NCBI GenBank assembly: GCA_964441235.1
Contig: CAYTUQ010000004.1
Coordinates: 6,269 to 70,268, forward strand
Direction of reading: 5' to 3'
Length of the DNA stretch: 64,000 nt
Source: an uncultured bacterium
GTDB taxonomy: Bacteria > Fidelibacterota > UBA2242
Part shown: positions 1-64,000 of the stretch, one piece after another
Numbering within the stretch: the stretch's first letter is position 1
Layout: each line of letters opens with the position of its first letter
Made by a program: the position numbers and the translations under genes
Notes under the pieces: generated by a model
Told to the model about the DNA's origin: nothing
Databases searched by the model: none
What the model saw: only the letters and a program-made list of their open reading frames with translations

Positions 1-1500
1 AGCCTCATGTTCTGTACAGAGATTGTAAATATTCCAGGAAAGAGCGGGAGTAGGTTGTGATAAAGTTTCCCACAGCTTTAATGGTTTTCCGACACTTACA
101 GCTGCAGTAAAAATAATAGGTGCAGTTTCACCGGCAGCGCGTCCCATACTGATAATTATTCCGGTCAGGATACCTGGAAGTGCAGCGGGGAGTATTGCTG
201 TTAAAACTGCTCTCCAGCGACTTGCTCCGAGGCTGAGGGCTGCTTCCTTATAAGTATGTGGAACAGCTCTGATTGCTTCTTCTGATGCTCTTATAATTGT
301 TGGCAATACGAGAATGGCAAGGGTCATTGACCCGGCAAGAACGCTTTTTGAGGTTGAAACATGAATTGTGTTGATGAAGAAAGCCAATCCAAAAAGACCA
401 AATACAATACTTGGCACTCCAGCTAAAGTACCAATACAGGTACGTATAAGTCGGATTACCCAATTCTCTTTTGCAAATTCTGTGAGATATATTGCTGCTA
501 TGATCCCTGGTGGAATTGAAAAGAGCAATGCTCCAAAAGTTAGGTAGAAAGTCCCAAGAATTGCAGGCCATATACCGCCGAATATATTTGAATCCAGAGG
601 AACGTCAATAAGAAACCGCCAATAGAATACAGTTTTAGGTAATAATATAGACTCAAGGTCATCTTCTAAGTAGCTGAAAATATGCTCTACGGGAGTTCCT
701 TTGAAAATTTCAGCCCTTGGGTATTGAACCATTCGTCCAATTCCTGATGAATCGGAATAATCATATTTTTCAATAAAAAGAACATCATCGAGTTTTACAA
801 GAGATCGGTCCCATCGGGTCTGACCATAATGATTTCTTGGGAGAATGGGTTTTGGATCCTTTGGAAAAGGTCCTAATAATATTCTTAAACGGTCTTTTAA
901 GTCTATTAAATATTCAAGGTAAACCTCTCTATTTGAAAGATCAACCTGGTTTACTATCTCACTGTATCTTGTTACCAGGCGGAACACCTTTTGCATTGGA
1001 GTAGAATCAAAACTCTTTCTATATGGATCAGAAAGAATTTTATTAAAAATGTCTTCTATTTCCCCTTTATCAGTAGATTCTACTGCTTTAATAAATAATA
1101 AATGTAATGAACGAGATTTTCGGCGCAGCTCGGTTTGGTGTGGAACCGTAAGTTTAAGTGAAGCAAGATATTCTTTATATTCCTTATATATTTTTTTTGT
1201 TTCTTTGATGTAAGGTTCAACAATTATACCTTTCTCAAAATCAGATATAGTATCGTAAATAAACTTTCGAGCTTTTTGTGAATAAGCTATCTCCTTGGAG
1301 ATTTTTTCCTTATTACCCCGTCCAAACTGATCGAATATCATCCTTCTATATTCAATAGTACCTTTGAATACAAATGCACCGATTCCTTTAAAAAAAATCG
1401 GTCCAAGTATAATTATAAGTGCAGATATTAAAAAAAAGGCTGAAAATAAATTTAGACCAGTAAAGGATTTGTCAAGAAGTTTTCGAGTTTGTAATTGCAT
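1..1500 (-). CDS. pstA: Phosphate ABC transporter permease PstA. Partial: the C-terminus runs off the window start. It has a long periplasmic-loop insert.
   Basis: Manual translation of the minus strand from the ATG at 1498-1500 gives an uninterrupted ORF to position 1. It is multi-TM and has the C-terminal GETAPIIFTA permease motif. It is not in the ORF track because no stop lies in the window. It sits directly downstream of pstC. Confidence 0.7.
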   Translation of the reverse strand, partial: MQLQTRKLLDKSFTGLNLFSAFFLISALIIILGPIFFKGIGAFVFKGTIEYRRMIFDQFGRGNKEKISKEIAYSQKARKFIYDTISDFEKGIIVEPYIKETKKIYKEYKEYLASLKLTVPHQTELRRKSRSLHLLFIKAVESTDKGEIEDIFNKILSDPYRKSFDSTPMQKVFRLVTRYSEIVNQVDLSNREVYLEYLIDLKDRLRILLGPFPKDPKPILPRNHYGQTRWDRSLVKLDDVLFIEKYDYSDSSGIGRMVQYPRAEIFKGTPVEHIFSYLEDDLESILLPKTVFYWRFLIDVPLDSNIFGGIWPAILGTFYLTFGALLFSIPPGIIAAIYLTEFAKENWVIRLIRTCIGTLAGVPSIVFGLFGLAFFINTIHVSTSKSVLAGSMTLAILVLPTIIRASEEAIRAVPHTYKEAALSLGASRWRAVLTAILPAALPGILTGIIISMGRAAGETAPIIFTAAVSVGKPLKLWETLSQPTPALSWNIYNLCTEHEA

Positions 1501-1505
1501 TTTGT

Positions 1506-2657
1506 TTAACGAGTAATTTTTTTACTCCTTTTGATGAATTTTTCTCCAATAAGATTGCAAATGAAGGTGAATAATAATAAGCAAAGAGCAAGGGCAAAAA
1601 GTACATGATAACGGCTGGAACCAATTACCTGATCCGCTTCGCCCATATCTCCGGCAATAGTAGCAGTTAATGTCCTAATTGGTTCTAAAAAGTTAAACCA
1701 GGGATAAGGTATTTTAGCTGCGTTTCCGGATGCCATCCATACTACCATTGTTTCACCAATTGCTCTCATAATACCAAGAATAACAGCTGCGACAATACCG
1801 CCTTTTGCAGCCGGGATAACAACTTTGATTAGGGTTTCTGCACGTGTAGCGCCTAATGCATAACTTCCTTCACGTAAACTCATATTGACTGCGGTAAGAG
1901 AGTCGTCTGAAACACTCACTACTGTTGGTAATGCCATAATTCCCAGAATAATTGATACATTCAGTGCATTTGTACCACTTGATATCTGAATACCTGATAT
2001 ATAAGATGATAGAAACCATAGCCCTGCAAAAAGTGGTATTCCAATTATCAAGGCTGCAATAATTCGGATATACAAAGAGTTAACAGGGGAAATTTTAGAA
2101 GATAATAGACCACTTCCTATTATTGCCGTTAAGAGTATCAAAGGCGTGCATACAATCCAGCTGCTCATTGCAAGTATATTGCTCCCACTATCTTGTAACA
2201 ATGGTGCAAATATAACAAGCGCAAAAAATCCATAAGCCACAGAGGGAATAGCTGCAAGTATTTCGATGACTGGTTTCATTATTTGTCTTAAAGAAAAAGA
2301 AAGAACATCGCTCAGGCATACTGCAGCTATAACCCCAATAGGAACAGAAACAATGATTGCTCCCGTGGTAACTATAGCACTACCAAAAAATAGTGAAAGC
2401 GCTCCAAATGATTGTGTATCACTTGAAGGATACCAAAGTGTACTTGTGAAAAAATCTTTAAATCCTTCTAATTTGAAAAAGGGTAGTGCATCCCGAAAAA
2501 TAAATATAAAAATAAAAAGTACAGATACTACAGAAACCCCTGTTATTAAGAAAAGTAGGGAATGCCCAAAGGAACTTAATATCCTTTTTGTCATTGTACT
2601 ACCTGTATTGAGCAACTGTTTACCTAAATTTCCAGGATAAATTCTACTCTCTTTCAC
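1506..2657 (-). CDS. pstC: Phosphate ABC transporter permease PstC.
   Basis: 383-aa polytopic membrane protein with an ABC permease signature (GETMVVWMASGNAA). Gene order is pstS-pstC-pstA. Confidence 0.75.
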   Translation of the reverse strand: MKESRIYPGNLGKQLLNTGSTMTKRILSSFGHSLLFLITGVSVVSVLFIFIFIFRDALPFFKLEGFKDFFTSTLWYPSSDTQSFGALSLFFGSAIVTTGAIIVSVPIGVIAAVCLSDVLSFSLRQIMKPVIEILAAIPSVAYGFFALVIFAPLLQDSGSNILAMSSWIVCTPLILLTAIIGSGLLSSKISPVNSLYIRIIAALIIGIPLFAGLWFLSSYISGIQISSGTNALNVSIILGIMALPTVVSVSDDSLTAVNMSLREGSYALGATRAETLIKVVIPAAKGGIVAAVILGIMRAIGETMVVWMASGNAAKIPYPWFNFLEPIRTLTATIAGDMGEADQVIGSSRYHVLFALALCLLLFTFICNLIGEKFIKRSKKITR

Positions 2658-2681
2658 TAAGAAATCACAGATTAGACTTAA

Positions 2682-3527
2682 TTAATATTTCGTTATGGGT
2701 ATAAAACCAATGGATTCAATTATTTCCTGTCCTTTTTCACTTAAATAAAGCGTAACAAAAGCATGAAGATGGGTACCAAGTTTAGGATATCCGTTTGTAA
2801 ACATAAATAATGGACGGGCAATGGGGTATTTACCTGAGGAAACAAAGTTGTTATCAGGGTATATATTATTAATCTTAACAGCTTTTACACTTTTATCAAT
2901 AAATCCCAATCCAACATAACCTATTGCAGCTTTTGTTGATTGTACACGGGTGCGAACAGCACCGTTACTTCCCACATATTCGGCATTTTGAGTAATTCTT
3001 TGCTTTTTCATAACGAGTTTTTCAAATGTTTCGTATGTCCCACTATTGGTATCACGGCTGATAATGACAATACGATTATTTGGTCCACCAACTTCCCTCC
3101 AATTTTTTATTTTACCAAGATAGATATCTCGAACTTGATCAATTGTGAGGTTTTTAACTCGATTACTTGGATGAACGATTATGGCAATACCATCAACTGC
3201 AACGACATGCGCTACCGGGAAAATTCCTTTATCGACTGCTGCCTTAAATTCTTTTTCCTTCATAAACCGAGACATATCCGCTACGTCGCAGGTACCGTTG
3301 ATCAAACTCTTTGCACCATTTCCACTGCCTGATTCACTTACAGTTATATTTACTCCTGGATTCATTCGCATGTAGTATTCAGCAAATGATTTTGCGATAG
3401 GACCAACAGTTGTCGATCCATCTACTACTATCTTTGACCCAGGATTGCCGGCAGAAGCCGGATTTACCAGAAAAATACTCAAACAACACAAAACAGTAAA
3501 AACTGCTAAAATCGTAATTTTCTTCAT
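2682..3527 (-). CDS. pstS: Phosphate ABC transporter substrate-binding protein PstS.
   Basis: Signal peptide, then SGSGNGAKSLINGTCDVADMSR, which is PstS-family like. Lies upstream of the pst permeases. Confidence 0.8.
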   Translation of the reverse strand: MKKITILAVFTVLCCLSIFLVNPASAGNPGSKIVVDGSTTVGPIAKSFAEYYMRMNPGVNITVSESGSGNGAKSLINGTCDVADMSRFMKEKEFKAAVDKGIFPVAHVVAVDGIAIIVHPSNRVKNLTIDQVRDIYLGKIKNWREVGGPNNRIVIISRDTNSGTYETFEKLVMKKQRITQNAEYVGSNGAVRTRVQSTKAAIGYVGLGFIDKSVKAVKINNIYPDNNFVSSGKYPIARPLFMFTNGYPKLGTHLHAFVTLYLSEKGQEIIESIGFIPITKY

Positions 3528-3553
3528 TTTTTGTTTCTCCTCTTTTTTATTAG

Positions 3554-4582
3554 TTAAAATTTGAACTCAAAGTTCATTTTTATAAGCATCTCAGAATCGC
3601 TACCGTCTTGATATGATTTATAACGAATATTGGGAGCCACATGAAATCCTTTACCAGCTGAATAATCTATCCTGACAATGACATATGTATTGCCGTAATT
3701 TTCTGTCTCAGTGTTTGGATCATAGATATCTACTCTACTAAAAACAGTAAGATTATCTAATGAACTATATGCACAATAGGCAGCCATTACCTGTTGACAG
3801 TTATCAATTTCACTGCTTTTTATAACGTCGAATTCTCCGCTGATCCTTAGTCCAGATTTAGCAAAACCTCCAAAAGCAGCTATAGTCTGTGTATTTTCAC
3901 CATCATACGGCTCTATAGCAACTGTTGTTCCTGCGTTAAAACCATCTTTTTTTGTCAGCTTATGTTGACCATAAAGAAGTTGTACACCGATCTTTTTTTC
4001 ACTGTTATCTTCTGGATGTTTATAACCGGTGCCGTGAACATAGGTCACATGAAGGTGGAGATTATCAATTAATTCCCTTTTAAAACCTATACCCATATCG
4101 GCAGACGTTGCCATTTTCAAACGGTCCATAGGAGCCTCTTCTACAAATCTAAGACCCCAGTTCGCTTCTTCGATGTTGAAGTAGTTCATTCCCTGCTGAC
4201 CAAGTGTTAAGGTTCCGATTGGGTCGATTCTCCAGTCCAGGTATGCATATTTTACATATATGTGCAGGTGTTCTTTGGAGTTGTGTTTGCTACCAATTAT
4301 CTCTGTTACATAGCTATTGTCATTTTTGATTACGTCGTATGTGTAATAGGTCTCTGAAATTCGTCCGACATCCGTTGTAAACCGGAATTCGATACCAGTA
4401 TCCATTTGCTTCTTATAAGTAAAGTACAATCGTGAGATATCGAATTGATTAGAGATCTCATCGTCTTTGTCGGTATCGTAGGTAAAATCAAAATAGCTTT
4501 TCCCGGAGATTGAACCATCTCCTGCAGAAACTGATGCTACCACAACGAAACTCAAAAAAATGAAAGAAATAAATTTTCTCAC
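3554..4582 (-). CDS. Outer-membrane beta-barrel porin, possibly phosphate-selective. First gene of the pst operon.
   Basis: Signal peptide, alternating amphipathic beta-strand pattern, C-terminal aromatic residue (EFKF). Only 26 bp upstream of pstS. Confidence 0.45.
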   Translation of the reverse strand: MRKFISFIFLSFVVVASVSAGDGSISGKSYFDFTYDTDKDDEISNQFDISRLYFTYKKQMDTGIEFRFTTDVGRISETYYTYDVIKNDNSYVTEIIGSKHNSKEHLHIYVKYAYLDWRIDPIGTLTLGQQGMNYFNIEEANWGLRFVEEAPMDRLKMATSADMGIGFKRELIDNLHLHVTYVHGTGYKHPEDNSEKKIGVQLLYGQHKLTKKDGFNAGTTVAIEPYDGENTQTIAAFGGFAKSGLRISGEFDVIKSSEIDNCQQVMAAYCAYSSLDNLTVFSRVDIYDPNTETENYGNTYVIVRIDYSAGKGFHVAPNIRYKSYQDGSDSEMLIKMNFEFKF

Positions 4583-4672
4583 TTTGTACCTCCTTGATTT
4601 GGTTTAAATTCTTAACTCATCTTCATCAAACACAGGAGATGTTAGTTAGCAATTGTTATGAGATGATTAAGT

Positions 4673-4692
4673 AAATGTTAAAAAAATGTTAA
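4673..4692 (-). promoter_or_regulatory. Candidate Pho box (AATGTTA-N4-AATGTTA direct repeat) in the porin-pstSCA promoter.
   Basis: The direct repeat aaatgttaa occurs at 4673 and at 4684 with an 11-bp period. The same repeat is present in the phoBR promoter at 7359-7376. Confidence 0.4.
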
Positions 4693-4827
4693 CCCAACTT
4701 TACTGCAAAACAGGAAAGACGGTAAAGATCAATGTTACGAACTTCGTATCTTATTGTTTTTAGTGAAGCGGGTTTTTGAAAACGTAATTATTAAATAGTT
4801 TGTAAGAAAAAAGCCTTACTGAAGATT

Positions 4828-6615
4828 TTATTGGAAAGAAGAAACAGGGAGTGCTATAATAAATTTTGAACCTTTACCGACTTCGCTTTCTACATCTACT
4901 CTTCCATTATGTGCAAGAACAATGTGCTTTACAATAGCGAGTCCTAATCCAGTTCCGCCGAGTTTTCGGCTGCGTGCTTTATCAACACGATAAAAACGCT
5001 CAAAAAGGTGGGGTAGGTGTTTTTCTTTAATTCCACAGCCATGATCAGTGACGCTAATGATTACTTCTTCTTCAGACTGAGATGCGTCGACTTGAATCGA
5101 GCTTCCTGGTTCACTATATTTAATAGCATTATCGATTATATTTACAACAGCCTGCTCGAAGAGAGGAGCATTGATATTTGCAACTATGCCTTGCTTGCAT
5201 GTCAAGTCAATTTTTAAATCATTTTCTGAAGCTTTGGAAGTACAGTCTTGGATTGCAACTTCAAGTATATCCTTTATCTTGCCTTTTTCAAATACAATTT
5301 CTGATTTTTCGTCTTCTTGCTCAATTCTGGAAAGACTGAGAAGATCCTCGATAATTGCATTTAAACGGTCAACCTGTTTCGAAATAATATCAAGAAAACG
5401 TTTTGCGTTCTTCTTCTCATTGATTGTTACATCTTGAAGAGTTTCAACGAAACCTTTAATTGAAGTAATCGGTGTTCTCAACTCATGTGACACATTGGCT
5501 ACAAAATTGCGTCTTATATTCTCAAGACGTTTGATTTTAGTGACATTGTTTAAAACGATAAGTGCCCCAATTTCAATACCTTCAAAACCCTTAAGCAAAG
5601 TTCCATGTGCCTGCAGAAATTGATCTCCTTTTGCATTAGGTATAACGATTTCCTCTTCTACTACCTCGCGGTTTTCTAATACTCTTTTAACAAATTTTTG
5701 AAGATCAACAATTCTCATGACTTCCTGAAGGCTACGTCCTTGAATATTGGTTGGATTGATTCCGAATAGTTCTCCGGCTGCCCGGTTTATTTTTATTATC
5801 TTCTCATTTAAATCAACCGCAATTACACTTTCGATCATACTCGATAAAAGAGCATCCTGTTCATTTCTTTGCTTTACAAGAGTCTGAATTTTTTCTCTAA
5901 GTTGAGCAGCCATCTGATTCATTGAAGCTGCAAGACTCCCCAACTCTGAGGAATTAGGAATAGGCAGATTGTAGTCCAAATCTCCGCGGGCAAAGTGTTC
6001 AGTTCCGCACTTCATTTCTTCTATCGGACGGCTTATCTGTCGAGAAATAATAAAACTAACCAGTGCAAATATAAAGGATATAATTACTCCTCCGAGAAAA
6101 ATGTTTAGATATACACCCCTTAGAACCTGTTTTATTTTTGTTATTGATATAGCAGTGCGTATCATACCTTTTAATTTACCATCCTGCTCAACAGGTATAG
6201 CAAGATACATCATATTTTTTTTAAGTGTATTACTGAAACGAATTGATGTACCAACATTACTGTTTGCTATTGCATTTTTAATTTCCGGACGGTTGTAATG
6301 ATTATCCATAATAGATGGATCTTCATGAGAATCGCCAATTACTTTTCCTGATGGTAAAATTATTGTAACCCGTGTTGAGGAACTCCTACCAATTTCTTTG
6401 CATAAAGAATCCAGGTATAATGCGTGTATCGGTGATATGTTTTTTGAGACCTGGTTTTTTATGATTTGTGCTCTTGCTTCAAGGTCTGTAGCGACTTGTT
6501 TGTAGTAAAATTTCTGAAGAGAAAGAGATGAGTACCAGGCAATGGCAGTTAGAGAAACTAATGTTATCAATAGATAAGTTGGATAAATTTGCCATATAAG
6601 ACGTTTTTTTCTCAT
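4828..6615 (-). CDS. phoR: Phosphate regulon sensor histidine kinase (PhoR-like).
   Basis: Two N-terminal TM segments, a HAMP/PAS region, HisKA H-box NVSHELRTP and HATPase G-boxes (GGTGLGLAIVK). Adjacent to phoB and pst. Confidence 0.8.
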   Translation of the reverse strand: MRKKRLIWQIYPTYLLITLVSLTAIAWYSSLSLQKFYYKQVATDLEARAQIIKNQVSKNISPIHALYLDSLCKEIGRSSSTRVTIILPSGKVIGDSHEDPSIMDNHYNRPEIKNAIANSNVGTSIRFSNTLKKNMMYLAIPVEQDGKLKGMIRTAISITKIKQVLRGVYLNIFLGGVIISFIFALVSFIISRQISRPIEEMKCGTEHFARGDLDYNLPIPNSSELGSLAASMNQMAAQLREKIQTLVKQRNEQDALLSSMIESVIAVDLNEKIIKINRAAGELFGINPTNIQGRSLQEVMRIVDLQKFVKRVLENREVVEEEIVIPNAKGDQFLQAHGTLLKGFEGIEIGALIVLNNVTKIKRLENIRRNFVANVSHELRTPITSIKGFVETLQDVTINEKKNAKRFLDIISKQVDRLNAIIEDLLSLSRIEQEDEKSEIVFEKGKIKDILEVAIQDCTSKASENDLKIDLTCKQGIVANINAPLFEQAVVNIIDNAIKYSEPGSSIQVDASQSEEEVIISVTDHGCGIKEKHLPHLFERFYRVDKARSRKLGGTGLGLAIVKHIVLAHNGRVDVESEVGKGSKFIIALPVSSFQ

Positions 6616-6618
6616 TTA

Positions 6619-7305
6619 TTATTCCTTGAATCTATATCCTACACCGTGAACAGTCTCAATATATTTGCCGCCCGGTCCCAGTTTTTTTCTTAATGCCACA
6701 ATGTGAACATCGACTGATCGCTCGGTAACGGGATAATCTTCTCCTTGTACATTATCAACGATTTGATAACGAGTGAACACCCACCCCGGTCGCTGAGCTA
6801 AAAATTGAAGAATGCGAAATTCTGTTCGAGTTAAATCGATACGTCTATCTTTTACCGAAACTTCATGGCGTCCTGGATTAATTAGTAAATCGTGTATTTT
6901 TATAACCCTGGATTTGTCCTGAAACTCGTTCCTTTTTATGCGGAGAACTGCCTTAACGCGTGCAAGAAGAATACGTGGACTAAAAGGCTTGGTTATATAG
7001 TCATCAGCACCCATTTCCAGTCCAGTGATAATATCAGATTCTTCACCCTTAGCGGTTAGCATTATAATAGGAATTACTTCAGTTTTTGGGTCATTTTTAA
7101 GAATTCTGCAAACGTCAATTCCATCAACTCCAGGGAGCATAAGGTCAAGTATTAATAGGTCTGGTAAATTTGATCTGGTATTAGAAAGTGCTTCCTCTCC
7201 TGAAGTTACACATGTAACAGAATATCCTTCTTTATAAAGGTTATAGCGGACAAGCTCTAAAATGTCCTCTTCATCATCTACAATGAGTATATTTCTTTTT
7301 GGCAT
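6619..7305 (-). CDS. phoB: OmpR-family response regulator (PhoB-like).
   Basis: Receiver domain (DDEEDILEL...D) plus a winged-helix trans_reg_C domain. Lies upstream of phoR. Confidence 0.8.
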   Translation of the reverse strand: MPKRNILIVDDEEDILELVRYNLYKEGYSVTCVTSGEEALSNTRSNLPDLLILDLMLPGVDGIDVCRILKNDPKTEVIPIIMLTAKGEESDIITGLEMGADDYITKPFSPRILLARVKAVLRIKRNEFQDKSRVIKIHDLLINPGRHEVSVKDRRIDLTRTEFRILQFLAQRPGWVFTRYQIVDNVQGEDYPVTERSVDVHIVALRKKLGPGGKYIETVHGVGYRFKE

Positions 7306-7358
7306 TAAGTTTCTTTCTAAGATAAATTTTCAATCATCAGAGACATTATTAATAATCT

Positions 7359-7376
7359 AATGTTAAGAAAATGTTA
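7359..7376 (-). promoter_or_regulatory. Candidate Pho box in the phoBR promoter (AATGTTA-N4-AATGTTA).
   Basis: aatgtta occurs at 7359-7365 and at 7370-7376, an 11-bp period. This is the same motif found upstream of the porin-pst operon. Confidence 0.4.
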
Positions 7377-7523
7377 GTATTACATAAAAATTTCATTAAA
7401 AGCATACTGCTTTTGAAATTTAGGAAACAGAATGCTTATATCAAAAGTAATGGTAAAACATACAAGAATTGAGAATCAGAAAACTGTGATTTCATCGGTA
7501 TAAGAGAATTTCTTCCGGGACTG

Positions 7524-7985
7524 TTAATTTTTCCGTAGTGGCTGGTGATTTTCCAACTCGCTGAGAAGGATAATATCTATATCATTAATTTTTTTTAGTT
7601 GTTCATCATTGGTTATAAACACTTTTACCTTTTCTGAAATGGCTGTTGCAATCTGTATAGCATCTGGTGTTTTAATTTTATATTTTGCTCTTAAGGTTGA
7701 GGCAATATCGGAAACTTGTAGATCAACCAGAGAAAATTTAAGGTTGGGAAAGGTAAGCAAAAGGTCTCTATAATCGGAAGTTATCTGAAAATTTTCCTCC
7801 ATTTTGGGTTTAACAAGTATTTCAATTAGAGTTATAATAGATGTTACGGCATGATATTTTCCGTTTTCTATATCATCGAATAATTTTTCTGTAATATTAG
7901 AGAACTTAACATTATCCTCAAGATGATAAATGAAAACCATTGTGTCAATTCCGATAATATCTCCTCTGGATATTCTTTTTACCAT
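7524..7985 (-). CDS. PIN-domain toxin (VapC-like).
   Basis: N-terminal IGIDTMVFIY...D PIN acidic-residue pattern. Overlaps the upstream antitoxin gene by 7 bp. Confidence 0.6.
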   Translation of the reverse strand: MVKRISRGDIIGIDTMVFIYHLEDNVKFSNITEKLFDDIENGKYHAVTSIITLIEILVKPKMEENFQITSDYRDLLLTFPNLKFSLVDLQVSDIASTLRAKYKIKTPDAIQIATAISEKVKVFITNDEQLKKINDIDIILLSELENHQPLRKN

Positions 7986-8212
7986 GATTCTCTTTCACGT
8001 TTAACATATTCTTTAGCATTTACATTTTTCCATAAATCTTTGTGAAGACCTTTTAACTTTTTTGAATAGCTATCAGGCTTTAACCTGAGCACAATCTTAT
8101 CGTCAATTACCTCAATAATTAATTCGTCACCTTCGCTTATACCGACAGCATTTCGAATATTTTTGGGTATGACTATCTGACTCTTTTTTCCTACTTTTGT
8201 AGATATTAGCAT
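7979..8212 (-). CDS. AbrB/MazE (SpoVT_AbrB)-type antitoxin.
   Basis: 77 aa with a swapped-hairpin motif (IVIPKNIRNAVGISEGDELIIEV). Gene overlaps the PIN toxin. Confidence 0.6.
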   Translation of the reverse strand: MLISTKVGKKSQIVIPKNIRNAVGISEGDELIIEVIDDKIVLRLKPDSYSKKLKGLHKDLWKNVNAKEYVKRERESW

Positions 8213-8373
8213 CTTTTATCTCCTTTTAATTATTTCTGTATGAATATAATAAATATATCAGATTAATGCAAATAATATCCTACAAATATTGAATTAGTAT
8301 CCAGTTGTTTTTTTATATAAAATATTTTTTAGTAGTATGAAAATATTGTTGTATTATTTCCAAATGCATACAC

Positions 8374-8400
8374 TTGCAAATCCTTAACGGAAATTATAAA
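8374..8400 (+). promoter_or_regulatory. Putative sigma70-type promoter of the rib operon (TTGCAA-N15-TATAAA).
   Basis: -35-like ttgcaa at 8374-8379 and -10-like tataaa at 8395-8400. The predicted TSS coincides with the start of the riboswitch. Confidence 0.3.
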
Positions 8401-8402
8401 TT

Positions 8403-8528
8403 ACTACTGCGTCTTCGGGACAGGGTGAAAGTCTCAACCGGCGGTAAAAGTCCGCGAGTTCCGATTAACATCGGGACTGAGTCTGTGAAATTCAGGCACC
8501 GACGGTAAGAGTCCGGATGGGAGAAGAT
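8403..8528 (+). promoter_or_regulatory. FMN riboswitch (RFN element).
   Basis: Conserved cores cttcgggaCAGGGTGAAAgtctcaACCGGCGGTaaaAGTCCGCGAg ... CCGACGGTaagAGTCCGGATGGGAGAAG. It sits immediately 5' of ribD. Confidence 0.85.
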
Positions 8529-8535
8529 CAAAACA

Positions 8536-9648
8536 ATGTCCCGAGAATATTGGGATTTTTTTATGACTCTACACGAGAAATGGATGAATAGAGCACTTGT
8601 CCTGGCAGAGAGGGGACGGGGATATACCAGTCCAAATCCGGTAGTTGGGGCGGTGCTTGTTAAAGATGGTACGGTCATTGGTGAGGGATATCATAAGAAA
8701 TTTGGCACGCCTCACGCCGAATTAATTGCAATCGGTAAAGCAGGAAATAATGCTAAAGGTGCTACGTTATATGTAAATCTGGAACCTTGTAGCTTTCATG
8801 GTAAAACCCCACCCTGTGTTGATGCAATTATAAGTTCTAGAATTAAAGAAGTTATAATCGGAGTGATAGATCCAAATCCACAGGTAAACGGTAATGGTAT
8901 AAAGATATTGGAGGACGCAGGGATTCTCGTCAAAGTTGGGATTCTCGAAAAAGAGGCTGAAACTATAAATCGTGGATTTATTAAATATATCAAGAAAAAT
9001 AGACCATGGATTACTTTAAAATTGGCAATTACAGCAGATGGATTTATTGCTGACGTGACAGGAAAGAGCAAATGGATTACATCAGAACCTGCGCGTCAAT
9101 TTGTGAAAAAGCAAAGGTCTCTTTACGATGCAATAATGGTCGGAATGGGAACGGTTTTTAAAGATGATCCTTCTATGCTCCCGGAATCTAAAGATGGATT
9201 TATTCCTTATAGGGTTATTCTGGATGAAGTTTTAAAAATTCCTTATCGATTCAAACTGGTATCAGATGATTTTAGAAAAAGAACAGTTATTCTTACTTCA
9301 CAAAAAAGTAAAAAGGAAAAAGTGAGACAATTGGAAAATGCTGGTATTAATATTTTAAATGTTTCCAGTGATGATTTCGGTTGGATCAAACTTCCCGATT
9401 CTTTTAGGTCTTTGGCGGAATTTGGGGTCACATCAGTCTATTGTGAAGGAGGTGGGCAGGTTGCCGGCTCGCTAGTTACTCAAAAACTTGTTGATGAATT
9501 TCAGCTATTTATATCAACAAAAATATTGGGCGAGGGTATCTCCAGTTTTGGCGGCTTTATGAAATCACTGGATGAAGCGATTAATTTGAGATGGGAAGAA
9601 CCTATTAAATTAGGAAAGGATATTCTTTTAAAAGGAACAATTGTCTAA
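8536..9648 (+). CDS. ribD: Bifunctional riboflavin biosynthesis deaminase/reductase RibD.
   Basis: CMP/dCMP deaminase zinc motifs (HAE and PCsfhgktPPC) plus a C-terminal RibD reductase domain. Confidence 0.85.
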   Translation: MSREYWDFFMTLHEKWMNRALVLAERGRGYTSPNPVVGAVLVKDGTVIGEGYHKKFGTPHAELIAIGKAGNNAKGATLYVNLEPCSFHGKTPPCVDAIISSRIKEVIIGVIDPNPQVNGNGIKILEDAGILVKVGILEKEAETINRGFIKYIKKNRPWITLKLAITADGFIADVTGKSKWITSEPARQFVKKQRSLYDAIMVGMGTVFKDDPSMLPESKDGFIPYRVILDEVLKIPYRFKLVSDDFRKRTVILTSQKSKKEKVRQLENAGINILNVSSDDFGWIKLPDSFRSLAEFGVTSVYCEGGGQVAGSLVTQKLVDEFQLFISTKILGEGISSFGGFMKSLDEAINLRWEEPIKLGKDILLKGTIV

Positions 9649-10292
9649 TGTTTACCGGTCTTATTGAAGAAATGGGAAAAATCAAAGGGATTACTCCCAA
9701 CACTAAGGGTAAAGAATTTCGTATAGAGTCAAAAAAAGTTATTAATCATCTGAATATTGGTGACAGTGTCGCTATTGATGGTGCATGCCTGACTGTAACA
9801 GCCCAAACTAAAGAATATTTTTCTGTCCAAGCGGTAGAGGAGACTCTTGTAAAAACAACTTTGAAAAACGTTAAAATTGGTAGTTCAGTTAATATTGAAC
9901 GTGCTGTGCTTGCTATCGGTAGATTTGGGGGGCATTTTGTCCAGGGGCATGTTGATGGCATTGCGGAAATTGTATCATTTCAGAGAACTGGTGAAGCAGC
10001 AAAATTGAAGATTAAAATCCCTGATGCAATTGTGAAGTATATAGTTCTGAAAGGTTCGATAGCTTTAAACGGGATCAGTCTAACGGTTGCTGAGGTAAAT
10101 GGTTCAATCGTTACTATAGCATTGATTCCGCTTACTCTGAAGAATACAAATCTGGGTCAGAAAAGAGTGGGTAACAGTTTGAATATTGAGGTTGACCTGT
10201 TGGCAAAATATGTTGAGAATTTTCTTAAGAGTAAGGAACAGAAAACGATTTCAGTTGAAAAAATTAAAACATGGGGATACGGGGGAAATTGA
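9648..10292 (+). CDS. ribE: Riboflavin synthase alpha subunit.
   Basis: N-terminal MFTGLIEE...G consensus and duplicated lumazine-binding halves (GDSVAIDGACLTV and GISLTVAEV). Confidence 0.85.
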   Translation: MFTGLIEEMGKIKGITPNTKGKEFRIESKKVINHLNIGDSVAIDGACLTVTAQTKEYFSVQAVEETLVKTTLKNVKIGSSVNIERAVLAIGRFGGHFVQGHVDGIAEIVSFQRTGEAAKLKIKIPDAIVKYIVLKGSIALNGISLTVAEVNGSIVTIALIPLTLKNTNLGQKRVGNSLNIEVDLLAKYVENFLKSKEQKTISVEKIKTWGYGGN

Positions 10293-10404
10293 CGATTTAC
10301 AATTGTCAGTTTTCAATTGATAATTAATAATTAATAATGGTGTGGAAAAACCAATTTTCTGAAGCGAGTAAATATTTACAGTTGGTTTAAATAAAATAAT
10401 TTAA

Positions 10405-11625
10405 TTGAGAGAGAAAATGATATTCAATACAGTAGAAGAAGCTGCTGAGGATTTTAAACAGGGAAAATTTGTCATTATCGTTGATGATGAGAATAGGGAA
10501 AATGAAGGCGATTTTATCATTGCAGCTGAGAAAGTAACTCCTGATGATGTGAATTTTATGGTAAAATATGCCCGGGGTTTGATGTGTGTCAGCTTAACAA
10601 AAGAGAGGGCGAAAGCTCTTGACTTAAATTTGATGGTGCAGGATAATACTGCGCTTCACAATACGAGTTTTACTGTAAGTATTGACTTAAAGAAAGGTAC
10701 AACGACTGGAATATCTGCATTTGACCGCGCTGCTACAGTTAAAGCACTTGCGGACCCAAAAACAAAACCGGAGGATTTTGGAAGGCCCGGTCATATTTTC
10801 CCCATCATTGCACGCTCAGGAGGAGTGTTGCGTCGTGCAGGACATACAGAGGCTTCTGTTGACCTTGCAAAAATTGCAGGATTAAAGCCAATCGGCGTTA
10901 TGTGTGAAATAATGGATGAAGATGGAAATATGGCACGAGGCGAAACTTTATATAAATTGGCAGAAGAATATAAGATAAAGATAATCACCGTTGCTGATAT
11001 TATCACTTATAGAAGAAGAACGGAGAAGTTCGTAGAAAAGCTGAGTGAAGCGGAACTTCCAACACGATTTGGGAAATTTCGGATTGTTATCTATCATGAC
11101 AAGATAAGTGATAAAGAACATTTAGCACTTGTTATGGGCGATGTTACAACGGGTGAGCCTGTTATGGTCAGAGTGCATTCGGAATGTCTTACAGGTGATG
11201 TTTTTGGATCGTTGCGTTGTGATTGCGGCGAGCAGCTTCATAGATCAATGGAGATGGTTCAACAATGCAAGCGCGGCGTTATTCTTTATTTGCGGCAGGA
11301 GGGAAGAGGAATCGGATTAAGGCATAAAATTTCTGCTTATAAACTTCAGGATGAAGGTATGGATACCGTTGAAGCAAATGAAAAACTTGGCTTTTTACCG
11401 GATCTAAGAGATTATGGGATGGGTGCCCAGATTCTTTCTGACCTGGGTGTGAAGAAAATGAGGTTGCTGACGAACAACCCCAAAAAAATCGTCGGACTTC
11501 AGGGATTTGATCTTAAAATCGTTGAAAGAATTCCCATTGAAATTCCACCAAACCAAAATAATAAAAAGTATCTTTTAACAAAGCGTGATAAATTAGGTCA
11601 TTTAATTCTTAGCAATGAACAGTGA
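10405..11625 (+). CDS. ribBA: Bifunctional 3,4-dihydroxy-2-butanone-4-phosphate synthase / GTP cyclohydrolase II.
   Basis: DHBP synthase motif ([12 protein letters not shown]) and GCHII zinc motif (CxxGxxxxSxRCDCG with a Gly-rich NTP loop). Confidence 0.85.
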
Positions 11626-11757
11626 GCAATTATCAATGAACAAATAACAAATAACAATTAACATTGAGCAATGAACAGTTGAAGATTATTTTCAATTCTA
11701 AAATTAACCCATTTCTCAAACCATTGATCATTGATAATTGAAAAAGCGAGGTGAAAT

Positions 11758-12231
11758 ATGATTAATGTACATGAAGGTGTTCTCTCTGCAGAAAAAATGA
11801 GCGTTGCAATTGTAGCAAGTCGTTTTAATGATATGATAACAAAGGAACTTTTAGAGGGTAGTCTGGATTGCCTGAAACGTCATGGTGCTACTGAAAAGGA
11901 TATACATGTCTATTGGGTACCAGGAGCGTTTGAGATCCCAAGGATTGCTCGTGAAGTAGCTATTACTAAAAGATTCGACGGCGTAATCTGTCTTGGTGCA
12001 GTGATTCGTGGAGCAACGCCGCATTTTGATATGGTGGCGGCAGAAGTATCTAAGGGTGTAGCAAGAGTAGCTATTGAATCCGAAGTTCCAGTTATTTTTG
12101 GCGTGTTGACAACGGATAGTATTGAGCAGGCACTTGAACGAGCAGGTACGAAGGCTGGAAATAAAGGCTGGGATGCTGCATTAAGTATGATTGAAATGGC
12201 AAACCTTATTAGGTCGATTAAAAAGAAATAG
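11758..12231 (+). CDS. ribH: 6,7-dimethyl-8-ribityllumazine synthase.
   Basis: 157 aa and lumazine-synthase-like (VPGAFEIP and the ATPHFD region). Confidence 0.85.
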
Positions 12232-12548
12232 CGTAACTGTTCATTGAGTTATGTCCCGAAGGTACTCTTTGATATACATCGGAGTTCTTCCCCAAAGAGA
12301 TGCCTCCGGCACGTGACCTTCGGAGGAAAATTGGAATAATGGAATATTGGAATATCGTACTGGGGATTCATGGAGGAGTAATGGTTGTCTTCCGGAGGAA
12401 TGTTGAGTGTACTCATCCATCCTCCGAAGCGGAGTCAAGAGACATTCACCCATTACTCCAACATTCCATCATTCCTTCATAAGAAATCTGTGAACGGTTA
12501 CGAAATAACTTACTATAAAATTATTGATCAACTGCGTTGTGACGTCAC

Positions 12549-14996
12549 ATGTGGATTCAAAGGATGTGTAACTCCGTGCTTAAAATTGTAAACTACTACT
12601 GTAAACTGCCTGCTTATTTTTGTGCCTTAGTAACTTTATGGTTCATTCCTTCTTTACTTTTTTGCCAAAATGTTGTAGGTGAGTGGGATGGATATGCATC
12701 GACGCTTAATATAAGAGATTTATTAATCCGGGAACACTGTGTTTACGGTGCCAGCAGTGGTGGTCTTGTTCAATTCGATATAGAAAGCCAAAAGTTTGAC
12801 GTTTTTGGGATAAGAGACGGTTTAACCCGAATGGATATTAAATGTATAGCAGAAGATATATTTGGCAATTTTTGGTTGGGTATGAGTTATCCTGATGGTG
12901 AGATTAACGTCTGGGATGTAGAGTCTATGACTGTTAAAGATGTTTTTAATGAGAGTGATTGGGGAGAGAAACTTTCTTCGATTTCTGATTTTACATTTTA
13001 TAAGAATCAAGCATTCGCTGCATACCAGCAAAATGTTGATTGGGGAATTTTACATTTTAAAATTGAGGGGAATAAATACGAATACAAGGATTTTTATCCC
13101 AACTTCCCTTTATATTTTTCATCTATTAATTCAGTTAGTGTGTTTGATGATACAATTTGGATAGCAACGAGTTCTGGCTTACTATACTCTGAATTGAGTG
13201 ATACAATTGATCTTAAGAATCCAAAAAATTGGGAAATTGTGCACTTTCTTGGGCAGAATTATGTATCCAGTATTGTAGAATATAATAGTGCTATTACAGT
13301 GAACTTTGGATTGGATATTTACAAAATTGAGGGTGATCAACCAGTATTAATAAATTACAGTTTAAATAAGAAAATTAATTCACTATCCGTAGATGTTGAT
13401 GGGAATCTTATTGCCTCTACAAATAGAGGTGTTTATAAGTTGCAAGATGAGCGTTGGATACCTTTTGGTGGTGGTAATATTCTTAAAACTGTTAGTGACA
13501 TTGATCGGAATTTGTGGGGATGCACACCCGGAAATGGTTTATGGAATTATAATGGTGATGGATATACTTTCTTTCTCCAAAATACGATTTTGGACAATGC
13601 GAATACTTCGCTTTTTATAGACGACAATGGAAATCTTACAACAGCAACTCTAAATGGGATAAGTTTTTTAACTGATAAAGGCTGGTATAATATAGTCAAG
13701 TCAAATTATGATAAAAATATTCACGATCATTCTAATGATGATTGGAGTTATTTTGTTGCGGATACACTTGCTTACCAGGTTTCAAGTCGTATATATTCAA
13801 TTGTCAAAAGAAGCGATGGAAATTATTTTGCATCTTTGTATGGTTCTCATATAGAACAGGGGTTAAAAGGGGGGTTACTAAGATTTAATTTAAATGATTT
13901 AGAGAATTACATAGTTTATGATACAACTGATGGAGTAATAGCAGGTTCTGAAGGAAAAGGTGGTAGTGCATATTATCTTTGTCCTGCTTATATGGCTCTT
14001 GATAAAAAAGATAATTTATGGATAGCAAACCAATATGCTCAGAATGATAGTGTTATCGCAGTTCTTTCCTCTAATGATCAATGGTATCACTTTTCTATTG
14101 ATGAGTCAGATAATTTTCTGAATTATCATATTACATCAATTGATTTTGATAAAGAAGGAAGGGTCTGGTTTGCCTCAGAAGTTCACGGGGGTGATTCGCC
14201 TTCTAATGGTGGATTAATTGTTCTTAATTATAATGGCACCCTGGGTGACAAATCCGACGATGAATGGTATTTAATTAATACAAGTTATGGTTTAGGAGAT
14301 AAATCGGTTTTTTCAATTGTTTTTGATAAGGAAGAAGAACTCTGGATAATGAATGCTGCAGGTATTCAAAGGGCTATTATCTCCTCAAGATTTCCGGATA
14401 AGATATTTGATAGTATTGATTCCCCTGCTTTAACCAGTATCCCATTTGCAAAAGAATGTAGAATTAAGGTTGATGATATGAATAATAAATGGATCAGCAC
14501 GGTAAATTCCGGTGTGAAAGTTTATACACATAATGGAGTATGGCTGCCTGAGGACGATTTTTATAGTGTAGAAGGTTTTACTACAAATAATTCAGGCTTA
14601 TTAAGTAATATAATTCTTGATATTGCATTTTATCCACCGGAAGGATTAGTGTATCTTGCTACAACAAAAGGAATTTCTGTATATAAATCACCCTATGCGG
14701 TTTATGGGGATGAATATAAGGAATTAAAAATTTATCCAATGCCATTTGAGATACCTTCATCGAAGCCCCTTGTTATAGATGGATTATTACAAGGTTCCGA
14801 AGTGAAGATTACCACAATTGACGGTACTTTTATTCGTCATCTTACTATAAAAAATGGTACTGTTGTTGGTCAACAAGCTTTCTGGGATGGTAAATCTTAT
14901 CATGGAAGTTATGTCAGTAGTGGAGTATATATCTGTTTAGCATATACCAGGGAAGGTGATACAACTGTTGGGAAAATTGCTGTAGTAAGAAAATAA
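12549..14996 (+). CDS. Secreted beta-propeller (Reg_prop-like repeat) protein with a T9SS C-terminal sorting domain.
   Basis: Signal-peptide-like N-terminus. Repeated motifs WIATSSGLLY / VWFASE / LWIMNAAGI / KWISTVNSGVKVY. The last ~80 aa match the Por-secretion CTD (KITTIDGTFIRHL...GVYICLAYT...GKIAVVRK). The start codon is uncertain. Confidence 0.6.
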   Translation: MWIQRMCNSVLKIVNYYCKLPAYFCALVTLWFIPSLLFCQNVVGEWDGYASTLNIRDLLIREHCVYGASSGGLVQFDIESQKFDVFGIRDGLTRMDIKCIAEDIFGNFWLGMSYPDGEINVWDVESMTVKDVFNESDWGEKLSSISDFTFYKNQAFAAYQQNVDWGILHFKIEGNKYEYKDFYPNFPLYFSSINSVSVFDDTIWIATSSGLLYSELSDTIDLKNPKNWEIVHFLGQNYVSSIVEYNSAITVNFGLDIYKIEGDQPVLINYSLNKKINSLSVDVDGNLIASTNRGVYKLQDERWIPFGGGNILKTVSDIDRNLWGCTPGNGLWNYNGDGYTFFLQNTILDNANTSLFIDDNGNLTTATLNGISFLTDKGWYNIVKSNYDKNIHDHSNDDWSYFVADTLAYQVSSRIYSIVKRSDGNYFASLYGSHIEQGLKGGLLRFNLNDLENYIVYDTTDGVIAGSEGKGGSAYYLCPAYMALDKKDNLWIANQYAQNDSVIAVLSSNDQWYHFSIDESDNFLNYHITSIDFDKEGRVWFASEVHGGDSPSNGGLIVLNYNGTLGDKSDDEWYLINTSYGLGDKSVFSIVFDKEEELWIMNAAGIQRAIISSRFPDKIFDSIDSPALTSIPFAKECRIKVDDMNNKWISTVNSGVKVYTHNGVWLPEDDFYSVEGFTTNNSGLLSNIILDIAFYPPEGLVYLATTKGISVYKSPYAVYGDEYKELKIYPMPFEIPSSKPLVIDGLLQGSEVKITTIDGTFIRHLTIKNGTVVGQQAFWDGKSYHGSYVSSGVYICLAYTREGDTTVGKIAVVRK

Positions 14997-15057
14997 TTAT
15001 ACAGAGTTTCAGCAAAGTATAGATTTGAGTGAATGAGTTAAAGTTATCTGTATATTA

Positions 15058-15458
15058 TCATTTTAATTCCTTATACATCCTATAAAATTTAAAAAATTGA
15101 CCATATAATTTCATTGACGATTTCTTGGCAATCGTAAATCCCAATTTCCTATATAAATTAATCGCGTTTATATTTTCTATCTCTATATTTAAAGATAGTC
15201 TATTAGCACCGCATTGTTTTGCCTCTTTTTCAACCTTATCAATTAAACAGGTTCCTACTCCCATTCCTCTATATTTTGGGTAAACGGCTACATTGCTTAT
15301 ATAATATTCTTTCTCATAGACCCACCCAACTGTATTTTTAGATTTTAAAAAAGAATATATCCTTTAAAAAAAATCTACTCTCATATTTTTCAATAGAAGC
15401 AACCCGGTTTGAAGGTCTTCTCGTTTTTTTAACTGCCAGTCATATCCTAAGATCATTC
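15058..15458 (-). pseudogene. GNAT family N-acetyltransferase, frameshifted at a T8 homopolymer.
   Basis: The N-terminal piece MILGYDWQLKKREDLQTGLLLLKNMRVDFF runs to a stop. The GNAT core (ISNVAVYPKYRGMGVG...NAINLYRKLGF) continues in another frame. The junction lies at tttttttt (approx. 15346-15353). Confidence 0.5.
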
Positions 15459-15874
15459 CTGCTTTTTTATAACCAACTTATTCCTCTCCAGAAAAAATAT
15501 TTTGAGATGATAGGGATTAAGAATCCGATGAGATTAGAAAAATATATATGATGAAGAATTAAAAATGCTAACTAGCTTATAAATAAAGGACATAGACGAT
15601 TTATGTGTTTAATTAGAGTTTAAAGAAAAAGATTTCCGATTATATGATTCGTTAGAAAGCGGAGCTTTCCCATTGGGACCTCTTTTCCGAAGGTCCGAAG
15701 GTCACAACGGACTCCTTTGGAGACTCCTTCGGAGAATTCCTTCGGAACAAGGCGGGGTACGAATCGGGACCGAATAAAACCCGTAACTGAGGTTTTACCA
15801 GTTCAGTTATAAAACAATTGACATTCGTATTAAATATGTTCAAATTCCACCGGTTTTTTTAGGGGAGAGTCAAT

Positions 15875-16066
15875 ATGTCAAAAGTTTGTGAAATTTGTGG
15901 TAAAAAGCCATTATTTGGTAACAATGTAAGTCATGCTCATAATAAAACAAGACGCAGATGGGATCCTAACCTACAGAAAATACGGATTAACGATAACGGA
16001 ACAATTCGTACTGTAAAAATTTGTACCTCATGTCTTAAAAAGAGCAATATTCAAAAAGCTGTTTAA
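15875..16066 (+). CDS. rpmB: 50S ribosomal protein L28.
   Basis: [12 protein letters not shown]...[18 protein letters not shown] matches the L28 consensus. Confidence 0.9.
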
Positions 16067-16087
16067 GTTTCATTTGAAAACATTGAG

Positions 16088-16116
16088 ATATGTGAGCTCC
16101 GGTGTCAGGAGCTCTT
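16088..16116 (+). terminator. Rho-independent terminator after rpmB.
   Basis: gagctccggtgtcaggagctc stem-loop followed by tttttta. Confidence 0.7.
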
Positions 16117-16162
16117 TTTTATACATATTCGAAAGCAATATATTCTTACCTGACATATTTTA

Positions 16163-17347
16163 TTACTCGTTCATTTTTCTACGCAGATATGCAGGAATAT
16201 CAAGACCGCTTGGAGAGAAATCTTCATCTGTGGTTTCTTCGAAATCGAACTTTAATGAGGATTTCGTGTCACCTTTGTCTTCGGAAAAGGTTTCCGTGAA
16301 TTGATTTAATGTTACTTTTTGCGTTTCGAATTCTTCGAGATTTGCTGGGATTTCGATACCAATAATTTGTCTATTTCTTAAAACAGGCTTAGCACCAAAA
16401 CCGGTAGCAATTACTGTAATCATTATTTCATCGGTTAAATTTTCATCGATTACTGCTCCAAAAATTATATCAGCATCTTTTCCAGCTTCCTCTGCAATAA
16501 TTTGACATGCTTCATCTACTTCAAAAAGATTCATGTCTTCACCGCCAGTGACATTTATCAATAGACCATTTGCTCCTTTAATGCTCATGTCATCCAAAAG
16601 GGGACTGGATATTGCTTGCTGGGCAGCTAAAACAGCTCTCTCTTCTCCAGTTGCCAGCCCGGTACCCATTATTGCTTCTCCCATGTCCCTCATTATTGTT
16701 CTTATATCAGCAAAGTCTAAATTGATGATACCGTGGTGATTAATTAAGTCTGAAATTCCTTTTGTTGCTTGATAAAGAATGCTATCAGCAATTTTAAAAG
16801 CTTCTGTAATTTTTGTTTTTCTATCCACTATAGTTAGCAAACGTTGATTTGGAATTACAATAAGAGTGTCAACAGTCTCTTTTAGTTCCTGAAGTCCCTG
16901 TTCAGCACGCTTCATACGTTTAGGACCTTCAAAGTAAAATGGCTTTGTCACGATTCCTACAGTCAGACAGCCTTGTTCCTTTGCAATTTTGGCAATTAAT
17001 GGAGAAGCACCAGTTCCTGTACCTCCACCCATTCCAGCTGTAATAAAAACCATATCCGCATAATTAATTGCGTTGAAAGTTGGTTTTGTGTCGGATTCCA
17101 TAGCTTTACGTCCAATTTCAGTGACTGCACCAGTACCCAATCCTCGAGTTAACTCCTTACCTATTTGGATCTTTGTTGGTGCTTTGTTATTATCAAGGTC
17201 TTGAGCATCTGTATTTATTGATATAAAGTCTACTCCTGAAAGACCTGATTCAATCATTCTGTTAATGGCATTTCCGCCTCCGCCACCAACGCCAATAACC
17301 TTAAGTTTTGCGTTCTGGTTGGCAAGATCATCAAATTCGAATAACAT
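16163..17347 (-). CDS. ftsZ: Cell division GTPase FtsZ.
   Basis: [11 protein letters not shown] tubulin signature and T7 loop. A linker and the conserved C-terminal peptide DIPAYLRRK are present. Confidence 0.95.
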
Positions 17348-17370
17348 ATAAACCTCCCCAATGTTAAAGG

Positions 17371-18633
17371 TTACATTACATTTTCACTTAAATTTTTTAT
17401 CCACGTCCGGAATTTTGGAAATGGACCTTTTGATATTTGTTGAAATTGTGATTTACTTTTTCTTTCTTCAATAGCGAATTTTAAGAGTCCTACTGAAGTT
17501 GCGAAGGATGGGCTATTTATTTCTTCGTTTAATCCTTGAAATCCCTTTGGGTAACCTATTCTTGCTGATGAGTTAAATATATTTTCAGCAAGTTGTTCGC
17601 TCCCTTTAAGAAGAGCACCTCCGCCAGTAAGAACTATGGCAAGTGTGTTTTTCAGAGAAATATCAGCCTTTCTTGCTTCTAAATAAGCTTCTCTAAAAAT
17701 TTCCTCCATTCTGGGTTCAATATATTCTGCAAGTGTATCTATGGAAATCTCTCTTGGGGGACGACCTCCTAATCCTTCTATTTTGAAATTTGCTCCTTTA
17801 TCTGCTAATGAGGCTATAGCACAACCGTGTTCCCGTTTTATAGATTCCGCTTTATCTAAAGGAATACGCAGTAAGTAAGCGATATCATTAGTTACGCTAA
17901 AACCTCCAAGATTTACTACTCCGGTATGGTGAACTCCACCGTCGTAATACACAATAATATCAACTGTACCACTGCCAATATCTATGAGAATTGTCCCTAA
18001 TTCTTTTTCATCCTCTTCGAGAACACTATATGATGCTGCAAGTGATTGCAAAACAAATCTTTCCACCTCTAATTCAGCATTTTTTATACAGCGAGAAAGA
18101 TTTGAGGCCACTATTGTACTATAGGTTGTTAAATGAACTTTTGCTTCAAGACGGCGGCCTGAGAGGTTTATAGGATTTTTAATTCCTGTTTGTTCATCAA
18201 CTATAAATTCTTTAGGTATTGTGTGAAGTATTTGTCTATCAACAGGAAGAGGAACTGCTTTTGTGTGTTCAATTACTCTTTCTATATCCTCTTGTTCAAT
18301 TTCACGGGCTTCACCTAACCCGGTTCTTGAGCCTTGAGAAATTGCAATTGCTCCTTTTGTATTTATACTTCGGATGTGATCACCGGTTATACTTACGTAA
18401 CAGCGAGATATTGTATGACCGGACATCTTTTCAGCATCTGAAACAGCTTGAATAATAGACTTGGTTGCTTCTTCTATATTAACGACTAAACCTTTTTTTA
18501 TACCTTTTGCTGGAGCGACTCCAACACCCTTAATAATAGGCTCCTGTGTTTCTTCTTCAATTTCTGCTATAAGAGCGCAGATTTTAGAGGTTCCAACATC
18601 CAGTGCTGCCAGTATGTGATTCTTTAGTTTCAT
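17371..18633 (-). CDS. ftsA: Cell division protein FtsA.
   Basis: Actin-like fold ([11 protein letters not shown]...DIGSGTVDI...TGGGALL). Lies upstream of ftsZ. Confidence 0.9.
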
Positions 18634-18640
18634 TATTTTA

Positions 18641-19567
18641 TTATGTATGTTTTTCCATTGCTATTATTTGTTTTGCCAGGCGTAGATCAATATATTGATA
18701 ATCATTTAAATACCGTTTATTGTGAAGTAAGAATTGGAATTGTGCTAAAATATTTATTTTTTTTGCAATATTTTCTTTTCCTAAATAGATTGGTGTTCCG
18801 CCATTTATGGTGTATAATTTATAATTTCCATTTTCCTGGTAATGAATCTCAGAAATATTTGAATAGAGCTCCGGAGCAAAATGCATTGTTTTACTGATTA
18901 GACTTACCAATTTTAATAAATCCTTATTAGGTACTAAATGACCGGGTTCGTAAATAAGTGAATCGCTGTCGAACCCGGAAATTACCGGAAGATTATTTTC
19001 CAAATGTTTTTTTGGTAGAGGAAGTGCAATTCCTTGCTCATCAATCAAGGCTAAGTTATCATGATTTATGTAACAGATTGGTACACGTTCTTTTATCAGA
19101 ATTTTAAGATGATTAGGAAAATGTTTGCTTACAATGGCGGCTTTGATGTATGGTAATTCCTCAAGTTGAGTCTGAATAGAGGAGATATCCAGATCAAGAA
19201 TGTTTATTTCAGAAGAAGATCCCACGATTTCGATTATCTCCTGTGAAGTAAGAATAGAACATCCTATTATTTCAAGAGAGTCGATTTTAAATAATTCGGT
19301 GTATTCACACCAATTAATAGAACCGTAAATCACAGAAAATATTGTAAATGCAGAAAAAAGTAGTAAAAATGCGGACTTCATTTTTTTTATAAATGAATTC
19401 TTATTTTTTTTCGTAGCTTCTTTTTTTATCCACGAATTACCTGTCTGCGTCCGTTCGTAAGAATCGTACGATAGGACAGGCAGGCACGAATGTACACGAA
19501 TTGTTTTTTTATAGTCCGTCATGAGCCCGTCTTTGCCGGATCTACGACCAGATCTACCGATTTTCAA
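18641..19567 (-). CDS. ftsQ: Cell division protein FtsQ/DivIB-like.
   Basis: A single TM segment followed by a POTRA-like region. Its position between murC and ftsA supports the call. The start codon is uncertain. Confidence 0.6.
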   Translation of the reverse strand: MKIGRSGRRSGKDGLMTDYKKTIRVHSCLPVLSYDSYERTQTGNSWIKKEATKKNKNSFIKKMKSAFLLLFSAFTIFSVIYGSINWCEYTELFKIDSLEIIGCSILTSQEIIEIVGSSSEINILDLDISSIQTQLEELPYIKAAIVSKHFPNHLKILIKERVPICYINHDNLALIDEQGIALPLPKKHLENNLPVISGFDSDSLIYEPGHLVPNKDLLKLVSLISKTMHFAPELYSNISEIHYQENGNYKLYTINGGTPIYLGKENIAKKINILAQFQFLLHNKRYLNDYQYIDLRLAKQIIAMEKHT

Positions 19568-19580
19568 ATTTTTGTTCGTG

Positions 19581-20981
19581 TTAATTCCTCCTATGGAGCG
19601 GTGAATAATTTTTTACTAATATTTCTTTTATTTTTTTATGAACTTTCCAAACATCCCCAGCGCCCAGAGTAATTATCATATCCCCTGGTTTTGTTAGATT
19701 TTTTATTAGAGCCGGAAGTAGGTCTCTATCTTTGACAAAATAAACCTTTTTTTGCCCCAATTTTTTAGCAGCATTTGCTACTAACTTTCCGGAAATACCT
19801 TCAATGGGTTTTTCCCGAGCAGGGAAGACATCTAAAATAATAATAATATCTGCTTCTTGAAGAGATTCTCCGAATTCATTAAAAAAATCGCGTGTTCTGG
19901 TAAAAAGATGTGGCTGGAAGATTGCTATTATTCTTCTTTTCCATCCATTTTTAGCTGCTTTTAATGTAGCTTTAATTTCAGTTGGATGATGAGCATAGTC
20001 ATCTACAAGCATGTAATTATCGGTTTTAGTGAGAATTTCAAATCTTCGTTGAGCTCCTCTGAATCTGCTGAGACCTGATGCAATAGTTTTAAAAGGCAAA
20101 CCAAGCTCGAGTCCAAGTGTAATTGCAGATAATGCATTTTTTATATTATGAATACCAGGCACAGATAAATTGATTTTACCAATATTTTTACTATTGTATT
20201 TAACTGTAAAAGTACTATTAAATCCTTGCATATTAATATTTTCGGCACATATATCTGCATCAGAAGAAATGCCGTAAGTATTTACTCTCTTTTCCAGATC
20301 AGGAAGGATTTTGCGAACACCAGGTTCATCAATGCAGGCTGTAATTGTTCCATAAAACGGAATTGAGTTTGCAAACTGAATGAAAGCATTTTCAATATCT
20401 TTAAGGGATGAATAGCAGTCGAGGTGTTCTGCTTCAATGCTTGTAATAATAGCATGTGTTGGAGAAAGTTTTAAAAAAGATATATCAAATTCATCGGCTT
20501 CAACGATGATTATGTTGCCATTACCGGGTTTGACTGTGCTTCCTGTGTTTTTATCTACCCCACCTGCGATAATGGTAGGCTCTCTTTTTCCCTCACTGAA
20601 AATGTATCCAATCATTAAGGTAGTTGTGGTTTTACCATGTGTTCCACCAACAGCTATGCTTATTGGCTTTAATTTAATTATTTCACCCAGCATTTCTGCC
20701 CGACTTATGATTGGAATCTTTTTTTCAGAGGCAGCGATAATTTCCGGGTTATCTGATTTGACTGCTGATGAATAAACTAATGTATCACAATCACCTACAT
20801 TTTCCTTATTATGACCAATGGTTATTTTAGTGCCAAGTTTTATTAATCGGTCAGTATTTGCCGACGCACGAAGATCAGAACCTGATACTTTAAATCCGCG
20901 GTTAATTAAGAATTCAGCAATCCCGCACATACCAATACCACCGATTCCAACCATGTGTATTTTTTTAATTTTCCCAAACAT
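19581..20981 (-). CDS. murC: UDP-N-acetylmuramate--L-alanine ligase.
   Basis: Mur ligase P-loop GTHGKTTTT and an HHPTE-type C-terminal region. Lies in the dcw cluster. Confidence 0.9.
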   Translation of the reverse strand: MFGKIKKIHMVGIGGIGMCGIAEFLINRGFKVSGSDLRASANTDRLIKLGTKITIGHNKENVGDCDTLVYSSAVKSDNPEIIAASEKKIPIISRAEMLGEIIKLKPISIAVGGTHGKTTTTLMIGYIFSEGKREPTIIAGGVDKNTGSTVKPGNGNIIIVEADEFDISFLKLSPTHAIITSIEAEHLDCYSSLKDIENAFIQFANSIPFYGTITACIDEPGVRKILPDLEKRVNTYGISSDADICAENINMQGFNSTFTVKYNSKNIGKINLSVPGIHNIKNALSAITLGLELGLPFKTIASGLSRFRGAQRRFEILTKTDNYMLVDDYAHHPTEIKATLKAAKNGWKRRIIAIFQPHLFTRTRDFFNEFGESLQEADIIIILDVFPAREKPIEGISGKLVANAAKKLGQKKVYFVKDRDLLPALIKNLTKPGDMIITLGAGDVWKVHKKIKEILVKNYSPLHRRN

Positions 20982-22101
20982 GTTTTTCTACAAATTTCAT
21001 TATTTCGTTAATGATTAATTTAGCAGAGTCAGGATTTGCCAGAGCAGAAACTTTTTCTGACATTTCCAATAACTGTTTATTATTATTTATCAGTGATGTT
21101 AGAGTATTTTCAAGTAAGTCTGATTGAAGTTCCTTCTGAAGTATTACAATAGCTGCGCCTTCTTTTTCCAGAATACGTGCGTTTATTTCTTGATGATTAC
21201 CAGCAGCAGTAGGAAGAGGAATTAGAATGGAAGGCTTTTTATAAAGACTTAATTCAGCTAGTGTCAAAGCGCCAGAACGGCTGATAACAATATCGGCAGC
21301 TGAGTAAGCAATGCCCATTTCATGGATGAAAGGCGTTATATGAGTCAAGGGATTATCTCCAAATAAGGTCTTGATATTTTCATAATCTCTTTGACCGGTT
21401 TGCCAGATGAACTGGCAATCTCTTCTTTTAAGGAAAGACTCAAGGTGTTCAATCCAGTAATAATTAATTGCATGTGAACCCTGACTGCCACCGAAAATAA
21501 ATACGGTTGTTAATCCTGGATTGAGGTCAAAGAATTGAAGTGCCTGAGTTTTATCTGTTGTCTTGAGTGAAAGCCGAATAGGAATGCCATAACAAATTGT
21601 GTTATCTATATAATTTTTGGTATTTTCAAAAGATACATATATTTTTTCAGCATGTTTTGCTAATAATCTGGTAGTTACTCCGGGAAATACATTTTGTTCA
21701 TGGATAAAAAAAGGGATTTTCATTAGTGAAGCTACGTAAATGGGAGGACCTGAGGTATAACCACCAGTTCCTATTGCGATTTGCGGCTTAAAACTTTTTA
21801 AGATTATTAGTGACTGGAAAAAACTTACAATTAATTTTAAAGGGAATAATAAATTCGTCAAAATGTCATGAATAGATAAACCTCGTTGAAAACCTCTAAT
21901 CCATATTGTACGGAACCGATAATCTGAATTTGCTAAGATTTTAGATTCTAAACCTCGTTTAGTACCGATAAAAAGAATTTCGACTGATCCTATATTTTTA
22001 AACTTGGATTTCAGTTCTTCAATTAGAGCTATAGCAGGGAATAGGTGTCCCCCTGTGCCACCGCCAGTAAAAAGTACTCTTAATGAAGATTCTTTATTCA
22101 T
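20965..22101 (-). CDS. murG: UDP-GlcNAc:undecaprenyl-PP-MurNAc-pentapeptide GlcNAc transferase MurG.
   Basis: GGTGGHLFPA N-terminal motif and a glycosyltransferase family 28 C-terminal domain. Confidence 0.9.
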   Translation of the reverse strand: MNKESSLRVLFTGGGTGGHLFPAIALIEELKSKFKNIGSVEILFIGTKRGLESKILANSDYRFRTIWIRGFQRGLSIHDILTNLLFPLKLIVSFFQSLIILKSFKPQIAIGTGGYTSGPPIYVASLMKIPFFIHEQNVFPGVTTRLLAKHAEKIYVSFENTKNYIDNTICYGIPIRLSLKTTDKTQALQFFDLNPGLTTVFIFGGSQGSHAINYYWIEHLESFLKRRDCQFIWQTGQRDYENIKTLFGDNPLTHITPFIHEMGIAYSAADIVISRSGALTLAELSLYKKPSILIPLPTAAGNHQEINARILEKEGAAIVILQKELQSDLLENTLTSLINNNKQLLEMSEKVSALANPDSAKLIINEIMKFVEKHVWEN

Positions 22102-22104
22102 TAT

Positions 22105-23232
22105 CTATGACCAGTAAAAAGGTTGTTCCTTTAATTGAGGTTGCTTTGAGATGTTTAAGATAATGCCAGTGCATGCCAGATTATATATCATGGACGAACC
22201 TCCGTAGCTGAAGAAGGGAAGGGGAAGACCCGTAACTGGAAAAATTCCACATACTACTCCGATATTAATAATAACATATAGGAACATGCTTGTAGATACT
22301 CCGATTCCCAGCAGGTTTCCAAAAATATCCGGTGCTTTAAGAGAAATTTGAATTCCTCTGATGAAGATTAAAAGAAAAAGAATTAAAAGTATCGTAATAC
22401 CTATGAAACCTAATTCTTCTCCAGCAACTGAAAAAACAAAGTCAGTATGTGGGTCAGGTAAGAAAAGATTTTTTTCTACACTATCAGCAAGACCTCGTCC
22501 CCAGAAACCACCGTTGCCTAATGATATTAGTGATTGATGGATTTGATAACTGGCTCCCTGAAGGTCTTTTTCCGGACTAAATAGAGTTAAAATTCTGTTT
22601 AGTTTATATGGAGATCTAATAATCGCAATAACGGATGTTACAGTAATTAAACCAAGTAGGTAAGAAAGATGAAGTAGTTTTGTTCCACCAACTATTAATA
22701 GAGTTATTCCTAATATCGCAATTACAGCACCTGTACTGAAATCCGGTTCAATAATAACGAGTATTACAGTAATAAACATTACGACTGCAGGAGGGAGAAA
22801 TCCATTTTTAAAATCATGTAATTCTTTTTGGTGTCTGTCAAGAAATGATGAGAGATAGATAATGGTAGCAAATTTTGCAAATTCTGAAGGCTGAGCATTA
22901 AACGGTCCTACAGGCATCCAACGGGCAGTTGAGTGAGCATTAGAAAATTTATGGTAAATCAGAGAGATTGCTAAAAGGATTATTCCCAATAATGCTATCC
23001 AGAAAGCAATTGATTTAAGCCGCTGGTAGTTTACTCTCAGGAAAAATGTTCCAATAATTATTCCTGTGATAATTCTTATTAAATGCCCCCGCATGTAAAA
23101 ACCTGGATCATTAAATCTGGCTGCCGCGATAGCGGAGCTCGCACTGTACTGAATTACGAATCCGATACCGAGCAAGAGTATCGTCAAAATTAAGTATGGT
23201 TGATCTATTGTCTTGTTATACCTGCTGGTCAT
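22105..23232 (-). CDS. ftsW: Lipid II flippase / peptidoglycan polymerase FtsW (SEDS family).
   Basis: About 10 TM segments. SEDS motifs DFVFSVAGEELGF and PFFSYGGSS. Confidence 0.85.
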   Translation of the reverse strand: MTSRYNKTIDQPYLILTILLLGIGFVIQYSASSAIAAARFNDPGFYMRGHLIRIITGIIIGTFFLRVNYQRLKSIAFWIALLGIILLAISLIYHKFSNAHSTARWMPVGPFNAQPSEFAKFATIIYLSSFLDRHQKELHDFKNGFLPPAVVMFITVILVIIEPDFSTGAVIAILGITLLIVGGTKLLHLSYLLGLITVTSVIAIIRSPYKLNRILTLFSPEKDLQGASYQIHQSLISLGNGGFWGRGLADSVEKNLFLPDPHTDFVFSVAGEELGFIGITILLILFLLIFIRGIQISLKAPDIFGNLLGIGVSTSMFLYVIINIGVVCGIFPVTGLPLPFFSYGGSSMIYNLACTGIILNISKQPQLKEQPFYWS

Positions 23233-24635
23233 TTGATTTTTCCTTTAACAAGGGATAGAACTGTTTCTTTGAACACCTTTCCTCGATGCTCAAAGTTTTC
23301 AAACATATCAAAACTGGCACAGGCTGGTGAAAGGAGGGCAATTTCACCCGGATTAGAAAGCTTGTTCGCCAATATTGTAGCCTCTTCAAGTGAACGAGCA
23401 TAATGTAAAGGGATAATTCCATTAAGCACTTTGCGAATCTTTGGAGCTGATTCACCTATTAGTATTGCTTCCTTAGTGTGACTTTTAATAGCTGGGATCA
23501 ACAGGGAGAAATCTAAGTCTTTATCTTTTCCTCCCAGAATGATAATTACCGGTTTTTGGAAACTTTTTAAAGCGTATATAACGGAATCAACATTAGTAGC
23601 TTTGGAGTCATTGTAATAATCCACATCATTAATAGAAGTTATATATTCGAGACGGTGTTCAATTCCTTTAAAACGTTTTAAAACATTTCTAAGGTGATCA
23701 ATGTTTATTTTGAATTTTATTGCAACAGTAAGTGCAGCCAGTATATTATAAAGATTATGTTCACCAAGTGGCAAAATATCAGAGCGATCTATCACCAGAT
23801 GGGTCTCCGATAATTTTTGTCCATTATGAAGATAAATTGAATTGGCATCAGTATTGACAATATTTTGAGAATTAGAGTAAATACTGAAGGGGATATTTTG
23901 GCAGTTATCCGGTATATTCTGTGAAATCAGTGTATCATCACTGTTATAGATAAATAGATCATCTTTTTTCTGGTTTTTTGCTATTTTCATCTTTGCTGCA
24001 AAATATGATGGAATATCCTCGTATCTATCCATGTGGTCTCTTGAAATGTTGAGTATAATAGATGCTTTGGGACGGAAATGAACAATACGCTCCAATTGAA
24101 AGCTGCTGACTTCTAAAATAAATATTTTATTTTTAATGGATAATTCTTCTGTTTCAATGATTAACTTGCTAAATGGTATTCCTATGTTGCCGCCGCAGTA
24201 TGGCTCATATTGAGTGTTTTTAAACATTTCATATATGAGAGTGGTAGTAGTGGTTTTCCCATTGGAACCGGTTACGGCAATTATTTCGGAAGGCTTAGAG
24301 AACCAATACGCCATTTCCAGTTCGCTGACTATCGGGATTCCTGAAGATTCGAGCTTTGTTACGACAGGTGCAGTGTTTGGAATGCCTGGACTTATAATAA
24401 CAAGGTCTGCATTATTAACTTTAGAAGTATGACCTCCTAATTCTATTTCTATTCCGCTTGCTTCTAATTTTGATAATGTTTCTTTTGATAAAGCAATGTT
24501 TGCGTTATCAGATAACAAAACTTTTGCACCTTTATTTGCCAGAAGGAGGGAGGCACTAATTCCACTGCAGCCCGCACCGAGAACGGTTGCAGGTCTATTT
24601 TCAAGATTTTTTGGAATGCTATTCTGATTGATCAT
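23229..24635 (-). CDS. murD: UDP-N-acetylmuramoylalanine--D-glutamate ligase.
   Basis: Rossmann-like N-terminus (GAGCSGISA) and Mur ligase P-loop GSNGKTTTT. Confidence 0.9.
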   Translation of the reverse strand: MINQNSIPKNLENRPATVLGAGCSGISASLLLANKGAKVLLSDNANIALSKETLSKLEASGIEIELGGHTSKVNNADLVIISPGIPNTAPVVTKLESSGIPIVSELEMAYWFSKPSEIIAVTGSNGKTTTTTLIYEMFKNTQYEPYCGGNIGIPFSKLIIETEELSIKNKIFILEVSSFQLERIVHFRPKASIILNISRDHMDRYEDIPSYFAAKMKIAKNQKKDDLFIYNSDDTLISQNIPDNCQNIPFSIYSNSQNIVNTDANSIYLHNGQKLSETHLVIDRSDILPLGEHNLYNILAALTVAIKFKINIDHLRNVLKRFKGIEHRLEYITSINDVDYYNDSKATNVDSVIYALKSFQKPVIIILGGKDKDLDFSLLIPAIKSHTKEAILIGESAPKIRKVLNGIIPLHYARSLEEATILANKLSNPGEIALLSPACASFDMFENFEHRGKVFKETVLSLVKGKIK

Positions 24636-25735
24636 AATATTTTGAAACTGCTTAAGCCCAATAGTGTCAATAAAATTCCAATTATCCAGAAACGAACTAC
24701 AATTTTGCTTTCATTCCAGCCCTTTATTTCAAAGTGGTGATGTAGAGGTGCCATTAGAAAAACTCTTTTTCCTGTGCCGGTTCGCTTTTTTGTCCACTTA
24801 AAATATCCAATTTGTATTAAGACAGACGCAGCTTCAGCAACAAATACTCCTCCTAAAAGTATGAATAGAAGTTCTTTTTTTAATAAAATAGCCAGAGCAC
24901 CGAGCGCACCACCCATTGCTAAAGAACCTGTATCACCCATAAATACCTGAGCAGGCTTACTATTATACCACAAGAAACCAAGCATTGCTCCTGCAAAAGA
25001 TAGACAGTAGACAGTAAGTTCACCAGAACCTGAAAGGTATATGGTATTCAGGTAATCACTAAAATCAATACGACCCGTCACATATCCAATTACGGCAAAA
25101 GCCAATGCTATAATTCCCATAAGTCCAGCCGCCAATCCATCCAGACCATCAGTAAGATTTACAGCATTTGTTGTACCTGTTATGACTAAAATGACAAACG
25201 GGATATAAAACCATCCGAGATTTATTTCTGTATTTTTTAAAAATGGAATAGAAGTTGAGGAGTGAAGACCGGCAAATTCAGGTGAAAAGAAAATATAAGA
25301 TCCTATAATTAAACCCAGTGTTATTTGACCAACCAGCTTATATCTTGCAATGAGTCCTTTTTTGTATTTTTTTACAACTTTTAAATAATCATCAAGAAAG
25401 CCGATTCCACCCATCCAAATAGTTGTGATCAACATTATCTTAATATAAATGTTGGTTAGATCAGCCCATAGAAGTACTGGTATTAGAGCAGAAAAAAGGA
25501 TGATAATACCTCCCATAGTGGGAGTTCCTTTTTTAGATAGATGTGTTTTAGGGCCATTTTCACGGATTATTTCGCCGATCTGATATTTTTTCAGAAGTCT
25601 TATGATCCATGAACCAACAATAAAACTAATAATAAGAGCAGTAATGGCTGCCATTGCAGACCTAAAAGTGATATATTGGAAAAGATTAAAACCGGAAAAG
25701 GTGTTTTTTAAGGGATATATAATATGGTAAAACAA
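24632..25735 (-). CDS. mraY: Phospho-N-acetylmuramoyl-pentapeptide transferase MraY.
   Basis: Polytopic membrane protein with NAVNLTDGLDGLA and GDTGSLAMGG motifs. Confidence 0.9.
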   Translation of the reverse strand: MFYHIIYPLKNTFSGFNLFQYITFRSAMAAITALIISFIVGSWIIRLLKKYQIGEIIRENGPKTHLSKKGTPTMGGIIILFSALIPVLLWADLTNIYIKIMLITTIWMGGIGFLDDYLKVVKKYKKGLIARYKLVGQITLGLIIGSYIFFSPEFAGLHSSTSIPFLKNTEINLGWFYIPFVILVITGTTNAVNLTDGLDGLAAGLMGIIALAFAVIGYVTGRIDFSDYLNTIYLSGSGELTVYCLSFAGAMLGFLWYNSKPAQVFMGDTGSLAMGGALGALAILLKKELLFILLGGVFVAEAASVLIQIGYFKWTKKRTGTGKRVFLMAPLHHHFEIKGWNESKIVVRFWIIGILLTLLGLSSFKIL

Positions 25736-25874
25736 GACGCAACTCCTTTACGATTGAAAATTGTAAATATTAAAGTGAAAAGTACAAATTTTGTGATTGA
25801 TTTTCCGTGCGATTTACAGTAGTCAATTTCTAGTTTCACTTGTGGTATTTCTATATTGTAATTAGAGATACTAA

Positions 25875-26015
25875 GGGGGTGTGATAGAATAAAGTTTTCA
25901 TTCTCGGAGACCCATCTGGCAAATGAACTTAGAATAATACAAAAATCCATTTAATTTCTTCTTCCCAGAGGGATGTCTTCGACAAACCCCCTAAAGGTTA
26001 TATCATCACACCCCC
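25875..26015. mobile_element. MITE-like element, copy 1, with terminal inverted repeats GGGGGTGTGATAGAATAA / TTATATCATCACACCCCC.
   Basis: About 40 bp at the 5' end and about 21 bp at the 3' end are identical to the second copy at 52698-52866. The 18-bp TIRs are imperfect. It has no coding capacity. It sits in the mraY-murF intergenic gap. Confidence 0.65.
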
Positions 26016-26054
26016 TAAACAATTTTTTATCAATTTCTCTGGGATAATAATACA

Positions 26055-27416
26055 TCAGTTCTTTATTTCTTCAATTACTTCTTCCATGTGAGTTCTGTGA
26101 GAACCTTTAACTAAAAGAGTATCAGTGCTATTTATTTCACTCTTTATTGTTTTAATAAGTTCAATTTTGTCAGTGAAATGATATGCGTTTTTCATTCCTC
26201 GATGTTTTGCTTCTTTTATAGCTGCTATTGACAGTGGCCCAAAAGCATAAAAGATGTCAATTTCTAATTTGGCAACAGATTTGCCGACTTTAGCATGTGC
26301 TTCTTCTGTAGATTTCCCTAACTCGAGCATATCTCCAAAAACAAAAATACGCCTGCCTTCAACTTTTATTATTGATAATGTATGTAATGCAGCTATAGTT
26401 GAGTCAGGATTAGCGTTATATGTATCGTCTATAATTTTGCATGGAATTTGATTAGAAATAACAAAACGCTGATCAACTGCGGTAAAGTTTTCCAAAGTTT
26501 CTATAATTTCTAATTCTGAAATTCCGTAATATAATCCAACAGATATAGCAGCTAAAGCGTTAAGGGCAGGAACTTTTCCGGGGATTTTAAGCTGGATTCG
26601 GAACTTGTTATTAATTTCTAATAGAGGGCAACCTTCATTTGTGTAGGATATTATTTTACCGGCAATTTCTGCTTTAGATAAATTGAAGCCATATTTTAAT
26701 ATATTATCAGTGGTTGTCATCTTTTTAATAAACGGATCATCCATATTTACAAATGAAATGCCATCTTTAGGTAGTGATAGGAAAAGTTCTTCTTTTGCTT
26801 TAGCCACACCCTTCTGAGAACAAAAGAATTCAATGTGTCCGTATCCGATGTTGGTTATAAGACCTGCAGATGGTTTTGCTAATTCACACAGATATTTAAT
26901 CTCACCAAAGTTATTAGAGCCCATCTCAATGAGGCTAAAATTGTGATATTTATTAAGTTTTAAAAGTGTCAGTGGTAAACCAAGCTGATTGTTCAAATTC
27001 CCAGTTGTTGAATGAAGATTGAATTTTGTTTTGAGAATTGCTTCCGCCATTGCACGGGTTGTGGTTTTTCCATTTGTTCCGGTAATTGCGAGAATCGGGA
27101 GGATAAACTGTTTGCGCCATTCAGCAGCCATCATCTGAAGTGTTTTCTCTGGCGACCTGACTATCCAGAGCGGAGTAGATTCTATATCGTTTTCTTTAAC
27201 CCATTTTTCAGAAACTAAACAAAGGGCTGCGCCCTTATTTAGTGCATCTTTAACAAAGAGATGGCCGTCAACATTATCACCTTTTAAAGCGACAAAAAGG
27301 GTACCTTTTTCTACTTTTCTGCTGTCTATGCAAACATCTGTTATATTTGCATCAAAATTGACAAGTTTTCCATACTTAAGATTTCTTATGAAATTGGCAT
27401 TAATAAAATTTGCCAT
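26055..27416 (-). CDS. murF: UDP-MurNAc-tripeptide--D-Ala-D-Ala ligase MurF.
   Basis: P-loop GTNGKTTT, Mur ligase middle and C-terminal domains, and the usual position after murE. Confidence 0.85.
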   Translation of the reverse strand: MANFINANFIRNLKYGKLVNFDANITDVCIDSRKVEKGTLFVALKGDNVDGHLFVKDALNKGAALCLVSEKWVKENDIESTPLWIVRSPEKTLQMMAAEWRKQFILPILAITGTNGKTTTRAMAEAILKTKFNLHSTTGNLNNQLGLPLTLLKLNKYHNFSLIEMGSNNFGEIKYLCELAKPSAGLITNIGYGHIEFFCSQKGVAKAKEELFLSLPKDGISFVNMDDPFIKKMTTTDNILKYGFNLSKAEIAGKIISYTNEGCPLLEINNKFRIQLKIPGKVPALNALAAISVGLYYGISELEIIETLENFTAVDQRFVISNQIPCKIIDDTYNANPDSTIAALHTLSIIKVEGRRIFVFGDMLELGKSTEEAHAKVGKSVAKLEIDIFYAFGPLSIAAIKEAKHRGMKNAYHFTDKIELIKTIKSEINSTDTLLVKGSHRTHMEEVIEEIKN

Positions 27417-28946
27417 CTAAATATCCTCAACAATTTGGACTTCACTAAAAGGGTAGCGTTTTCCATTTATTTCCTGATATGTCTCATGTCCTTTCCCCAA
27501 AAGAGCAATTATGTCATTTTTAGAGGAATTATTTAATATCCATATTATGGCCTTTTTTCGACCATTAATGATTCTGTATGGCATACTTTTGGAAAAACCT
27601 TTTACTGCTTCTTGAATAATTTGTTTTGGATCTTCAAATCTGGGATTATCATCTGTAACAACTGCAAAATCAGCAAGTGACTCAACAGCTTTTGCCATCT
27701 TTGGGCGTTTTCCTTTATCACGATTGCCACCACATCCAAAAAGTGCGATTAATTTTCCCTCTTGTGGGACAATCTCTTTGAGTGTTTCAAGTACATTTTT
27801 AATTGCGTCTGGCGTATGAGCATAGTCAACAAAAATGCGTGGATATCCGGGTTTGGATATTTCTTGAAGGCGACCTGGGATAAATTCTATTTGTGAAAGT
27901 GCTTGAGATATCGTTTCAGGTTTTATTCCAAGATTGATAGCCACTGCCGCCGCCGCCAGAATATTTTTTAAATTGAATTCTCCGGAAAGAGGACAATCTA
28001 CTTTGATTTTTCCCCCAGGTGATAGGATAATTCCCTTTATTCCACTAACATACGAGACTTTAGAATTCCATATAAAATCAGCATTTTGGCTTATAGAAAA
28101 AGTTGAAACAGGTGCTGTTGCAACCTTAATAAATTTATCAGAGTAAGAGTCGTCAATATTACATACTAAAAACCCTTTCATTATAACTTTTTTGAATAAT
28201 TCAGTTTTTACTTCGGCATAATTTTCCATTGTTATGTGGAAGTCTAAATGATCTTGAGAGAGATTCGTAAAAACTCCGCCAGTAAATGTTATATCTTCAA
28301 CCCTTCTGAGTGCTAAAGCGTGGGAGGAAACTTCCATAACAACGGTTGAAATTGAATTTTCAAGCATTTTATATAGTATTTGCTGAAGTCTAAGGCTCTC
28401 TGGCGTTGTTAAATATCCGGAGAAGTTTTTGTCTCCTATACTGTATCCAAGAGTTCCAATAGTACCACGTGGAATATTTGCAGATTTAAAAATTTTATTT
28501 AAGAGGTAAACAACAGTGGTTTTTCCGTTGGTACCTGTTATTCCGACTATTTTCATCTTTTTAGAGGGATGATCATAATAATTGGCAGAAATGTGAGAAA
28601 GTGCAATCCTTGTGTTAGGAACTTTTATTTGTGGAATTGTCATGTCAGGCAAGAAATTCTCTACAACAGCAGCAGAGGCGCCGTTTGTTATTGCCAGTGG
28701 TATATACTTATGTCCGTTTTCTTTTTGTCCTCGAATTGCAAAGAAGAGAGAATCAGGTTCAACATTTTTAGAATTGAATGAAAGGGAAGAGATACTTTTC
28801 GGTAAATTACCATGTAACTGATAATTGATACCTTTTAATACTTCTTGCGTAGATTTAATCAATTGGTGACCCTGGAGGTTTAAGTTTAATGTAACATTGA
28901 GTATTTGATGTAATGAGAGAACCTCTACCTGGAGTTTGGGAAACAA
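27417..28946 (-). CDS. murE: UDP-MurNAc-L-Ala-D-Glu--2,6-diaminopimelate (or L-Lys) ligase MurE.
   Basis: P-loop GTNGKTT and a DNPR-type motif (DDNPRFEDP). The annotated start overlaps ftsI by 92 bp, so the true start is probably internal. Confidence 0.85.
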   Translation of the reverse strand: MFPKLQVEVLSLHQILNVTLNLNLQGHQLIKSTQEVLKGINYQLHGNLPKSISSLSFNSKNVEPDSLFFAIRGQKENGHKYIPLAITNGASAAVVENFLPDMTIPQIKVPNTRIALSHISANYYDHPSKKMKIVGITGTNGKTTVVYLLNKIFKSANIPRGTIGTLGYSIGDKNFSGYLTTPESLRLQQILYKMLENSISTVVMEVSSHALALRRVEDITFTGGVFTNLSQDHLDFHITMENYAEVKTELFKKVIMKGFLVCNIDDSYSDKFIKVATAPVSTFSISQNADFIWNSKVSYVSGIKGIILSPGGKIKVDCPLSGEFNLKNILAAAAVAINLGIKPETISQALSQIEFIPGRLQEISKPGYPRIFVDYAHTPDAIKNVLETLKEIVPQEGKLIALFGCGGNRDKGKRPKMAKAVESLADFAVVTDDNPRFEDPKQIIQEAVKGFSKSMPYRIINGRKKAIIWILNNSSKNDIIALLGKGHETYQEINGKRYPFSEVQIVEDI

Positions 28947-30858
28947 CTACTCCAGAACCTTCAATATCTATACTCATTCCCATACGTTGTAAAATGCCGA
29001 TTGCTTCACTTGTGGTTTTACCGTATAGATTAGGCATCCTGGAGGTGTACTGAACTGACGAAAGAAGGGATTTAGATTCTACAACTTTTCTTTTCCCAGG
29101 TGATTTTATTCTTGTCTTATCTATTTCACTGTTATAGGCAAATTTTGTAATCGGTTTTGGAATATTGTCATCTTTTAGAAAAATTTCGTCTGACTGATTA
29201 ACTATTCTTGTAAATATCTTTTTAAGAACTGGGGCAGAAACTTCACCTCCTGTGTGCCTTATTCCTTTCGGATTATCAATAACGATGACGCATAATAACT
29301 TTGGATTATTAACGGGGAAGAACCCAACAAAAGTTGCGATATAATCGGTCTGGCTGTAGCCGCTTTTTGTTACTTTTTGAGCTGTCCCTGTTTTACCGGC
29401 TATTGACATTCCAAGAATTTCCGCTTTTGTTCCAGTCCCACTCTCTACTGTTAAGCGAAGTAGGTCCCGCATTGTTGTCATTGTTTCAGCAGAAGCCACC
29501 CGTCTAATGAATTTGGTTTTTCCTTTATATAAAACAATTCCCTCTTTGGTTTGTATGGATTTTACAATTTGAGGTTTAAGTAGAAATCCACCATTGGCTA
29601 TTGCTGAATAGGCATAAGCTAACTGAAGTGCAGTACAACATAATCCATGTCCAATGGCAACCTGAGCAAGCATTAAATCGTTCCATTCTTTAAGGGGATG
29701 AACGATGCCATTTGCTTCTCCAGGAAACTGGATATACGTTTTTACACCAAATCCATACTTCCTGACATATTTAAAGACGTAATCTTTTCCGATTTTCTGA
29801 GCTACTTTGATTGTTCCCACATTGCTGCTATTTTTAATTACTTCTGAAAAAGAAAGGGTTTTGTATCTTTTATGATCATATATAACAGTCTTTCCGATTT
29901 TGACAAAACCCTTTTCACAATGTATGCTATCTTCTGGATGTATTTTTTTTTCCTCAAGTGCAGCCGTTGCAGTTACTATCTTAAATGTAGAACCGGGTTC
30001 AAAAATATCAGATGTTACACTATTATTTTGTGAAGAGACAGGGTAATTAAATGGTTTATTAGGATTAAAAGAAGGAGCAGATGCCATTGCAAGTATTTCG
30101 CCTGTTTTCGGGTCTATGATAATTCCCATCGCTTTATCAGCATTATGCTTATGAAATGCTAAATTTAACTCTTCATGTAGAATTGTTTGATATTCATGGT
30201 CAATTGTGAGAGTGACATCATTTCCATCAATTGTTTCCTTAAATGGAAGATCGGGACGATTATTTAATCTTCCCCATCCATCTTTCTGTATTATCTTCCA
30301 ACCGGGCTTTCCTGAAAGGTAAGGATCAAATTCTAGTTCAAGACCACTTATTCCACGATTATCTACGTCTGTAAAGCCTATCAACTGCCCACCTATTTCT
30401 CCAAATTGATACTGGCGATGTATAGTCCTGTCTATTGTTAGTCCAGGATAGTTTTTGTCTAGTAAAGTTTGTGTTTTATCTTTCGGGATATTTCGTTCCA
30501 ACCAGACAAAAGTTTTATCTGATTGAAGCACTTTTAAATATTTTTTAGTACTGTTATCAAGAGAGGAACTAAGTGCTTTTGCTAATGATAATTTGTTTTT
30601 GACAAGGTTTGGACGAGCTGAAAATGATATTTGTACTAAATCAATAGTTAGTGGTTTTTTATTCCTGTCGAATATCGTTCCACGCAAAGGTGCAATCACT
30701 TTTTTATAATCTGCTTGTCTTTTGCATTTTGCCTGATATTTTTGACCACTGATAACCTGGATGGAAAATAGCCTCAGTATAATAAAAATCCAGATGAGCG
30801 AAAGAAATCCTGTTAAAACAAATACTTTATTCCTGATTGATTTCACTGCGCTTGTCAT
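28855..30858 (-). CDS. ftsI: Peptidoglycan D,D-transpeptidase FtsI (PBP3) with a C-terminal PASTA domain.
   Basis: N-terminal TM segment. SxxK (STFK), SxN and KTG(T) transpeptidase motifs. PASTA-like C-terminus. Confidence 0.85.
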   Translation of the reverse strand: MTSAVKSIRNKVFVLTGFLSLIWIFIILRLFSIQVISGQKYQAKCKRQADYKKVIAPLRGTIFDRNKKPLTIDLVQISFSARPNLVKNKLSLAKALSSSLDNSTKKYLKVLQSDKTFVWLERNIPKDKTQTLLDKNYPGLTIDRTIHRQYQFGEIGGQLIGFTDVDNRGISGLELEFDPYLSGKPGWKIIQKDGWGRLNNRPDLPFKETIDGNDVTLTIDHEYQTILHEELNLAFHKHNADKAMGIIIDPKTGEILAMASAPSFNPNKPFNYPVSSQNNSVTSDIFEPGSTFKIVTATAALEEKKIHPEDSIHCEKGFVKIGKTVIYDHKRYKTLSFSEVIKNSSNVGTIKVAQKIGKDYVFKYVRKYGFGVKTYIQFPGEANGIVHPLKEWNDLMLAQVAIGHGLCCTALQLAYAYSAIANGGFLLKPQIVKSIQTKEGIVLYKGKTKFIRRVASAETMTTMRDLLRLTVESGTGTKAEILGMSIAGKTGTAQKVTKSGYSQTDYIATFVGFFPVNNPKLLCVIVIDNPKGIRHTGGEVSAPVLKKIFTRIVNQSDEIFLKDDNIPKPITKFAYNSEIDKTRIKSPGKRKVVESKSLLSSVQYTSRMPNLYGKTTSEAIGILQRMGMSIDIEGSGVVVSQTPGRGSLITSNTQCYIKLKPPGSPID

Positions 30859-31182
30859 TTAGTTAATTTTCATGGAATTTGGGTCAATAATTACTACAAG
30901 TGTTTCGGGAGCGGGAACCACCATATCTAGCTGGACTGAAGCAATCTTTTTAATTCGGTCAGATCGAGAGAGTTTATCTAATTCTACAGAAACAATTCTA
31001 TTTTGAGCTGCAAGGTTTGCTTCCTTACGTTGCAATTCTTCGATTTCTCGAAACATCATATTTGTATGATTATAAATCCAAATATAGAACACCATTAAGC
31101 CAATAATTGAAAGGAAAAGTATAAATAAAATTGCACTGGTTTTTCTTTTTTTTGAAATCCTTCTAATTTTTTCCCTCTTCAT
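30859..31182 (-). CDS. ftsL: Cell division protein FtsL-like.
   Basis: 107-aa bitopic protein with a coiled-coil region. Lies between rsmH and ftsI. Confidence 0.6.
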   Translation of the reverse strand: MKREKIRRISKKRKTSAILFILFLSIIGLMVFYIWIYNHTNMMFREIEELQRKEANLAAQNRIVSVELDKLSRSDRIKKIASVQLDMVVPAPETLVVIIDPNSMKIN

Positions 31183-32113
31183 CTATCCCTCTGATTTTTT
31201 TTGATGCTCTTAGCTTTGCTCCACGAGCTCTTGAATTGCTATTAATTTCTTCTCTTGATGGTATGATTGGTCGTTTTGTCAAAATTTCAAGTTGTGCTTT
31301 ATGGTTGCATCGGCAGACAGGGAATTCAGGAGGGCAGATACAATTTATTGACTCACGTTTCATAAATTGTTTTACAATTCTGTCCTCTATAGAGTGATAA
31401 GAGATGACAACTAAACGTCCGTCTTCGTCTAAAATATCGAGTGATTGAGAAAGTCCTTTTTTTAGAGAGTCTATTTCTTTATTGACATAAATGCGAATTG
31501 CTTGAAATATTCTACTCAAGATTTTTACTGGGAATGGAGAGGAGATTGTATTAGTAATAATATTTGCTAGTTGCCTTGTTGTTTTTATTTGTTGAATTTT
31601 TCTTTCTTTATCTATGGCTTTTGCTATTAGATTCGAGTGTTTTTCTTCGCCGTATTCCTTAAAAATTCGTTTAAGTGTAGATACCAACGCTGAGTTGACA
31701 AATGTTTCTGCATTTACGGGTGTTTCAGGAGAAAATCGCATATCCAGAGGTCCATCATGAGTAAAGGAAAAGCCACGATCCGGATTGTCTAATGCGAAAG
31801 ATGATAAACCCAAATCCATAAAAATTCCATTTACTCGTGTATATCCGATTCTATAACAGATGCGCTTTAGGTCTCCAAAATTGGAGTTAATTAATATGGA
31901 TTTTTGTGATGTTTGAATATTTTTTTTACAATAGTTAATTGCAGAATTATCTGCATCAATACCAATAAGAACTGCATTTGGTTTTAAACTTTTAGCAATG
32001 GCTTTAAAATGTCCGCCTGTTCCAAGAGTACAATCTACATAAACCCCATCTTTTGTGTTTATTAGGTATTTAAGAGTTTTTTCAAGAAGTACAGGTTTGT
32101 GTATCGAAGTCAT
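31163..32113 (-). CDS. rsmH: 16S rRNA (cytosine1402-N4)-methyltransferase RsmH (MraW).
   Basis: HKPVLL...VDCTLGTGGH SAM-MTase motifs. Second gene of the dcw cluster. Confidence 0.9.
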   Translation of the reverse strand: MTSIHKPVLLEKTLKYLINTKDGVYVDCTLGTGGHFKAIAKSLKPNAVLIGIDADNSAINYCKKNIQTSQKSILINSNFGDLKRICYRIGYTRVNGIFMDLGLSSFALDNPDRGFSFTHDGPLDMRFSPETPVNAETFVNSALVSTLKRIFKEYGEEKHSNLIAKAIDKERKIQQIKTTRQLANIITNTISSPFPVKILSRIFQAIRIYVNKEIDSLKKGLSQSLDILDEDGRLVVISYHSIEDRIVKQFMKRESINCICPPEFPVCRCNHKAQLEILTKRPIIPSREEINSNSRARGAKLRASKKIRGIDEEGKN

Positions 32114-32133
32114 GAAATTAAATTCCTGTCCAA

Positions 32134-32628
32134 TTACAATATCTCACCGAGATCCTCAAAGTAATCATCATCAAGATTAATTTGAGATTCTTTATGTTTA
32201 TCGAGTGTTTCAGGATCCCAAAATTCCATACAATTTAATGTCCCGATAATAACCACATCTTTTTTAATTTTAGCATAGTCAAGCAATTGCTGTGATAGGA
32301 GAATTCTGCCCTGTTTATCGCATTTTAACCTTGTTGAGGCACGACTGAAAGCTCTTACAAAAGCCCTGTTTTTTTTCTTGAATTGGGAAAGTTTTAATAG
32401 TTTCTCTGCTAAAACATCCCATTCTATGAAAGGATAAGCAACAAGACAGGGATCAGAGCCTTTTGTGACCACAAAAACATAATCGGAATTATCAGTAAGC
32501 CAGCGACGGTATTTGGCTGGAATACTGAGTCTTCCTTTTTCGTCAAGTGTGTGTTTTGATTCGCCAGAGAAGGAGTTAATCATACATTTCCCGTCAGATT
32601 TTTGGGATTTCATGGGATTTTCTCCCAC
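32134..32628 (-). CDS. mraZ: Transcriptional regulator MraZ.
   Basis: Duplicated DxxxR-type MraZ halves (LDEKGRLSIP and CDKQGRILL). The true start is probably the internal Met near 32583. Confidence 0.85.
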   Translation of the reverse strand: MGENPMKSQKSDGKCMINSFSGESKHTLDEKGRLSIPAKYRRWLTDNSDYVFVVTKGSDPCLVAYPFIEWDVLAEKLLKLSQFKKKNRAFVRAFSRASTRLKCDKQGRILLSQQLLDYAKIKKDVVIIGTLNCMEFWDPETLDKHKESQINLDDDYFEDLGEIL

Positions 32629-32639
32629 AACTACCCACT

Positions 32640-32668
32640 ATTATAGGACTTTCAGGACATTTTGTCAA
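32640..32668 (-). promoter_or_regulatory. Consensus sigma70 promoter Pmra (TTGACA-N17-TATAAT).
   Basis: The minus-strand sequence reads ttgacaaaatgtcctgaaagtcctataat immediately upstream of mraZ. Confidence 0.55.
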
Positions 32669-32718
32669 GAATTTTTTTGGGGAAATATGTTTTTTATGAA
32701 ATATTTATTATTTGATAG

Positions 32719-33516
32719 CTAACGTCTTAGAAGACTTTGACGTCTAATGATACCATCTTTGGTTATTACGAGCCTTGTAGGAATGCCGTTTGCTCCAAGT
32801 TTTCCCAGATCTTTGCCATTCAAAGAAAGCGAAACTACTGAAGGTCTTCCAAGCCTTATATCATATTGTTTCAAGGCTGTCCATTCTCTTCTTATATTAG
32901 CAGGGAAAGTGGTTTCAGAAGTATCTTTGCTGTCAATTATTAATTTAATCCAGCAGGCATCTCGGGTCTTTAAAACTAGGGATAGATTTTTACCTGGTAA
33001 AGGGATACCTTGCTGAGCGTTTGGCTCTTTATCAGTGATAAAAGCAGCAGAACTGGAATTGTTCTCTTGTAAAGTAATTTCAGATGATCCTACAGGAACT
33101 GAAGGAATATTTTTATTTTCCTCATCTATTAAAACCTGTTTGAGTATCATGATTAGAAAAACAACTATGAGGATAACTATTGTTAGGGGAGCGATATTTA
33201 TTTTCTTTTTTGGGGCAGTAATGTTACCGTTTTTCTTTGTATTATTGATATATTCTTTTGCTGGAGAGGGGATTTGTGGGGTTGATTCCTTTTTTCCCAT
33301 ATATTTGTCGAAAGCATTCAGCACTTCTTTAGGATCCATTTCAACTTCAACAGCATAGGCTTTTAAAAATAGTCTTGTATATGCATAGGGAAGAGCTGAA
33401 AAATCTCCTGATTCAAATGCTTGAAGAAAATTCTTGTTTATTTTCGTTTTATTGGAAATCTGCTCAATGGTTATTCCAAGTGATTCCCGCTTCTTTTTTA
33501 ACTCTTCATAAAACAT
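32719..33516 (-). CDS. rodZ: RodZ-like cytoskeleton protein (XRE HTH + TM + DUF4115).
   Basis: N-terminal HTH_25 (LGITIEQISNKTKINKNFLQAFE), one TM segment, and a C-terminal beta-rich DUF4115-like domain. Confidence 0.6.
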   Translation of the reverse strand: MFYEELKKKRESLGITIEQISNKTKINKNFLQAFESGDFSALPYAYTRLFLKAYAVEVEMDPKEVLNAFDKYMGKKESTPQIPSPAKEYINNTKKNGNITAPKKKINIAPLTIVILIVVFLIMILKQVLIDEENKNIPSVPVGSSEITLQENNSSSAAFITDKEPNAQQGIPLPGKNLSLVLKTRDACWIKLIIDSKDTSETTFPANIRREWTALKQYDIRLGRPSVVSLSLNGKDLGKLGANGIPTRLVITKDGIIRRQSLLRR

Positions 33517-33590
33517 GTTTATTACTCACTTTTTAATATTTATCTACAAGTGAAATATGACAAATAATAAGATTAATTTCAATATAAAGT

Positions 33591-34226
33591 TTAAAGGCAT
33601 GAGTGCAATTCTTTTAGAATATGACTATAAAATGCAGGTAATGGAAATCCCACTACATTGTAGAAACATCCTTCTATCTTTTTTACAAAGACTGCGCTAA
33701 AGTCCTGTATTGCATAGGAACCCGCTTTATCATATGGGTTAAAATTGTCTACATAGTATTTTATCATTTCATTTGAGAGTTTCATAAATGTAACATCTGT
33801 CTGAACGCAATTTTTTAAGTAGCGGTTATTCGAAGAGTTCATAATACAGTAGCCGGTATAAACTCTGTGCGTTACTCCACTCAAGATATGAAGCATTTTT
33901 ATTGCATTGTCTTTATCCCTTGGTTTTCCAAGGATGGTATTTCCTATTACGACAATTGTATCAGCACTAATTATCCATGAATTTTTATAAAAAGGTGCTA
34001 CTATTTTTGCCTTGTTAATTGCATGGCCAATTACTAACTGAGTTGGATTAGTGTTCTTGTTATTTTTTTCATGATAGTCTGATGAATGAATCTTGAAATC
34101 GATGTCAATGAGCTTCAGAATCTCAGCCCTACGTGAAGATTTTGAAGCCAGTACTATTGGTTTACCGTACCAGTCGAAAAATTTTTTCATTTGTAATACC
34201 TTTGCCACAAAGTCACTAAGACACAA
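33591..34226 (-). CDS. maf: Maf-family nucleoside triphosphate pyrophosphatase.
   Basis: IVLASKSSRRAEIL...S-D...E Maf motifs. The likely true start is the internal Met (MKKFF, near 34190). Confidence 0.8.
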   Translation of the reverse strand: MCLSDFVAKVLQMKKFFDWYGKPIVLASKSSRRAEILKLIDIDFKIHSSDYHEKNNKNTNPTQLVIGHAINKAKIVAPFYKNSWIISADTIVVIGNTILGKPRDKDNAIKMLHILSGVTHRVYTGYCIMNSSNNRYLKNCVQTDVTFMKLSNEMIKYYVDNFNPYDKAGSYAIQDFSAVFVKKIEGCFYNVVGFPLPAFYSHILKELHSCL

Positions 34227-34538
34227 AAAATTATATTGTAAACTTCAAATATCAAATTTCAAATATCAAATTATCCCAGAGATAATGCCATTTGGCAATA
34301 AAAATTGACCAAATGTCAATATCGTCACTTGTGCCATATGTCAATGAAAACAAAAACTTACGGATTTTGCTATTTGTTAAAATTTTGCTCATTGCTATAT
34401 GTCACAATCTAAGGGACGCCCTCGGCGCAAATTATCAATAATTAATAGACCCTGTACAGTCGCAAACTCCTTACAGGGCAGGCAATAGTCAATTATCAAT
34501 TTAAAATTTAAAATTTAAAATTCGAAACTTGTAATAAT

Positions 34539-37500
34539 CTATCCTGATTTGACCATTTTCCCAATAAAAGTGTCAGTTTGATTTGAGTCAATAGATTTTG
34601 CTTTTATTCTATATAGATATATTCCTCGAGAAATATCATCTCCAAAATCATCTTTACCATCCCAGTGGATGAAATTAAAGCCCGGGTCTAATGGTTCGTG
34701 TAATTCAATCTCTCGAATTAATAGTCCACGAATAGTAAAAATTGATATTTTGACTTTTCCCGACTGCGTTAGAAAAAATGTAATGTCTGTTTCATCATTG
34801 AATGGGTTTGGATAGTTTACAACCTTTTCCAATTCAAGTTTTGTTGAGCCGGTTAATATAAATGTACAGCTTACAGATGATGAGTTGTTGGCATTATCCC
34901 AGGCTTTTACATAAATAGAATGTTCACCTGGCTCTATGTCAGGTAAAGGAATAAGTATAATTCCCGACGTATCGCTATTTGTATCGTAGGAAAATTCTTC
35001 AGTTAGTTGCATAGTCTGAGATTCATTGGAGTCAAACTGAAGTGTAATGTTATGTCCCAACTGGCCTGTTATATTAATTCCATGAGAATCCTGGATTTTT
35101 ATCTCTAATGGAATATCAGGTGTAATAATATCAGTATCCTGGAAGTCCATGTTCTGAAAACCTATACTGATTTTAGGGCCTATTGTATCTAAAATAGATT
35201 CTGATCCAGCAAACTTCAGAGAATCATAAAATCCACTGACTTCAACTCCACTTTCTACATCCCATGCATACAGATTTATCATTCCATATCCACCTTCGTA
35301 GTTCAAGTCTTTCGGAACGAAGAATTTTGTAGAAAAATTTTTGTCATTAATTTGGATAAATCCCTTGAACAAAATATCACCCGGTAAAGTGTATGATAGT
35401 GAATGGTTTTTTTTATTGCTGTCGATATAATTCCTTGTGACATGTCGCTCACTGTCGTAAACTTTTATAATACCTTCACCTGTTACAATTTCCGTTTGCC
35501 CTGTTACTGAAACATTTGAGAGTGCTTTTAACGAGTCTGTCATTAGATTATTGAATTCTGCTTTTTGATAAGGTAATGCAAGATACAGAGCAGGGTCCCC
35601 AAAAAGGACATATTTTTCGTTATTAGGACTGCTGCCTGTGAGAGTATATTGAATAAGTGTTCCTATTCTAATTCGATTTATTTGGTTTTTAGAAAACCAC
35701 TTTTGGAATATGGATTTTATAAATGCTGCGTTTGGACCTGCAGTTGTTGCTCGTGTAGCGGAGAAAGCTGCAATTCCTCCGTCATAAGGTTCATTGACAA
35801 GAGCCTCAGGCATACATGAACCGCTTATATTATCAAATTGCCCCCAACTGCATGTTCCGGCTATCCAGAAAGGGAGTTTCATTCCAGTATTAATTTTTCC
35901 CAGATCTGTATCCACTAGCACATGTTCTTGAGTCCAGACAGTTGAACTGCCATGGCCTAAGTAATTGATAATTGTTGTTCCGCGTTCTAACTGTTTTAAA
36001 ATTGCTTCTGTTGCAGCGGGCTTTTTAACTCCATAGGTTGACGCATCTTGTACTTCAGGATATTCAAGAAGATATAATTTATTCAATGTGAATAACTTTG
36101 GAATATTATTGGCGATTGAAAGTTCGCTATCGTTAATATGTTCCGGTTCATTATTATTTGGGCGAACAGGGTCATCTGCTACTAATGTGATTCTATTTCG
36201 CCATGATCCATAAATTGGTTCCGTAACATATTTTCGTATTTTTTCGGCTGCATTTTGAGCCTCCTCTGCCGTACGGACTGTTATCCTTCCAATTGCCATA
36301 TCCATAAATTTATCGGAACCGTTGAGATACACAAATCTTGCATCGGTGGCATAAGAGCTAAAACCACCACCACTCTCAGGTTCCGGTGATACCTGGTAAG
36401 TCAAAATATAATTTCCCTCATCAGAATCGATTTCTCGGTAATCATATGTTCCATCACCAAAAAGAAGAACATATTGAAGAGTATCTTTCCAGTTTGTAGA
36501 TACATATTTTAGGAAAGACCTTATGGCGTGAGGGTCGGGTATATTTGCATTGAATTCACGCAGTATCTGGTCTTGTAAAACTACAGTAGATGTTAGTCTA
36601 TCTTCCTCACGAACATCAGTGGAATGTAGCTTAGCAATATCTTCTGCCGCTTCCTGGAACTCTTTAGTTGTTATGATAACGTATTTGGCACCACGCTCAG
36701 TTGTTCTAAGGCTATTCCAAGAAGGAGAATTTATCAATTGTATGTTAACTGGAGATTTATACTTGTCTGGTGATGTTATAAAATAATGACTTCGTGATGA
36801 TACATCATTATTTGAGCAAAACCTTAAACATGTGTCTTCAAAAGTTTCGGTATTTTGAATGTTAACGTTACTCCAATCTGTTATATCAAAGACAATAGGG
36901 TTATTATATTCTATATCGTTGAGTCGGTATTCCATCATCCCTGAACTATTAGGTCCCCAGAAATCCATTGATTTATTTGCCGGTTTTAATTCTTTTTGAT
37001 AATTACATTCAATGTAATCCAGGTATGCCTGAGCTGATGATAGGGAAGATGTATAATCTATTCTAAATACATTAAGTCCTCGTACGAGAGTTTTAGAAAA
37101 TGTTTCCAGTATGCTGTTGTAATTATTTGATGACCAGCTATGTATTGAATTGTTCAAATGGAGATTGAAGGAGTGTTTAATGGAAGATGTACGTGCATTT
37201 GTAGCACCTTTGGTTCTGATTTTAATGCTTGCAGGATAGTCAGATTTATAATTGGGTAATTGAAAAAGAACTGAAATAGTACTCCCGGATTTTGAGAATT
37301 TCTCTCCATACCAGCGTTTTCCCGAATGAAGAAAATTATCTGCTTCGACTTCGTGACGGTCAACTTTTTCATATTCAGTAATTACGGTGGCGTGTTCAGA
37401 AGAGATATTGGGAAGTGCAGTCATTGATTTTGGTAAGGTGCCAGTAGAATTTGATATGAATAGCCAGTAATAATTTTCATAAGAGTAGCAATTTCGATTG

Positions 37501-38552
37501 AAATTTAATCTTCCATTTGAATCAGCATCAACACCGGAAGTTGATCTTCCCCAAAAGATAATAGAGTCGCCACTATTGAAGTATCCATCCTCACTTCCAA
37601 TTATTTTTCTGGAGTTTTCTACAAGATTGTCTGGAACTTCTTTTCCTATCTGAGATGATAATTCTCTCCCACCTGTTGAATTTGAATAAAGATAAATTCT
37701 ATTGATATTTATACTATCTCCACTAATTCCTGCAGATTGTAATTCCTCATAACTCACAGCATAAATACCATCTTCTTTTACAGTTATCTTAATCCATTGT
37801 CCTGGTGGGAATTGGATTGGTTTTTCAAGGGTTCTTATTCGAGGATGCTGCCATTTTGTTGCTGACTTACCATTTAAAAAAGACCTTTCAAAAAATCTTT
37901 CTTGGTACTGGTTTGGTTTTCTGGATTTTTGCCCGGGGAATTCTTTAATGAATTGAATGTGGATATCAGCTGATTTTAAAAGCGTAATTTCATTTGGATT
38001 TTTTCCTGCTTGAATTGGATAAATTTCCAGGATTCCCGCTGAAATATCTCCTAAAAAACCAGTATTGGTGAACTGAATGATTTTTTTTTCTTTTAGAATA
38101 ATATAATCTTTATCAGTTAAGGATTTTTCCAGTGTGATTTTTTCAGTAATCAAATTGGATATTGTAACGTTAGGTTTATCAGGAGTAGGTAATGCTATAG
38201 TCCATTGCCAATATGGTATAATTAGGTTATCAGAAATTTTAACAAATCGGGCATCGTTAATGTAGAAGATACTTTCGGAATTGGGATAATTTTCAGAGGA
38301 TTTCCAGTTTAGTGATGACTCATTCTTAATATGAAAAAAAATTCCATTATCTGTTTCTTCTATCAGATCATACTCAATTCCAAATATAGATGAGTAACCA
38401 ACCAGAAGGAAGGTTAAGAGTAAAAATTTGTATCCATTTAGTGAAAATGTTTTATGTTTCATAGATTCAAGTGGCTGGAATTTACATTTGTAACTATTGA
38501 ATTGCAATCCGTGATCACCTCTAACAAAATAACTTTTTTGAAAGATTCTCAT
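34539..38552 (-). CDS. Peptidase C25 (gingipain/PorU-like) family protein with a T9SS C-terminal sorting domain.
   Basis: Signal peptide. Catalytic-dyad context NYLGHGSS (His) and WIAGTCSWGQF (Cys). Ig-like repeats. Terminal ~80 aa match the T9SS CTD (KVKISIFTIRGLLIRE...GIYLYRIKA...). The probable start is the internal Met near 38463. Confidence 0.6.
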   Translation of the reverse strand: MRIFQKSYFVRGDHGLQFNSYKCKFQPLESMKHKTFSLNGYKFLLLTFLLVGYSSIFGIEYDLIEETDNGIFFHIKNESSLNWKSSENYPNSESIFYINDARFVKISDNLIIPYWQWTIALPTPDKPNVTISNLITEKITLEKSLTDKDYIILKEKKIIQFTNTGFLGDISAGILEIYPIQAGKNPNEITLLKSADIHIQFIKEFPGQKSRKPNQYQERFFERSFLNGKSATKWQHPRIRTLEKPIQFPPGQWIKITVKEDGIYAVSYEELQSAGISGDSININRIYLYSNSTGGRELSSQIGKEVPDNLVENSRKIIGSEDGYFNSGDSIIFWGRSTSGVDADSNGRLNFNRNCYSYENYYWLFISNSTGTLPKSMTALPNISSEHATVITEYEKVDRHEVEADNFLHSGKRWYGEKFSKSGSTISVLFQLPNYKSDYPASIKIRTKGATNARTSSIKHSFNLHLNNSIHSWSSNNYNSILETFSKTLVRGLNVFRIDYTSSLSSAQAYLDYIECNYQKELKPANKSMDFWGPNSSGMMEYRLNDIEYNNPIVFDITDWSNVNIQNTETFEDTCLRFCSNNDVSSRSHYFITSPDKYKSPVNIQLINSPSWNSLRTTERGAKYVIITTKEFQEAAEDIAKLHSTDVREEDRLTSTVVLQDQILREFNANIPDPHAIRSFLKYVSTNWKDTLQYVLLFGDGTYDYREIDSDEGNYILTYQVSPEPESGGGFSSYATDARFVYLNGSDKFMDMAIGRITVRTAEEAQNAAEKIRKYVTEPIYGSWRNRITLVADDPVRPNNNEPEHINDSELSIANNIPKLFTLNKLYLLEYPEVQDASTYGVKKPAATEAILKQLERGTTIINYLGHGSSTVWTQEHVLVDTDLGKINTGMKLPFWIAGTCSWGQFDNISGSCMPEALVNEPYDGGIAAFSATRATTAGPNAAFIKSIFQKWFSKNQINRIRIGTLIQYTLTGSSPNNEKYVLFGDPALYLALPYQKAEFNNLMTDSLKALSNVSVTGQTEIVTGEGIIKVYDSERHVTRNYIDSNKKNHSLSYTLPGDILFKGFIQINDKNFSTKFFVPKDLNYEGGYGMINLYAWDVESGVEVSGFYDSLKFAGSESILDTIGPKISIGFQNMDFQDTDIITPDIPLEIKIQDSHGINITGQLGHNITLQFDSNESQTMQLTEEFSYDTNSDTSGIILIPLPDIEPGEHSIYVKAWDNANNSSSVSCTFILTGSTKLELEKVVNYPNPFNDETDITFFLTQSGKVKISIFTIRGLLIREIELHEPLDPGFNFIHWDGKDDFGDDISRGIYLYRIKAKSIDSNQTDTFIGKMVKSG

Positions 38553-38591
38553 TAATCAATAATCAAGATACAAATTCCAAACAAACTGGCT

Positions 38592-38933
38592 TTACTTTGT
38601 TTTATTGATGATAGATGAGAGAATATTTTTCAATTCACTTGCCTCTCTGTAAAATTCTCTGATCTCATTTTTAAAGTCCGGGTTAGCTGTCGCTATTAAT
38701 TAAAACCAATGTAATGTTTCTTTAGCCTCTTTACGAGAGATTTTTAAGTGGTAAATAAAATCTTTTTTACCTAAAGCGTCATTTGCTTCCCTGTAATTAG
38801 CTCCTACGGATCCTTCTGAACCAACAACTTGGCCTACTAATTTATTATTCATTGAATTGCGAGGTAATTTCTTGCATAAATAAATTACCGCTTTAGCAAA
38901 TTCTGTCGTTCTTTTCTCTAAATCAAATTCCAT
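38592..38933 (-). pseudogene. Four-helix-bundle (23S rRNA IVS-like) protein gene interrupted by an in-frame TAA.
   Basis: The 77-aa ORF (...REANDALGKKDF...KETLHWF*) continues in the same frame after the TAA at 38700-38702 as LIATANPDFKNEIREFYREASELKNILSSIINKTK. Confidence 0.5.
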
Positions 38934-39065
38934 ATAATTCGGTTATTTTAATGATTATAACTTATTGGTTATTGTTATTTGGTTATTGTCATTTACTTCT
39001 TATCTGTATCTGTAAGAAGCCAGCGAGTTTTTCTTTACTCAAGATCAATTTACTGCAAGTTTAAT

Positions 39066-40586
39066 TTATTGCTCACTCAGCGTTTCTCTGTTAAATACTT
39101 GTGCTGAAAAAATCTTTATTTCGGTATCTTTATCTTTCCAAGCATCTTTAGGCAATCCGGCTTTATAACAAGTATGTTCCAGAAATGTTTCTCTATCCCA
39201 TCCGTATTCTGTTGCTACTTGTGGAAGGAGCAAGCCTTGATAAAATCCTCTTTTAATAATTATGCCGTGTTTTCCAACTTCTATAACTTTTGGGTCAGTA
39301 ATTACTTCTGGGACTGTTAAAACAGAAACTTCGACGGTTATATCATCTAATTCACTTTTAGAAACCGGCGGGAATCTGGGGTCCTTTAATGCTGCTGATG
39401 TAGCAACTTCTATAACTGTTTCATACAACGGGTAAACAGGTAGAATGTATCCAATGCACCCTCGAAGTTGGTCATGTTCTTTTAGAGTTACAAAAGCTCC
39501 GCGCTTTTCTTTAAATTTGGTAGGGATATTTTTTAGTTTAGGTGGAGGTTGATTACTAACCACAGCTCTTACTGTATTTTCAGCAAGTTCAATAAGGTAA
39601 AGCTGTTCGTCTTTGTTCAGTTCGCCTTCAAAAAGTGATTGTGATTTCATATCTTTTTCCTTTGATTTTATGTTTTTATCATTGTAAAGAACGGCACCAA
39701 GATAGCCTACAACGCGGGATTTATCTCCTTGAGGAATATCACCACTATTGGCGTATTTAAGGACCTTTATGGAGTTTGCACCAGCCTTTTCGGCAGCTAT
39801 CATCATTGCTGTGATCGGTGCCCCGCCACATGCTTCAAAATCCTTTGATGCTAAGCCATTATAGAACAATTTGGGATTTAATAATTTTAACCGGGAAATT
39901 AATCTGCTATCAATTTTTTTACAATCTGAATATGAGTGATAATGAGAAAGATCGCTTGATGCAATTAATAAGACATTTTTCTTTGATGCGATTTCACCCA
40001 ATCGTTGCCCTAATGACTGAATTACATTCCAGTCCATTGTTCCAATAACTATCGGTACTATAGGGATGTTTCCAAGGATAGTTTGCAGAAAAGGTAATTC
40101 CACTTCAAGGCTATGTTCACCTCTCTCAAAGGGTTTAAAGCTATGTCCCGTAGATGATAACCTGACAAATTTATCTTCGGTTTCACAGAGTGATGCAATT
40201 TTTTTGTCAACAGGCATTTTCCCCAGAGGTGTGCTATAAGAATTCCCTGAGTAAACCGATGCGAAAGGGAAATATTCTATATGAGAAGGGCCAAGAATTA
40301 TTGCGGCATCATATCTGGCATTTTTAAGTTCCTTGAAGGCATAAGCAGCTACATGTGCGGAGTAAACATATCCTGCATGTGGAACGATAATTCCGATTGG
40401 TTTTGTGTTTAGTGATTTTTCTCCCGCCGATTCCAGATATTTGTTACATACTGAAGAAAGTTCTTGAGGGTTTTCTGGATAGAATCCACCTGCTGCGGTG
40501 GGAGGTCTATCCTGTGCTTTTGAAAAGCTGCCAAAGATTATGCAAAAAATAATGATTGGTTTTGATAATATTTGTGTTGTTAACAT
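39066..40586 (-). CDS. Fused AmmeMemoRadiSam system protein B (Memo) and protein A (AMMECR1), with a Sec signal peptide.
   Basis: Memo motif IIVPHAGYVYSAHVAA and AMMECR1 motif RGCIGYILP. N-terminal signal MLTTQILSKPIIIFCIIFGSFSKA-QD. The start lies 1 nt after the radical SAM stop, consistent with translational coupling. Confidence 0.7.
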   Translation of the reverse strand: MLTTQILSKPIIIFCIIFGSFSKAQDRPPTAAGGFYPENPQELSSVCNKYLESAGEKSLNTKPIGIIVPHAGYVYSAHVAAYAFKELKNARYDAAIILGPSHIEYFPFASVYSGNSYSTPLGKMPVDKKIASLCETEDKFVRLSSTGHSFKPFERGEHSLEVELPFLQTILGNIPIVPIVIGTMDWNVIQSLGQRLGEIASKKNVLLIASSDLSHYHSYSDCKKIDSRLISRLKLLNPKLFYNGLASKDFEACGGAPITAMMIAAEKAGANSIKVLKYANSGDIPQGDKSRVVGYLGAVLYNDKNIKSKEKDMKSQSLFEGELNKDEQLYLIELAENTVRAVVSNQPPPKLKNIPTKFKEKRGAFVTLKEHDQLRGCIGYILPVYPLYETVIEVATSAALKDPRFPPVSKSELDDITVEVSVLTVPEVITDPKVIEVGKHGIIIKRGFYQGLLLPQVATEYGWDRETFLEHTCYKAGLPKDAWKDKDTEIKIFSAQVFNRETLSEQ

Positions 40587-40587
40587 T

Positions 40588-41715
40588 TTAACTCCATACA
40601 CCAGGAATTGATGTTTGACAAAAACTGCATTTGCCATTTATAATGTTGTTTGAACGAATAAAATATCCCGTTCTTTCGATGAGGATTTTCCCGCAGCTCG
40701 GACAGACGGTGTTTTCAGCGGGATGACCCGGTACATTTCCAACATAAGCGAAATTAATTCCTGCATCACGGGCAACATTGTACGCCATTTCAAGAGTTTT
40801 TACTGGTGTAGGGGGGAGGTTTTTCATAAGGTACTGCGGGTGAAAACGGGTAAAATGGACAGGCACATCGGGACCAAGGTTATCAATAATCCATTTACAC
40901 ATCTCTTTAATTTGGTTCTTATCGTCATTATGAGTGGGGATAACAAGATTCACTATTTCTAGCCATTTGCCTCGTTCTTTAATAAAAACCATTGTATCAA
41001 GTACCGGTTTCATTGTTCCTGAAACTATTTCTCTATAGAATTTTTCTGAAAATGCTTTAAAATCAATTTTTATAGCATCAAGAACATTGCAGAGATCGGA
41101 CATTGGTTCCCTTTTAATGAATCCATTTGATATCATAACGCTGCGGATTCCTTTTTCTCTACCTGCTGAAGCTGTGTCACAAATATATTCAGTAAAGATT
41201 GTTGGCTCATTGTAAGTATAGGCTATAGTAGGTGATTTATAATATTTGGTTATATTGACCAGTTCTTCGGGAGAAACATACCTGAAAGAGATCTCTTCAG
41301 GTCTGACCTGTGCGATATTCCAGTTCTGGCAAAACTTACAATCAACGTTGCATCCGGCAGTAGCGACAGATAAAGCGGTTGTTCCAGGTAAAAAATGGAA
41401 CATCGGTTTTTTTTCAATAGGGTCTTGATGGATTGCGACTAAGCGACCATAAACCAGGGTTTTGTAAATACCATCCTGATTTTCGCGAACTTCACAATAT
41501 CCGCGTTTGTGATTACTAACAACACACTGTTTAGGACAAAGAAAACATTGAATCTTTTTATTGTCAAGTTTTTTGTAATAACGAGCTTCCTGTATATAGG
41601 GTTCTGCTGGTTCGGGTAAATTTGCAAAAGTTTTTTCTAAAATAGCTGGAGCAGTGGCTAATCCTGCAAAGCAAGTTCCTAACTGAAGTAAGAATTTTCT
41701 TCTGGAATTATCCAT
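40588..41715 (-). CDS. AmmeMemoRadiSam-system radical SAM enzyme (PFL-activase-like) with a twin-arginine signal.
   Basis: CNVDCKFCQNW radical SAM cluster motif and an upstream CxxC...C. N-terminus MDNSRRKFLLQLGTCFAGLATAPAIL matches S-R-R-x-F-L Tat signals. Confidence 0.7.
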   Translation of the reverse strand: MDNSRRKFLLQLGTCFAGLATAPAILEKTFANLPEPAEPYIQEARYYKKLDNKKIQCFLCPKQCVVSNHKRGYCEVRENQDGIYKTLVYGRLVAIHQDPIEKKPMFHFLPGTTALSVATAGCNVDCKFCQNWNIAQVRPEEISFRYVSPEELVNITKYYKSPTIAYTYNEPTIFTEYICDTASAGREKGIRSVMISNGFIKREPMSDLCNVLDAIKIDFKAFSEKFYREIVSGTMKPVLDTMVFIKERGKWLEIVNLVIPTHNDDKNQIKEMCKWIIDNLGPDVPVHFTRFHPQYLMKNLPPTPVKTLEMAYNVARDAGINFAYVGNVPGHPAENTVCPSCGKILIERTGYFIRSNNIINGKCSFCQTSIPGVWS

Positions 41716-42185
41716 TACTGAGAAGCCAATTTTATATCTATCTGTTTTGCTACTTTTTTTAAGTATAAATTTTTATCTGATAAATTACGTTGGGCGATTA
41801 TTTTTACAAAACAGTTGCCTTTGTAAAATGAAATGAAACCCGGGCTGTCGCTTCCTTCTTCACCGATTGGAATCTGAGAGAATGATTGATATCTTCGATA
41901 GAGACCTCTTGCACCTGTTTTATCATCGGTGAAATACATCTCTATTTTAATGATTTTAAACTCTGGAGTGCTTAGTTCTTGATTAATTATTCTGGTAAGA
42001 CCATAACCATTGTACATATTAAAATTCTCTTTAAGTACGCTTTTAAACTCACCTTCAGATTTATAATCTTCCCAATTAGTTAAAGTCCAGCCCTGAAATT
42101 CTTCTGGTTTTATGAGATACTTTTTTACAACTGAGCAAGATATAAGTAGAACTAAAACAGCAAGTAAATAGATTTTAGTTTTCAT
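41715..42185 (-). CDS. Lipoprotein of unknown function, first gene of the AmmeMemoRadiSam operon.
   Basis: Lipobox LLISCS. Its TAA overlaps the ATG of the radical SAM gene (TAATG). Confidence 0.55.
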   Translation of the reverse strand: MKTKIYLLAVLVLLISCSVVKKYLIKPEEFQGWTLTNWEDYKSEGEFKSVLKENFNMYNGYGLTRIINQELSTPEFKIIKIEMYFTDDKTGARGLYRRYQSFSQIPIGEEGSDSPGFISFYKGNCFVKIIAQRNLSDKNLYLKKVAKQIDIKLASQ

Positions 42186-42601
42186 AATGAGTTTTTTCTC
42201 TCTTTTACTTACAGCAATTTGGTAACTGGTTCTTTTTTCTTTTTTTGTTTTTTAAACCTTATCTCTAACCTCTTTATATTTTTCTATTGAAAAAGTAATA
42301 TTTATTAGAGTTTAATTCAAGTAATTATATTGGGGAAAAAATTAAAAAGTTCAATGAACCTTGATCCATGGGATAAGTCAAATTTTCTATTGATTTTCGT
42401 TCGATGTCTTTGTAATATTCTATTGAATGAAAATATATGCTATAAAAGCATGGGATTATAAACAGTGTTGCAATATTTTTTATTGAATTTTGCAAATAGG
42501 TAGAAAAGAGTCCATGCTATCTCGACATCTCTGAGATAAAGCTCTTATGTTTAAAATTTTCCCTACGGGTTGTAGACCATGTATGTACAAGAAGGAGGTG
42601 T

Positions 42602-42829
42602 GTGATGGATAAAAAAGTCGGTTACTTTCAGGAAGATAATGGGAATTTATCGTCTATGCGTTTGATGAGTTTTGTTGCACTGTTGGCGATTATTTGTTTT
42701 GGATTACTCACAATTCTGCTGGACGTTAGTAAAGTTAATGCATCTGGAATCTATATCACTTTTGGATTTTTAATTGCAGCTTTTGCACCAAAGACTCTTC
42801 AAAAGTTCGCAGAGACCAAGATTAAATAG
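42602..42829 (+). CDS. Small two-TM membrane protein, hypothetical.
   Basis: Strong RBS aaggagg 6 nt upstream. Two hydrophobic helices. Confidence 0.4.
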   Translation: MMDKKVGYFQEDNGNLSSMRLMSFVALLAIICFGLLTILLDVSKVNASGIYITFGFLIAAFAPKTLQKFAETKIK

Positions 42830-42906
42830 TATTAGAAACAACCTGTTTTCGTAGCAAAGCGACAAGGTAAATTTCTGTAACTTTTGCAGTGAATAAGTGG
42901 TTTATT

Positions 42907-44280
42907 CTATTCAGAGTAAAAGCGAATCATTTTAACTATCGCTTCACTACAAACAGGGCAGAAACCTGTTAAACTTTTAGAGAAAATTCTGCAGTCGAGA
43001 TAGGGGCGGTATAATCCCTCGGAAGAATAACCACCACCCTTAAAAGCACCAACTTTTCCCCAATATTTCTGGTTACGTAAAAATGCTTCTTTATCTTTCG
43101 CCTGGGATCTTGGAATTTTATCATATTTTTCCTTATTCCAGGGAGTTGGTGTAGGTGTCTCTGGATTTACAAGTTTTTTCCATTTAAGATTTTCTGTATC
43201 GAGTAGAGCGGTTATATTAGGTTCCCACGGTTCAACTCCTTGAGGATAGAATTCATTATAAGCAACAGCTGAGGAGTAGTATTCGTCCGCCAGTCCGGCG
43301 AAGGCATGACCGAACTCGTGGACGAAAACATAGTCGGGCCACCATGATTGTTCTTTTTTATCATCATGACTATAACAGCATGAACAGAGGTTAAAAATTC
43401 CTCCTCCGCCATATTTTGATGAATTGAATATGAAATATATCTGGTCGTAAGGTGCATTAGCGGCAATGTCCCGCATGGTCTTGTTACCTGGACCTTGAAC
43501 ATAACGGTCGATATCAAGTGTATTAAAAGAGAGGCTGAAAGCGGATTTAACGAATTTGCCATTTCTGGGGTCATCAATTCCTGACTCTTCCGACGGCACC
43601 TCCAGATACCAGACGTTGAATTTATCCTTATTTTCTTTAAAGGGAGTGTTTGAAAAAAACACATCCGCGAAATGTTTTAATTCTTTTTTAAATTTTCTTA
43701 ATTCACGTTTTGTATATCCTTCGGGCAATATAAGTATATCTACTTTCTCATTTGGAGAGCCATTTTTAATTAATGCTTTTGCCCTATATTTTCCCTTTGG
43801 CTTGTCTCTATTTATAAATCGTGAATTTGGGTCAACGACAGTTGAAAATTCTTCAATAAATTCATTCTGATGGTTTCTTGAAGAGAGTGCCAACCTTATT
43901 GGATTATTAGGAAATGGAATTAAAACTGATGCAGAGAATGTGCGAAATATTTCTTTTGCCGCCTCGTCTGTTGTTTGCCATTCAGCAAATATGCTGCAAA
44001 ATCCCCTTGAGTAAATCAATTGACCTGACTTTTCATCGAATATTTTTACGATATGATGACCTAAATTTAAAGTATCGATTAGATTTGTAAGACTTCCTGC
44101 CCAGATAGGCTCTTCAATTATTTCATCAAGGCTAATAATCGTTTGTGTTTTTGTTCCTGTTTGATAAAAATCAACTCTCATGGTTTTTTTAATGAAAAAG
44201 TCGTCGAAGTTTGGACCGGTTCCGGCGAAGATAAGAGTTGAAAAAATGATAATGTTAATAAAAACAATTAGATTTTTCAT
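42907..44280 (-). CDS. Secreted zinc metallopeptidase, M64 (IgA-peptidase-like) family.
   Basis: Signal peptide. HEFGHAFAGLADEY HExxH...E motif typical of Peptidase_M64. Confidence 0.55.
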   Translation of the reverse strand: MKNLIVFINIIIFSTLIFAGTGPNFDDFFIKKTMRVDFYQTGTKTQTIISLDEIIEEPIWAGSLTNLIDTLNLGHHIVKIFDEKSGQLIYSRGFCSIFAEWQTTDEAAKEIFRTFSASVLIPFPNNPIRLALSSRNHQNEFIEEFSTVVDPNSRFINRDKPKGKYRAKALIKNGSPNEKVDILILPEGYTKRELRKFKKELKHFADVFFSNTPFKENKDKFNVWYLEVPSEESGIDDPRNGKFVKSAFSLSFNTLDIDRYVQGPGNKTMRDIAANAPYDQIYFIFNSSKYGGGGIFNLCSCCYSHDDKKEQSWWPDYVFVHEFGHAFAGLADEYYSSAVAYNEFYPQGVEPWEPNITALLDTENLKWKKLVNPETPTPTPWNKEKYDKIPRSQAKDKEAFLRNQKYWGKVGAFKGGGYSSEGLYRPYLDCRIFSKSLTGFCPVCSEAIVKMIRFYSE

Positions 44281-44673
44281 GTGTCTCCTTCAATTTTACA
44301 TTGGTAAGTTAAAAAATTGATAGTAACTATTCAAGTTATTGCAATTATAGATTTTTCTATCTATTATCGCTTTTATGAAAATATAATTATGCGGATTTGA
44401 AGTAGTTTGTCTGCCATTGAGGGTCTGATTAAACAGATATAGTCCTTTACAGTTAATATTTTGATACTATATCAAACTTGACAATCGGAGATTAAATAAA
44501 TAAATTGCTTATGAAATAGAATGAAAGGCATCAGTTATAATACCCTGAGTTTCACTACAGATAAACCTCCAAAGTGGACAAGAATGGAGTACATACTTAT
44601 GTTGGGTTATAAAAATTTGTTTTAAGGATACTTAACATGGAAATATCCTACCCTTTATGTGAGGTATTGTGTT

Positions 44674-44847
44674 ATGGATAGAAAAAAACTTTCGGAACGT
44701 GATATCTGTACAAAATTCGTCACGCCTACTTTGAAAAATGCCGGATTGGATATCAATAAACAGGAATGTAAAGAATTTATTTTTATAGATGGTAAAATTG
44801 AAAAATTTGTTACTCCTATTTTACCATTGAACCACACCCGCATTTAA
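44674..44847 (+). pseudogene. hsdR: Remnant of the N-terminus of a type I restriction enzyme HsdR.
   Basis: MDRKKLSERDICTKFVTPTLKNAGLD matches the conserved HsdR_N start. It diverges and terminates after about 55 codons. Confidence 0.5.
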
Positions 44848-45124
44848 AAAACCATAAATAATTTAATAGAATCAGACTTTTATCAAAACGTTTTTAAGGC
44901 CATATTTGTAAATGAGAGAACAAACCAATTCCAATATTTAATCATATACTAGCTTAAACTTAAATAATTCTATTACAACTATAAATTGTGATTTTCTCTT
45001 CGAGAGACACAAAATATTGTATATTTCCTTGACATCTAATCAACAATTTTATAAATTCTATCCGATAAATTTTTATCGAAGAGACATAGTTATTTACCTG
45101 GAACTTTCTAATTTGGAGGAATAT

Positions 45125-46003
45125 ATGTCTCAAAAAAATATAATAGATCTTACAGAATTAATTGCTGAATTAGGGCGCAATCGTCAGTCATATGTATTTT
45201 TTATAGGTAATAGTATCCCTCAAATTCATGGCGCAAAAAGTTGGAAAGAAGTCTGCAAGAATTTAATTCATGTGTGTAATGAAAATGGATCATTGAAAAA
45301 TCATGAAAAAATGTACCTTGATAAAATTATCAATGACAAGAATAAATATTCTGAAATCATCATGAAATGTAGAAAACATCTTTATGAAAGAAATGCTGAA
45401 AATGTATATAAGAATATCATTTTGAAAGCACTTAAACAAGATGGGCAGCAGTATGAAACATATAAAAAGATAATTGAGCTTGAGCCTAAACACATAATTA
45501 CAACTAATGTCGATAAGTGTCTAATTCCACAAAATGGATATACTGTAAGACCTATAAATGAATATGAATTGGTGCCAGACCATGGAATATTTTATTTACA
45601 TGGAAGTATTGACAATTTTGATGAAATGGTATTTCCATTGGATAGCTATGATAGAGTATATTCTGATGAAACTCATGATCGTTTTCTTCGATCTGTTTTC
45701 CGTAATAGAATATTATTTATAGGTTATGGGTTTGGAGAAGGGGATATACTACATTATTGCAGATTTAAACCAGAAAAATATCGATTAATGTTAAGATTTA
45801 TTAAACTCTGTGGAATCCCTGACGATAGCGACGAACAAATATTTCTAAGAGGTGAAACAGATACATTGTGGGAAAGATTCAAAATATTTACATATGAATT
45901 TCCAGTTTTTGATAATAAATGGTCAAAATTAATTGAACTCTTAAATACAATTCATGCCACAATTACGGGTAAAAAGATAAGAGATATCGGAGATGAGTTA
46001 TAA
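45125..46003 (+). CDS. SIR2-like (SIR2_2) NADase-domain protein, candidate defence effector.
   Basis: Motifs YVFFIGNSIP, IITTNVDK (catalytic Asn), YLHGSID (catalytic His) and ILFIGYGFGEGD. RBS ggagga. Its TAA overlaps the ATG of the next gene. Confidence 0.6.
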   Translation: MSQKNIIDLTELIAELGRNRQSYVFFIGNSIPQIHGAKSWKEVCKNLIHVCNENGSLKNHEKMYLDKIINDKNKYSEIIMKCRKHLYERNAENVYKNIILKALKQDGQQYETYKKIIELEPKHIITTNVDKCLIPQNGYTVRPINEYELVPDHGIFYLHGSIDNFDEMVFPLDSYDRVYSDETHDRFLRSVFRNRILFIGYGFGEGDILHYCRFKPEKYRLMLRFIKLCGIPDDSDEQIFLRGETDTLWERFKIFTYEFPVFDNKWSKLIELLNTIHATITGKKIRDIGDEL

Positions 46004-48780
46004 TGTTTTACGATAAAATCATTAATATAATCGACAAAGACATAGAATTAATTGGTATTTCAAGCTCTACAAAATCGCTTTTATCAAATACCAAATACTA
46101 TCACTATTTTTTCGACCAATTAATGCGAAAAGCCGATGAAAGATGGATACCGATACTTAGAAAAAAGCATTTATTGACTTTCGATAAAAATCATGGTGAC
46201 TTTTTTCTTCCCCTTGAATACATTAGAGCTGTGCTTAAGAAAAGCCATCAATATGATGATGTAATTGTTGAATTACTGTATGATTGGAAAAAAGAATTAA
46301 ATGATCCGAAACTGTCTGATTATAATGTTTTGCGGATTTCCGAGATTTGTATATTGCTGGACGTTCAATACACTATTAAGACAGTAGATATAATGTTATG
46401 GTGTTTGAAATTATCTGATCGGGCAGCCCACATGGTTATCTCAGAGTTTGTGCCCTTTGCAAGAAAACTGAAAGAAGTCAATGCCAACAAAGAGATTCTG
46501 CGAATATTTAAAAATATCTTCAAATTTAAGTTCAGAAAAGAAAGGGCATTTCACTCAAAAGAGATCCAATTTCAATTTGATCAATATTGGACAACAGAGG
46601 TTTTTAAAGCAATCAAAGATGTTATAAAGAATGATCCCTTGCCCTACTTCCGACATTTAGTCAAAGAGTATCGGAATATACTTTTCAAAGTTTATCGAAA
46701 AAGAAAAGGTTATGATAGGAGTGATTACAGTTATATATCACGTCCTACCATTGAGAAATCAAAACACAATTTAGGTGTCAGCACCCAGGATACGATCATC
46801 ACCATGCTTAGAGATATTATTGATTTGACAACGGATTTAGAAAACAGCAAATCTATTCTTGAAATATTATCAAAACAGGAATACCCTATTTTTCATCGAT
46901 TAGCGTTATATCTTTATGGTGAACGATTTGATATTCTTGGTTATGAATACGAAGAACAGTTCATAAATAGTGAAACATTTTCGAATGATTCTCTTTCTCA
47001 TGAATTATGGGAAGTGATAAGGAAGTGTTATTCAAAACTCAGAAATCCGAAAACAATCGATAAAATATTATCCAAAGGGGAACAGAATTTAAGGGAGGAT
47101 TTAGAGCCTGAGAGGATAGACCATTATAATTGGAGCTGGAAATATAAATGGTTAACAGCAATTCAGAAAAACACTCCAGTACCAGAGAGAGAAAAAGAGA
47201 TAAAATATCTTGAGGATAAATTAGGCTATGAACCGGAGCATCCGGAGTTTGATGTTGGATATTCAGAAACCAAATTCGGATGGGATTCACCAATATCTAA
47301 AGAGGAATTGGAGTCAAAAAGTTGGCAAGAAATAAAGGAGTATTTATTAGAATTTGATGAAGAAAAAGTAAAACGAACTTTTAGTCATAAGCCGGAATAT
47401 GAAGGACTCCGGCGGGTTTTTAAAGCTGTTATACAACAAAAAAGAGACGATTTTATTAAGCATATCGATTTGTTCAAAGATGTCACGTTGAGTAAATTTT
47501 ACATCGGTACAGTTCCATCTGGACTTATTCCTAAGGATAATACATATAATCGAAAACTTATAATGACATGTATTGATTACCTAAACTGGGTGCTTGATGA
47601 AGTAGATGTGGGTAAACTTAATTTTGAAGATAGCAATATTTACATGCTTCAATTCGGGTTTGAAAACTTCTTTACTCACCTATATAATTTGAATGCAAAT
47701 AAAGATAATTTAATCCCAAATGAAGATTTTAATAAAATAGTAGCTATGATGTATAGATTTCATAAAATTGCTTATGAGATTGTTACAAGAGATATGGATT
47801 TAGATAATGCAGAGCAATCCTTTATTAGTAGGGTTTCAGGTGAATATTGGCAAGCCTTTCTTGCACTTAATTTTATAAGATACCGACAGGTGAATATACC
47901 GTTTATCATTCCCGAATTCAAAGAATTATTGACTAAAAGTGTCGGGAAAGATATCTATGTGAATTATCTTTTGGGAAAACATACAGCGAACTTCTATTTC
48001 CTGGATAAAAAATGGACTCGTAATAATATTGATAAGATTTTTCCAAAGTCTAAAAAGCAGAGAAATCTCTGGCTAGCAGCAATGAAAGGATTTCTCTGGT
48101 CACGTAGTTTGCATGATGATCTTTTTGAATATCTGTTACCCAATCTTATAAAGTTCTGCTATGAAAAACTGGATGAAAGGGAACAAACCGCGTTAGGTGA
48201 TCGAATTGGTTTTTATTACCTTCGGGATAGGACACACTTAAGGTGCAATCGGTATCTAATCAAAGAAATTGACAATTGTTATGAGAAACACCCAAAACTG
48301 TTTTCATCCATTATTCATTTTCTTGTCCGTTCTTATAGCGAGGAACATAACGGCATCAATATCAGAAAATATATCCGCTATCGATACAATATTATTAAGC
48401 AGAATCCTGAAAAATATAAAGATGAATTCGAAGCGTTTCTATATACATACAAGTGCTTTCCGGATATGAAGTATCGTGACTACTTGATAATACGGAAAGC
48501 CTTTAAAGCAACAGATATGAATACCCGATCGCTGGAAATCCTGGAGTTGTACACTTTTTTCAGAGAGAAGGAACTTTTCAGATATCTAATTCATCTGCTG
48601 GAATTTGAGTTAAAGGGTAATACTTTTCCATCCTATCGTTCAGAAGAATATTCAGAATTATTCAGAGCACTATATCAGAGCGGTGATACCTATGTTCAGC
48701 ATAAGACGAGTGTTTTGATCAATAAGCTTGGTGAACGAGGTTGCTATGATTTTAAGGATATTTATGAAGAGTACCTTTGA
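46003..48780 (+). CDS. 925-aa all-alpha-helical protein, partner of the SIR2-like gene (putative sensor subunit).
   Basis: No P-loop, nuclease or TM motifs. Helical-repeat character. Start codon overlaps the SIR2 gene stop (TAATG). Confidence 0.5.
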   Translation: MFYDKIINIIDKDIELIGISSSTKSLLSNTKYYHYFFDQLMRKADERWIPILRKKHLLTFDKNHGDFFLPLEYIRAVLKKSHQYDDVIVELLYDWKKELNDPKLSDYNVLRISEICILLDVQYTIKTVDIMLWCLKLSDRAAHMVISEFVPFARKLKEVNANKEILRIFKNIFKFKFRKERAFHSKEIQFQFDQYWTTEVFKAIKDVIKNDPLPYFRHLVKEYRNILFKVYRKRKGYDRSDYSYISRPTIEKSKHNLGVSTQDTIITMLRDIIDLTTDLENSKSILEILSKQEYPIFHRLALYLYGERFDILGYEYEEQFINSETFSNDSLSHELWEVIRKCYSKLRNPKTIDKILSKGEQNLREDLEPERIDHYNWSWKYKWLTAIQKNTPVPEREKEIKYLEDKLGYEPEHPEFDVGYSETKFGWDSPISKEELESKSWQEIKEYLLEFDEEKVKRTFSHKPEYEGLRRVFKAVIQQKRDDFIKHIDLFKDVTLSKFYIGTVPSGLIPKDNTYNRKLIMTCIDYLNWVLDEVDVGKLNFEDSNIYMLQFGFENFFTHLYNLNANKDNLIPNEDFNKIVAMMYRFHKIAYEIVTRDMDLDNAEQSFISRVSGEYWQAFLALNFIRYRQVNIPFIIPEFKELLTKSVGKDIYVNYLLGKHTANFYFLDKKWTRNNIDKIFPKSKKQRNLWLAAMKGFLWSRSLHDDLFEYLLPNLIKFCYEKLDEREQTALGDRIGFYYLRDRTHLRCNRYLIKEIDNCYEKHPKLFSSIIHFLVRSYSEEHNGINIRKYIRYRYNIIKQNPEKYKDEFEAFLYTYKCFPDMKYRDYLIIRKAFKATDMNTRSLEILELYTFFREKELFRYLIHLLEFELKGNTFPSYRSEEYSELFRALYQSGDTYVQHKTSVLINKLGERGCYDFKDIYEEYL

Positions 48781-48856
48781 CAGTAATCCCACACCACTTT
48801 AGAAAAACGTTGCTTTTTGTTAATGTATATCTTAACATATAATTTAGAATGGGTTA

Positions 48857-49270
48857 TTGAATAAAAGGGAAATCAGCTTTAAAAAGTTACCAATTGCAGA
48901 ATACTATGGTGAACCAATCTATGATGTGTGGCATGTGATTGTAAATGGAAAGCCGGTTGTTCTTGATTCTTTGCTTGATCTTGATGAATCCAGCCGGAAA
49001 GAGACCGTTGATATAATCAGTCGGATGGCGACAAGGGAAAAATACTACGGAGGAGTTGAGTGGAGGCTTAAAAAGCGAAAGTACGGTGAAATCAAGCCCT
49101 GGGGACATCGCTTTTTCTTTTTTGTTAAGTTTGGGGAAAATATAGTCATCTTTGATTACAGAGAGAAGAAAAGAAAGGGGCCATTAAAATCGGAAGTATA
49201 TAAATTAGTTGATAAGAATAGAGAAAAATATGAAGAAGAATTCAGAAGATTTATTAATAAGAATCAATGA
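48857..49270 (+). CDS. RelE/ParE-superfamily toxin (HigB / phage Gp49-like).
   Basis: The C-terminus GHRFFFFVKFGENIVIFDYREKKRK...EKYEE matches the Gp49/RelE consensus (yRiiy...ivil...KK). It is followed by an HTH gene. Confidence 0.5.
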   Translation: MNKREISFKKLPIAEYYGEPIYDVWHVIVNGKPVVLDSLLDLDESSRKETVDIISRMATREKYYGGVEWRLKKRKYGEIKPWGHRFFFFVKFGENIVIFDYREKKRKGPLKSEVYKLVDKNREKYEEEFRRFINKNQ

Positions 49271-49697
49271 ACTTTTTGCTGCTGAACCCGACGCTGAGCA
49301 GAAGGCTTGGGGAATTATTCACGATTTCTATCATTATGTTCTAACCTATATGGAAAAGAACAAAATCACCAAAGCGTATCTTGCCCGTAAACTTGGAAAA
49401 TCCCGAGCCGCAATTTCTCAAATGTTTAACAAAACACCGAATATCACAGTAGTTAAAATGGTCGAAATTGCTGATGCGATTGGCGTTGATTTATCTATTA
49501 TCACAAGAGAAATCGCTTTAAAAGCACGTAAAGTGGAATATCAAGTGAAGACAGATGTCTTACCAGTCTTCATCAAGATTGATAGGGATTTAGAAAAAAA
49601 AGTACGAGGAAAGAATCAAAATTTTCTTATAGAAGGTGGAAGAATGACAATACAAATTGGACAAGAAAAATTTGCAATCAGTGAATTTGAGGCATAA
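49230..49697 (+). CDS. XRE-family HTH antitoxin (HigA-like) with a C-terminal extension.
   Basis: HTH ITKAYLARKLGKSRAAISQMFN. Overlaps the toxin gene. Start placed at the internal Met MKKNSE. Confidence 0.5.
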   Translation: MKKNSEDLLIRINELFAAEPDAEQKAWGIIHDFYHYVLTYMEKNKITKAYLARKLGKSRAAISQMFNKTPNITVVKMVEIADAIGVDLSIITREIALKARKVEYQVKTDVLPVFIKIDRDLEKKVRGKNQNFLIEGGRMTIQIGQEKFAISEFEA

Positions 49698-49699
49698 TA

Positions 49700-50179
49700 G
49701 TGAATCAAAAAAGTGAAAAAATAAAAAAGTCCATTCGATTTCGACTGCTCGAAATAAAAAAAAATAGGTTTTATCAGAGTAACTACCTTGATTTTGCTTT
49801 ATCAAAGGAAGATGTTCTTAAGGGGAATTTAAAAATTGGTGTTAATTTTGAGCTTTCCCCAAATGAAGAAACTATTTCATTGGTTCTGAAATTGGATTTT
49901 TGCCATGCTGATCATGAATTGTTTGGAATAGAGACTGTCCATAAGTACAAAATAAAAGATTTTAAAAACGCCATTCAGTACGATGAAAATAAAACATTCA
50001 ATGTACCGGATGAAATTATGAAGTTGTGGATTGGAATAGCTATCTCGGATACTCGTGGTATGCTGGTTATTTTAAATTCAGATAGTGACTACTCCAGGAT
50101 TATCTTACCTTTGATTAATCTTGATGCTTTTCTTAGGAGTATTAAAAAATCTATGAAAATTGGGCAATCATCTGAATAA
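49700..50179 (+). CDS. Hypothetical protein, third gene of the toxin-antitoxin-like module.
   Basis: Starts 3 bp after the HTH gene. No recognisable motifs. Confidence 0.35.
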   Translation: MNQKSEKIKKSIRFRLLEIKKNRFYQSNYLDFALSKEDVLKGNLKIGVNFELSPNEETISLVLKLDFCHADHELFGIETVHKYKIKDFKNAIQYDENKTFNVPDEIMKLWIGIAISDTRGMLVILNSDSDYSRIILPLINLDAFLRSIKKSMKIGQSSE

Positions 50180-50443
50180 TAAATATCTTTGTGTTTTTGA
50201 GATAATTGTTTCCAGATTGCGACTTACTTGTAATCGTAGATGCGAACTTCCAGGCTCACAATTAAATCGCAAGATTCACCTTATTGGACAATTCTTTATT
50301 TTCAACGAACATACTTACTAAATATTTCTGAATTTATTTATCAAGTAGGAATGTTTGATAACATAAGTCTTGTTTTCTTGTTTTCGTTTGCGTTGACTAA
50401 TTAGTCGATGCTGGTTAAATTCAATTAATTTTATGACGAATTT

Positions 50444-51103
50444 ATGATAAACTTCATTAATGTAGATTGCACTTTTAGAAAAAAAGCCGGAGTAAAGAAT
50501 ATAAATTTCTCTGTAAATAGTGGAGAATTTGTATTCTTAACTGGTCCATCAGGTGCAGGGAAATCGACTATACTTCGTTTAATCTATATGGACCTTTTTC
50601 CGGAAAAAGGGAAAGTAATTATCCGCAACTATAACAGTAGCAGTATTCGTGATCGAGAAATCCCGTATCTCCGTCGAAAAGTTGGTATGGTTTTTCAAGA
50701 TTTCCGTTTACTTTCCGATAGAAATGCTTACCAAAATGTAGCACTAAGTCTTTACGTTTCTCATTACAAAACAAGTGAGATAAAAAAGAGAGTGTATGAA
50801 GTATTAAATCAGGTTGGGTTAGGACATCGAGTACATTATCGTCCTTACGAACTTTCAGGTGGCGAACAGCAGCGTGTTGCAATAGCACGAGCACTTGTAA
50901 AAGAACCGGTAGTGATACTGGCAGATGAACCAACCGGAAATTTAGACCCAAAGGTTAGTATAGAATTAATGAACTTACTTAACAAAATAAATAAGAGGGG
51001 GACAGCAATTATTGTTGCCACTCATAATTATAGTCTTATTCCGAGAGTACCTGGTGCAAGGCTAATTCAAATTGATGAAGGAAAGATAGTAAGTATTACA
51101 TGA
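50444..51103 (+). CDS. ftsE: Cell division ATP-binding protein FtsE.
   Basis: Walker A GPSGAGKST, ABC signature LSGGEQQR, Walker B ILADEPTGNLD. Confidence 0.9.
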   Translation: MINFINVDCTFRKKAGVKNINFSVNSGEFVFLTGPSGAGKSTILRLIYMDLFPEKGKVIIRNYNSSSIRDREIPYLRRKVGMVFQDFRLLSDRNAYQNVALSLYVSHYKTSEIKKRVYEVLNQVGLGHRVHYRPYELSGGEQQRVAIARALVKEPVVILADEPTGNLDPKVSIELMNLLNKINKRGTAIIVATHNYSLIPRVPGARLIQIDEGKIVSIT

Positions 51104-51966
51104 CAGTTTTTTGGTTTTTAGTAAGGGAAGGATTAAAAGGGCTAATACGATCAAAATATTCCGGTGCTTTTTCTATTATAATCATTGCTATTTCATTAAT
51201 CCTTGTTGGTTTTGGATATGTTGGTGCTAGAGACACGCTTTTTCTTGTTGATAATATTCGGGCACAATTTGATGTAGATATATTCCTCCATGAAACTGCT
51301 TCAGATAAAGAAATTAATAATTTTGAAGCGCTTCTTGATAGTATGATTGAGATACAGAAAGTGCATTATATCTCTCCTGAAAAGGCTGCTGTGAAATTCA
51401 AGAAGGAGTTTGGAGAAGATATTTTTGACATGCTTGATTATAATCCTTTACCACCTTCTTTTACAATTAGTTTGAAACCAATTTATAGAAATTTAACCAG
51501 TGTTGAAGGTATTGCATCAATTCTTTCTAAGAAGCCGGGAGTTGACGAAGTAAAATACAGAAAGAAATTTCTTATTCTTCTTGAGAAATATCAACGTATC
51601 ATATTAATTACGGTTGTATCTGTTTTTGCATTTTTGGCACTGCTATCAATAATACTTACTTCTAATTCGATAAAGATGACAATATTTTCAAGACGAGAAG
51701 TTATTTCAACAATGAAACTTGTTGGGGCTACAAATAGTTTTGTCAGGTGGCCATTTGTAATTGAGGGAACATTGCAGGGTTTTATTGCATCGTGTTTGGC
51801 AGCTCTTTTTATTTATGGAGTATTTTACTTATTAAATAATTATCTTCAAACGGTAATTGAATATAAAGCTATTATAAGTTATAGATTCTATATAGGGATT
51901 GTGATTTCAGGTACTCTTATGGGTTTAATAGGCAGCAGAAGAGCAATCAGGAAGTTTTTAAAATAA
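51100..51966 (+). CDS. ftsX: Cell division permease-like protein FtsX.
   Basis: Four TM segments, a periplasmic domain, and a 4-bp overlap with ftsE. Confidence 0.8.
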   Translation: MTVFWFLVREGLKGLIRSKYSGAFSIIIIAISLILVGFGYVGARDTLFLVDNIRAQFDVDIFLHETASDKEINNFEALLDSMIEIQKVHYISPEKAAVKFKKEFGEDIFDMLDYNPLPPSFTISLKPIYRNLTSVEGIASILSKKPGVDEVKYRKKFLILLEKYQRIILITVVSVFAFLALLSIILTSNSIKMTIFSRREVISTMKLVGATNSFVRWPFVIEGTLQGFIASCLAALFIYGVFYLLNNYLQTVIEYKAIISYRFYIGIVISGTLMGLIGSRRAIRKFLK

Positions 51967-52062
51967 CACCCATGATTTTTCTCCACAACGAAACATGCTC
52001 CAGCAGGAGTCCCGTTGGGAAAAGATGATCTGTAAGATCTCTGAAATAATGGAGTAGTATAT

Positions 52063-52197
52063 TGTCATTCGCTTCGCTGTCATTTATTGTCATTTGGCTT
52101 CGTCGTCATTTGACCACTGAATGACCACTGAATGACTATTGAATGACTATTGAATGACTATTGAATGACCACTGAATGACTATTGAATGACTATTGA
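52063..52197. repeat. Array of AATGAC motifs: four inverted tgtcatt copies, then eight 11-bp tandem units TGAC(C/T)A(C/T)TGAA.
   Basis: The sequence reads tgtcattcgcttcgctgtcatttattgtcatttggcttcgtcgtcatt, followed by (tgaccactgaa)x2 (tgactattgaa)x3 tgaccactgaa (tgactattgaa)x2. Confidence 0.8.
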
Positions 52198-52498
52198 CAT
52201 TGAGATATATAATTAAAATTCGTGCAAATTCGTGTACTTCTTGGTTACTTTCATATAAACAATTAAGTAATTTTATAAAGTTATTAATAGATGTAGCTGC
52301 TATTGATAATAACGAGTTATAAAATCAACTATTTAATAGAATAATTATCTCAAAGAGATGTCAACGACAAATAGTTCGACTAATTTTTTCGCAACTATCA
52401 GTCCATTGGTCAACAGGTTTGTAGAAAGTTCAACATATATAGTTTCAATTATCTAAATTTTCTTGTTTAACCAGAGAAGACAAACTAAATTTTGGGAA

Positions 52499-53187
52499 AT
52501 GGAGAAAGAATTTAACGTTAATAATCCTCTCAACAATAGAGGAAATCTTGTTCTGAAAGCAGTGGTTTTAGATTATATTCGCAGCGCATTTCCTGTTAGT
52601 TCAAAACAAGTCTGTAAGTTCAATAGTTAAGAAAGCATCTAAGGTTTTTAATTTTTCACAGCAAACTATTGCCAAATTGTCAGGTACATCAAATTTAGGG
52701 GGTGTGATAGAATAAAGTTTTCATTCTCGGAGACCCGTTCAGCCGAAGGTCTGCCGAACGAATCGTATGATCTGGCGATTGTAATTTATCGTTTTGTTAT
52801 TTATGAATTTACAATTTAAATATGTTTCGGAGACACGTCTGGCGAAGGTTATATCATCACACCCCCTTAATGTTGAAACCTGATTTTCATGATTTGGACA
52901 AATTGAGTCAAATTATAATGCAGATTGAAGATGGTACAATAATTGCCAATATTTACGAGAATTGAAAGCACGAGTCTGGGATTGTGATATCTATTGGTTC
53001 AGAAAATGAAGACTATCTGTTACTTGATTTTAGTGTGGTTACAAAGGACTATGAAATTAGTGAATCAAAAGGTCTTGTATCTGTTATTGGGCCGAAAAGA
53101 ATGAATTATCCAAAGGCTATAACTCTTGTGGATTGTATTGCTGATGTTGTTAATTTAGTATTTGATAAAAAGATGGGAGGAAAGTAA
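52499..53187 (+). pseudogene. hrcA: Degraded heat-shock repressor gene hrcA, broken by frameshifts and a MITE insertion.
   Basis: N-terminal 43 codons MEKEF...NLVLKAVVLDYIRSAFPVSSKQV are HrcA-like. The MITE lies at 52698-52866. C-terminal fragments IEDGTIIANIYEN* and KHESGIVISIGSENEDYLLLDFSVV...GLVSVIGPKRMNYPKAITLVD lie in different frames. The total span is too short for an intact hrcA. Confidence 0.5.
52698..52866. mobile_element. MITE-like element, copy 2.
   Basis: It has the same termini as copy 1 (gggggtgtgatagaataaagttttcattctcggagaccc ... ggttatatcatcacaccccc). Its internal region is different and longer. Confidence 0.65.
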
Positions 53188-53767
53188 GTTGGAAGAGGAA
53201 GCTAAAAATGTAAAGGGAAAAAAAAGTAAATTGACTCCCCGAAAGGGTGCTGAAACTAAAAGAAAAACAACTGTATCAAAAAAGGTTTCAGAAAAAGTCT
53301 CTAAAGAAAAGGAACTCAAAAAGAAGCTTTCTGAAAAGGAAAAAGAGTTAAATGAATTTAATGATAGGTATTTACGTTTAGCAGCTGAATTCGATAATTA
53401 CAGAAAACGTACTGAGAAAGAAATTAGAGAAATAATCGAATATGCCGGTGAAGGGATTTTAAGACAGGTTTTGCCTATTTTGGATGATTTTGAAAGAGCA
53501 TTGCATAACAATGGTAAAAATAGTAATGATAAATCGGTTCAAGTCGGTTTAGAGTTGATACATAAAAAATTTATTAAAACCCTTGAAGATCTTAGCGTTA
53601 AACCGATAGAATCTTTGAATAAACCATTTGATCCGGATTTTCATCATGCAGTTTTAGCACGGGATGAGAAAGATGTTGAACCTGAGACAGTAATTGAGGA
53701 ATTTGAAAAAGGTTATATATATAAAAAACATGTTTTAAGATATGCAAAGGTAGTTGTAAGTAAATAG
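53162..53767 (+). CDS. grpE: Nucleotide exchange factor GrpE.
   Basis: RLAAEFDNYRKRTEKE GrpE signature. The start is probably the TTG at 53189, just after the hrcA remnant stop. Confidence 0.85.
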   Translation: MIKRWEESKLEEEAKNVKGKKSKLTPRKGAETKRKTTVSKKVSEKVSKEKELKKKLSEKEKELNEFNDRYLRLAAEFDNYRKRTEKEIREIIEYAGEGILRQVLPILDDFERALHNNGKNSNDKSVQVGLELIHKKFIKTLEDLSVKPIESLNKPFDPDFHHAVLARDEKDVEPETVIEEFEKGYIYKKHVLRYAKVVVSK

Positions 53768-53769
53768 TT

Positions 53770-54915
53770 ATGGCAAGAGACTACTATGAAACGCTGAATG
53801 TTGGTAAAAATGCTTCAGCCGATGAGATAAAAAAAGCTTATCGTAAAATAGCTATGAAATATCATCCTGACAGGAATCCGGGAAATAAAGAAGCTGAAAA
53901 CAGATTCAAGGAAGCTGCTGAAGCTTATTCGGTTTTATCGGATGACAAAAAAAGAAAAACCTATGATCAATTTGGCCCTGAAGGATTGAAAGGTACCGGT
54001 TTCGGAGGATTTGGGCGTGGTATGACTATGGAGGATATTTTTAGTCAATTCGGAGATGTTTTTGGTCGTAGTTTTGGTGGTTTCGGTGGTTTTGAAGATT
54101 TATTTAGTACCGGTAGGTCTGGTAGGCAAAGGAGTAGAACAGCATCCCGGGCTGGAAGTGATTTAAAAATAAAACTGCATTTGACATTAGAAGAAATAAG
54201 CAGAGGTGTTACTAAAAAAGTTAAGATTAAACGCATGGAATCCTGTGATTTATGTGGTGGGACTGGTGCAAAACCTGGAACTTCAACGATTGTTTGTCCT
54301 GTTTGCGGAGGTAGTGGAGAGGTAAGGGAAGTTACTAGATCATTTTTTTGCCAGATGGTGAATGTTCATCCATGTTCAAATTGTCATGGTGATGGAAGAA
54401 TAGTGGAGCATCGCTGCCCCAAATGTGCAGGAGACGGTCGAATTCGCCAGGTAAAAGAGATATCAATACAGGTTCCTGCTGGTGTAACAACTGGTAACTA
54501 TTTGACGATGCAGAACGAGGGGAATGTCGGTATTAGAAGAGGTTCCCGTGGGGATCTAATTGTAATTTTTGAGGAAAAGTCTCACGAATATTTTGTTCGA
54601 AATGATGATGATGTTTTTGTTGATATATATATTACTCCTTCTGAGGCTGTATTAGGTGCCGAAGTTGAAGTACCGACACTTAATGGACGGGTTAACCTTT
54701 CAGTTCCTCAAGGAACTCAACCCGGGAAATTACTTCGATTGAATAATAAAGGTATTCCTCATCTTCATAGTTCAGGAAGAGGTGACCAGATAGTGAGAGT
54801 ACAGGTGAATATTCCAGAAAAAATATCCTGGCAGGAGCGAAACCTCTATAAAGAACTGTCTAAAATTGAGTCGAAAGCGTTTAAAAATAATATTAGGTAT
54901 GGTAAAATTAAGTAG
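53770..54915 (+). CDS. dnaJ: Chaperone DnaJ.
   Basis: J-domain with HPD, a G/F-rich linker, and four CxxCxGxG zinc-finger repeats. Confidence 0.9.
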   Translation: MARDYYETLNVGKNASADEIKKAYRKIAMKYHPDRNPGNKEAENRFKEAAEAYSVLSDDKKRKTYDQFGPEGLKGTGFGGFGRGMTMEDIFSQFGDVFGRSFGGFGGFEDLFSTGRSGRQRSRTASRAGSDLKIKLHLTLEEISRGVTKKVKIKRMESCDLCGGTGAKPGTSTIVCPVCGGSGEVREVTRSFFCQMVNVHPCSNCHGDGRIVEHRCPKCAGDGRIRQVKEISIQVPAGVTTGNYLTMQNEGNVGIRRGSRGDLIVIFEEKSHEYFVRNDDDVFVDIYITPSEAVLGAEVEVPTLNGRVNLSVPQGTQPGKLLRLNNKGIPHLHSSGRGDQIVRVQVNIPEKISWQERNLYKELSKIESKAFKNNIRYGKIK

Positions 54916-54971
54916 TAATTCGTAGAATTAATTGGATTTTTTATTTATAGATTTTTAATATATGGAGAAAA

Positions 54972-55409
54972 ATGTTAAATTTAACAAGACAGGAGAGGTT
55001 GGTTATTAAATTCCTTGTCGTGTTTTTTCTGATTGGAGGTGCAATTCATCTTTACAAGCTAAATTTAGCTAAAGTCAGCTATGTTGATATTGGTGAAGTG
55101 ACTAAAGAAGAAGAACAGTTTAAAGTAATGGCTGATAAAGTAGATTCTATGTACATTTCTGAATCGACTAAAACTAGGAGAGAAAAGAATGACGAAATAT
55201 CAAGGCCTGTTTCTTATCGAATAAATATAAACACTGCTGAAAAGGATGAATTGATGAAACTCCCTGAAATTGGATCTGTTACCGCCGATAGAATTATTTT
55301 GTATCGAATGGAGCATGAAAGATTTAATAGCGTCGATGAACTTATAAATGTTAGAGGAATAGGTAAAAAAACATTAGAAAAGATAAAGGGTGAGGTTACA
55401 ATTGAGTGA
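54972..55409 (+). CDS. comEA: ComEA-like helix-hairpin-helix DNA-binding protein.
   Basis: TM anchor plus a C-terminal HhH pair (INTAEKDELMKLPEIGSVTADRII...NVRGIGKKTLEKIK). Confidence 0.75.
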   Translation: MLNLTRQERLVIKFLVVFFLIGGAIHLYKLNLAKVSYVDIGEVTKEEEQFKVMADKVDSMYISESTKTRREKNDEISRPVSYRININTAEKDELMKLPEIGSVTADRIILYRMEHERFNSVDELINVRGIGKKTLEKIKGEVTIE

Positions 55410-56187
55410 AAAAAAAGTTAAAGAATTAGAAGAATTTGAAGAAACTCCGGAGTACAAGCCGTCATTAGTAAAAGTTCTGAACATTATTGCTGTGATAATG
55501 TGTGTAATTTTAATCATAGTAATATATTTACCAGCGAGTATATGGCGTGAGGAAGATGCAATTCGGAAACTTGGCCGTAAAAGATTGTCTATTCTCACTG
55601 ATGTTGAGAGTTTTTATAGACAAATGGCTGGTGAATATCAGCCTGATCCAGTATTAGCAATGAAAGTGCTTTCTGCAGTCCGAGATAGTACCAGGGCTGA
55701 CAGCAACTTTTATGATAGTCAAAAAATTATTCTACATGAGGGTACTTTTAAGATGGATGTTGTCAACAATTTCTACTTGAATTTCGATACAACTTTTGCT
55801 CTTTCATATCAGAGACGCGATACTGTGCTTGATACATCTTACCAGGTAGTAATATGGAATGAAGAACTCTTTTCCTTTGACACAATATTTGTTTATTCCT
55901 CTCGAATAAATGAAGTTAAGAACGATTCTCTCTTCAGGGGTTTGATAAATACTGAAATAAATCCCCGTGTTACTACAGATATGTATTATAGAAAATATTA
56001 TTTAGATAGTTCAATTGCTTATAGTCCTCTTAATAACGAGCAATACGAAGTTATTCTTGATGAAGATAACATTAGAATTCAGGATCCGTTAGAAGGTGAA
56101 TATAGAGAACCACGTTTTTTGGTTTTTGCATTCAAAGATACTTCCTGTGGGTATATTGTGAATGGTGAGAAGAGTTGGAGTGATTAA
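55390..56187 (+). CDS. Hypothetical membrane-anchored protein.
   Basis: One N-terminal TM segment. Overlaps the comEA stop. Confidence 0.35.
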   Translation: MRLQLSEKKVKELEEFEETPEYKPSLVKVLNIIAVIMCVILIIVIYLPASIWREEDAIRKLGRKRLSILTDVESFYRQMAGEYQPDPVLAMKVLSAVRDSTRADSNFYDSQKIILHEGTFKMDVVNNFYLNFDTTFALSYQRRDTVLDTSYQVVIWNEELFSFDTIFVYSSRINEVKNDSLFRGLINTEINPRVTTDMYYRKYYLDSSIAYSPLNNEQYEVILDEDNIRIQDPLEGEYREPRFLVFAFKDTSCGYIVNGEKSWSD

Positions 56188-56216
56188 CAGAACTTTATTA
56201 ATAGAGAGAAACCAAA

Positions 56217-57167
56217 ATGATATGCGCTAGTATCTCTGAGAACTTTATTTGTTTTGGACAGATAGTAAAAGAAGAAGAATCATTTTCTATTGAAGTCGTT
56301 GGAAAGAAGTCTTTACCGTTTTTATTTGAACCTTCGAAGATAAATAATCCTCAAATTCATAAAAAGTTGGAAAAGGTTTTCTTAGAAGTAAGGGCTGACA
56401 TTCCGGTTCCTGATAGAGATTTAGCAATATCCGTTCCCTCGATATGGGCGGATATTGTTTTAAATAAGACTGATGCGGGGCTTTCAGATAGTGATATTAA
56501 AGAAGTATTGGATTGGAATACTAAAAAGCGATTAGGCAATGTAGCTGAAAATAAATTTATTCAGCATTATCCTTTGAATTTGGATTCAGATAGTAATATA
56601 AGTACTTATTTAACGGTATCTTATTTTAAGGAGTTGGGTAAAGTTCTTGTAAAAGCTGCTCGACCAGCAGGTTTAAGTATCAATACTCTGGATATAAATA
56701 TTTTCAGTGTTGCCAATGCAATTGAGAAATTAAGTTCTGTGGGCAATTATAAAAAGTGGGGTGTTTGGCTTATTGGCGAAGAAAAACAAACTCTTCTGTT
56801 AGTTGATTCTGGTGAGTTCTTTCAATATTTAGAATTTGAGTTTACAGATGATTCAAAATTTTCGATAATCAGCAGCTCATCTCCTGATAGTTTAGGAGAG
56901 AAAGTTATATCTGAGTTAAATGCAATGAAGACATTATCAAATGATCAAGTAGATTCTCTTGATCATTTATTTTTCTATACTCATGATGTAGATTCGGAAT
57001 TTTTTAATATGTTGTTAACCTATGAAGTTAAGAATATGAGTACAGTTGACCCTTTTTCAGTTTATAAGCCATTGAAGTTATATAAAGATGATGGAGAAGG
57101 TGTTGGAGCGATGTGTCAGTTTCTTGAGATAATGGGGTTAATACTTCGTGTAATGCCTGGGAGTTAA
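56217..57167 (+). CDS. Hypothetical protein, possibly a PilM-like actin-fold assembly protein.
   Basis: 316 aa. There is only weak resemblance to the PilM/FtsA fold (DLAISVP...LLLVDSGE). Confidence 0.3.
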   Translation: MICASISENFICFGQIVKEEESFSIEVVGKKSLPFLFEPSKINNPQIHKKLEKVFLEVRADIPVPDRDLAISVPSIWADIVLNKTDAGLSDSDIKEVLDWNTKKRLGNVAENKFIQHYPLNLDSDSNISTYLTVSYFKELGKVLVKAARPAGLSINTLDINIFSVANAIEKLSSVGNYKKWGVWLIGEEKQTLLLVDSGEFFQYLEFEFTDDSKFSIISSSSPDSLGEKVISELNAMKTLSNDQVDSLDHLFFYTHDVDSEFFNMLLTYEVKNMSTVDPFSVYKPLKLYKDDGEGVGAMCQFLEIMGLILRVMPGS

Positions 57168-57169
57168 TT

Positions 57170-58330
57170 ATGATTAAACTTAATCTCGCAATTGTTCCTG
57201 GAGTACAAGGTAAGGAAAGTGCCAGGGCTCCCATCTTTGATTATCAGGTTGGAGTTGAGGAAAAACTACCAACAGCTGAAGAGGGAGTGACAGAAGCAAT
57301 ACCTAAACCAAAACAAAAAATTGATGCAGATTTATTTAAATTAGCTGAGCAGAATTTAGGTTTAATAGAACAGGCTGAAAAGGAAGAATTTATCCCTAAG
57401 CGTAAACATAAGCCTCCGAAGAAGGAAAAAGAGGAAGGTCCCCCAATTAAAATAAAAAGAAGAATACCTTTATTACGCCTTTTTTATTTATTATTAGCTA
57501 TTATAGTGATAGGAGGTGGTTTTTGGGTTTATAAAAGTAAATTCTATAAGAAGGTTGGTATTAAAATTCCAGGAAAATCAGAAGTAAAGAAAGTAACTGA
57601 AAAGGTACAAGAGAAAGTGACTGAACAATTACCAGATGTGGTAGATAAAGCAAAAGATATTAGCCAGTCTGTTGTAACTTCTTCTCAAGAAGCAATAAAG
57701 CAGGTTGCTATTGCTAATGAAATTAGTGATCAAAATATCACTCAAATATTAAATGGGAAAAATGTTCTGAATGTAAGCTTGAAATTGCTTCAGTCTTTTC
57801 CTCAAAATGCCAGATTACAATATTTAAGAGTTAAAAGTAATAAAGTAAGTTTTATACTTTATTTGCCAACCCGAAATGAGGGATTAACTTTAAAAAATAG
57901 TTTAATCAACAATTCTCAATTTTTATCTCCAGATGTGTTTTATATAGAACGTGATGAGTCAAATTTAAATGCCCCTTATCAAATCATGGCTATTTTTAAA
58001 TATCGAGATTCGATTTTGAGCAGTAATAGTAGCTTTAAATTCAAGATAGATAATGAACTAGCACAAATTATAGGGACTTACGGACAGAACAGTAATGTTT
58101 CTCTAACTCCCCTTAAAGTATTCAAAGGACAAAATTATTTACCAAGAAAAGCACAATTTTCAGGGAAAGGTTCAGCTGGGGATTGCATAAGCTTCCTTAA
58201 AAAAATTAAGGATATGAATATGAATATAGGAATTGAGAGTGTTTATATTTATGATAATTCAAATCGAAAGTTGGAAAGCACAATACTTGCTTTTACTATA
58301 GATACAAATATATTCCCTCGTAAGCCTTAG
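57170..58330 (+). CDS. Hypothetical bitopic membrane protein with a lysine-rich N-terminal region.
   Basis: A KKEKEEGPPIKIKRR stretch, then a single TM segment (LLLAIIVIGGGFWVY), then a periplasmic domain. Confidence 0.3.
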   Translation: MIKLNLAIVPGVQGKESARAPIFDYQVGVEEKLPTAEEGVTEAIPKPKQKIDADLFKLAEQNLGLIEQAEKEEFIPKRKHKPPKKEKEEGPPIKIKRRIPLLRLFYLLLAIIVIGGGFWVYKSKFYKKVGIKIPGKSEVKKVTEKVQEKVTEQLPDVVDKAKDISQSVVTSSQEAIKQVAIANEISDQNITQILNGKNVLNVSLKLLQSFPQNARLQYLRVKSNKVSFILYLPTRNEGLTLKNSLINNSQFLSPDVFYIERDESNLNAPYQIMAIFKYRDSILSSNSSFKFKIDNELAQIIGTYGQNSNVSLTPLKVFKGQNYLPRKAQFSGKGSAGDCISFLKKIKDMNMNIGIESVYIYDNSNRKLESTILAFTIDTNIFPRKP

Positions 58331-58331
58331 A

Positions 58332-58856
58332 ATGGTGCGTATAATTGCCGGCTCTTTAAAAGGGCGTCTTATAAAATCAGGAAGAAATATTTCTCTTCGT
58401 CCAACAAAAGATAGAGTAAAGGAAACTCTATTTGCGAAGTTGGGTGATATTAAAAATAAAAGAGTTATTGATATTTTTGCAGGAACCGGGAATCTTGGTT
58501 TTGAGGCATTATCAAGGGGAGCAGAGCACTGTATTTTTGTGGATAGTAACAAAATCAATACTGAAATAATTAAATCGAATGCTCTTTCAGTAAAGGTTTT
58601 TGATAAAGTAGATATTAGATGTAGTGATGCAATCCGATTTTTTAGAAATGAAATAAATGTAGATATAGTATTAGCAGATCCTCCTTATAAATACAGTAAT
58701 TTCGATAAACTTTTCAGAGAATTTGAGAGGTTGCGCGAGGGTACGATAATAGTACTTGAAGCCAGTAAGAATTTTATTCCTACTGCGAGTTTCCAGGATA
58801 AGTATATTTCTTATAAGGTGATGGGAGAAACAAGTTTAAACTTTTTTAGAGTGTAA
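58332..58856 (+). CDS. rsmD: 16S rRNA (guanine966-N2)-methyltransferase RsmD.
   Basis: DIFAGTGNLGFEALSRGA SAM motif and the DPPY motif (ADPPY). Confidence 0.8.
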   Translation: MVRIIAGSLKGRLIKSGRNISLRPTKDRVKETLFAKLGDIKNKRVIDIFAGTGNLGFEALSRGAEHCIFVDSNKINTEIIKSNALSVKVFDKVDIRCSDAIRFFRNEINVDIVLADPPYKYSNFDKLFREFERLREGTIIVLEASKNFIPTASFQDKYISYKVMGETSLNFFRV

Positions 58857-59342
58857 ATGAAAATAGCTGTTTATCCAGGAACATTTGACCCAATCACAAA
58901 TGGTCACTTAGATATTTTGATGAGAGCATCTTCAATTTTCGATATTGTTTATGTCGCAGTAGCTATAAATCTTCGTAAAGAGCCACTTTTCTCAACAGAA
59001 GAAAGAATAAAACTCATAGAGGAGAGTATAAAAGATTTTAATAATGTTAAGATTGAGAAATTTAATGGATTGATAGTTGACTTTGCTCAAAAGGTTGGTG
59101 CTACGGTTGTTATTCGTGGATTAAGAGCCATCTCGGATTTTGATTATGAATTTCAGATGGCATTAACAAACAGACAATTGAATGAAAATATTGACACAGT
59201 TTTTTTAATGCCTCATAAAGATTATACATATTTAAGTTCAAGTACTGTACGTGAGATTGCGAAGTTCAATGGCGATGTGAGCGCTTTTGTACCTGACGGT
59301 GTAAGAAAAGCAATGGCTAAAAAATTCAGGAGAAAAAAATGA
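58857..59342 (+). CDS. coaD: Phosphopantetheine adenylyltransferase.
   Basis: YPGTFDPITNGHLDI and ISSTxxR motifs (SSSTVRE). Confidence 0.9.
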   Translation: MKIAVYPGTFDPITNGHLDILMRASSIFDIVYVAVAINLRKEPLFSTEERIKLIEESIKDFNNVKIEKFNGLIVDFAQKVGATVVIRGLRAISDFDYEFQMALTNRQLNENIDTVFLMPHKDYTYLSSSTVREIAKFNGDVSAFVPDGVRKAMAKKFRRKK

Positions 59343-60316
59343 AGCTATTAGATGATATCCGGGAACAGGCTAAAATACGGAATAAAAGTATAGTGTTGCC
59401 GGAAGCTCATGATGACCGGATTATTAAAGCTGCAAGTATTTTACAGAGGGAGGGAATCGCCAGACCCTTACTTATTGGCAAGAGGGAGAAGATTGAAAAG
59501 AAAGCTGCTGATTTGAACGTTTCTCTTGATGGTGTGAAGATTATTGATCCTGAAGGATATGAACATTTTTCTGAGTTTGCTGAGTCGTATTATGAGAAGA
59601 GGAAAAAGAAAGGTGTAACTCTTCAGGATGCAGAAAAAATCATGGTCAATCCTACATTTTTTGGGGCAATGGTTTTAGAAAAAGGGCTGGCTGATGGATG
59701 CTTATCCGGTGCTGATACAAGTACTGGTAATGTGCTGCGTGCCGCTTTGCATATTATAGGAACTGCGCCCGATATTAAAACAGTTTCAAGTGATATTTTA
59801 TTAATTACCCCGGATGAAAAAAATGTATGGAGTTTTGCCGATTGTGCAGTAATGCCTGATCCGAACTCCGAGCAATTAGCAGATATAGCAATAGCCACTG
59901 CTGAAACACATAGAAAGGTTGTAAAAGAAGAACCTATAGTTGCAATGCTCTCTTTTTCTACAAAAGGAAGCGCTAAACATCCTCTTGTTGATAAAGTTAT
60001 AGAAGCAACAAAAATAGTAAGACAAAAAAGACCTGATCTTAAAATTGATGGCGAACTTCAGCTTGATGCAGCAATTGTTGAAAAAGTCGGAGAAAAAAAA
60101 GCGCCGGGAAGCCCGGTTGCCGGTAAAGCAAATGTTTTGATTTTCCCCGGTTTGGAGTCTGGAAATATTGGGTACAAATTAACACAGAGAATTGGCGGAT
60201 GTGAAGCGATTGGTCCTATTATACAGGGACTCAATAAACCGATGAATGACCTTTCAAGAGGTTGTAGCGTTGAAGATATTGTTAATGTTTCTGCTATTCT
60301 ATGCAATCTTGCTTAA
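59339..60316 (+). CDS. pta: Phosphate acyltransferase (Pta/Ptb family).
   Basis: Phosphate acetyl/butyryl transferase fold motifs (GADTSTGNVLRAAL and CAVMPDPN). Confidence 0.65.
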   Translation: MKLLDDIREQAKIRNKSIVLPEAHDDRIIKAASILQREGIARPLLIGKREKIEKKAADLNVSLDGVKIIDPEGYEHFSEFAESYYEKRKKKGVTLQDAEKIMVNPTFFGAMVLEKGLADGCLSGADTSTGNVLRAALHIIGTAPDIKTVSSDILLITPDEKNVWSFADCAVMPDPNSEQLADIAIATAETHRKVVKEEPIVAMLSFSTKGSAKHPLVDKVIEATKIVRQKRPDLKIDGELQLDAAIVEKVGEKKAPGSPVAGKANVLIFPGLESGNIGYKLTQRIGGCEAIGPIIQGLNKPMNDLSRGCSVEDIVNVSAILCNLA

Positions 60317-60328
60317 TGGGATTGAATT

Positions 60329-60637
60329 ATGCCGATTTATGAATATGTATGTAAAAATTGTGGGTATGAGTTCGAGAATTTTCAAAGTATCTCCTCTGAA
60401 CCTATAAAAGTATGTCCGAAATGTGGGCATGAAAGTGTCCAGCGAAAACTGAGCGGAGGAGTTGGATTAATTTTTAAAGGTTCTGGTTTTTATTGTACGG
60501 ATTATACTAAAAATAGTAGTAGTGCCGGTTCAGAGAGCGAAAGTGAAAAAAAGAAAGTGGAACCAGTAGAAGATAAACAGAAGGCAAAATCAATAGCAGG
60601 TAAGTCAACTGCCGAAAAAGAAGAGAGAAAATATTAG
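60329..60637 (+). CDS. FmdB-family zinc-ribbon protein.
   Basis: MPIYEYVCKNCGYEFE...CPKCG matches the FmdB consensus. Confidence 0.75.
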   Translation: MPIYEYVCKNCGYEFENFQSISSEPIKVCPKCGHESVQRKLSGGVGLIFKGSGFYCTDYTKNSSSAGSESESEKKKVEPVEDKQKAKSIAGKSTAEKEERKY

Positions 60638-60986
60638 ATAAAATAGATTTAGGAGATGTCCGGGTTTCTTCCAAAAGGATGGTTTACTTAAAAAAATCTG
60701 AATATTTTACGTTATTGCTTTAAATCAAAATATTTTATTGCAATAGACAGAAACATAAATTAATTTGTAATAAAGAATTTCTCTTCTGGCAAGGGAAAGG
60801 TGGGAAATGGATTTTATTTAGTGTCAATGATTGAAGATGATCGCTAATATAAATTGGATATTTTCTGATATCTCGAGACAAAATCTGGTATTTTACAACG
60901 GGTTATTGATTTTTATCTAATATTGTGTCGTTACATATTCGAAGCTGTAGTACGATTTTTCCGATATAGATTTTCTTCATCGAGAA

Positions 60987-61382
60987 GTGCAATTACAGTG
61001 TGTTGAAATGAATTTTTTTCGCAATTTAATTTTTATTCTAATAGCATTTACACCAGTTTTTATGTTCTCGCAAACTGGGGAAGTGCAAGATTCTAAAAAC
61101 ATAGCGGTTATGAATCTTACTCCTCGAAATGTATCGGAGGTTGAAGCGAGTGTTGTTTCTGATAGAATTAGAATAGCATTAAAGCAAACGGGCAAATTCA
61201 CAGTTATTGAGCGAGAATTAATGAGTAAATTACTGGAAGAACAGCAGCTTCGACAGGCTGGATGCATTTAGTCTGAGTGTATGGCTGAAGTTGGCGAACT
61301 GCTTTCAGTCAGGCAAATTGTCGGCGGCAGTATTTCAAAGATTGGTAATTTGTATGTTATCGGAGCAAAGGTTTTTGATTAA
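60987..61382 (+). pseudogene. CsgG/TolB-N-like fold lipoprotein gene containing an in-frame TAG.
   Basis: IAVMNLTP...VSDRIRIALKQTGKFTVIERELMSKLLEEQQLRQAGCI*SECMAEVGELLSVRQIVGGSISKIGNLYVIGAKVFD. The TAG at 61269-61271 lies within the conserved domain. Confidence 0.4.
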
Positions 61383-61385
61383 ATA

Positions 61386-62612
61386 ATGAATCGTTTATTA
61401 CTCTTTGGATTATTATCAACACTATTTTTATTTTCGGGAACGGAAGCAGAAGTTCATCCGAAATATGAATTTAATACCCTAAGAAATGAGCAGCAGTTTA
61501 AAAAAATATTACCTGATTTAAAAGAAAGTAATTCTCTTGACACTTTGATCAAAAGAAATAATGACTTGATATTACTGAAGTTCTTCAAGGCAACAATAAA
61601 GAGTAAGAATGTTATTGTTATTTTAGAAATTAAAAATAGTAATGTTATTTCGCACATAGGTCTTTATCTCTTTAGCAGAAATAAACCGTTAATAGATTAT
61701 GATATAGCACACTTTTTAGAGCGAATGTTACTGGATTATTTATCAGAAGACCATGAGATAGCCTTTTCAAAATCCAGAACTGAAAACATTTCTATTATTT
61801 TAAACGGATTACAATACGGATGCCTTGGATTTACGGAGTTGAATTCTATTCTAGATATATTATATGACAATGAATCATTTATTTTAAAAAAGAAAAATCT
61901 TCTTTACTCAGCAACCTGGAGAAATAAATATGGAGATCAACTTGATATTGTGTTTCCGGCAAGATTTGACCTGATATCAGGGAAAGACAAAACAGAATTA
62001 GATGAATTGCTAATAGCGCAGATTACATCATTTGAGCCCAAGAAAAATTCAAAAAAACCATTTAACTATCCGGTAACAGACTCAGGAAAAATTGAACTAT
62101 TGAAGGATTCGATTTACGTGCTAAGGGGAAACGAGTTTTTTAAGGGACTAAACTCCAACCGGTATCTGACTAAAAAACGGCAAAGACTCACATTACTACA
62201 TGATCCCAATTATTTAGAGGAAAGCATTTCAAATTTGTTCCTGGAACCCGATTACTCCAGAAGTCCAATTACCGTAAATATAACTTTTATGTCGCAAAGT
62301 GGGGAAAAAGAGCCGGCTCAATTGCCACTTAAAAACCTGATAAAATATTTTCTATTTGATTATGATATTTACATAGGTTTCGAAAACAGTTTTTCTGACA
62401 CAATAAAAACAATTGCCATCTTTGTAAGTAAGAAATTTACCCACCTGCATCTAATGCGCACTGATATTCCAACAGAAAGCGTATTCAGTTCTGAACCTTC
62501 AACAGTTAATGCCAAATTAAATACAAATATCCGGTTTGACAACGTGAAGGAAATCTTTGCTAAATACATCAGAAGAAACACAAAGAAAGTTCATATCAAG
62601 ATTGAGAATTAG
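61386..62612 (+). CDS. Hypothetical secreted protein.
   Basis: Signal peptide. 408 aa. Confidence 0.4.
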   Translation: MNRLLLFGLLSTLFLFSGTEAEVHPKYEFNTLRNEQQFKKILPDLKESNSLDTLIKRNNDLILLKFFKATIKSKNVIVILEIKNSNVISHIGLYLFSRNKPLIDYDIAHFLERMLLDYLSEDHEIAFSKSRTENISIILNGLQYGCLGFTELNSILDILYDNESFILKKKNLLYSATWRNKYGDQLDIVFPARFDLISGKDKTELDELLIAQITSFEPKKNSKKPFNYPVTDSGKIELLKDSIYVLRGNEFFKGLNSNRYLTKKRQRLTLLHDPNYLEESISNLFLEPDYSRSPITVNITFMSQSGEKEPAQLPLKNLIKYFLFDYDIYIGFENSFSDTIKTIAIFVSKKFTHLHLMRTDIPTESVFSSEPSTVNAKLNTNIRFDNVKEIFAKYIRRNTKKVHIKIEN

Positions 62613-62680
62613 AGCATTAAAATTTGGAAATTAGATGATAATTTATTAATATAAAAAAAATGTATAGCAGTAGGTGAAAA

Positions 62681-64000
62681 ATGAAAAAGATGCGAGGAAA
62701 TTTCTATTATTTATATCTTGGAATCAGCTTCTGTCTCTTTTGTGGAATAGTGACTTCTTCTGTTTTATATGCACAAACAGAAAGGGAAATCCAACTCTCC
62801 GGCAAATATTACTGGGGAACTGCTAATGGAGAGGATGAAAAAAGTACGAAAGAGGCGGGTCTAAAGGATTTAATTTTTAATATTCAGGCAAACATTAGCC
62901 TGAGTCAACTTGATATAGAAGAAGAAAAAGATGGCAGGGTTAGTTCCTACTTCAGTTCAATAATAAAAAGTTCATCGAGATTATCACTTAGGGGAGTTCA
63001 GTACCTTGTTTCTCGGAGCAAGGACAAGTATAAAGTCATTGCATACATCTCTAAAGATGATTTTCAGAAGGCTTTTGAAAATATATCAGCAAATATCGGA
63101 GATATGGTAAAGTTGACAGAGCAAAACGAAATAAAAAACGGAATAGTTAAAACTTTTCACAATTACTATATCGCATATCTAAAAACCTTTTATCACCCGG
63201 ATCCCATATTTTATAAAAGTATAACGATGGGTAAAGAATTTCAGAGCATTCGTCCATTTCTGGAAGAAAAAGTAACATCATTCTTGAATGGAATTACCAT
63301 CGTTTCAGAAAGCGCCACGTATGATCCTTCAATTGAGATGATAACTATTCCCTTTTTGGTATGCTACGAGGATCAATTAGTTGATGGAATTACCCTCCAG
63401 CTTGATCTCCCGGATCAATCCGAACGGCGTGTAAATAATGGTTCAACGGAGCTCTTTCTATATTTCCAGCCTTCTAATATAAAGAGAAAAATTCCCGTGC
63501 TCCTGGGAGTATATATAGACGAAAAGAAGGGTTCTCAGGATTTATTGGATATCCATAGAACCTCAAAAATAATATGTAGAAAAGAGGCAAGTATAGATTT
63601 TTCCAGTATTATCCAGTTATCCTTCAAAATTGAGAAGAAGGAATCCGGTATGCTCTCATTTCAACCGGTCATTAAAAATTTAAGCATATCAAACATTGAG
63701 TGGGACTTTGGAGATGGATCAACTTCAACAGAGTACAACCCACTCCACAAATACAAGGACTCCAGGAGACATAAAGTTACTTTAATACTAAATCATTCCG
63801 AAAGTCTTAAAATAACTCGGGATATTTTACCAGATGGCACTGTTTTTATAAAAACTCCTCAATTAACTTTCGTTCAGGAATTATCTCAGTTAAAAGACTT
63901 TAAGGAACTAAGACAACTTCTTAAATATTATAAAAGCAAAGGGAAATTAATGTATGGTAAAAAAGAGGCATTTCTATATCCAGAGAAGTGCCTTATTTTT
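62681..64000 (+). CDS. Secreted PKD-domain protein. Partial: the 3' end lies beyond the window.
   Basis: Signal peptide. WDFGDGSTSTEYNPLHKYKDSRRHKVTLILNH is a PKD signature. Manual translation is open to the window end. Confidence 0.5.
   Translation, partial: MKKMRGNFYYLYLGISFCLFCGIVTSSVLYAQTEREIQLSGKYYWGTANGEDEKSTKEAGLKDLIFNIQANISLSQLDIEEEKDGRVSSYFSSIIKSSSRLSLRGVQYLVSRSKDKYKVIAYISKDDFQKAFENISANIGDMVKLTEQNEIKNGIVKTFHNYYIAYLKTFYHPDPIFYKSITMGKEFQSIRPFLEEKVTSFLNGITIVSESATYDPSIEMITIPFLVCYEDQLVDGITLQLDLPDQSERRVNNGSTELFLYFQPSNIKRKIPVLLGVYIDEKKGSQDLLDIHRTSKIICRKEASIDFSSIIQLSFKIEKKESGMLSFQPVIKNLSISNIEWDFGDGSTSTEYNPLHKYKDSRRHKVTLILNHSESLKITRDILPDGTVFIKTPQLTFVQELSQLKDFKELRQLLKYYKSKGKLMYGKKEAFLYPEKCLIF

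Follow-up and report, generated by a model that had tools for sequence, protein, structure and literature searches.

Tourist-like miniature inverted-repeat transposable elements (MITEs), mPing among them, are short and non-coding, carry G-rich inverted ends, are flanked by TAA or TTA duplications and are mobilized in trans. The Correia elements of Neisseria (CREE/NEMIS) measure about 100-155 bp, have 26-bp inverted ends and generate a TA duplication. They are often found between co-transcribed genes, where they form hairpins in the mRNA, and both promoter and RNase III effects have been documented for them. Smaller still are the small dispersed repeats (SDRs), near-identical units of about 20 nt that lie at exact presence/absence differences, nested in MITE-like elements and in each other, with no target duplication. 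These cyanobacterial repeats were reportedly described by Elhai et al. in 2008.

Canonical PIF/Harbinger elements produce 3-bp duplications, for which the sequence TWA is a hallmark, and are kin to the prokaryotic IS5 family (PMC12730594; PMC2213677). In Porphyromonas gingivalis, which belongs to the same FCB superphylum as the organism considered here, MITEs derived from the IS5 family (BrickBuilt, MITE239, MITE464 and MITE700) are present at some 10-20 copies per genome; their ends match those of IS5-family insertion sequences (ISs), and they are often nested in other mobile elements (PMC4596501). NEMIS elements are named in PMC3116915. Passages of that article and of PMC5861425 cite the 2008 work on SDRs, which have been reported only in Nostocaceae (PMC5861425).

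The elements analyzed here lie in a window of 64,000 nt, by which the whole stretch of DNA under analysis is meant, from an uncultured bacterium. The window is 100% identical to the JGI contig Ga0307427_1000232 over 13 kb, and the homologues of its MurF and GrpE proteins are annotated as Candidatus Marinimicrobia or Neomarinimicrobiota, which places the organism in the Marinimicrobia lineage. Two stretches of this DNA very probably belong to a family of non-autonomous DNA transposons (MITEs) with a wide distribution in Marinimicrobia/Neomarinimicrobiota.

This family resembles the Tourist-like MITEs and mPing (PIF-Harbinger), as well as the IS5 family, in that it is short and non-coding, has inverted ends with a G-rich start, shows a 3-bp TAA/TTA duplication within a longer palindromic target (here Y-TWA-R), and would be mobilized in trans. 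It differs from them in that its host is bacterial, that neither a parent nor a transposase has been found, and that its end sequence matches no described IS in the literature searched. The ends of the P. gingivalis MITEs are also different (GAGACCTTTGCA, as opposed to GGGGGTGTGAT in the Marinimicrobia family). The parents of the P. gingivalis elements are known, whereas none was found for the Marinimicrobia family, and the duplications of BrickBuilt are variable, whereas those reported here are uniformly TWA. With the Correia elements, the family has in common its size class, its inverted ends and a location between co-transcribed genes, but the Correia elements duplicate TA and their end sequence is unrelated. 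The comparison with SDRs concerns only micro-modules of 18-22 nt found within the elements. Both are tiny, near-identical units at exact indels, prone to nesting and devoid of target duplication, but the Marinimicrobia units come from another phylum, appear unrelated in sequence, and include one that lies in frame in the essential gene murD.

Two copies with common ends

The window has exactly two occurrences of a 39-nt start (GGGGGTGTGATAGAATAAAGTTTTCATTCTCGGAGACCC), at positions 25875 and 52698, both on the plus strand, while none is expected from shuffled sequences. A 20-nt end (GGTTATATCATCACACCCCC) likewise occurs exactly twice, at 25996-26015 and 52847-52866, and shuffled controls gave none. 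The repeat finder stretches the parts common to both copies to 40 nt at the start and 26 nt at the end, and a search of the window for repeats also recovered both pairs of inverted repeats. Pairing of the copy ends is perfect over the first 11 bp (GGGGGTGTGAT / ATCACACCCCC) and comprises 15 of the 18 positions overall in both copies (Table 1). A reading made from the window sequence alone, hereafter the sequence-only reading, had described two stretches of 141 and 169 nt with the same start, the same end, imperfect 18-bp terminal inverted repeats and unlike interiors, and it proved correct on each of these points. Its statement that neither copy has coding capacity also holds: the sole ORF of at least 60 aa that touches either copy (25708-25950, minus strand, 80 aa) overlaps the start of mraY as well and is probably spurious. 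Both copies are in addition immediately flanked by 3-bp duplications that had gone unnoticed, with cTAA preceding and TAAa following copy 1, and tTTA preceding and TTAa following copy 2.

Table 1. Positions in the window of the two putative MITE copies, their modules and the neighboring features.
Feature	Position	Strand	Remarks
Putative MITE, copy 1	25875-26015	+	141 nt; antisense to dcw genes; shared ends, inverted repeats, empty site in L082/L083
Left terminal inverted repeat, copy 1	25875-25892	+	GGGGGTGTGATAGAATAA
Right terminal inverted repeat, copy 1	25998-26015	+	TTATATCATCACACCCCC
Target-site duplication of copy 1, left	25872-25874		TAA
Target-site duplication of copy 1, right	26016-26018		TAA
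m1 micro-module in copy 1	25904-25921	+	18 nt; TCGGAGACCCATCTGGCA
Nested MITE-like fragment in copy 1	25924-25991	+	Truncated, reverse orientation; full element of ~120 nt (GGGGGTGTGTCGAAGAC...CTCACCCCC) in L003, L013, L182
murF, upstream neighbor of copy 1	26055-27416	-	Pfam
mraY, downstream neighbor of copy 1	24632-25735	-	Pfam
In-frame m1 insertion in murD	23793-23810	-	18 nt; tcggagacccatctggtg; +6 residues; absent from L081, L082, L083
Putative MITE, copy 2	52698-52866	+	169 nt; in decayed hrcA, upstream of grpE-dnaJ, same orientation; empty sites in L202, L204
Left terminal inverted repeat, copy 2	52698-52715	+	
Right terminal inverted repeat, copy 2	52849-52866	+	
Target-site duplication of copy 2, left	52695-52697		TTA (hrcA Leu codon)
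Target-site duplication of copy 2, right	52867-52869		TTA
m1 in copy 2, split by nested short inserts	52727-52777	+	TCGGAGACCCGT, then 32 nt, then TCTGGCG
Second m1 in copy 2	52827-52844	+	TCGGAGACACGTCTGGCG; exact 18-nt insertion relative to basic members, at ATATGTT/AAGGTTATA
hrcA pseudogene remnant, host of copy 2	52499-53187	+	~520-nt internal deletion, frameshift, in-frame stop (TGA)

Insertion into a spacer of the dcw cluster

The genes around copy 1 form a dcw cluster of standard order (mraZ-rsmH-ftsL-ftsI-murE-murF-mraY-murD-ftsW-murG-murC), and the element lies 39 nt downstream of the murF stop codon and 139 nt upstream of the TTG start codon of mraY. It had been proposed that this copy splits mraY from murF in a cluster that is otherwise tightly packed. 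The element is indeed located between the two genes, but it did not create the gap: relatives that are free of it have a conserved spacer of approximately 155-175 nt from the murF stop to the mraY TTG start, and the premise of tight packing thus fails here. At the loci L082 and L083, whose MurF proteins are 81% and 78% identical to that of the window, the site holds a single TTA and no element (...aaaaatggtTTAgtatctc... / ...gataaaaaatggtTTAgtatctc...), where the window reads ...ttgtTTA(141 nt)TTAgtatctc... or, in a longer form, ...gataaaaaattgtTTA(141 nt)TTAgtatctc.... The site is likewise empty in L081 (MurF 88%), with ATA in place of TTA. In L084 (MurF 89%), a 100-nt member of the family with another interior occupies exactly the same TTA as copy 1. 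Either a hot spot has been hit twice independently, or a single old insertion has later had its interior swapped by recombination. Five short-read contigs with an identical MurF all end 23 nt inside copy 1, which is how a repeat behaves in a de Bruijn assembly.

Copy 1 would have inserted at a TTA, as read on the dcw strand, in an already-existing non-coding spacer, and it would add a strong hairpin to the dcw transcript. No terminator-like site was found in copy 1, and transcription is therefore expected to read through it into mraY. The only matches to a promoter-like consensus that overlap the copy are found at 25979-26006, inside it, and at 25863-25890, across its left end; as both are on the plus strand, neither faces mraY. 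The proposal that the repeat could affect co-transcription of murF and mraY is weakened both by the presence of the spacer in relatives and by the lack of a terminator-like site.

The murF-mraY spacer itself (window 25736-26054; L081-L084) is conserved non-coding DNA in this clade, and it is possible that it contains a promoter or a leader of mraY. An ORF of 60-67 aa is found at the murF stop in relatives, with a 21-nt deletion in L081. Disruption of a real small gene by copy 1 was considered and rejected: the counts of variable sites at the three codon positions are 10/14/15, and the ORF of L084 is interrupted by a stop. In view of this internal stop and of the lack of codon-position bias, the ORF is probably not coding.

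Insertion into a decayed hrcA gene

Copy 2 is located between ftsE-ftsX and grpE-dnaJ. Once the copy is taken out together with one TTA, the sequence translated across the junction matches Pfam HrcA at profile positions 114-163 (E = 8e-4), and the segment that follows the junction matches positions 168-215 (E = 9e-13). The corresponding site is free of the element in two relatives, both with one TTA (...catcaaatTTAatgttg...): L202 (GrpE 90%) has an intact hrcA of 351 aa, and L204 (GrpE 84%) has the same deletion of about 520 nt as the window. This rules out copy 2 as the inactivator of hrcA, because L204 has the deletion without the element; the gene was thus already dead when the copy arrived. 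The insertion of copy 2 would have struck a TTA codon of hrcA after the ~520-nt deletion had inactivated this gene, and both insertions in the window are probably near-neutral.

In the window, the hrcA deletion sits at a tgtaa microhomology. In L203, hrcA is almost entirely gone. With an intact gene in L202, a deleted one in the window and L204, and a nearly lost one in L203, the HrcA heat-shock repressor is being lost repeatedly in this clade, in which grpE-dnaJ remain intact. The ftsX-hrcA spacer harbors a tandem array of about nine copies of the 11-nt unit TGACYAYTGAA (window 52100-52208), and some 470 nt around this array (51969-52434) have no counterpart in L202-L204. The same region contains a 22-nt segment (52347-52368; reverse complement GTCGTTGACATCTCTTTGAGAT) homologous to a 22-nt micro-insertion in elements of a second MITE-like family, family B (see below), at L123, L144 and L165 (blastn 25/27 nt, E = 4e-5). 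Elsewhere in the window, at 8407-8532 on the plus strand, there is an FMN riboswitch (RF00050, 100 bits, E = 5e-22).

A family with copies across Neomarinimicrobiota

That the element is present twice is true within the window, but the family is multi-copy beyond it. Further copies, for which the sequence-only reading had suggested a search, are numerous in Neomarinimicrobiota genomes and metagenomes, where the loci that carry them are unrelated. A scan for the end pattern in one genome per species gave 72 loci, and the corresponding scan of metagenomes gave at least 117. In six Neomarinimicrobiota and two unclassified metagenome-assembled genomes (MAGs), the matches form facing pairs 50-545 bp apart or are single exact ends with a slightly mutated partner. 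The single matches in unrelated phyla are at chance level, approximately 140 being expected for the end pattern in 596 Gb. Among the matches listed, about 50 dereplicated further copies of 50-273 nt lie at unrelated flanks, all in DNA of Neomarinimicrobiota type.

Dereplication by flanks yielded 41 independent copies among the matches listed, a special group of 64-nt copies nested in family B being left out. The length of these 41 listed copies ranges from 50 to 273 nt with a mode of 100-108 nt, and their ends follow the consensus GGGGGTGTGATAGAATAAAGTT on the 5' side and, as the reverse complement, GGGGGTGTGATaAtATAACCTT on the 3' side, this 18-19-bp end consensus being conserved at 0.9-1.0 per position. 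Viral contigs scanned for the end pattern and for the micro-module m1 gave only single matches at about chance level, in unrelated DNA of higher GC content, and a BLAST search of plasmids with the basic 108-nt element gave no match. The literature search retrieved no paper that ties MITEs to Marinimicrobia and none with the end sequence in a relevant context. The element is a previously undescribed MITE family of an uncultured marine phylum, and as a kind of object it is routine.

At L155 (approximately 9988-10016), one copy of the family lies directly beside an apparent tRNA 3' end (GGGGGTTCGATTCCTCCTGGGCGTA); the right-hand flank of this locus recurs in L034 with a different left-hand neighbor.

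Target-site duplication and probable type of transposase

Among the matches listed, sites with TWA on both sides carry the same triplet left and right in 31 of 32 cases (p = 3e-8, binomial, given the marginal frequencies), with 19 TTA/TTA and 12 TAA/TAA pairs, one discordant TTA/TAA pair and no TAA/TTA pair. The base at position -4 is a pyrimidine in 40 of the 41 listed sites and that at +4 a purine in 38 of them, which makes the target a palindrome, Y-TWA-R. The flanks indicate that the element integrates at this palindrome with duplication of the TWA triplet, and integration would be performed in trans by a DDE transposase with a 3-nt staggered cut. The transposase is most likely of the IS5 / PIF-Harbinger type, an assignment that derives solely from the size and the sequence of the duplication, as no enzyme was found.

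The search for an autonomous IS with the same terminal inverted repeats, which had also been suggested from the sequence, was negative in the 1.5 Mb of related DNA covered. Inverted repeats at most 3 kb apart in the window revealed no such partner, and neither did TWA-flanked GGGGGT...ACCCCC pairs 600-3500 bp apart in all fetched loci (~1.5 Mb). A scan of the fetched related DNA for ORFs with the YREK motif detected only an unrelated transposase in the chance-match locus L091, and an all-against-all repeat scan of ~1.5 Mb yielded no parent element, but only eukaryote-like GT microsatellite DNA.

If it were a MITE of the IS630/Tc1-mariner type, the element would duplicate TA only, the third flanking base being contributed by the element or by a target preference. 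TA does adjoin the element in every flank and, TWA being itself a palindrome, the flanks alone would allow a TA duplication with one extra terminal base; such a duplication would also be compatible with the discordant TWA site and with the conserved TTA...TAA flanks of those copies, 64-65 nt long, that are nested in family B. This type of element is nevertheless improbable, as the middle base of the triplet agrees on the left and right in all but one of the 32 independent sites among the matches listed, at the significance given above. Under the TA model, elements would need one more A at the 5' end or one more T at the 3' end, but never both, and TAA...TTA occurs 0 times among these matches. 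Moreover, nearly all of the TTA...TAA cases go back to a single ancestral nested copy, which multiplied within the second element.

It is more improbable still that the copies are REP/BIME-like mosaics of palindromic units, spread by a RAYT protein (an HUH tyrosine transposase) or by recombination rather than by cut-and-paste. Their interiors are strongly modular mosaics of short hairpin-forming units that differ by the precise presence or absence of 18-22 nt, with no duplication at those micro-insertions, and the ~1.5 Mb of related DNA gave no DDE parent; all of this would be consistent with such a mosaic. REPs and REPINs, however, lack the long inverted ends, the 3-bp duplication and the clean empty sites that characterize the whole elements, and the element ends are not REP-type palindromes.

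A conserved structured RNA whose closing stem mimics terminal inverted repeats, either as a small RNA or as a regulator in cis of the dcw and heat-shock operons, is effectively refuted: on either strand, the fold of each copy is better than that of shuffled controls (z = -2.9 to -4.1), but good folding comes automatically with inverted ends; far from being carried by relatives at both loci, the sequence is missing from both sites in them; copies are found at unrelated loci with duplicated flanks; and copy 1 is antisense, copy 2 sense, to the local genes. Its rejection was also based on 18 aligned copies of 100-108 nt, in which 0 of the 22 predicted pairs are compensatory (covariation term +0.14), and the substitutions in the end stem of these copies (G>A, C>A) simply break pairs. 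Rfam, searched at the gathering threshold and at E <= 1, gave nothing at either copy except a chance snoRNA match (E = 0.44). The non-autonomous MITE that the sequence-only reading had proposed is thus supported by the target-site duplications, the empty sites, the further copies at unrelated loci and the lack of signs of an RNA.

Modular interiors

In its basic form of 100-108 nt, the element consists of a 5' module, an AT-rich module, an optional GC hairpin (CCGGCAGCTGCCGG or CCCGAAACTTCGGG) and a 3' module. In longer forms, a second element of about 120 nt (GGGGGTGTGTCGAAGAC...CTCACCCCC, with TTA/TGA flanks) is nested within the 3' module. When copies are aligned pairwise, they differ by exact insertions of 18-22 nt, the commonest of which is the 18-mer m1, TCGGAGACCCGTCTGGCG. 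Three different sites of the main family carry this module, as do two sites in another element; with the copy in murD included, it is present with exact 18-nt boundaries at at least six distinct sites.

Copy 1 may be a 273-nt composite of the type found at L167 from which the DNA between two m1 units has been lost; it would retain the 5' module, one m1, part of the nested element and the 3' end. Copy 2 is a basic element with m1 at two sites, at one of which the module is split. The family diversifies through nested insertions of small related elements, through precise micro-insertions of 18-22 nt and through deletion between repeated modules, and the combination of these processes explains why the two copies of the window are alike at their ends and unlike inside.

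Exact insertions of 18-22 nt between alignable copies were observed at L119, L115, L167, L129, L181, L009, L143 and L168, as well as at 52727-52777 and 52827-52844 in the window. The inserted units are m1 (18 nt, three sites), TTCCAGCGGAATCCTATGGA (20 nt), CTTCACCAGAAGTTCTACGAA (21 nt) and TCTCTTATAGACCTCTTTGAGG (22 nt), some of which are mutually nested.

Two other elements accompany the main family. Family B is a second MITE-like family of 176-219 nt with the ends CCCTACAACGTCATTT...ACGTAGTAGGG that was found at L123 (approximately 4706-4906), L058, L145, L165, L100, L018 and other loci, and is absent from the window. Its copies are flanked by TTAA (TTTA/TTTA in L145), with outer flanks that are unrelated between loci, a pattern that suggests a 4-bp TTAA duplication, and they always hold a nested 64-65-nt member of the GGGGG family. 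The third related element, of about 120-160 nt, is the one nested in the longer forms; it was found at L003 (5462-5586), L013, L182 and L148, always within the 3' module of the main family with the same TTA/TGA flanks, and the fragment in copy 1 belongs to it.

The m1 module and its insertion in murD

The gene murD occupies positions 23229-24635 of the window, and its m1 insert lies between ...caaaaaTTA and ATAgatcg.... The encoded MurD protein has 468 aa in the window, as compared with 462 aa in L081, L082 and L083. There is no target duplication at the insert, and about 12 kb of compared DNA showed no other indel of this kind. The inserted module corresponds in reverse complement to the m1 of copy 1, which is found 2.1 kb away in the same operon. 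The two share the rare variant CCCATCTGG, and CpG-type transitions are all that separates them from a common TCGGAGACCCATCTGGCG.

It is conceivable, though rather less than even odds would be given for it, that the 18-22-nt units, of which m1 (TCGGAGACCCRTCTGGNN) is the clearest, are discrete and independently mobile micro-elements like the cyanobacterial SDRs. Their insertions, which have exact boundaries and leave the target unduplicated, are found in MITEs, in one another and on occasion in coding sequence, and the fixed 18-nt boundaries at the sites of m1, together with the lack of duplication, suggest a discrete unit. The m1 module also has the features by which SDR-like repeats can be recognized, being at most 30 nt long, near-identical between copies, present at exact indels in unrelated contexts, devoid of duplication and nested in MITE-like DNA. 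The main alternative for the murD insert is a single templated repair event that copied it from copy 1.

An inverted repeat of 20 nt (23795-23814 and 25900-25919; 19/20 complementary) ties murD to copy 1. The two segments could pair on the dcw transcript over 2.1 kb, and this repeat may be a by-product of the origin of the murD insert.

Implications for Marinimicrobia

Neither insertion is likely to represent a regulatory innovation, as the dcw spacer existed beforehand and hrcA was already dead. The MITE family does explain assembly breaks in Marinimicrobia MAGs, and its insertions are polymorphic markers that lend themselves to strain tracking. Both its ends and its target are now defined (TWA directly followed by GGGGGTGTGAT...), and the missing transposase can be sought by them. 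Of more specialist interest are the precise micro-insertions of 18-22 nt, one of which is tolerated in frame in murD. If these units are mobile, they would point to a poorly understood mechanism of DNA mobility, and they would represent a second, phylogenetically independent case of mobile DNA of less than 30 nt.

What the first reader, a model, noticed from the sequence alone, without database searches (positions are those of the whole stretch)
39066..42185. An AmmeMemoRadiSam operon that appears entirely exported
The operon has three translationally coupled genes. A lipoprotein (lipobox LISCS) leads. Its TAA overlaps the ATG of a PFL-activase-like radical SAM enzyme, whose N-terminus MDNSRRKFLLQLGTCFAGLATAPAIL is a textbook twin-arginine signal. 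One nucleotide after that gene's stop begins a Memo-AMMECR1 fusion with a classical Sec signal peptide. Radical SAM chemistry needs SAM and a low-potential reductant, which are normally cytoplasmic. Tat export of a folded [4Fe-4S] radical SAM protein together with its Memo and AMMECR1 partners would therefore be very unusual. It hints at a periplasmic or cell-surface role for this enigmatic system. The Memo-AMMECR1 fusion itself is also a less common architecture.
Basis: partly seen in the sequence, partly recalled or inferred. Interest (0 to 1): 0.65.

Follow-up and report, generated by a model that had tools for sequence, protein, structure and literature searches.

The report
Periplasm-targeted AmmeMemoRadiSam enzyme operon
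A three-gene operon in a Marinimicrobia genome gives export signals to a radical SAM iron-sulfur enzyme and both of its partners. About 160 related loci show it belongs to a large clade, not described in the papers I could search, of this enigmatic enzyme system that appears to work outside the cytoplasm, where radical SAM chemistry has not been reported in that literature.

Summary
On the minus strand, 39066-42185 encodes three genes. The first is a 156-aa lipoprotein (lipobox LISC, weak DUF6599 match). The second is a 375-aa AmmeMemoRadiSam radical SAM enzyme (TIGR04337, 388 bits) with a 43-aa N-terminal extension, SRRKFLL plus a 19-residue uncharged stretch. The third is a Memo-AMMECR1 fusion with a Sec-type signal. 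The genes are coupled by a 1-nt overlap and a 1-nt gap.

The signals are not start-site artefacts. 115 of the 120 closest rSAM homologues carry [ST]-R-R-x-F-[LIC]-K. In a tree of 162 family members, 97 of 102 leaves of one clade carry signals, while its sister clade is signal-less. Adjacent Memo-AMMECR1 partners carry signals or lipoboxes in 39 of 45 cases. One polypeptide joins a signal peptide, Memo, AMMECR1 and rSAM with no membrane helix between them. Other rSAMs are fused to flavinylation-motif FMN_bind, NapH-like, DsbD_2, CBM or β-propeller modules. tatA-tatC sits beside the system in four lineages. Marinimicrobia relatives add DUF362, a NapH/NapG-like polyferredoxin and a membrane spermidine-synthase-like protein.

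Best reading: a genuinely extracytoplasmic radical SAM system. The SAM source is unexplained, and the window itself has no electron-supply genes. I found no published description. This is a new variant of a known kind, of high interest.

The parts
41715..42185 (-). Gene 1: 156-aa predicted lipoprotein, distant DUF6599 member, first gene of the operon
   Evidence: ORF. Pfam DUF6599 at 27.8 bits. Homologues of E 1e-38 to 1e-48 sit in the same position, directly upstream of the rSAM, in Marinimicrobia loci L166 and L167. DUF6599 genes lie in operon position -2 in six further (non-Marinimicrobia) loci.
42135..42185 (-). Lipoprotein signal peptide and lipobox of gene 1 (residues 1-17, MKTKIYLLAVLVLLISC)
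   Evidence: n-region KTK. The h-region has a 9-residue Kyte-Doolittle hydropathy maximum of 3.74. L-[ITA]-S-C is conserved, with Cys17 invariant in 5 sequences.
40588..41715 (-). Gene 2: AmmeMemoRadiSam radical SAM enzyme, 375 aa, PFL-activase-like fold
   Evidence: TIGR04337 at 388 bits. AF2 model with pLDDT 93. Best solved match is PFL-AE 3cb8, TM 0.82. The start overlaps gene 1's stop by 1 nt.
41623..41715 (-). Twin-arginine (Tat-type) signal region of gene 2 (residues 1-31: MDNSRRKFLLQLGTCFAGLATAPAILEKTFA), with RR at residues 5-6 (41698-41703)
   Evidence: Motif and uncharged h-region. R5, R6 and F8 are nearly invariant in 120 homologues. Low-pLDDT helix 5-29 plus disordered residues 28-40.
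41329..41352 (-). Radical SAM cluster motif C122-x3-C126-x2-C129
   Evidence: Invariant in 120 of 120 homologues, together with E170 of the TYxEP (GGE-equivalent) SAM-binding motif. Two further invariant 4-Cys motifs, C57/60/64/74 and C338/341/363/366, imply up to three metal sites.
39066..40586 (-). Gene 3: Memo-AMMECR1 fusion (AmmeMemoRadiSam proteins B+A), 506 aa from ATG 40586
   Evidence: TIGR04336 at residues 27-299 and TIGR04335 at residues 331-498. Pfam Memo and AMMECR1. PDB relatives are MEMO1 and PH0010.
40515..40586 (-). Sec-type signal peptide of gene 3 (residues 1-24, MLTTQILSKPIIIFCIIFGSFSKA, putative cleavage SKA/QD)
   Evidence: The h-region has a Kyte-Doolittle maximum of 3.36. 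93 of the 120 closest fusion homologues have an N-terminal signal, 18 of them with a lipobox.
40635..40637 (-). Alternative upstream in-frame ATG of gene 3 (523-aa form used by automatic gene callers), probably not the real start
   Evidence: The short start is favoured by GGAG at -9..-6 and by relatives P0124 and P0285.

Best explanation
The operon encodes an extracytoplasmic version of the AmmeMemoRadiSam system.

Proposed mechanism:
- The radical SAM enzyme has up to three Cys-ligated metal sites. It folds and receives its Fe-S cluster(s) in the cytoplasm and is exported folded by the Tat pathway through its SRRKFLL signal.
- The Memo-AMMECR1 fusion is exported unfolded by Sec.
- The DUF6599 protein is exported and lipid-anchored.
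- The three then act together at the periplasmic face or in the cell envelope on a still unknown substrate, probably an envelope-associated molecule.
- In related organisms, electrons for reductive SAM cleavage come from dedicated membrane conduits encoded next to or fused to the enzyme. These are a NapH/NapG-like polyferredoxin, ApbE-type flavinylated FMN_bind domains, DsbD_2 proteins, or an inserted CxxCH motif.
- The window carries only the minimal three-gene core.

Shown:
- gene identities and operon coupling;
- presence and clade-wide conservation of the signals;
- agreement between rSAM and partner signals;
- the fusion architectures;
- intact radical SAM motifs.

Inferred:
- actual export;
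- signal cleavage versus anchoring;
- catalysis outside the cytoplasm;
- the electron route;
- the source of SAM.
For: 1. Identity. TIGR04337, TIGR04336 and TIGR04335 are all far above their cut-offs.

2. Conservation of the Tat motif.
- 107 of 120 closest homologues (53-100% identity, many phyla) have RR plus an uncharged h-region of at least 12 residues. 115 of 120 have RR.
- The consensus is [ILV]-[ST]-R-R-x-F-[LIC]-K, with F at +2 in 102 of 107.
- The h-region has a median length of 17 aa and mean Kyte-Doolittle hydropathy 1.23, which is typical of Tat signals.
- Two homologous N-termini pass the curated cut-off of TIGR01409; one of them also passes PF10518.

3. Phylogeny.
- A neighbour-joining tree of 162 core domains splits into a 52-leaf clade that is almost all signal-less and a clade in which 97 of 102 leaves carry signals.
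- The window protein lies inside a 43-leaf subclade with 41 Tat-type members.
- The nearest neighbour has the same class in 149 of 157 cases.

4. Agreement with partners.
- An adjacent Memo/AMMECR1 partner of a signal-bearing rSAM has a signal in 39 cases and none in 6.
- 93 of 120 fusion homologues have signals or lipoboxes.
- The heuristic flagged only 2 of about 52 cytoplasmic-clade rSAMs.

5. Fusions that fix the compartment.
- P0155 is signal peptide-Memo-AMMECR1-rSAM with no transmembrane helix between the domains.
- P0144 is an N-terminal anchor, then FMN_bind with the flavinylation motif DAVSGAT, then the rSAM, with no transmembrane helix between them; P0158 has the same architecture, but no flavinylation motif was found in it.
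- P0139 and P0140 are signal plus β-propeller or CBM_11-like domain plus rSAM.
- P0142, P0147 and P0152 carry FMN_bind and NapH-like Fer4_5 (± DsbD_2) before the rSAM; P0151 and P0154 carry DsbD_2 alone.

6. Accessory genes specific to signal-bearing loci (98 loci against 63 signal-less loci).
- SpeE-like membrane protein: 54 against 10.
- RR-signal DUF362: 25 against 1.
- DsbD_2: 16 against 1.
- DUF6599: 7 against 0.

7. tatA-tatC lies immediately beside the system in L048, L063, L073 and L089.

8. Marinimicrobia relatives have DUF362(RR)-NapH/NapG-like-lipoprotein-rSAM-Memo/AMMECR1, with a SpeE-like gene downstream.

9. In the AF2 model, residues 41-375 have block-mean pLDDT of 90 or more (mostly 93-99), while residues 1-40 form a detached low-confidence helix and linker.

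10. CX3CX2C and the SAM-binding Glu are invariant. The enzyme is under selection as a radical SAM enzyme.
Against: - To my knowledge (not tested here), no periplasmic pool or exporter of SAM has been described. Nothing here identifies one.
- The window's own N-terminus does not reach the curated Tat-signal HMMs.
- No tatA or tatC, and no DUF362, NapH-like, DsbD_2, FMN_bind or SpeE-like gene, lies in the 64-kb window. The reductant for this particular operon is therefore unknown.
- About 25 family members, mainly in Omnitrophota and Elusimicrobia, carry Sec-type rather than Tat-type N-termini. That is hard to reconcile with Fe-S insertion in the cytoplasm.
- Five loci pair a signal-less short rSAM with a signal-bearing Memo-AMMECR1.
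- A few loci pair an RR-bearing rSAM with a stand-alone AMMECR1 that has no signal (L008, L051, L059).
- All signal calls are rule-based. There is no experimental localisation for any member.
Confidence: 0.68

Rival explanations
1. The proteins are exported, but the radical SAM step happens in the cytoplasm before Tat transport. The enzyme binds SAM and is reduced inside the cell. It then either performs one turnover there, or is exported pre-loaded and performs a single activating turnover outside, for example installing a protein radical or a one-off modification on Memo-AMMECR1 in the manner of a glycyl-radical activase. No periplasmic SAM pool is needed.
For: - The enzyme is closest to glycyl-radical enzyme activases, which act once per target protein.
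- Tat exports folded proteins with their cofactors bound (established knowledge).
- The window operon has no electron-supply genes.
- This reading removes the SAM-supply paradox.
Against: - Many relatives encode or are fused to extracytoplasmic electron-delivery modules: FMN_bind with a flavinylation motif, a NapG-like polyferredoxin, DsbD_2 or a CxxCH insert. These are pointless if no reduction happens outside.
- Sec-type members cannot fold or load SAM before export.
- The Memo-AMMECR1 partner crosses by Sec, so it cannot meet the enzyme in the cytoplasm in folded form.
Confidence: 0.17
2. The N-terminal RR or hydrophobic segments are membrane tethers or vestigial Tat-like leaders, as in NarG. 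The radical SAM domain stays on the cytoplasmic face, and only Memo-AMMECR1 and the lipoprotein are outside. The rSAM would modify a membrane-embedded substrate that is then flipped outward.
For: - Five loci pair a signal-less rSAM with an exported Memo-AMMECR1. The two activities may therefore be able to sit in different compartments.
- SAM and low-potential reductants are cytoplasmic.
- The window's leader fails the curated Tat HMMs.
- In polytopic fusions (P0142, P0147, P0151) my transmembrane-helix counts are too crude to fix the side of the rSAM.
Against: - Positive charges precede the hydrophobic segment, which predicts N-in/C-out.
- The triple fusion P0155 and the FMN_bind-rSAM fusions P0144 and P0158 have no transmembrane helix between exported domains and the rSAM.
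- The canonical Tat consensus, with F at +2 in 102 of 107, is maintained far better than in vestigial leaders.
- tatAC lies next to the system in four lineages.
- In L097 and L138 the signal-less rSAM is followed by a small RR-plus-TM ORF that could act as a separate Tat escort.
Confidence: 0.1
3. The signals are artefacts, produced by wrong start codons or by a chance RR motif and hydrophobic stretches in an ordinary cytoplasmic AmmeMemoRadiSam operon.
For: - Gene 3 has two candidate starts.
- Short signal-like sequences can arise by chance.
- The DUF6599 match is marginal.
Against: - The family model starts at residue 44, and the only start codon in the ORF upstream of the domain is the one that gives the RR leader.
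- The leader is conserved in 115 of 120 homologues across phyla.
- Both candidate starts of gene 3 retain the hydrophobic segment.
- Canonical cytoplasmic members start MKEAxFY with no extension.
Confidence: 0.02

Closest known systems
Canonical AmmeMemoRadiSam system (NCBIfam TIGR04337 rSAM, TIGR04336 Memo-like protein B, TIGR04335 AMMECR1-like protein A). From memory, also discussed by Burroughs et al. 2019, J Biol Chem 294:10211; that paper is not in the library.
   Same: The same three protein families, all above curated cut-offs. The same invariant CX3CX2C, N-terminal 4-Cys and C-terminal 4-Cys motifs. The function is unknown in both.
   Different: Canonical members are about 330-345 aa, start MKEAxFY and have no N-terminal extension. 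They form the sister clade and in my sample rarely sit next to Memo/AMMECR1: 51 of 61 had no partner in the flank. The window's clade adds export signals to every component, usually fuses Memo to AMMECR1, and recruits SpeE-like, DUF362, DsbD_2, NapH-like and DUF6599 genes.
Pyruvate formate-lyase activating enzyme and other glycyl-radical enzyme activases
   Same: Closest solved fold: 3cb8, TM 0.82, rmsd 2.6 Å. Closest sequence relatives outside the family are PFLA, YjjW and NrdG. The TYxEP motif aligns with the GGE SAM-binding motif of the activases.
   Different: Scores are far below the activase cut-offs (59 against 232 bits). Extra 4-Cys modules are present at both ends. There is no glycyl-radical enzyme partner. 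The known activases have no export signal (my knowledge of the family, not tested here).
Tat-exported iron-sulfur proteins (NapG, HybA, DmsB via DmsA, [NiFe]-hydrogenase small subunits, DsrO)
   Same: An N-terminal S/T-R-R-x-F-L-K leader on a protein that must acquire Fe-S clusters before transport. The window leader gives weak matches to the DsrO and formate-dehydrogenase Tat leaders. Marinimicrobia relatives place a NapH/NapG-like protein in the same operon.
   Different: Those proteins are electron carriers in respiratory chains. None is a radical SAM enzyme that needs a soluble co-substrate (SAM) at its destination.
ApbE-flavinylated extracytosolic electron-transfer systems (NosR, NapH-like and DsbD systems; Méheust et al. 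2021, PMC8238504)
   Same: Relatives of the window enzyme are fused or adjacent to FMN_bind domains carrying the D-x-x-[ST]-G-A-T flavinylation motif, to PF12801 NapH-like modules and to DsbD-type membrane proteins.
   Different: That survey does not mention radical SAM, Memo or AMMECR1. The window operon itself has none of these modules.
Radical SAM maturases of exported proteins (anaerobic sulfatase-maturating enzymes; the HXS antiphage system, PMC13128918)
   Same: They link radical SAM chemistry to a periplasmic end product.
   Different: As I understand it (the HXS paper turned up, abstract only), in those systems the rSAM enzyme is cytoplasmic and only its substrate is exported. Here the rSAM enzyme itself carries the export signal.

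Membership tests
AmmeMemoRadiSam system | Radical SAM component matches TIGR04337 above the curated cut-off (220 bits) | tested here: met
   388 bits, residues 44-374
AmmeMemoRadiSam system | Memo-like protein B (TIGR04336 / PF01875) | tested here: met
   253.9 bits, residues 27-299. Pfam Memo at 205 bits. Aligns to MEMO1 structures.
AmmeMemoRadiSam system | AMMECR1-like protein A (TIGR04335 / PF01871) | tested here: met
   198.6 bits, residues 331-498. Aligns to PH0010 at E 1e-46, including the LRGCIG motif.
AmmeMemoRadiSam system | The three components are encoded together | tested here: met
   Adjacent and translationally coupled on one strand
Radical SAM superfamily | CX3CX2C cluster motif and SAM-binding GGE-type motif | tested here: met
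   C122/C126/C129 and E170 are invariant in 120 homologues. PF04055 at 69 bits. PFL-AE-like fold.
Radical SAM superfamily | Binds a [4Fe-4S] cluster and reductively cleaves SAM | not testable with these tools
   Needs the purified protein
Tat (twin-arginine) substrates | N-terminal consensus S/T-R-R-x-F-L-K | tested here: met
   S4-R5-R6-K7-F8-L9-L10. The same consensus appears in 107-115 of 120 homologues.
Tat (twin-arginine) substrates | Uncharged, moderately hydrophobic h-region after the motif, then a short polar c-region | tested here: met
   19 uncharged residues with mean Kyte-Doolittle hydropathy 1.66, then EKTFA/N
Tat (twin-arginine) substrates | Match to the curated Tat-signal profiles (TIGR01409, PF10518) | tested here: not met
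   No hit for the window N-terminus. Homologues P0017 and P0057 pass TIGR01409, and P0057 also passes PF10518. Fewer than 33 of 120 full-length homologues reached E 0.01. These short profiles are insensitive.
Tat (twin-arginine) substrates | TatA/TatC translocase present in the genome | tested here: inconclusive
   Neither gene is in the 64-kb window, and the rest of the genome was not available. tatA-tatC lies next to the system in L048, L063, L073 and L089.
Tat (twin-arginine) substrates | Demonstrated Tat-dependent export | not testable with these tools
   Needs reporter fusions or tat mutants
Bacterial lipoproteins | Signal peptide ending in a lipobox [LVI][ASTVI][GAS]C | tested here: met
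   LLISC17, with L-[ITA]-S-C conserved in 5 sequences. The L166 and L167 homologues have LTGC and AVSC. LipoP was not available.
Sec signal peptides | Positively charged n-region, hydrophobic h-region, small residues at -3 and -1 | tested here: met
   Gene 3 has K9, PIIIFCIIFGSF and S-K-A/Q. The signal is conserved in 93 of 120 homologues. SignalP was not available.
DUF6599 (PF20244) | Match above the Pfam gathering score | tested here: inconclusive
   27.8 bits against a cut-off of 27 for the window protein. A homologue from locus L015 (organism not checked) in the equivalent operon position scores 65.6 bits. phmmer finds no direct similarity between the two.

The most novel reading that the evidence does not exclude
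This would be the first radical SAM enzyme system that carries out catalysis outside the cytoplasm. The enzyme would be a Tat-exported multi-metal rSAM, Sec-exported in some phyla. It would work in the periplasm with Memo-AMMECR1. It would receive low-potential electrons from dedicated transmembrane conduits: a NapH/NapG-like polyferredoxin, ApbE-flavinylated FMN domains acting as a periplasmic substitute for flavodoxin, DsbD_2, or an inserted haem-c motif. This implies a SAM supply route to the periplasm that nobody has recognised. The obvious candidate is the co-conserved polytopic protein whose spermidine-synthase-like, SAM/dcSAM-binding domain appears to face outward. The envelope location and the accessory genes would also give the first experimental handle on what Memo and AMMECR1 do.
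Probability: 0.45. Interest if true: 0.92.

Novelty: new variant of a known kind. Interest (0 to 1): 0.78.

Why it matters
Radical SAM enzymes form one of the largest enzyme superfamilies. To my knowledge every studied member works in the cytoplasm or an organelle matrix, because it needs SAM and a reductant of very low potential.

A large, phylogenetically coherent clade spanning more than 20 phyla, DPANN archaea included, in which the enzyme and all its partners carry export signals challenges that assumption. Some members carry their own extracytoplasmic electron-donor domains. The clade raises three concrete and testable questions:
- How does SAM reach the periplasm?
- How is the cluster reduced there?
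- In the Sec-type members, how is an Fe-S cluster assembled outside the cell?

The clade also matters for Memo and AMMECR1. Both are conserved from bacteria to humans and, as I recall, have been linked to human disease, yet their biochemistry is unknown (my background knowledge, not checked here). An envelope-located version with informative neighbours narrows the search for a substrate. Those neighbours are a lipoprotein, DUF362, a spermidine-synthase-like membrane protein, and CBM or β-propeller fusions. Simple localisation and genetic experiments become possible.

Tried and rejected
1. AlphaFold of the lipoprotein from a 5-sequence alignment gave pLDDT 38 and is unusable. No fold search was run on it.

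2. A homology search for the lipoprotein found only 4 close relatives. Its wider links come only from the Pfam DUF6599 match and from synteny.

3. The sigma-70 promoter and terminator scan of 38600-42900 gave nothing beyond the shuffled expectation: 15 promoter-like sites against 15.1, and 1 terminator-like site against 2.6.

4. A census of the curated Tat-signal HMM over 120 full-length homologues was uninformative. TIGR01409 was not among the 25 families listed, so fewer than 33 members hit it. I relied on explicit motif rules instead.

5. Motif and phmmer searches found no tatA, tatC, DUF362, NapH-like, DsbD_2 or SpeE-like gene in the window. Because only 64 kb was available, this says nothing about the rest of the genome.

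6. Literature.
- 'AmmeMemoRadiSam' occurs in only six papers, none with it in title or abstract; I did not open them.
- No paper holds the phrases periplasmic, extracytoplasmic, exported, secreted or extracellular radical SAM.
- Searches on radical SAM with twin-arginine or Tat signal returned no title or abstract describing an exported rSAM enzyme.
- The flavinylation survey does not mention the system.
- The key comparative paper on Memo-AMMECR1-rSAM (Burroughs et al. 2019, PMC6664185) is not held. I cannot exclude that it notes secreted versions.

8. A control set chosen with a signal-less query was meant to test whether cytoplasmic rSAMs have signal-less partners. Most such loci had no adjacent partner at all, so the negative half of the contingency table is too thin for statistics.

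9. Transmembrane-helix counting in the polytopic fusions (P0142, P0147, P0151, P0152) was too crude to decide on which side the rSAM lies.

10. I rejected chance or start-site artefact as an explanation.

Full report
**What is in the sequence**

On the minus strand of 39066-42185 there are three consecutive ORFs.

- Gene 1 (41715-42185, 156 aa) begins MKTKIYLLAVLVLLISCS. It has a basic n-region, a very hydrophobic h-region and a lipobox, L-I-S-C17. The Cys is invariant in its four close homologues. Its only family match is a marginal one to DUF6599 (27.8 bits against a cut-off of 27).
- Gene 2 (40588-41715, 375 aa) is an AmmeMemoRadiSam radical SAM enzyme. It scores 388 bits on TIGR04337 (cut-off 220). 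The profile begins only at residue 44. The preceding 43 residues are MDNSRRKFLLQLGTCFAGLATAPAILEKTFANLPEPAEPYIQ. They contain the twin-arginine consensus followed by 19 uncharged residues of moderate hydrophobicity (mean Kyte-Doolittle hydropathy 1.66).
- Gene 3, read from ATG 40586 (506 aa), is a fusion of Memo (TIGR04336, residues 27-299) and AMMECR1 (TIGR04335, residues 331-498). It sits behind MLTTQILSKPIIIFCIIFGSFSKA/QD, a Sec-type signal.

Gene 1's TAA shares base 41715 with gene 2's ATG. A single base (40587) separates gene 2's stop from gene 3's ATG.

Two qualifications apply.
- Gene callers extend gene 3 to an upstream ATG at 40637, giving 523 aa. A GGAG 5 nt before ATG 40586 and relatives annotated from the equivalent position (MKTIKILSKQ...) favour the short form. 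The hydrophobic segment is present either way.
- The window's RR leader does not reach the curated Tat-signal HMMs. It gives only weak matches to the Tat leaders of DsrO and of a formate-dehydrogenase-associated protein. Two homologous leaders do pass TIGR01409, and one of them also passes PF10518.

**Organism and context**

The three proteins fall in 90%-identity clusters with proteins of a Candidatus Neomarinimicrobiota MAG. The operon lies between a division/cell-wall gene cluster with a C25 peptidase on one side, and an M64 peptidase with a defence island on the other. Nothing nearby is functionally linked to it. The promoter and terminator scans gave nothing above chance.

**Are the signals real?**

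The 120 closest homologues of the rSAM are 53-100% identical. Those that carry a source name come from Marinimicrobia, KSB1, Calditrichota and Acidobacteriota. Almost all are 370-400 aa long and cover the query end to end.
- 107 of them have RR followed within 10 residues by at least 12 uncharged residues. 115 have the RR pair. The other five look like N-terminally truncated gene calls; two of them (P0053, P0118) match the interior of longer entries.
- The consensus is [ILV]-[ST]-R-R-x-F-[LIC]-K, with Phe at +2 in 102 of 107.
- The h-region has a median length of 17 residues and mean Kyte-Doolittle hydropathy 1.23, less hydrophobic than the two Sec-type h-regions in this operon and in the range I expect for Tat leaders.

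In the window, this is the only ORF of at least 100 aa with such an N-terminus. An AlphaFold model built on the 120-sequence alignment is very confident for residues 41-375 (overall mean pLDDT 93 for the whole chain). It leaves residues 1-40 as a low-confidence lone helix plus a disordered linker, as I would expect for a signal peptide. The folded part is most similar to pyruvate formate-lyase activating enzyme (3cb8, TM 0.82).

**Family-wide picture**

I collected 80 loci from GTDB species representatives with a profile of the exported type. I collected 80 metagenome loci with a profile of canonical, signal-less members. I then classified N-termini with explicit rules, trying every possible start codon.

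A neighbour-joining tree of 162 core domains splits into two groups. One is a 52-leaf clade that is almost entirely signal-less; its proteins start MKEAxFY. In the other, 97 of 102 leaves carry a signal: 72 are RR or KR Tat-type and 25 are Sec-type. The window protein sits in a 43-leaf subclade with 41 Tat-type members. The nearest neighbour shares the signal class in 149 of 157 cases.

The exported clade spans Acidobacteriota, Planctomycetota, KSB1, Latescibacterota, Zixibacteria, Omnitrophota, Desulfobacterota, Verrucomicrobiota, Ignavibacteria, Elusimicrobia, Chlamydiae and others, and also Altiarchaeota and Aenigmatarchaeota.

**Agreement among the components**

Where a signal-bearing rSAM has a Memo/AMMECR1 gene nearby, that partner has a signal peptide, signal anchor or lipobox in 39 cases and none in 6. 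Three more loci scored 'none' (L020, L060, L064) have RR leaders that my rule missed. Among the 120 closest homologues of the window's Memo-AMMECR1 fusion, 93 have a clear signal, 18 of them with a lipobox. Several of the 23 without one are visibly truncated starts; P0402, for example, is identical to the interior of P0391. Canonical proteins with solved structures (MEMO1, PH0010) align from their first residues and have no extension.

**Fusions that fix the compartment**

A search of 1.84 billion cluster representatives returned several informative architectures.
- P0155 is signal peptide-Memo-AMMECR1-rSAM in a single chain, with no hydrophobic helix between the domains.
- P0159 is an N-terminal helix followed by rSAM-Memo-AMMECR1.
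- P0144 and P0158 are an N-terminal anchor, an FMN_bind domain and the rSAM, with no helix between them. In P0144 the FMN_bind domain carries the ApbE flavinylation motif (DAVSGAT). That domain type is flavinylated outside the cytoplasm.
- P0142, P0147 and P0152 add NapH/NosR-like PF12801 membrane modules.
- P0151, P0152 and P0154 add DsbD_2.
- P0139 and P0140 place a β-propeller or a CBM_11-like domain between a Sec signal and the rSAM.

Together these argue strongly that the rSAM domain shares a compartment with exported domains. They also suggest how it is reduced there. I have not shown on which side the rSAM lies in the polytopic fusions, because my helix counts are too crude.

**Accessory genes**

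Clustering of neighbouring genes found four families enriched in the 98 signal-type loci relative to the 63 signal-less loci.

| Family | Signal-type loci (of 98) | Signal-less loci (of 63) |
|---|---|---|
| Polytopic membrane protein of about 700-800 aa with a spermidine-synthase domain in its large loop | 54 | 10 |
| DUF362 proteins (the representative inspected has an RR leader) | 25 | 1 |
| DsbD_2 membrane proteins, some extended by FMN_bind and Fer4_5 | 16 | 1 |
| DUF6599 proteins | 7 | 0 |

A crude positive-inside count places the spermidine-synthase-like loop on the outer side in 30 of 35 members, counting three ties. tatA-tatC lies immediately next to the system in L048, L063 (tatA-tatC-rSAM-Memo/AMMECR1 on one strand), L073 and L089.

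In three Marinimicrobia relatives whose rSAM is 63-64% identical, the locus reads as follows: DUF362 with an RR leader; a 510-aa NapH-like protein whose C-terminal polyferredoxin follows an internal TTRRAVLKF-plus-helix segment (NapG-like); a 155-156-aa lipoprotein homologous to window gene 1 (E 1e-38 to 1e-48; absent from one of the three loci); the rSAM; and Memo-AMMECR1. A spermidine-synthase-like membrane protein is encoded on the opposite strand further downstream.

The window contains none of the DUF362, NapH-like, DsbD_2 or SpeE-like genes. It carries the minimal core of lipoprotein, rSAM and Memo-AMMECR1.

**Is the enzyme still a radical SAM enzyme?**

C122-x3-C126-x2-C129 and E170 are invariant across the 120 homologues. 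E170 aligns with the Glu of the GGE SAM-binding motif of PFL-AE. Two further 4-Cys motifs (C57/60/64/74 and C338/341/363/366) are also invariant. A protein with up to three metal sites is the kind of cargo that the Tat pathway exists to carry.

**Interpretation**

The best-supported explanation is that the whole system is exported and works at the periplasmic face or in the envelope (confidence about 0.68). The rSAM goes by Tat, the Memo-AMMECR1 fusion by Sec, and the DUF6599 protein as a lipoprotein. In many lineages, electrons are delivered by NapH/NapG-like, flavinylated FMN_bind, DsbD_2 or haem-motif modules.

- Shown: the identities, the coupling, the signals and their conservation, the agreement between components, the fusions and the synteny.
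- Inferred: export itself, cleavage versus anchoring, catalysis outside the cytoplasm, and the electron path.
- Unexplained: the SAM source. The co-conserved spermidine-synthase-like membrane protein is only a candidate. It is also unknown how the window's organism reduces the enzyme.

The main rival (about 0.17) keeps export but puts the SAM-dependent step in the cytoplasm before Tat transport, or limits it to one pre-loaded turnover. The extracytoplasmic electron-donor modules and the Sec-type members argue against this.

A cytoplasmic-face tether or a vestigial leader (about 0.10) gains some support from five loci in which a signal-less, shortened rSAM (M..VQCELCP) sits next to an exported Memo-AMMECR1. 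It is contradicted by the fusions, the charge distribution, the very canonical Tat consensus and the tatAC synteny.

A start-site or chance artefact is effectively excluded.

**Observations that do not fit neatly**

About 25 members, mostly in Omnitrophota, Elusimicrobia and neighbouring groups, have classical Sec-type leaders, for example MKKSLLLLILLLSVLFPAIGADQ. That would require the Fe-S cluster to be inserted outside the cell. These members are the ones associated with DsbD_2 neighbours, in 13 of 25 cases against 3 of 72 for Tat-type members.

A basal 11-member subclade has an insertion of 25-30 residues containing CxxCH plus downstream His residues. This is a haem-c-like motif, and as far as I know covalent haem is attached only outside the cytoplasm.

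**Comparison with what is known**

The operon is a full member of the AmmeMemoRadiSam system by every sequence criterion. It belongs to a distinct exported clade. I found no publication describing an exported radical SAM enzyme or an exported Memo/AMMECR1 system. The flavinylation survey does not mention it. The 2019 comparative paper on Memo-AMMECR1-rSAM could not be read, so prior mention there cannot be excluded.

I rate the finding as a new variant of a known kind, with interest 0.78.

Noticed in passing
window 45017-48780 (+), plus 49700-50179: A Dsr1-type (defence-associated sirtuin) antiphage gene appears to be split into two overlapping ORFs. The 328-aa SIR2 part matches Dsr1 profile positions 11-217. 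The 925-aa part matches positions 315-1224. The stop of the first and the start of the second share base 46003. A nearby 159-aa ORF hits the PADLOC candidate PDC-M64C.
   Followed up: partly
loci L038, L040, L043, L056, L060, L064, L076, L079, L117, L129 (rSAM N-terminal region): A basal subclade of the exported rSAMs carries an insertion of 25-30 aa with a CxxCH motif and downstream His residues, between the 'ARYW' strand and the conserved CxxCxxxC motif. It looks like a haem-c binding site. If so, it would be further evidence for an extracytoplasmic location and an electron entry point.
   Followed up: partly
loci L031, L041, L047, L052, L054, L055, L065, L069, L071, L074, L075, L091, L105, L109, L146, L156: In Omnitrophota, Elusimicrobia and related lineages the rSAM has a classical Sec-type leader (KK plus a Leu-rich helix) instead of a Tat leader. 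These loci preferentially encode a DsbD_2 membrane protein (13 of 25 against 3 of 72). A Sec-exported Fe-S enzyme has no known way of acquiring its cluster.
   Followed up: partly
54 of 98 signal-type loci, e.g. L038 8762-10879 and L165 10660-12849: The most frequent neighbour of the exported system is a polytopic protein of about 700-800 aa with a spermidine-synthase (SAM/dcSAM-binding) domain in its large loop. A crude positive-inside count puts that loop on the outer side in 30 of 35 members. It is a possible link to the SAM-supply problem. It is absent from the window.
   Followed up: partly
L097 2420-2641 and L138 5921-6157: In two loci where the rSAM lacks a leader, a small ORF of 74-79 aa encoding MTRRKF... 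plus one hydrophobic helix lies between the rSAM and the Memo-AMMECR1 gene. It may be a separately encoded Tat escort or anchor.
   Followed up: no
L063 4877-5827, L089 2086-3132, L073 ~9171-10168, L048 ~9412-9926: tatA and tatC lie immediately next to the exported AmmeMemoRadiSam genes in four unrelated lineages, including two DPANN archaea.
   Followed up: partly
L165 6382-7914, L166 5991-7535, L167 5990-7522: Marinimicrobia relatives encode a 510-aa NapH-like protein with two CX3CP motifs. It is fused, through an internal 'TTRRAVLKF' plus helix segment, to a multi-[4Fe-4S] NapG-like domain. The gene lies just upstream of the lipoprotein-rSAM genes.
   Followed up: partly
proteins P0139 and P0140: rSAM domains of this clade are fused behind a Sec signal to a β-propeller (Reg_prop/PorZ_N-like) or to a CBM_11-like carbohydrate-binding module. 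This hints at a polysaccharide or cell-surface substrate.
   Followed up: no
window 34539-38552 (-), 38700-38933 (-), 42907-44280 (-): The operon is flanked by a 1337-aa C25 (gingipain-family) peptidase, a 77-aa 23S-rRNA-intervening-sequence-type four-helix protein and an M64 (IgA-peptidase-like) protein. No functional link to the operon was seen.
   Followed up: no
window 40587-40637 (-): Automatic gene callers extend the Memo-AMMECR1 gene 17 codons upstream into the 3' end of the rSAM gene. The same artefactual extension is seen in relatives (P0288, P0289). This hides the signal peptide's normal n-region.
   Followed up: yes

Follow-up and report, generated by a model that had tools for sequence, protein, structure and literature searches.

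A SIR2 gene overlapping the gene of a large helical protein

Within the 64,000-nucleotide stretch of DNA that we analysed (the window), a SIR2 effector gene lies on the forward strand at 45125..46003, directly followed on the same strand by the gene of a large helical protein, the putative sensor, at 46003..48780. The SIR2 reading frame begins with the ATG at 45125, and a ribosome-binding site, GGAGG, can be read from the sequence 7 nt 5' of this codon (45113..45117, forward strand). The frame is the one given in the initial annotation, but the protein has 292 aa and not the 293 aa stated there, the stop codon having been counted. All four SIR2_2 motifs quoted at that time are present, namely FFIGNSIP at aa 25, IITTNVD at 124, YLHGSID at 157 and FIGYGFGEGD at 198. 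The predicted catalytic residues are Asn128 (in TTN) and His159 (in LHG), 31 residues apart, with the GxG loop at aa 26-30, and both are invariant in the alignment (40 of 40 SIR2 homologues).

The HMM search proposed with the initial annotation gave a Pfam SIR2_2 match of 2.3e-10, above the gathering score. The SIR2 fold, which had been named as a point to check, was confirmed by an AlphaFold2 model (pLDDT 85.8, pTM 0.84) that Foldseek superposed on the SIR2 domains of ThsA, DSR2 and KomC with TM ~0.6 and E values of 1e-8 to 1e-9. A PDB sequence search with the SIR2 protein returned nothing specific, and a profile search with the SIR2 alignment retrieved short standalone SIR2 proteins only and no fused ~1,200-aa Dsr1.

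The two genes meet at a coupling junction (45989..46005, forward strand), in which GGAG at 45989-45992 is followed by the SIR2 stop codon TAA at 46001-46003 and the sensor ATG at 46003-46005. The TAATG overlap is as first described; GGAG stands 10 nt upstream of the sensor ATG, and the two genes have separate start codons and Shine-Dalgarno sequences. Homologous loci (L numbers are our labels) have other junctions, TAAATATG in L008 and a 13-nt spacer in L007, making three junction types whose relative reading frames differ. Programmed frameshifting into a fused protein was rejected because these relative frames vary from locus to locus. A scan for promoters and terminators performed no better than on shuffled sequence.

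The sensor gene encodes 925 aa. Its AlphaFold2 model (pLDDT 80.4) is an all-alpha solenoid save for one small hairpin, in line with the helical protein initially predicted. The protein contains no Walker A, DEAD or CxxC motif and nothing resembling a HerA ATPase, an Argonaute, a TIR domain or an SMC protein; it has no Pfam match, and its sole PADLOC match is Dsr1. PDB searches with the sensor sequence, a 13-sequence sensor profile and the sensor model yielded nothing beyond generic alpha-solenoids. Sensor homologues at 60-81% identity all measure 879-950 aa, and the N-terminus reads MFYD throughout the conserved pairs. No relative was found in the viral contigs searched, and neither the SIR2 protein nor the sensor had a match in PHROGs.

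Relation of the pair to DSR1

DSR1 is usually one protein of ~1,200 aa, with an N-terminal SIR2 NADase and a C-terminal helical sensor of ~900 aa. This system, defence-associated sirtuin 1, reportedly goes back to Gao et al. 2020 and Garb et al. 2022. Using the PADLOC model of Dsr1 (PDLC04166), we found that the SIR2 protein matches profile positions 12-217 (1.8e-28) and the sensor positions 315-1224 (1.7e-37, 127 bits). The two proteins add up to 292+925 = 1,217 aa and lie colinearly across the 1,227 positions of the profile, a colinearity read from profile coordinates. The sensor also matches the NCBIfam Dsr1 model NF041818 at 7.7e-12, with a score far below the equivalog cut-off of 1,400. 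Homology to the DSR1 sensor region extends over its full length, and in sequence the sensor is remote from characterised Dsr1; its fold-level identity with Dsr1 and Avs7 is probable from sequence profiles and the literature. We therefore consider it quite probable that the gene pair is a functional, naturally divided form of DSR1, an anti-phage system known as a single protein, with the cut exactly at the joint between effector and sensor.

The initial annotation had proposed a split DSR2-like system, in which the partner would be the equivalent of the DSR2 C-terminal domain and would sense the phage tail-tube protein. Its general layout, a SIR2 effector encoded apart from a large helical sensor, has held up, with both proteins mapping colinearly to one DSR profile, that of Dsr1. 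The SIR2 model does superpose on the DSR2 SIR2 domain (TM ~0.6), and DSR2 likewise has an alpha-solenoid C-terminal sensor, as stated in PMC11850899. However, the partner has no Dsr2 profile match, its model retrieves no DSR2 structure, and the Dsr1 profile is matched instead; a DSR2-like identity is in our view highly improbable.

Conservation of the split arrangement

Co-conservation of the two genes elsewhere had been named as a further check, and we found the split pair again in at least seven other distinct loci. The conserved pairs are those of the window together with L001-4, of L005/6, L007/L013, L008, L009/L014, L041 and L042. More distant split pairs, with sensors 22-24% identical and SIR2 directly upstream, occur in KSB1, Elusimicrobia and Terriglobia MAGs. 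On plasmid pOCN014 of Vibrio coralliilyticus (L043), whose pair has the accessions WP_040122581.1 and WP_040122582.1, the SIR2 protein matches Dsr1 profile positions 5-301 (1.6e-58) and its partner positions 311-1213 (5.6e-113). Purifying selection acts on both genes of the split pair: dN/dS is 0.09-0.14 in the sensor gene and 0.24 in the SIR2 gene.

These data bear on the possibility that the locus is a broken DSR1, that is, a once-fused gene separated by a frameshift, a nonsense mutation or an assembly error into two non-functional ORFs. The colinearity of the ORFs with a one-protein profile and the frame offset of one base at the junction would fit such an origin. Against it, the identical window sequence is found on 12 contigs from several samples, the split is kept in distant phyla as well as in relatives down to 60% sensor identity, the junctions of different loci are unlike in structure and relative frame, each gene has its own translation signals, and selection maintains both. 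Breakage is thus extremely improbable, and the split is real and old.

Among the 150 best of the ~7,700 sensor cluster representatives, 103 are standalone Dsr1-type sensors; none of the best 150 sensor relatives contains a SIR2 domain, and no fused SIR2-sensor protein is among them. At the joint of the Dsr1 profile (positions ~290-315), related sensors have a different effector of ~230 aa, either fused or separately encoded, the fused and split forms being 38-51% identical.

Genomic neighbourhood and exchange of the SIR2 gene

The initial annotation had placed the pair in an island with an hsdR remnant and a toxin-antitoxin module, and this picture holds in part. A probable N-terminal hsdR remnant of a type I restriction system lies upstream at 44659..44847 (forward strand). 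Its Pfam HSDR_N match is weak (E=0.2), but the assignment is plausible because at this place, immediately 5' of the pair, every close relative carries type I restriction-modification (R-M) genes, either hsdM/hsdS (joined in L009 by hsdR) or what is left of hsdS. Downstream, an HTH_3 gene and its small neighbours are toxin-antitoxin-like in looks.

Comparison by blastn of the window with the syntenic locus L005 showed flanks of 82-88% DNA identity enclosing a segment, 44650..45982 (forward strand), without detectable DNA similarity. This segment covers the hsdR remnant and nearly the whole SIR2 gene. At the amino-acid level, the sensors of the two loci are 81% identical and the SIR2 proteins 27%. 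Three SIR2 lineages, ~27-34% identical to one another, occur within this sensor lineage, the SIR2 of L007 belonging to clade B and that of L005 to clade C. One of the three lies nearer to the SIR2 of Lamassu and Thoeris than to that of Dsr1, and for the SIR2 proteins of some relatives Lamassu LmuA and Thoeris ThsA give higher scores than Dsr1 does. In these sequence comparisons the SIR2 gene behaves as an exchangeable cassette. A point against the split-DSR1 reading is that, with near-identical sensors paired with such divergent SIR2 proteins, any docking interface must be unusually tolerant, or the contacts few.

The same observations could be taken to mean that the two genes are unlinked neighbours, with SIR2 acting as an accessory of a type I R-M operon or alone, and the 925-aa protein acting independently or with another effector. 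In the close relatives hsdS or its remnant invariably comes immediately before the SIR2 gene, this gene is exchanged independently of the sensor, and standalone short SIR2 proteins are numerous. Yet SIR2 and sensor stay adjacent where the R-M genes have been lost (in the window and L005) and also in unrelated surroundings that lack R-M, the Vibrio plasmid among them; the genes continue either to overlap by their stop and start codons or to be separated by very short spacers, and from the colinearity with fused DSR1 the two proteins would be expected to be physical partners. We consider unlinked neighbours very unlikely and retain the reading of a split DSR1.

A broader proposal, which we put forward tentatively and hold to be somewhat less probable than its opposite, is that Dsr1/Avs7-type sensors are trans-acting platforms, of which single-chain DSR1 is the minority form, with separate SIR2 cassettes being interchangeable. 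If so, effector swapping at a tolerant docking joint would be a general evolutionary route of these receptors, perhaps driven by phage counter-defences that act against SIR2 or rebuild NAD+, and sensor-to-effector signalling would be open to dissection in trans.

Three small genes, possibly associated with the pair, follow it on the same strand (48857..50179). They encode a protein of 137 aa, an HTH_3 protein of 155-162 aa (Pfam 1.2e-9) and a 159-aa PDC-M64C-like protein (PADLOC PDC-M64C, 1.7e-10). They might regulate or complete the pair as parts of a five-gene system made up of this trio, SIR2 and the sensor. All five genes are closely spaced on one strand, and in one further genomic context (L007/L013) the trio is inherited together with the sensor gene: window positions 46000-50147 align with L007 as a contiguous block of 4.2 kb at 74% DNA identity, the trio proteins being 52, 74 and 79% identical. 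The block of sensor and trio is also present in syntenic L005, although the 137-aa gene is poorly conserved there at the DNA level. On the other hand, we did not find the trio behind the pair in L008 or L014, and the genes annotated 3' of the pair in L043 are different ones; the PADLOC match of the last gene is to a candidate system of its own, PDC-M64; and fused DSR1 works as a single gene (bioRxiv 10.1101/2021.12.14.472415). A five-gene system is accordingly unlikely, and the two-gene split DSR1 remains our preferred reading.

Proposed mechanism and significance

DSR1 depletes NAD+ upon infection (bioRxiv 10.1101/2021.12.14.472415). The Dsr1 sensor is homologous to the TPR sensor of Avs7, and for the fused E. 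coli protein EcDsr1 (WP_029488749.1) the phage major capsid protein is the reported trigger (PMC12803255). By analogy, we propose that the 925-aa sensor would form a non-covalent complex with the 292-aa SIR2 subunit and keep it inactive. On infection, this sensor would bind a phage structural protein, most likely newly made major capsid protein as for E. coli Dsr1 and Avs7, and the conformational change or oligomerisation that follows would activate SIR2. The activated subunit would hydrolyse NAD+ at the Asn128/His159 site; the loss of NAD+ would starve the phage, and the cell would presumably undergo growth arrest or abortive infection. Because the sensor is only distantly related to characterised Dsr1, its trigger could differ from that of Dsr1.

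There is a split form of DSR1; it is old and widespread, and selection maintains it. Defence annotation tools may overlook its SIR2 half or call the sensor alone Dsr1. Its parts can be expressed, mutated and swapped separately, which offers a clean route to the question of how a phage-protein sensor switches a SIR2 NADase. The natural cassette exchange (81% identical sensors, 27% identical SIR2 proteins) points to surfaces that must be tolerant, and the plasmid-borne example in cultured Vibrio coralliilyticus makes split DSR1 testable.

Comparison with known systems

The initial annotation had placed the pair outside the described two-gene systems. The partner is no orphan, the Dsr1 profile being matched, but the two-gene form itself does appear to be undescribed: we found no paper in the literature describing it, and catalogues and detection tools treat DSR1 as a system of one gene. 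The most relevant survey dropped 'partial' proteins in its curation.

Several systems resemble the window pair in placing SIR2 beside a separate partner. In SIR2-HerA (Nezha) this partner is a HerA P-loop ATPase, for which the window partner has no Pfam or PADLOC match, and unlike the partner in SIR2-APAZ/pAgo (SPARSA) it has no Argonaute features. In contrast to Thoeris ThsA/ThsB, where ThsA has a SLOG/STALD domain and ThsB is a TIR partner, no TIR protein lies at the window pair, and the ThsA match of the window SIR2 is weak (E=0.0015) and confined to the SIR2 part. The LmuA match of the window SIR2 (1.2e-13) likewise covers the SIR2 domain only, and the window partner matches Dsr1 and not the SMC-like LmuB, which separates the pair from Lamassu LmuA(SIR2)/LmuB.

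DSR2 has in common with the pair a SIR2 NADase with an alpha-solenoid sensor, and the SIR2 folds are similar (TM ~0.6), but DSR2 is a single chain sensing the tail-tube protein, and the window proteins have no Dsr2 profile match. Avs7 is a STAND NTPase whose TPR sensor binds the phage major capsid protein, and its homologue, the Dsr1 sensor, is joined to varied N-terminal effectors (PMC12803255), which the effector diversity seen here around this sensor family fits, whereas the window proteins contain no STAND NTPase (no Walker A motif, no NTPase family match). The closest system is DSR1, in which a SIR2_2-type domain with catalytic Asn and His precedes a helical sensor of ~900 aa, in the same order as in the window pair. 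The two differ in that the modules of the window are two polypeptides from overlapping genes while DSR1 is one chain, and in that the SIR2 gene of the pair has been exchanged between otherwise near-identical loci.

The SIR2 protein and its helical partner

The SIR2 gene (45125..46003, + strand), preceded by a ribosome-binding site read from the sequence (GGAGG, 45113-45117), encodes a protein of 292 aa. The initial annotation gave 293 aa, a figure that counts the stop codon, and the four motifs it quoted are all present, at aa 25, 124, 157 and 198, with Asn128 and His159 lying 31 residues apart. Its assignment to SIR2_2 was borne out by Pfam (2.3e-10, above the gathering score). When superposed, the AlphaFold2 model of this protein (pLDDT 85.8, pTM 0.84) matched the SIR2 domains of ThsA, DSR2 and KomC/HAM-SIR2 along its entire length (TM ~0.6, E 1e-8 to 1e-9), and the expected SIR2 fold is therefore confirmed at the level of the predicted structure.

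The sensor gene (46003..48780, + strand) encodes 925 aa. As had been proposed, the partner is predicted to be all alpha-helical save for one hairpin (AlphaFold model, pLDDT 80.4); its sequence showed neither a Walker A nor a DEAD or CxxC motif, and the Pfam scan returned no family match. Among close homologues, aa 501-600 (window 47503..47802) form the most variable stretch, with ~53% mean identity versus 63-83% elsewhere, and this stretch could be a target-recognition surface.

Both proteins match the Dsr1 profile

The partner had been regarded as an orphan, and the pair as an undescribed, possibly DSR2-like two-gene system. Neither reading survived the PADLOC scan, in which both proteins matched one and the same model, Dsr1 (PDLC04166, 1,227 positions). 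The SIR2 protein aligned through aa 9-212 to positions 12-217 (1.8e-28) and the partner through aa 25-924 to positions 315-1224 (1.7e-37), while the remaining ~98 profile positions are filled by the unaligned SIR2 tail (80 aa) and partner head (24 aa). Since the two align in order and sum to 1,217 aa, we read the pair as the colinear, full-length image of one DSR1 protein, with the break falling near profile positions 291-297. The NCBIfam Dsr1 model independently matched the partner (7.7e-12), yet far under its narrow equivalog cut-off. No Dsr2 model matched either protein, and the LmuA and ThsA matches were restricted to the SIR2 domain. These profile matches therefore indicate DSR1, not DSR2, as the right reference system, with the pair as a variant of it rather than an undescribed system.

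The split is conserved

The two genes meet in the TAATG overlap already reported, in which the TAA (46001-46003, + strand) shares its last base with the sensor ATG; this start codon has a GGAG 10 nt upstream. Partner homologues at 60-81% identity were all 879-950 aa long, and a SIR2 gene of 286-306 aa stood immediately upstream in every genomic context examined. Co-conservation of the pair thus held across the close homologous loci, and in distant phyla as well. The close loci comprised the window's own (12 contigs from several samples), its syntenic relative L005/6, a Ca. Neomarinimicrobiota MAG (L007 = L013), L008, a marine-biofilm MAG (L009/L014), L041 and L042. At the junction the two genes overlap as TAATG in the window and likewise in L005 and L009; L008 has TAAATATG and L007 a 13-nt spacer. 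A split caused by a recent frameshift, an assembly error or programmed frameshifting is excluded, because junctions and relative reading frames vary between loci while the sensor start MFYD stays constant. Purifying selection acts on both genes, with dN/dS of 0.09-0.14 for the sensor and of 0.24 for SIR2 when compared with its nearest relative.

Sensors only 22-24% identical, with a SIR2 gene directly upstream, occurred in KSB1, Elusimicrobia and Terriglobia MAGs; the Elusimicrobia pair covered Dsr1 positions 15-276 and 291-1212 (3.4e-135). A split DSR1 was also present in a cultured organism, on plasmid pOCN014 of Vibrio coralliilyticus OCN014 (L043; NZ_CP009266.1, 248126-251867). Its SIR2 protein (WP_040122581.1, 306 aa, annotated 'SIR2 family protein') matched positions 5-301 (1.6e-58) and its sensor (WP_040122582.1, 942 aa, annotated 'hypothetical protein') positions 311-1213 (5.6e-113), matches far stronger than those of the window pair. 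These two genes overlap by 8 nt and neighbour a SLATT-domain gene and a Phd/YefM antitoxin gene.

Effector exchange at a fixed joint

The SIR2 gene is cassette-like in the clade of the window: DNA identity to L005 is 82-88% up to 44650, is lost over the hsdR remnant and the SIR2 gene and returns at 45982, 21 nt ahead of the SIR2 stop, and the sensors share 81% protein identity versus 27% for SIR2. Seven SIR2 partners fell into three lineages, two scoring best against Dsr1 and the third (L005, L009) against the SIR2 of Lamassu LmuA and Thoeris ThsA; no lineage has lost the GxG loop, the TTN-D or the LHG motif.

An exhaustive profile search for the sensor family gave 7,694 cluster representatives (E <= 1e-3). 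Among the best 150, 103 were 900-1,000 aa long and matched from about residue 1, another 41 bore a 130-270-aa N-terminal extension, and none contained a SIR2 domain. In genome loci, standalone sensors without SIR2 were overlapped at their upstream end by a conserved gene of ~185-259 aa, whose product could be assigned to no family and gave only repeated, weak sub-threshold matches to the predicted pPIWI-associated nuclease family pP_pnuc_1. This gene is separate in L010 (5322-6059), L011 (1259-1957), L012 (2881-3567), L017 (4289-4981), L023 (3665-4339), L033 (3743-4522), L034 (3584-4315) and L044 (1700-2257), and its counterpart is fused to the sensor in L020, L028 and L037. Over its whole length the separately encoded protein shares 38-51% identity with the N-terminal domain of fused relatives, and the Dsr1 match of the fused proteins starts at ~290, so effector and sensor have been repeatedly joined or separated at one and the same position. 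The ~185-259-aa family is probably a second effector class of Dsr1-type sensors.

Genomic neighbourhood

A type I R-M hsdS gene immediately precedes the pair in L007, L008, L009/L014 and L041, and an hsdS C-terminal remnant does so in L005 (4928-5059) and L042 (717-830). The window has a short, probable hsdR N-terminal remnant (44659..44847) in its place; one chromosomal site carries different R-M remnants and different SIR2 cassettes in the window and in syntenic L005. Downstream, three small genes (48857..50179, + strand) encode proteins of 137 aa, 155-162 aa (HTH_3) and 159 aa (PDC-M64C-like; PADLOC candidate, 1.7e-10). The trio is inherited together with the sensor in L005 and also in L007/L013, where the genomic context differs (52/74/79% amino-acid identity). 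It did not turn up behind the pair in L008 or L014, and other genes are annotated after the Vibrio pair. The trio may form a candidate defence or toxin-antitoxin module of its own, or serve the pair as an accessory; we favour a neighbouring candidate module, a functional link being the less probable reading.

Elsewhere in the window, hrcA (52463..53187, + strand), upstream of grpE-dnaJ, appears split across three or more short ORFs that differ in frame; HrcA was called only as a 67-aa C-terminal piece and is fragmentary in L005 too. An FMN riboswitch (8407..8532, + strand; RF00050, 100 bits) was the sole Rfam family above its gathering score in the window, and no tRNA genes were found there.

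Proposed mechanism and relation to known systems

Fused DSR1 defends with transient NAD+ depletion (bioRxiv 10.1101/2021.12.14.472415). The Dsr1 sensor is homologous to the Avs7 TPR sensor, and EcDsr1 toxicity is triggered by a phage major capsid protein and needs the effector domain (PMC12803255). By homology, the 925-aa protein would be the receptor for a phage protein and the 292-aa protein the NADase, and the two would associate non-covalently into the counterpart of a single DSR1 chain, in which ligand binding would switch on NAD+ hydrolysis. Colinearity with the fused homologue, maintained translational coupling and adjacency conserved across phyla argue indirectly for this partnership. 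The trigger could differ from that of EcDsr1, because the window sensor is distant from it.

The searchable literature yielded no account of a split DSR1; the largest survey of the Dsr1-type sensor family dropped 'partial' proteins. Useful handles on signalling from receptor to effector come from the naturally split genes, the exchange of SIR2 cassettes and the many standalone sensors. Pfam and PADLOC scans, motif and structure searches rejected SIR2-HerA, SPARSA, Thoeris, Lamassu and Avs7, and structure searches of the sensor, like the profiles, spoke against DSR2. The pair shares two of the three sequence-level defining features of DSR1, the SIR2 domain and the Dsr1-type sensor, but is encoded by two genes instead of forming a single polypeptide, and is best classed as a two-gene form of DSR1, predicted to work in the same way.
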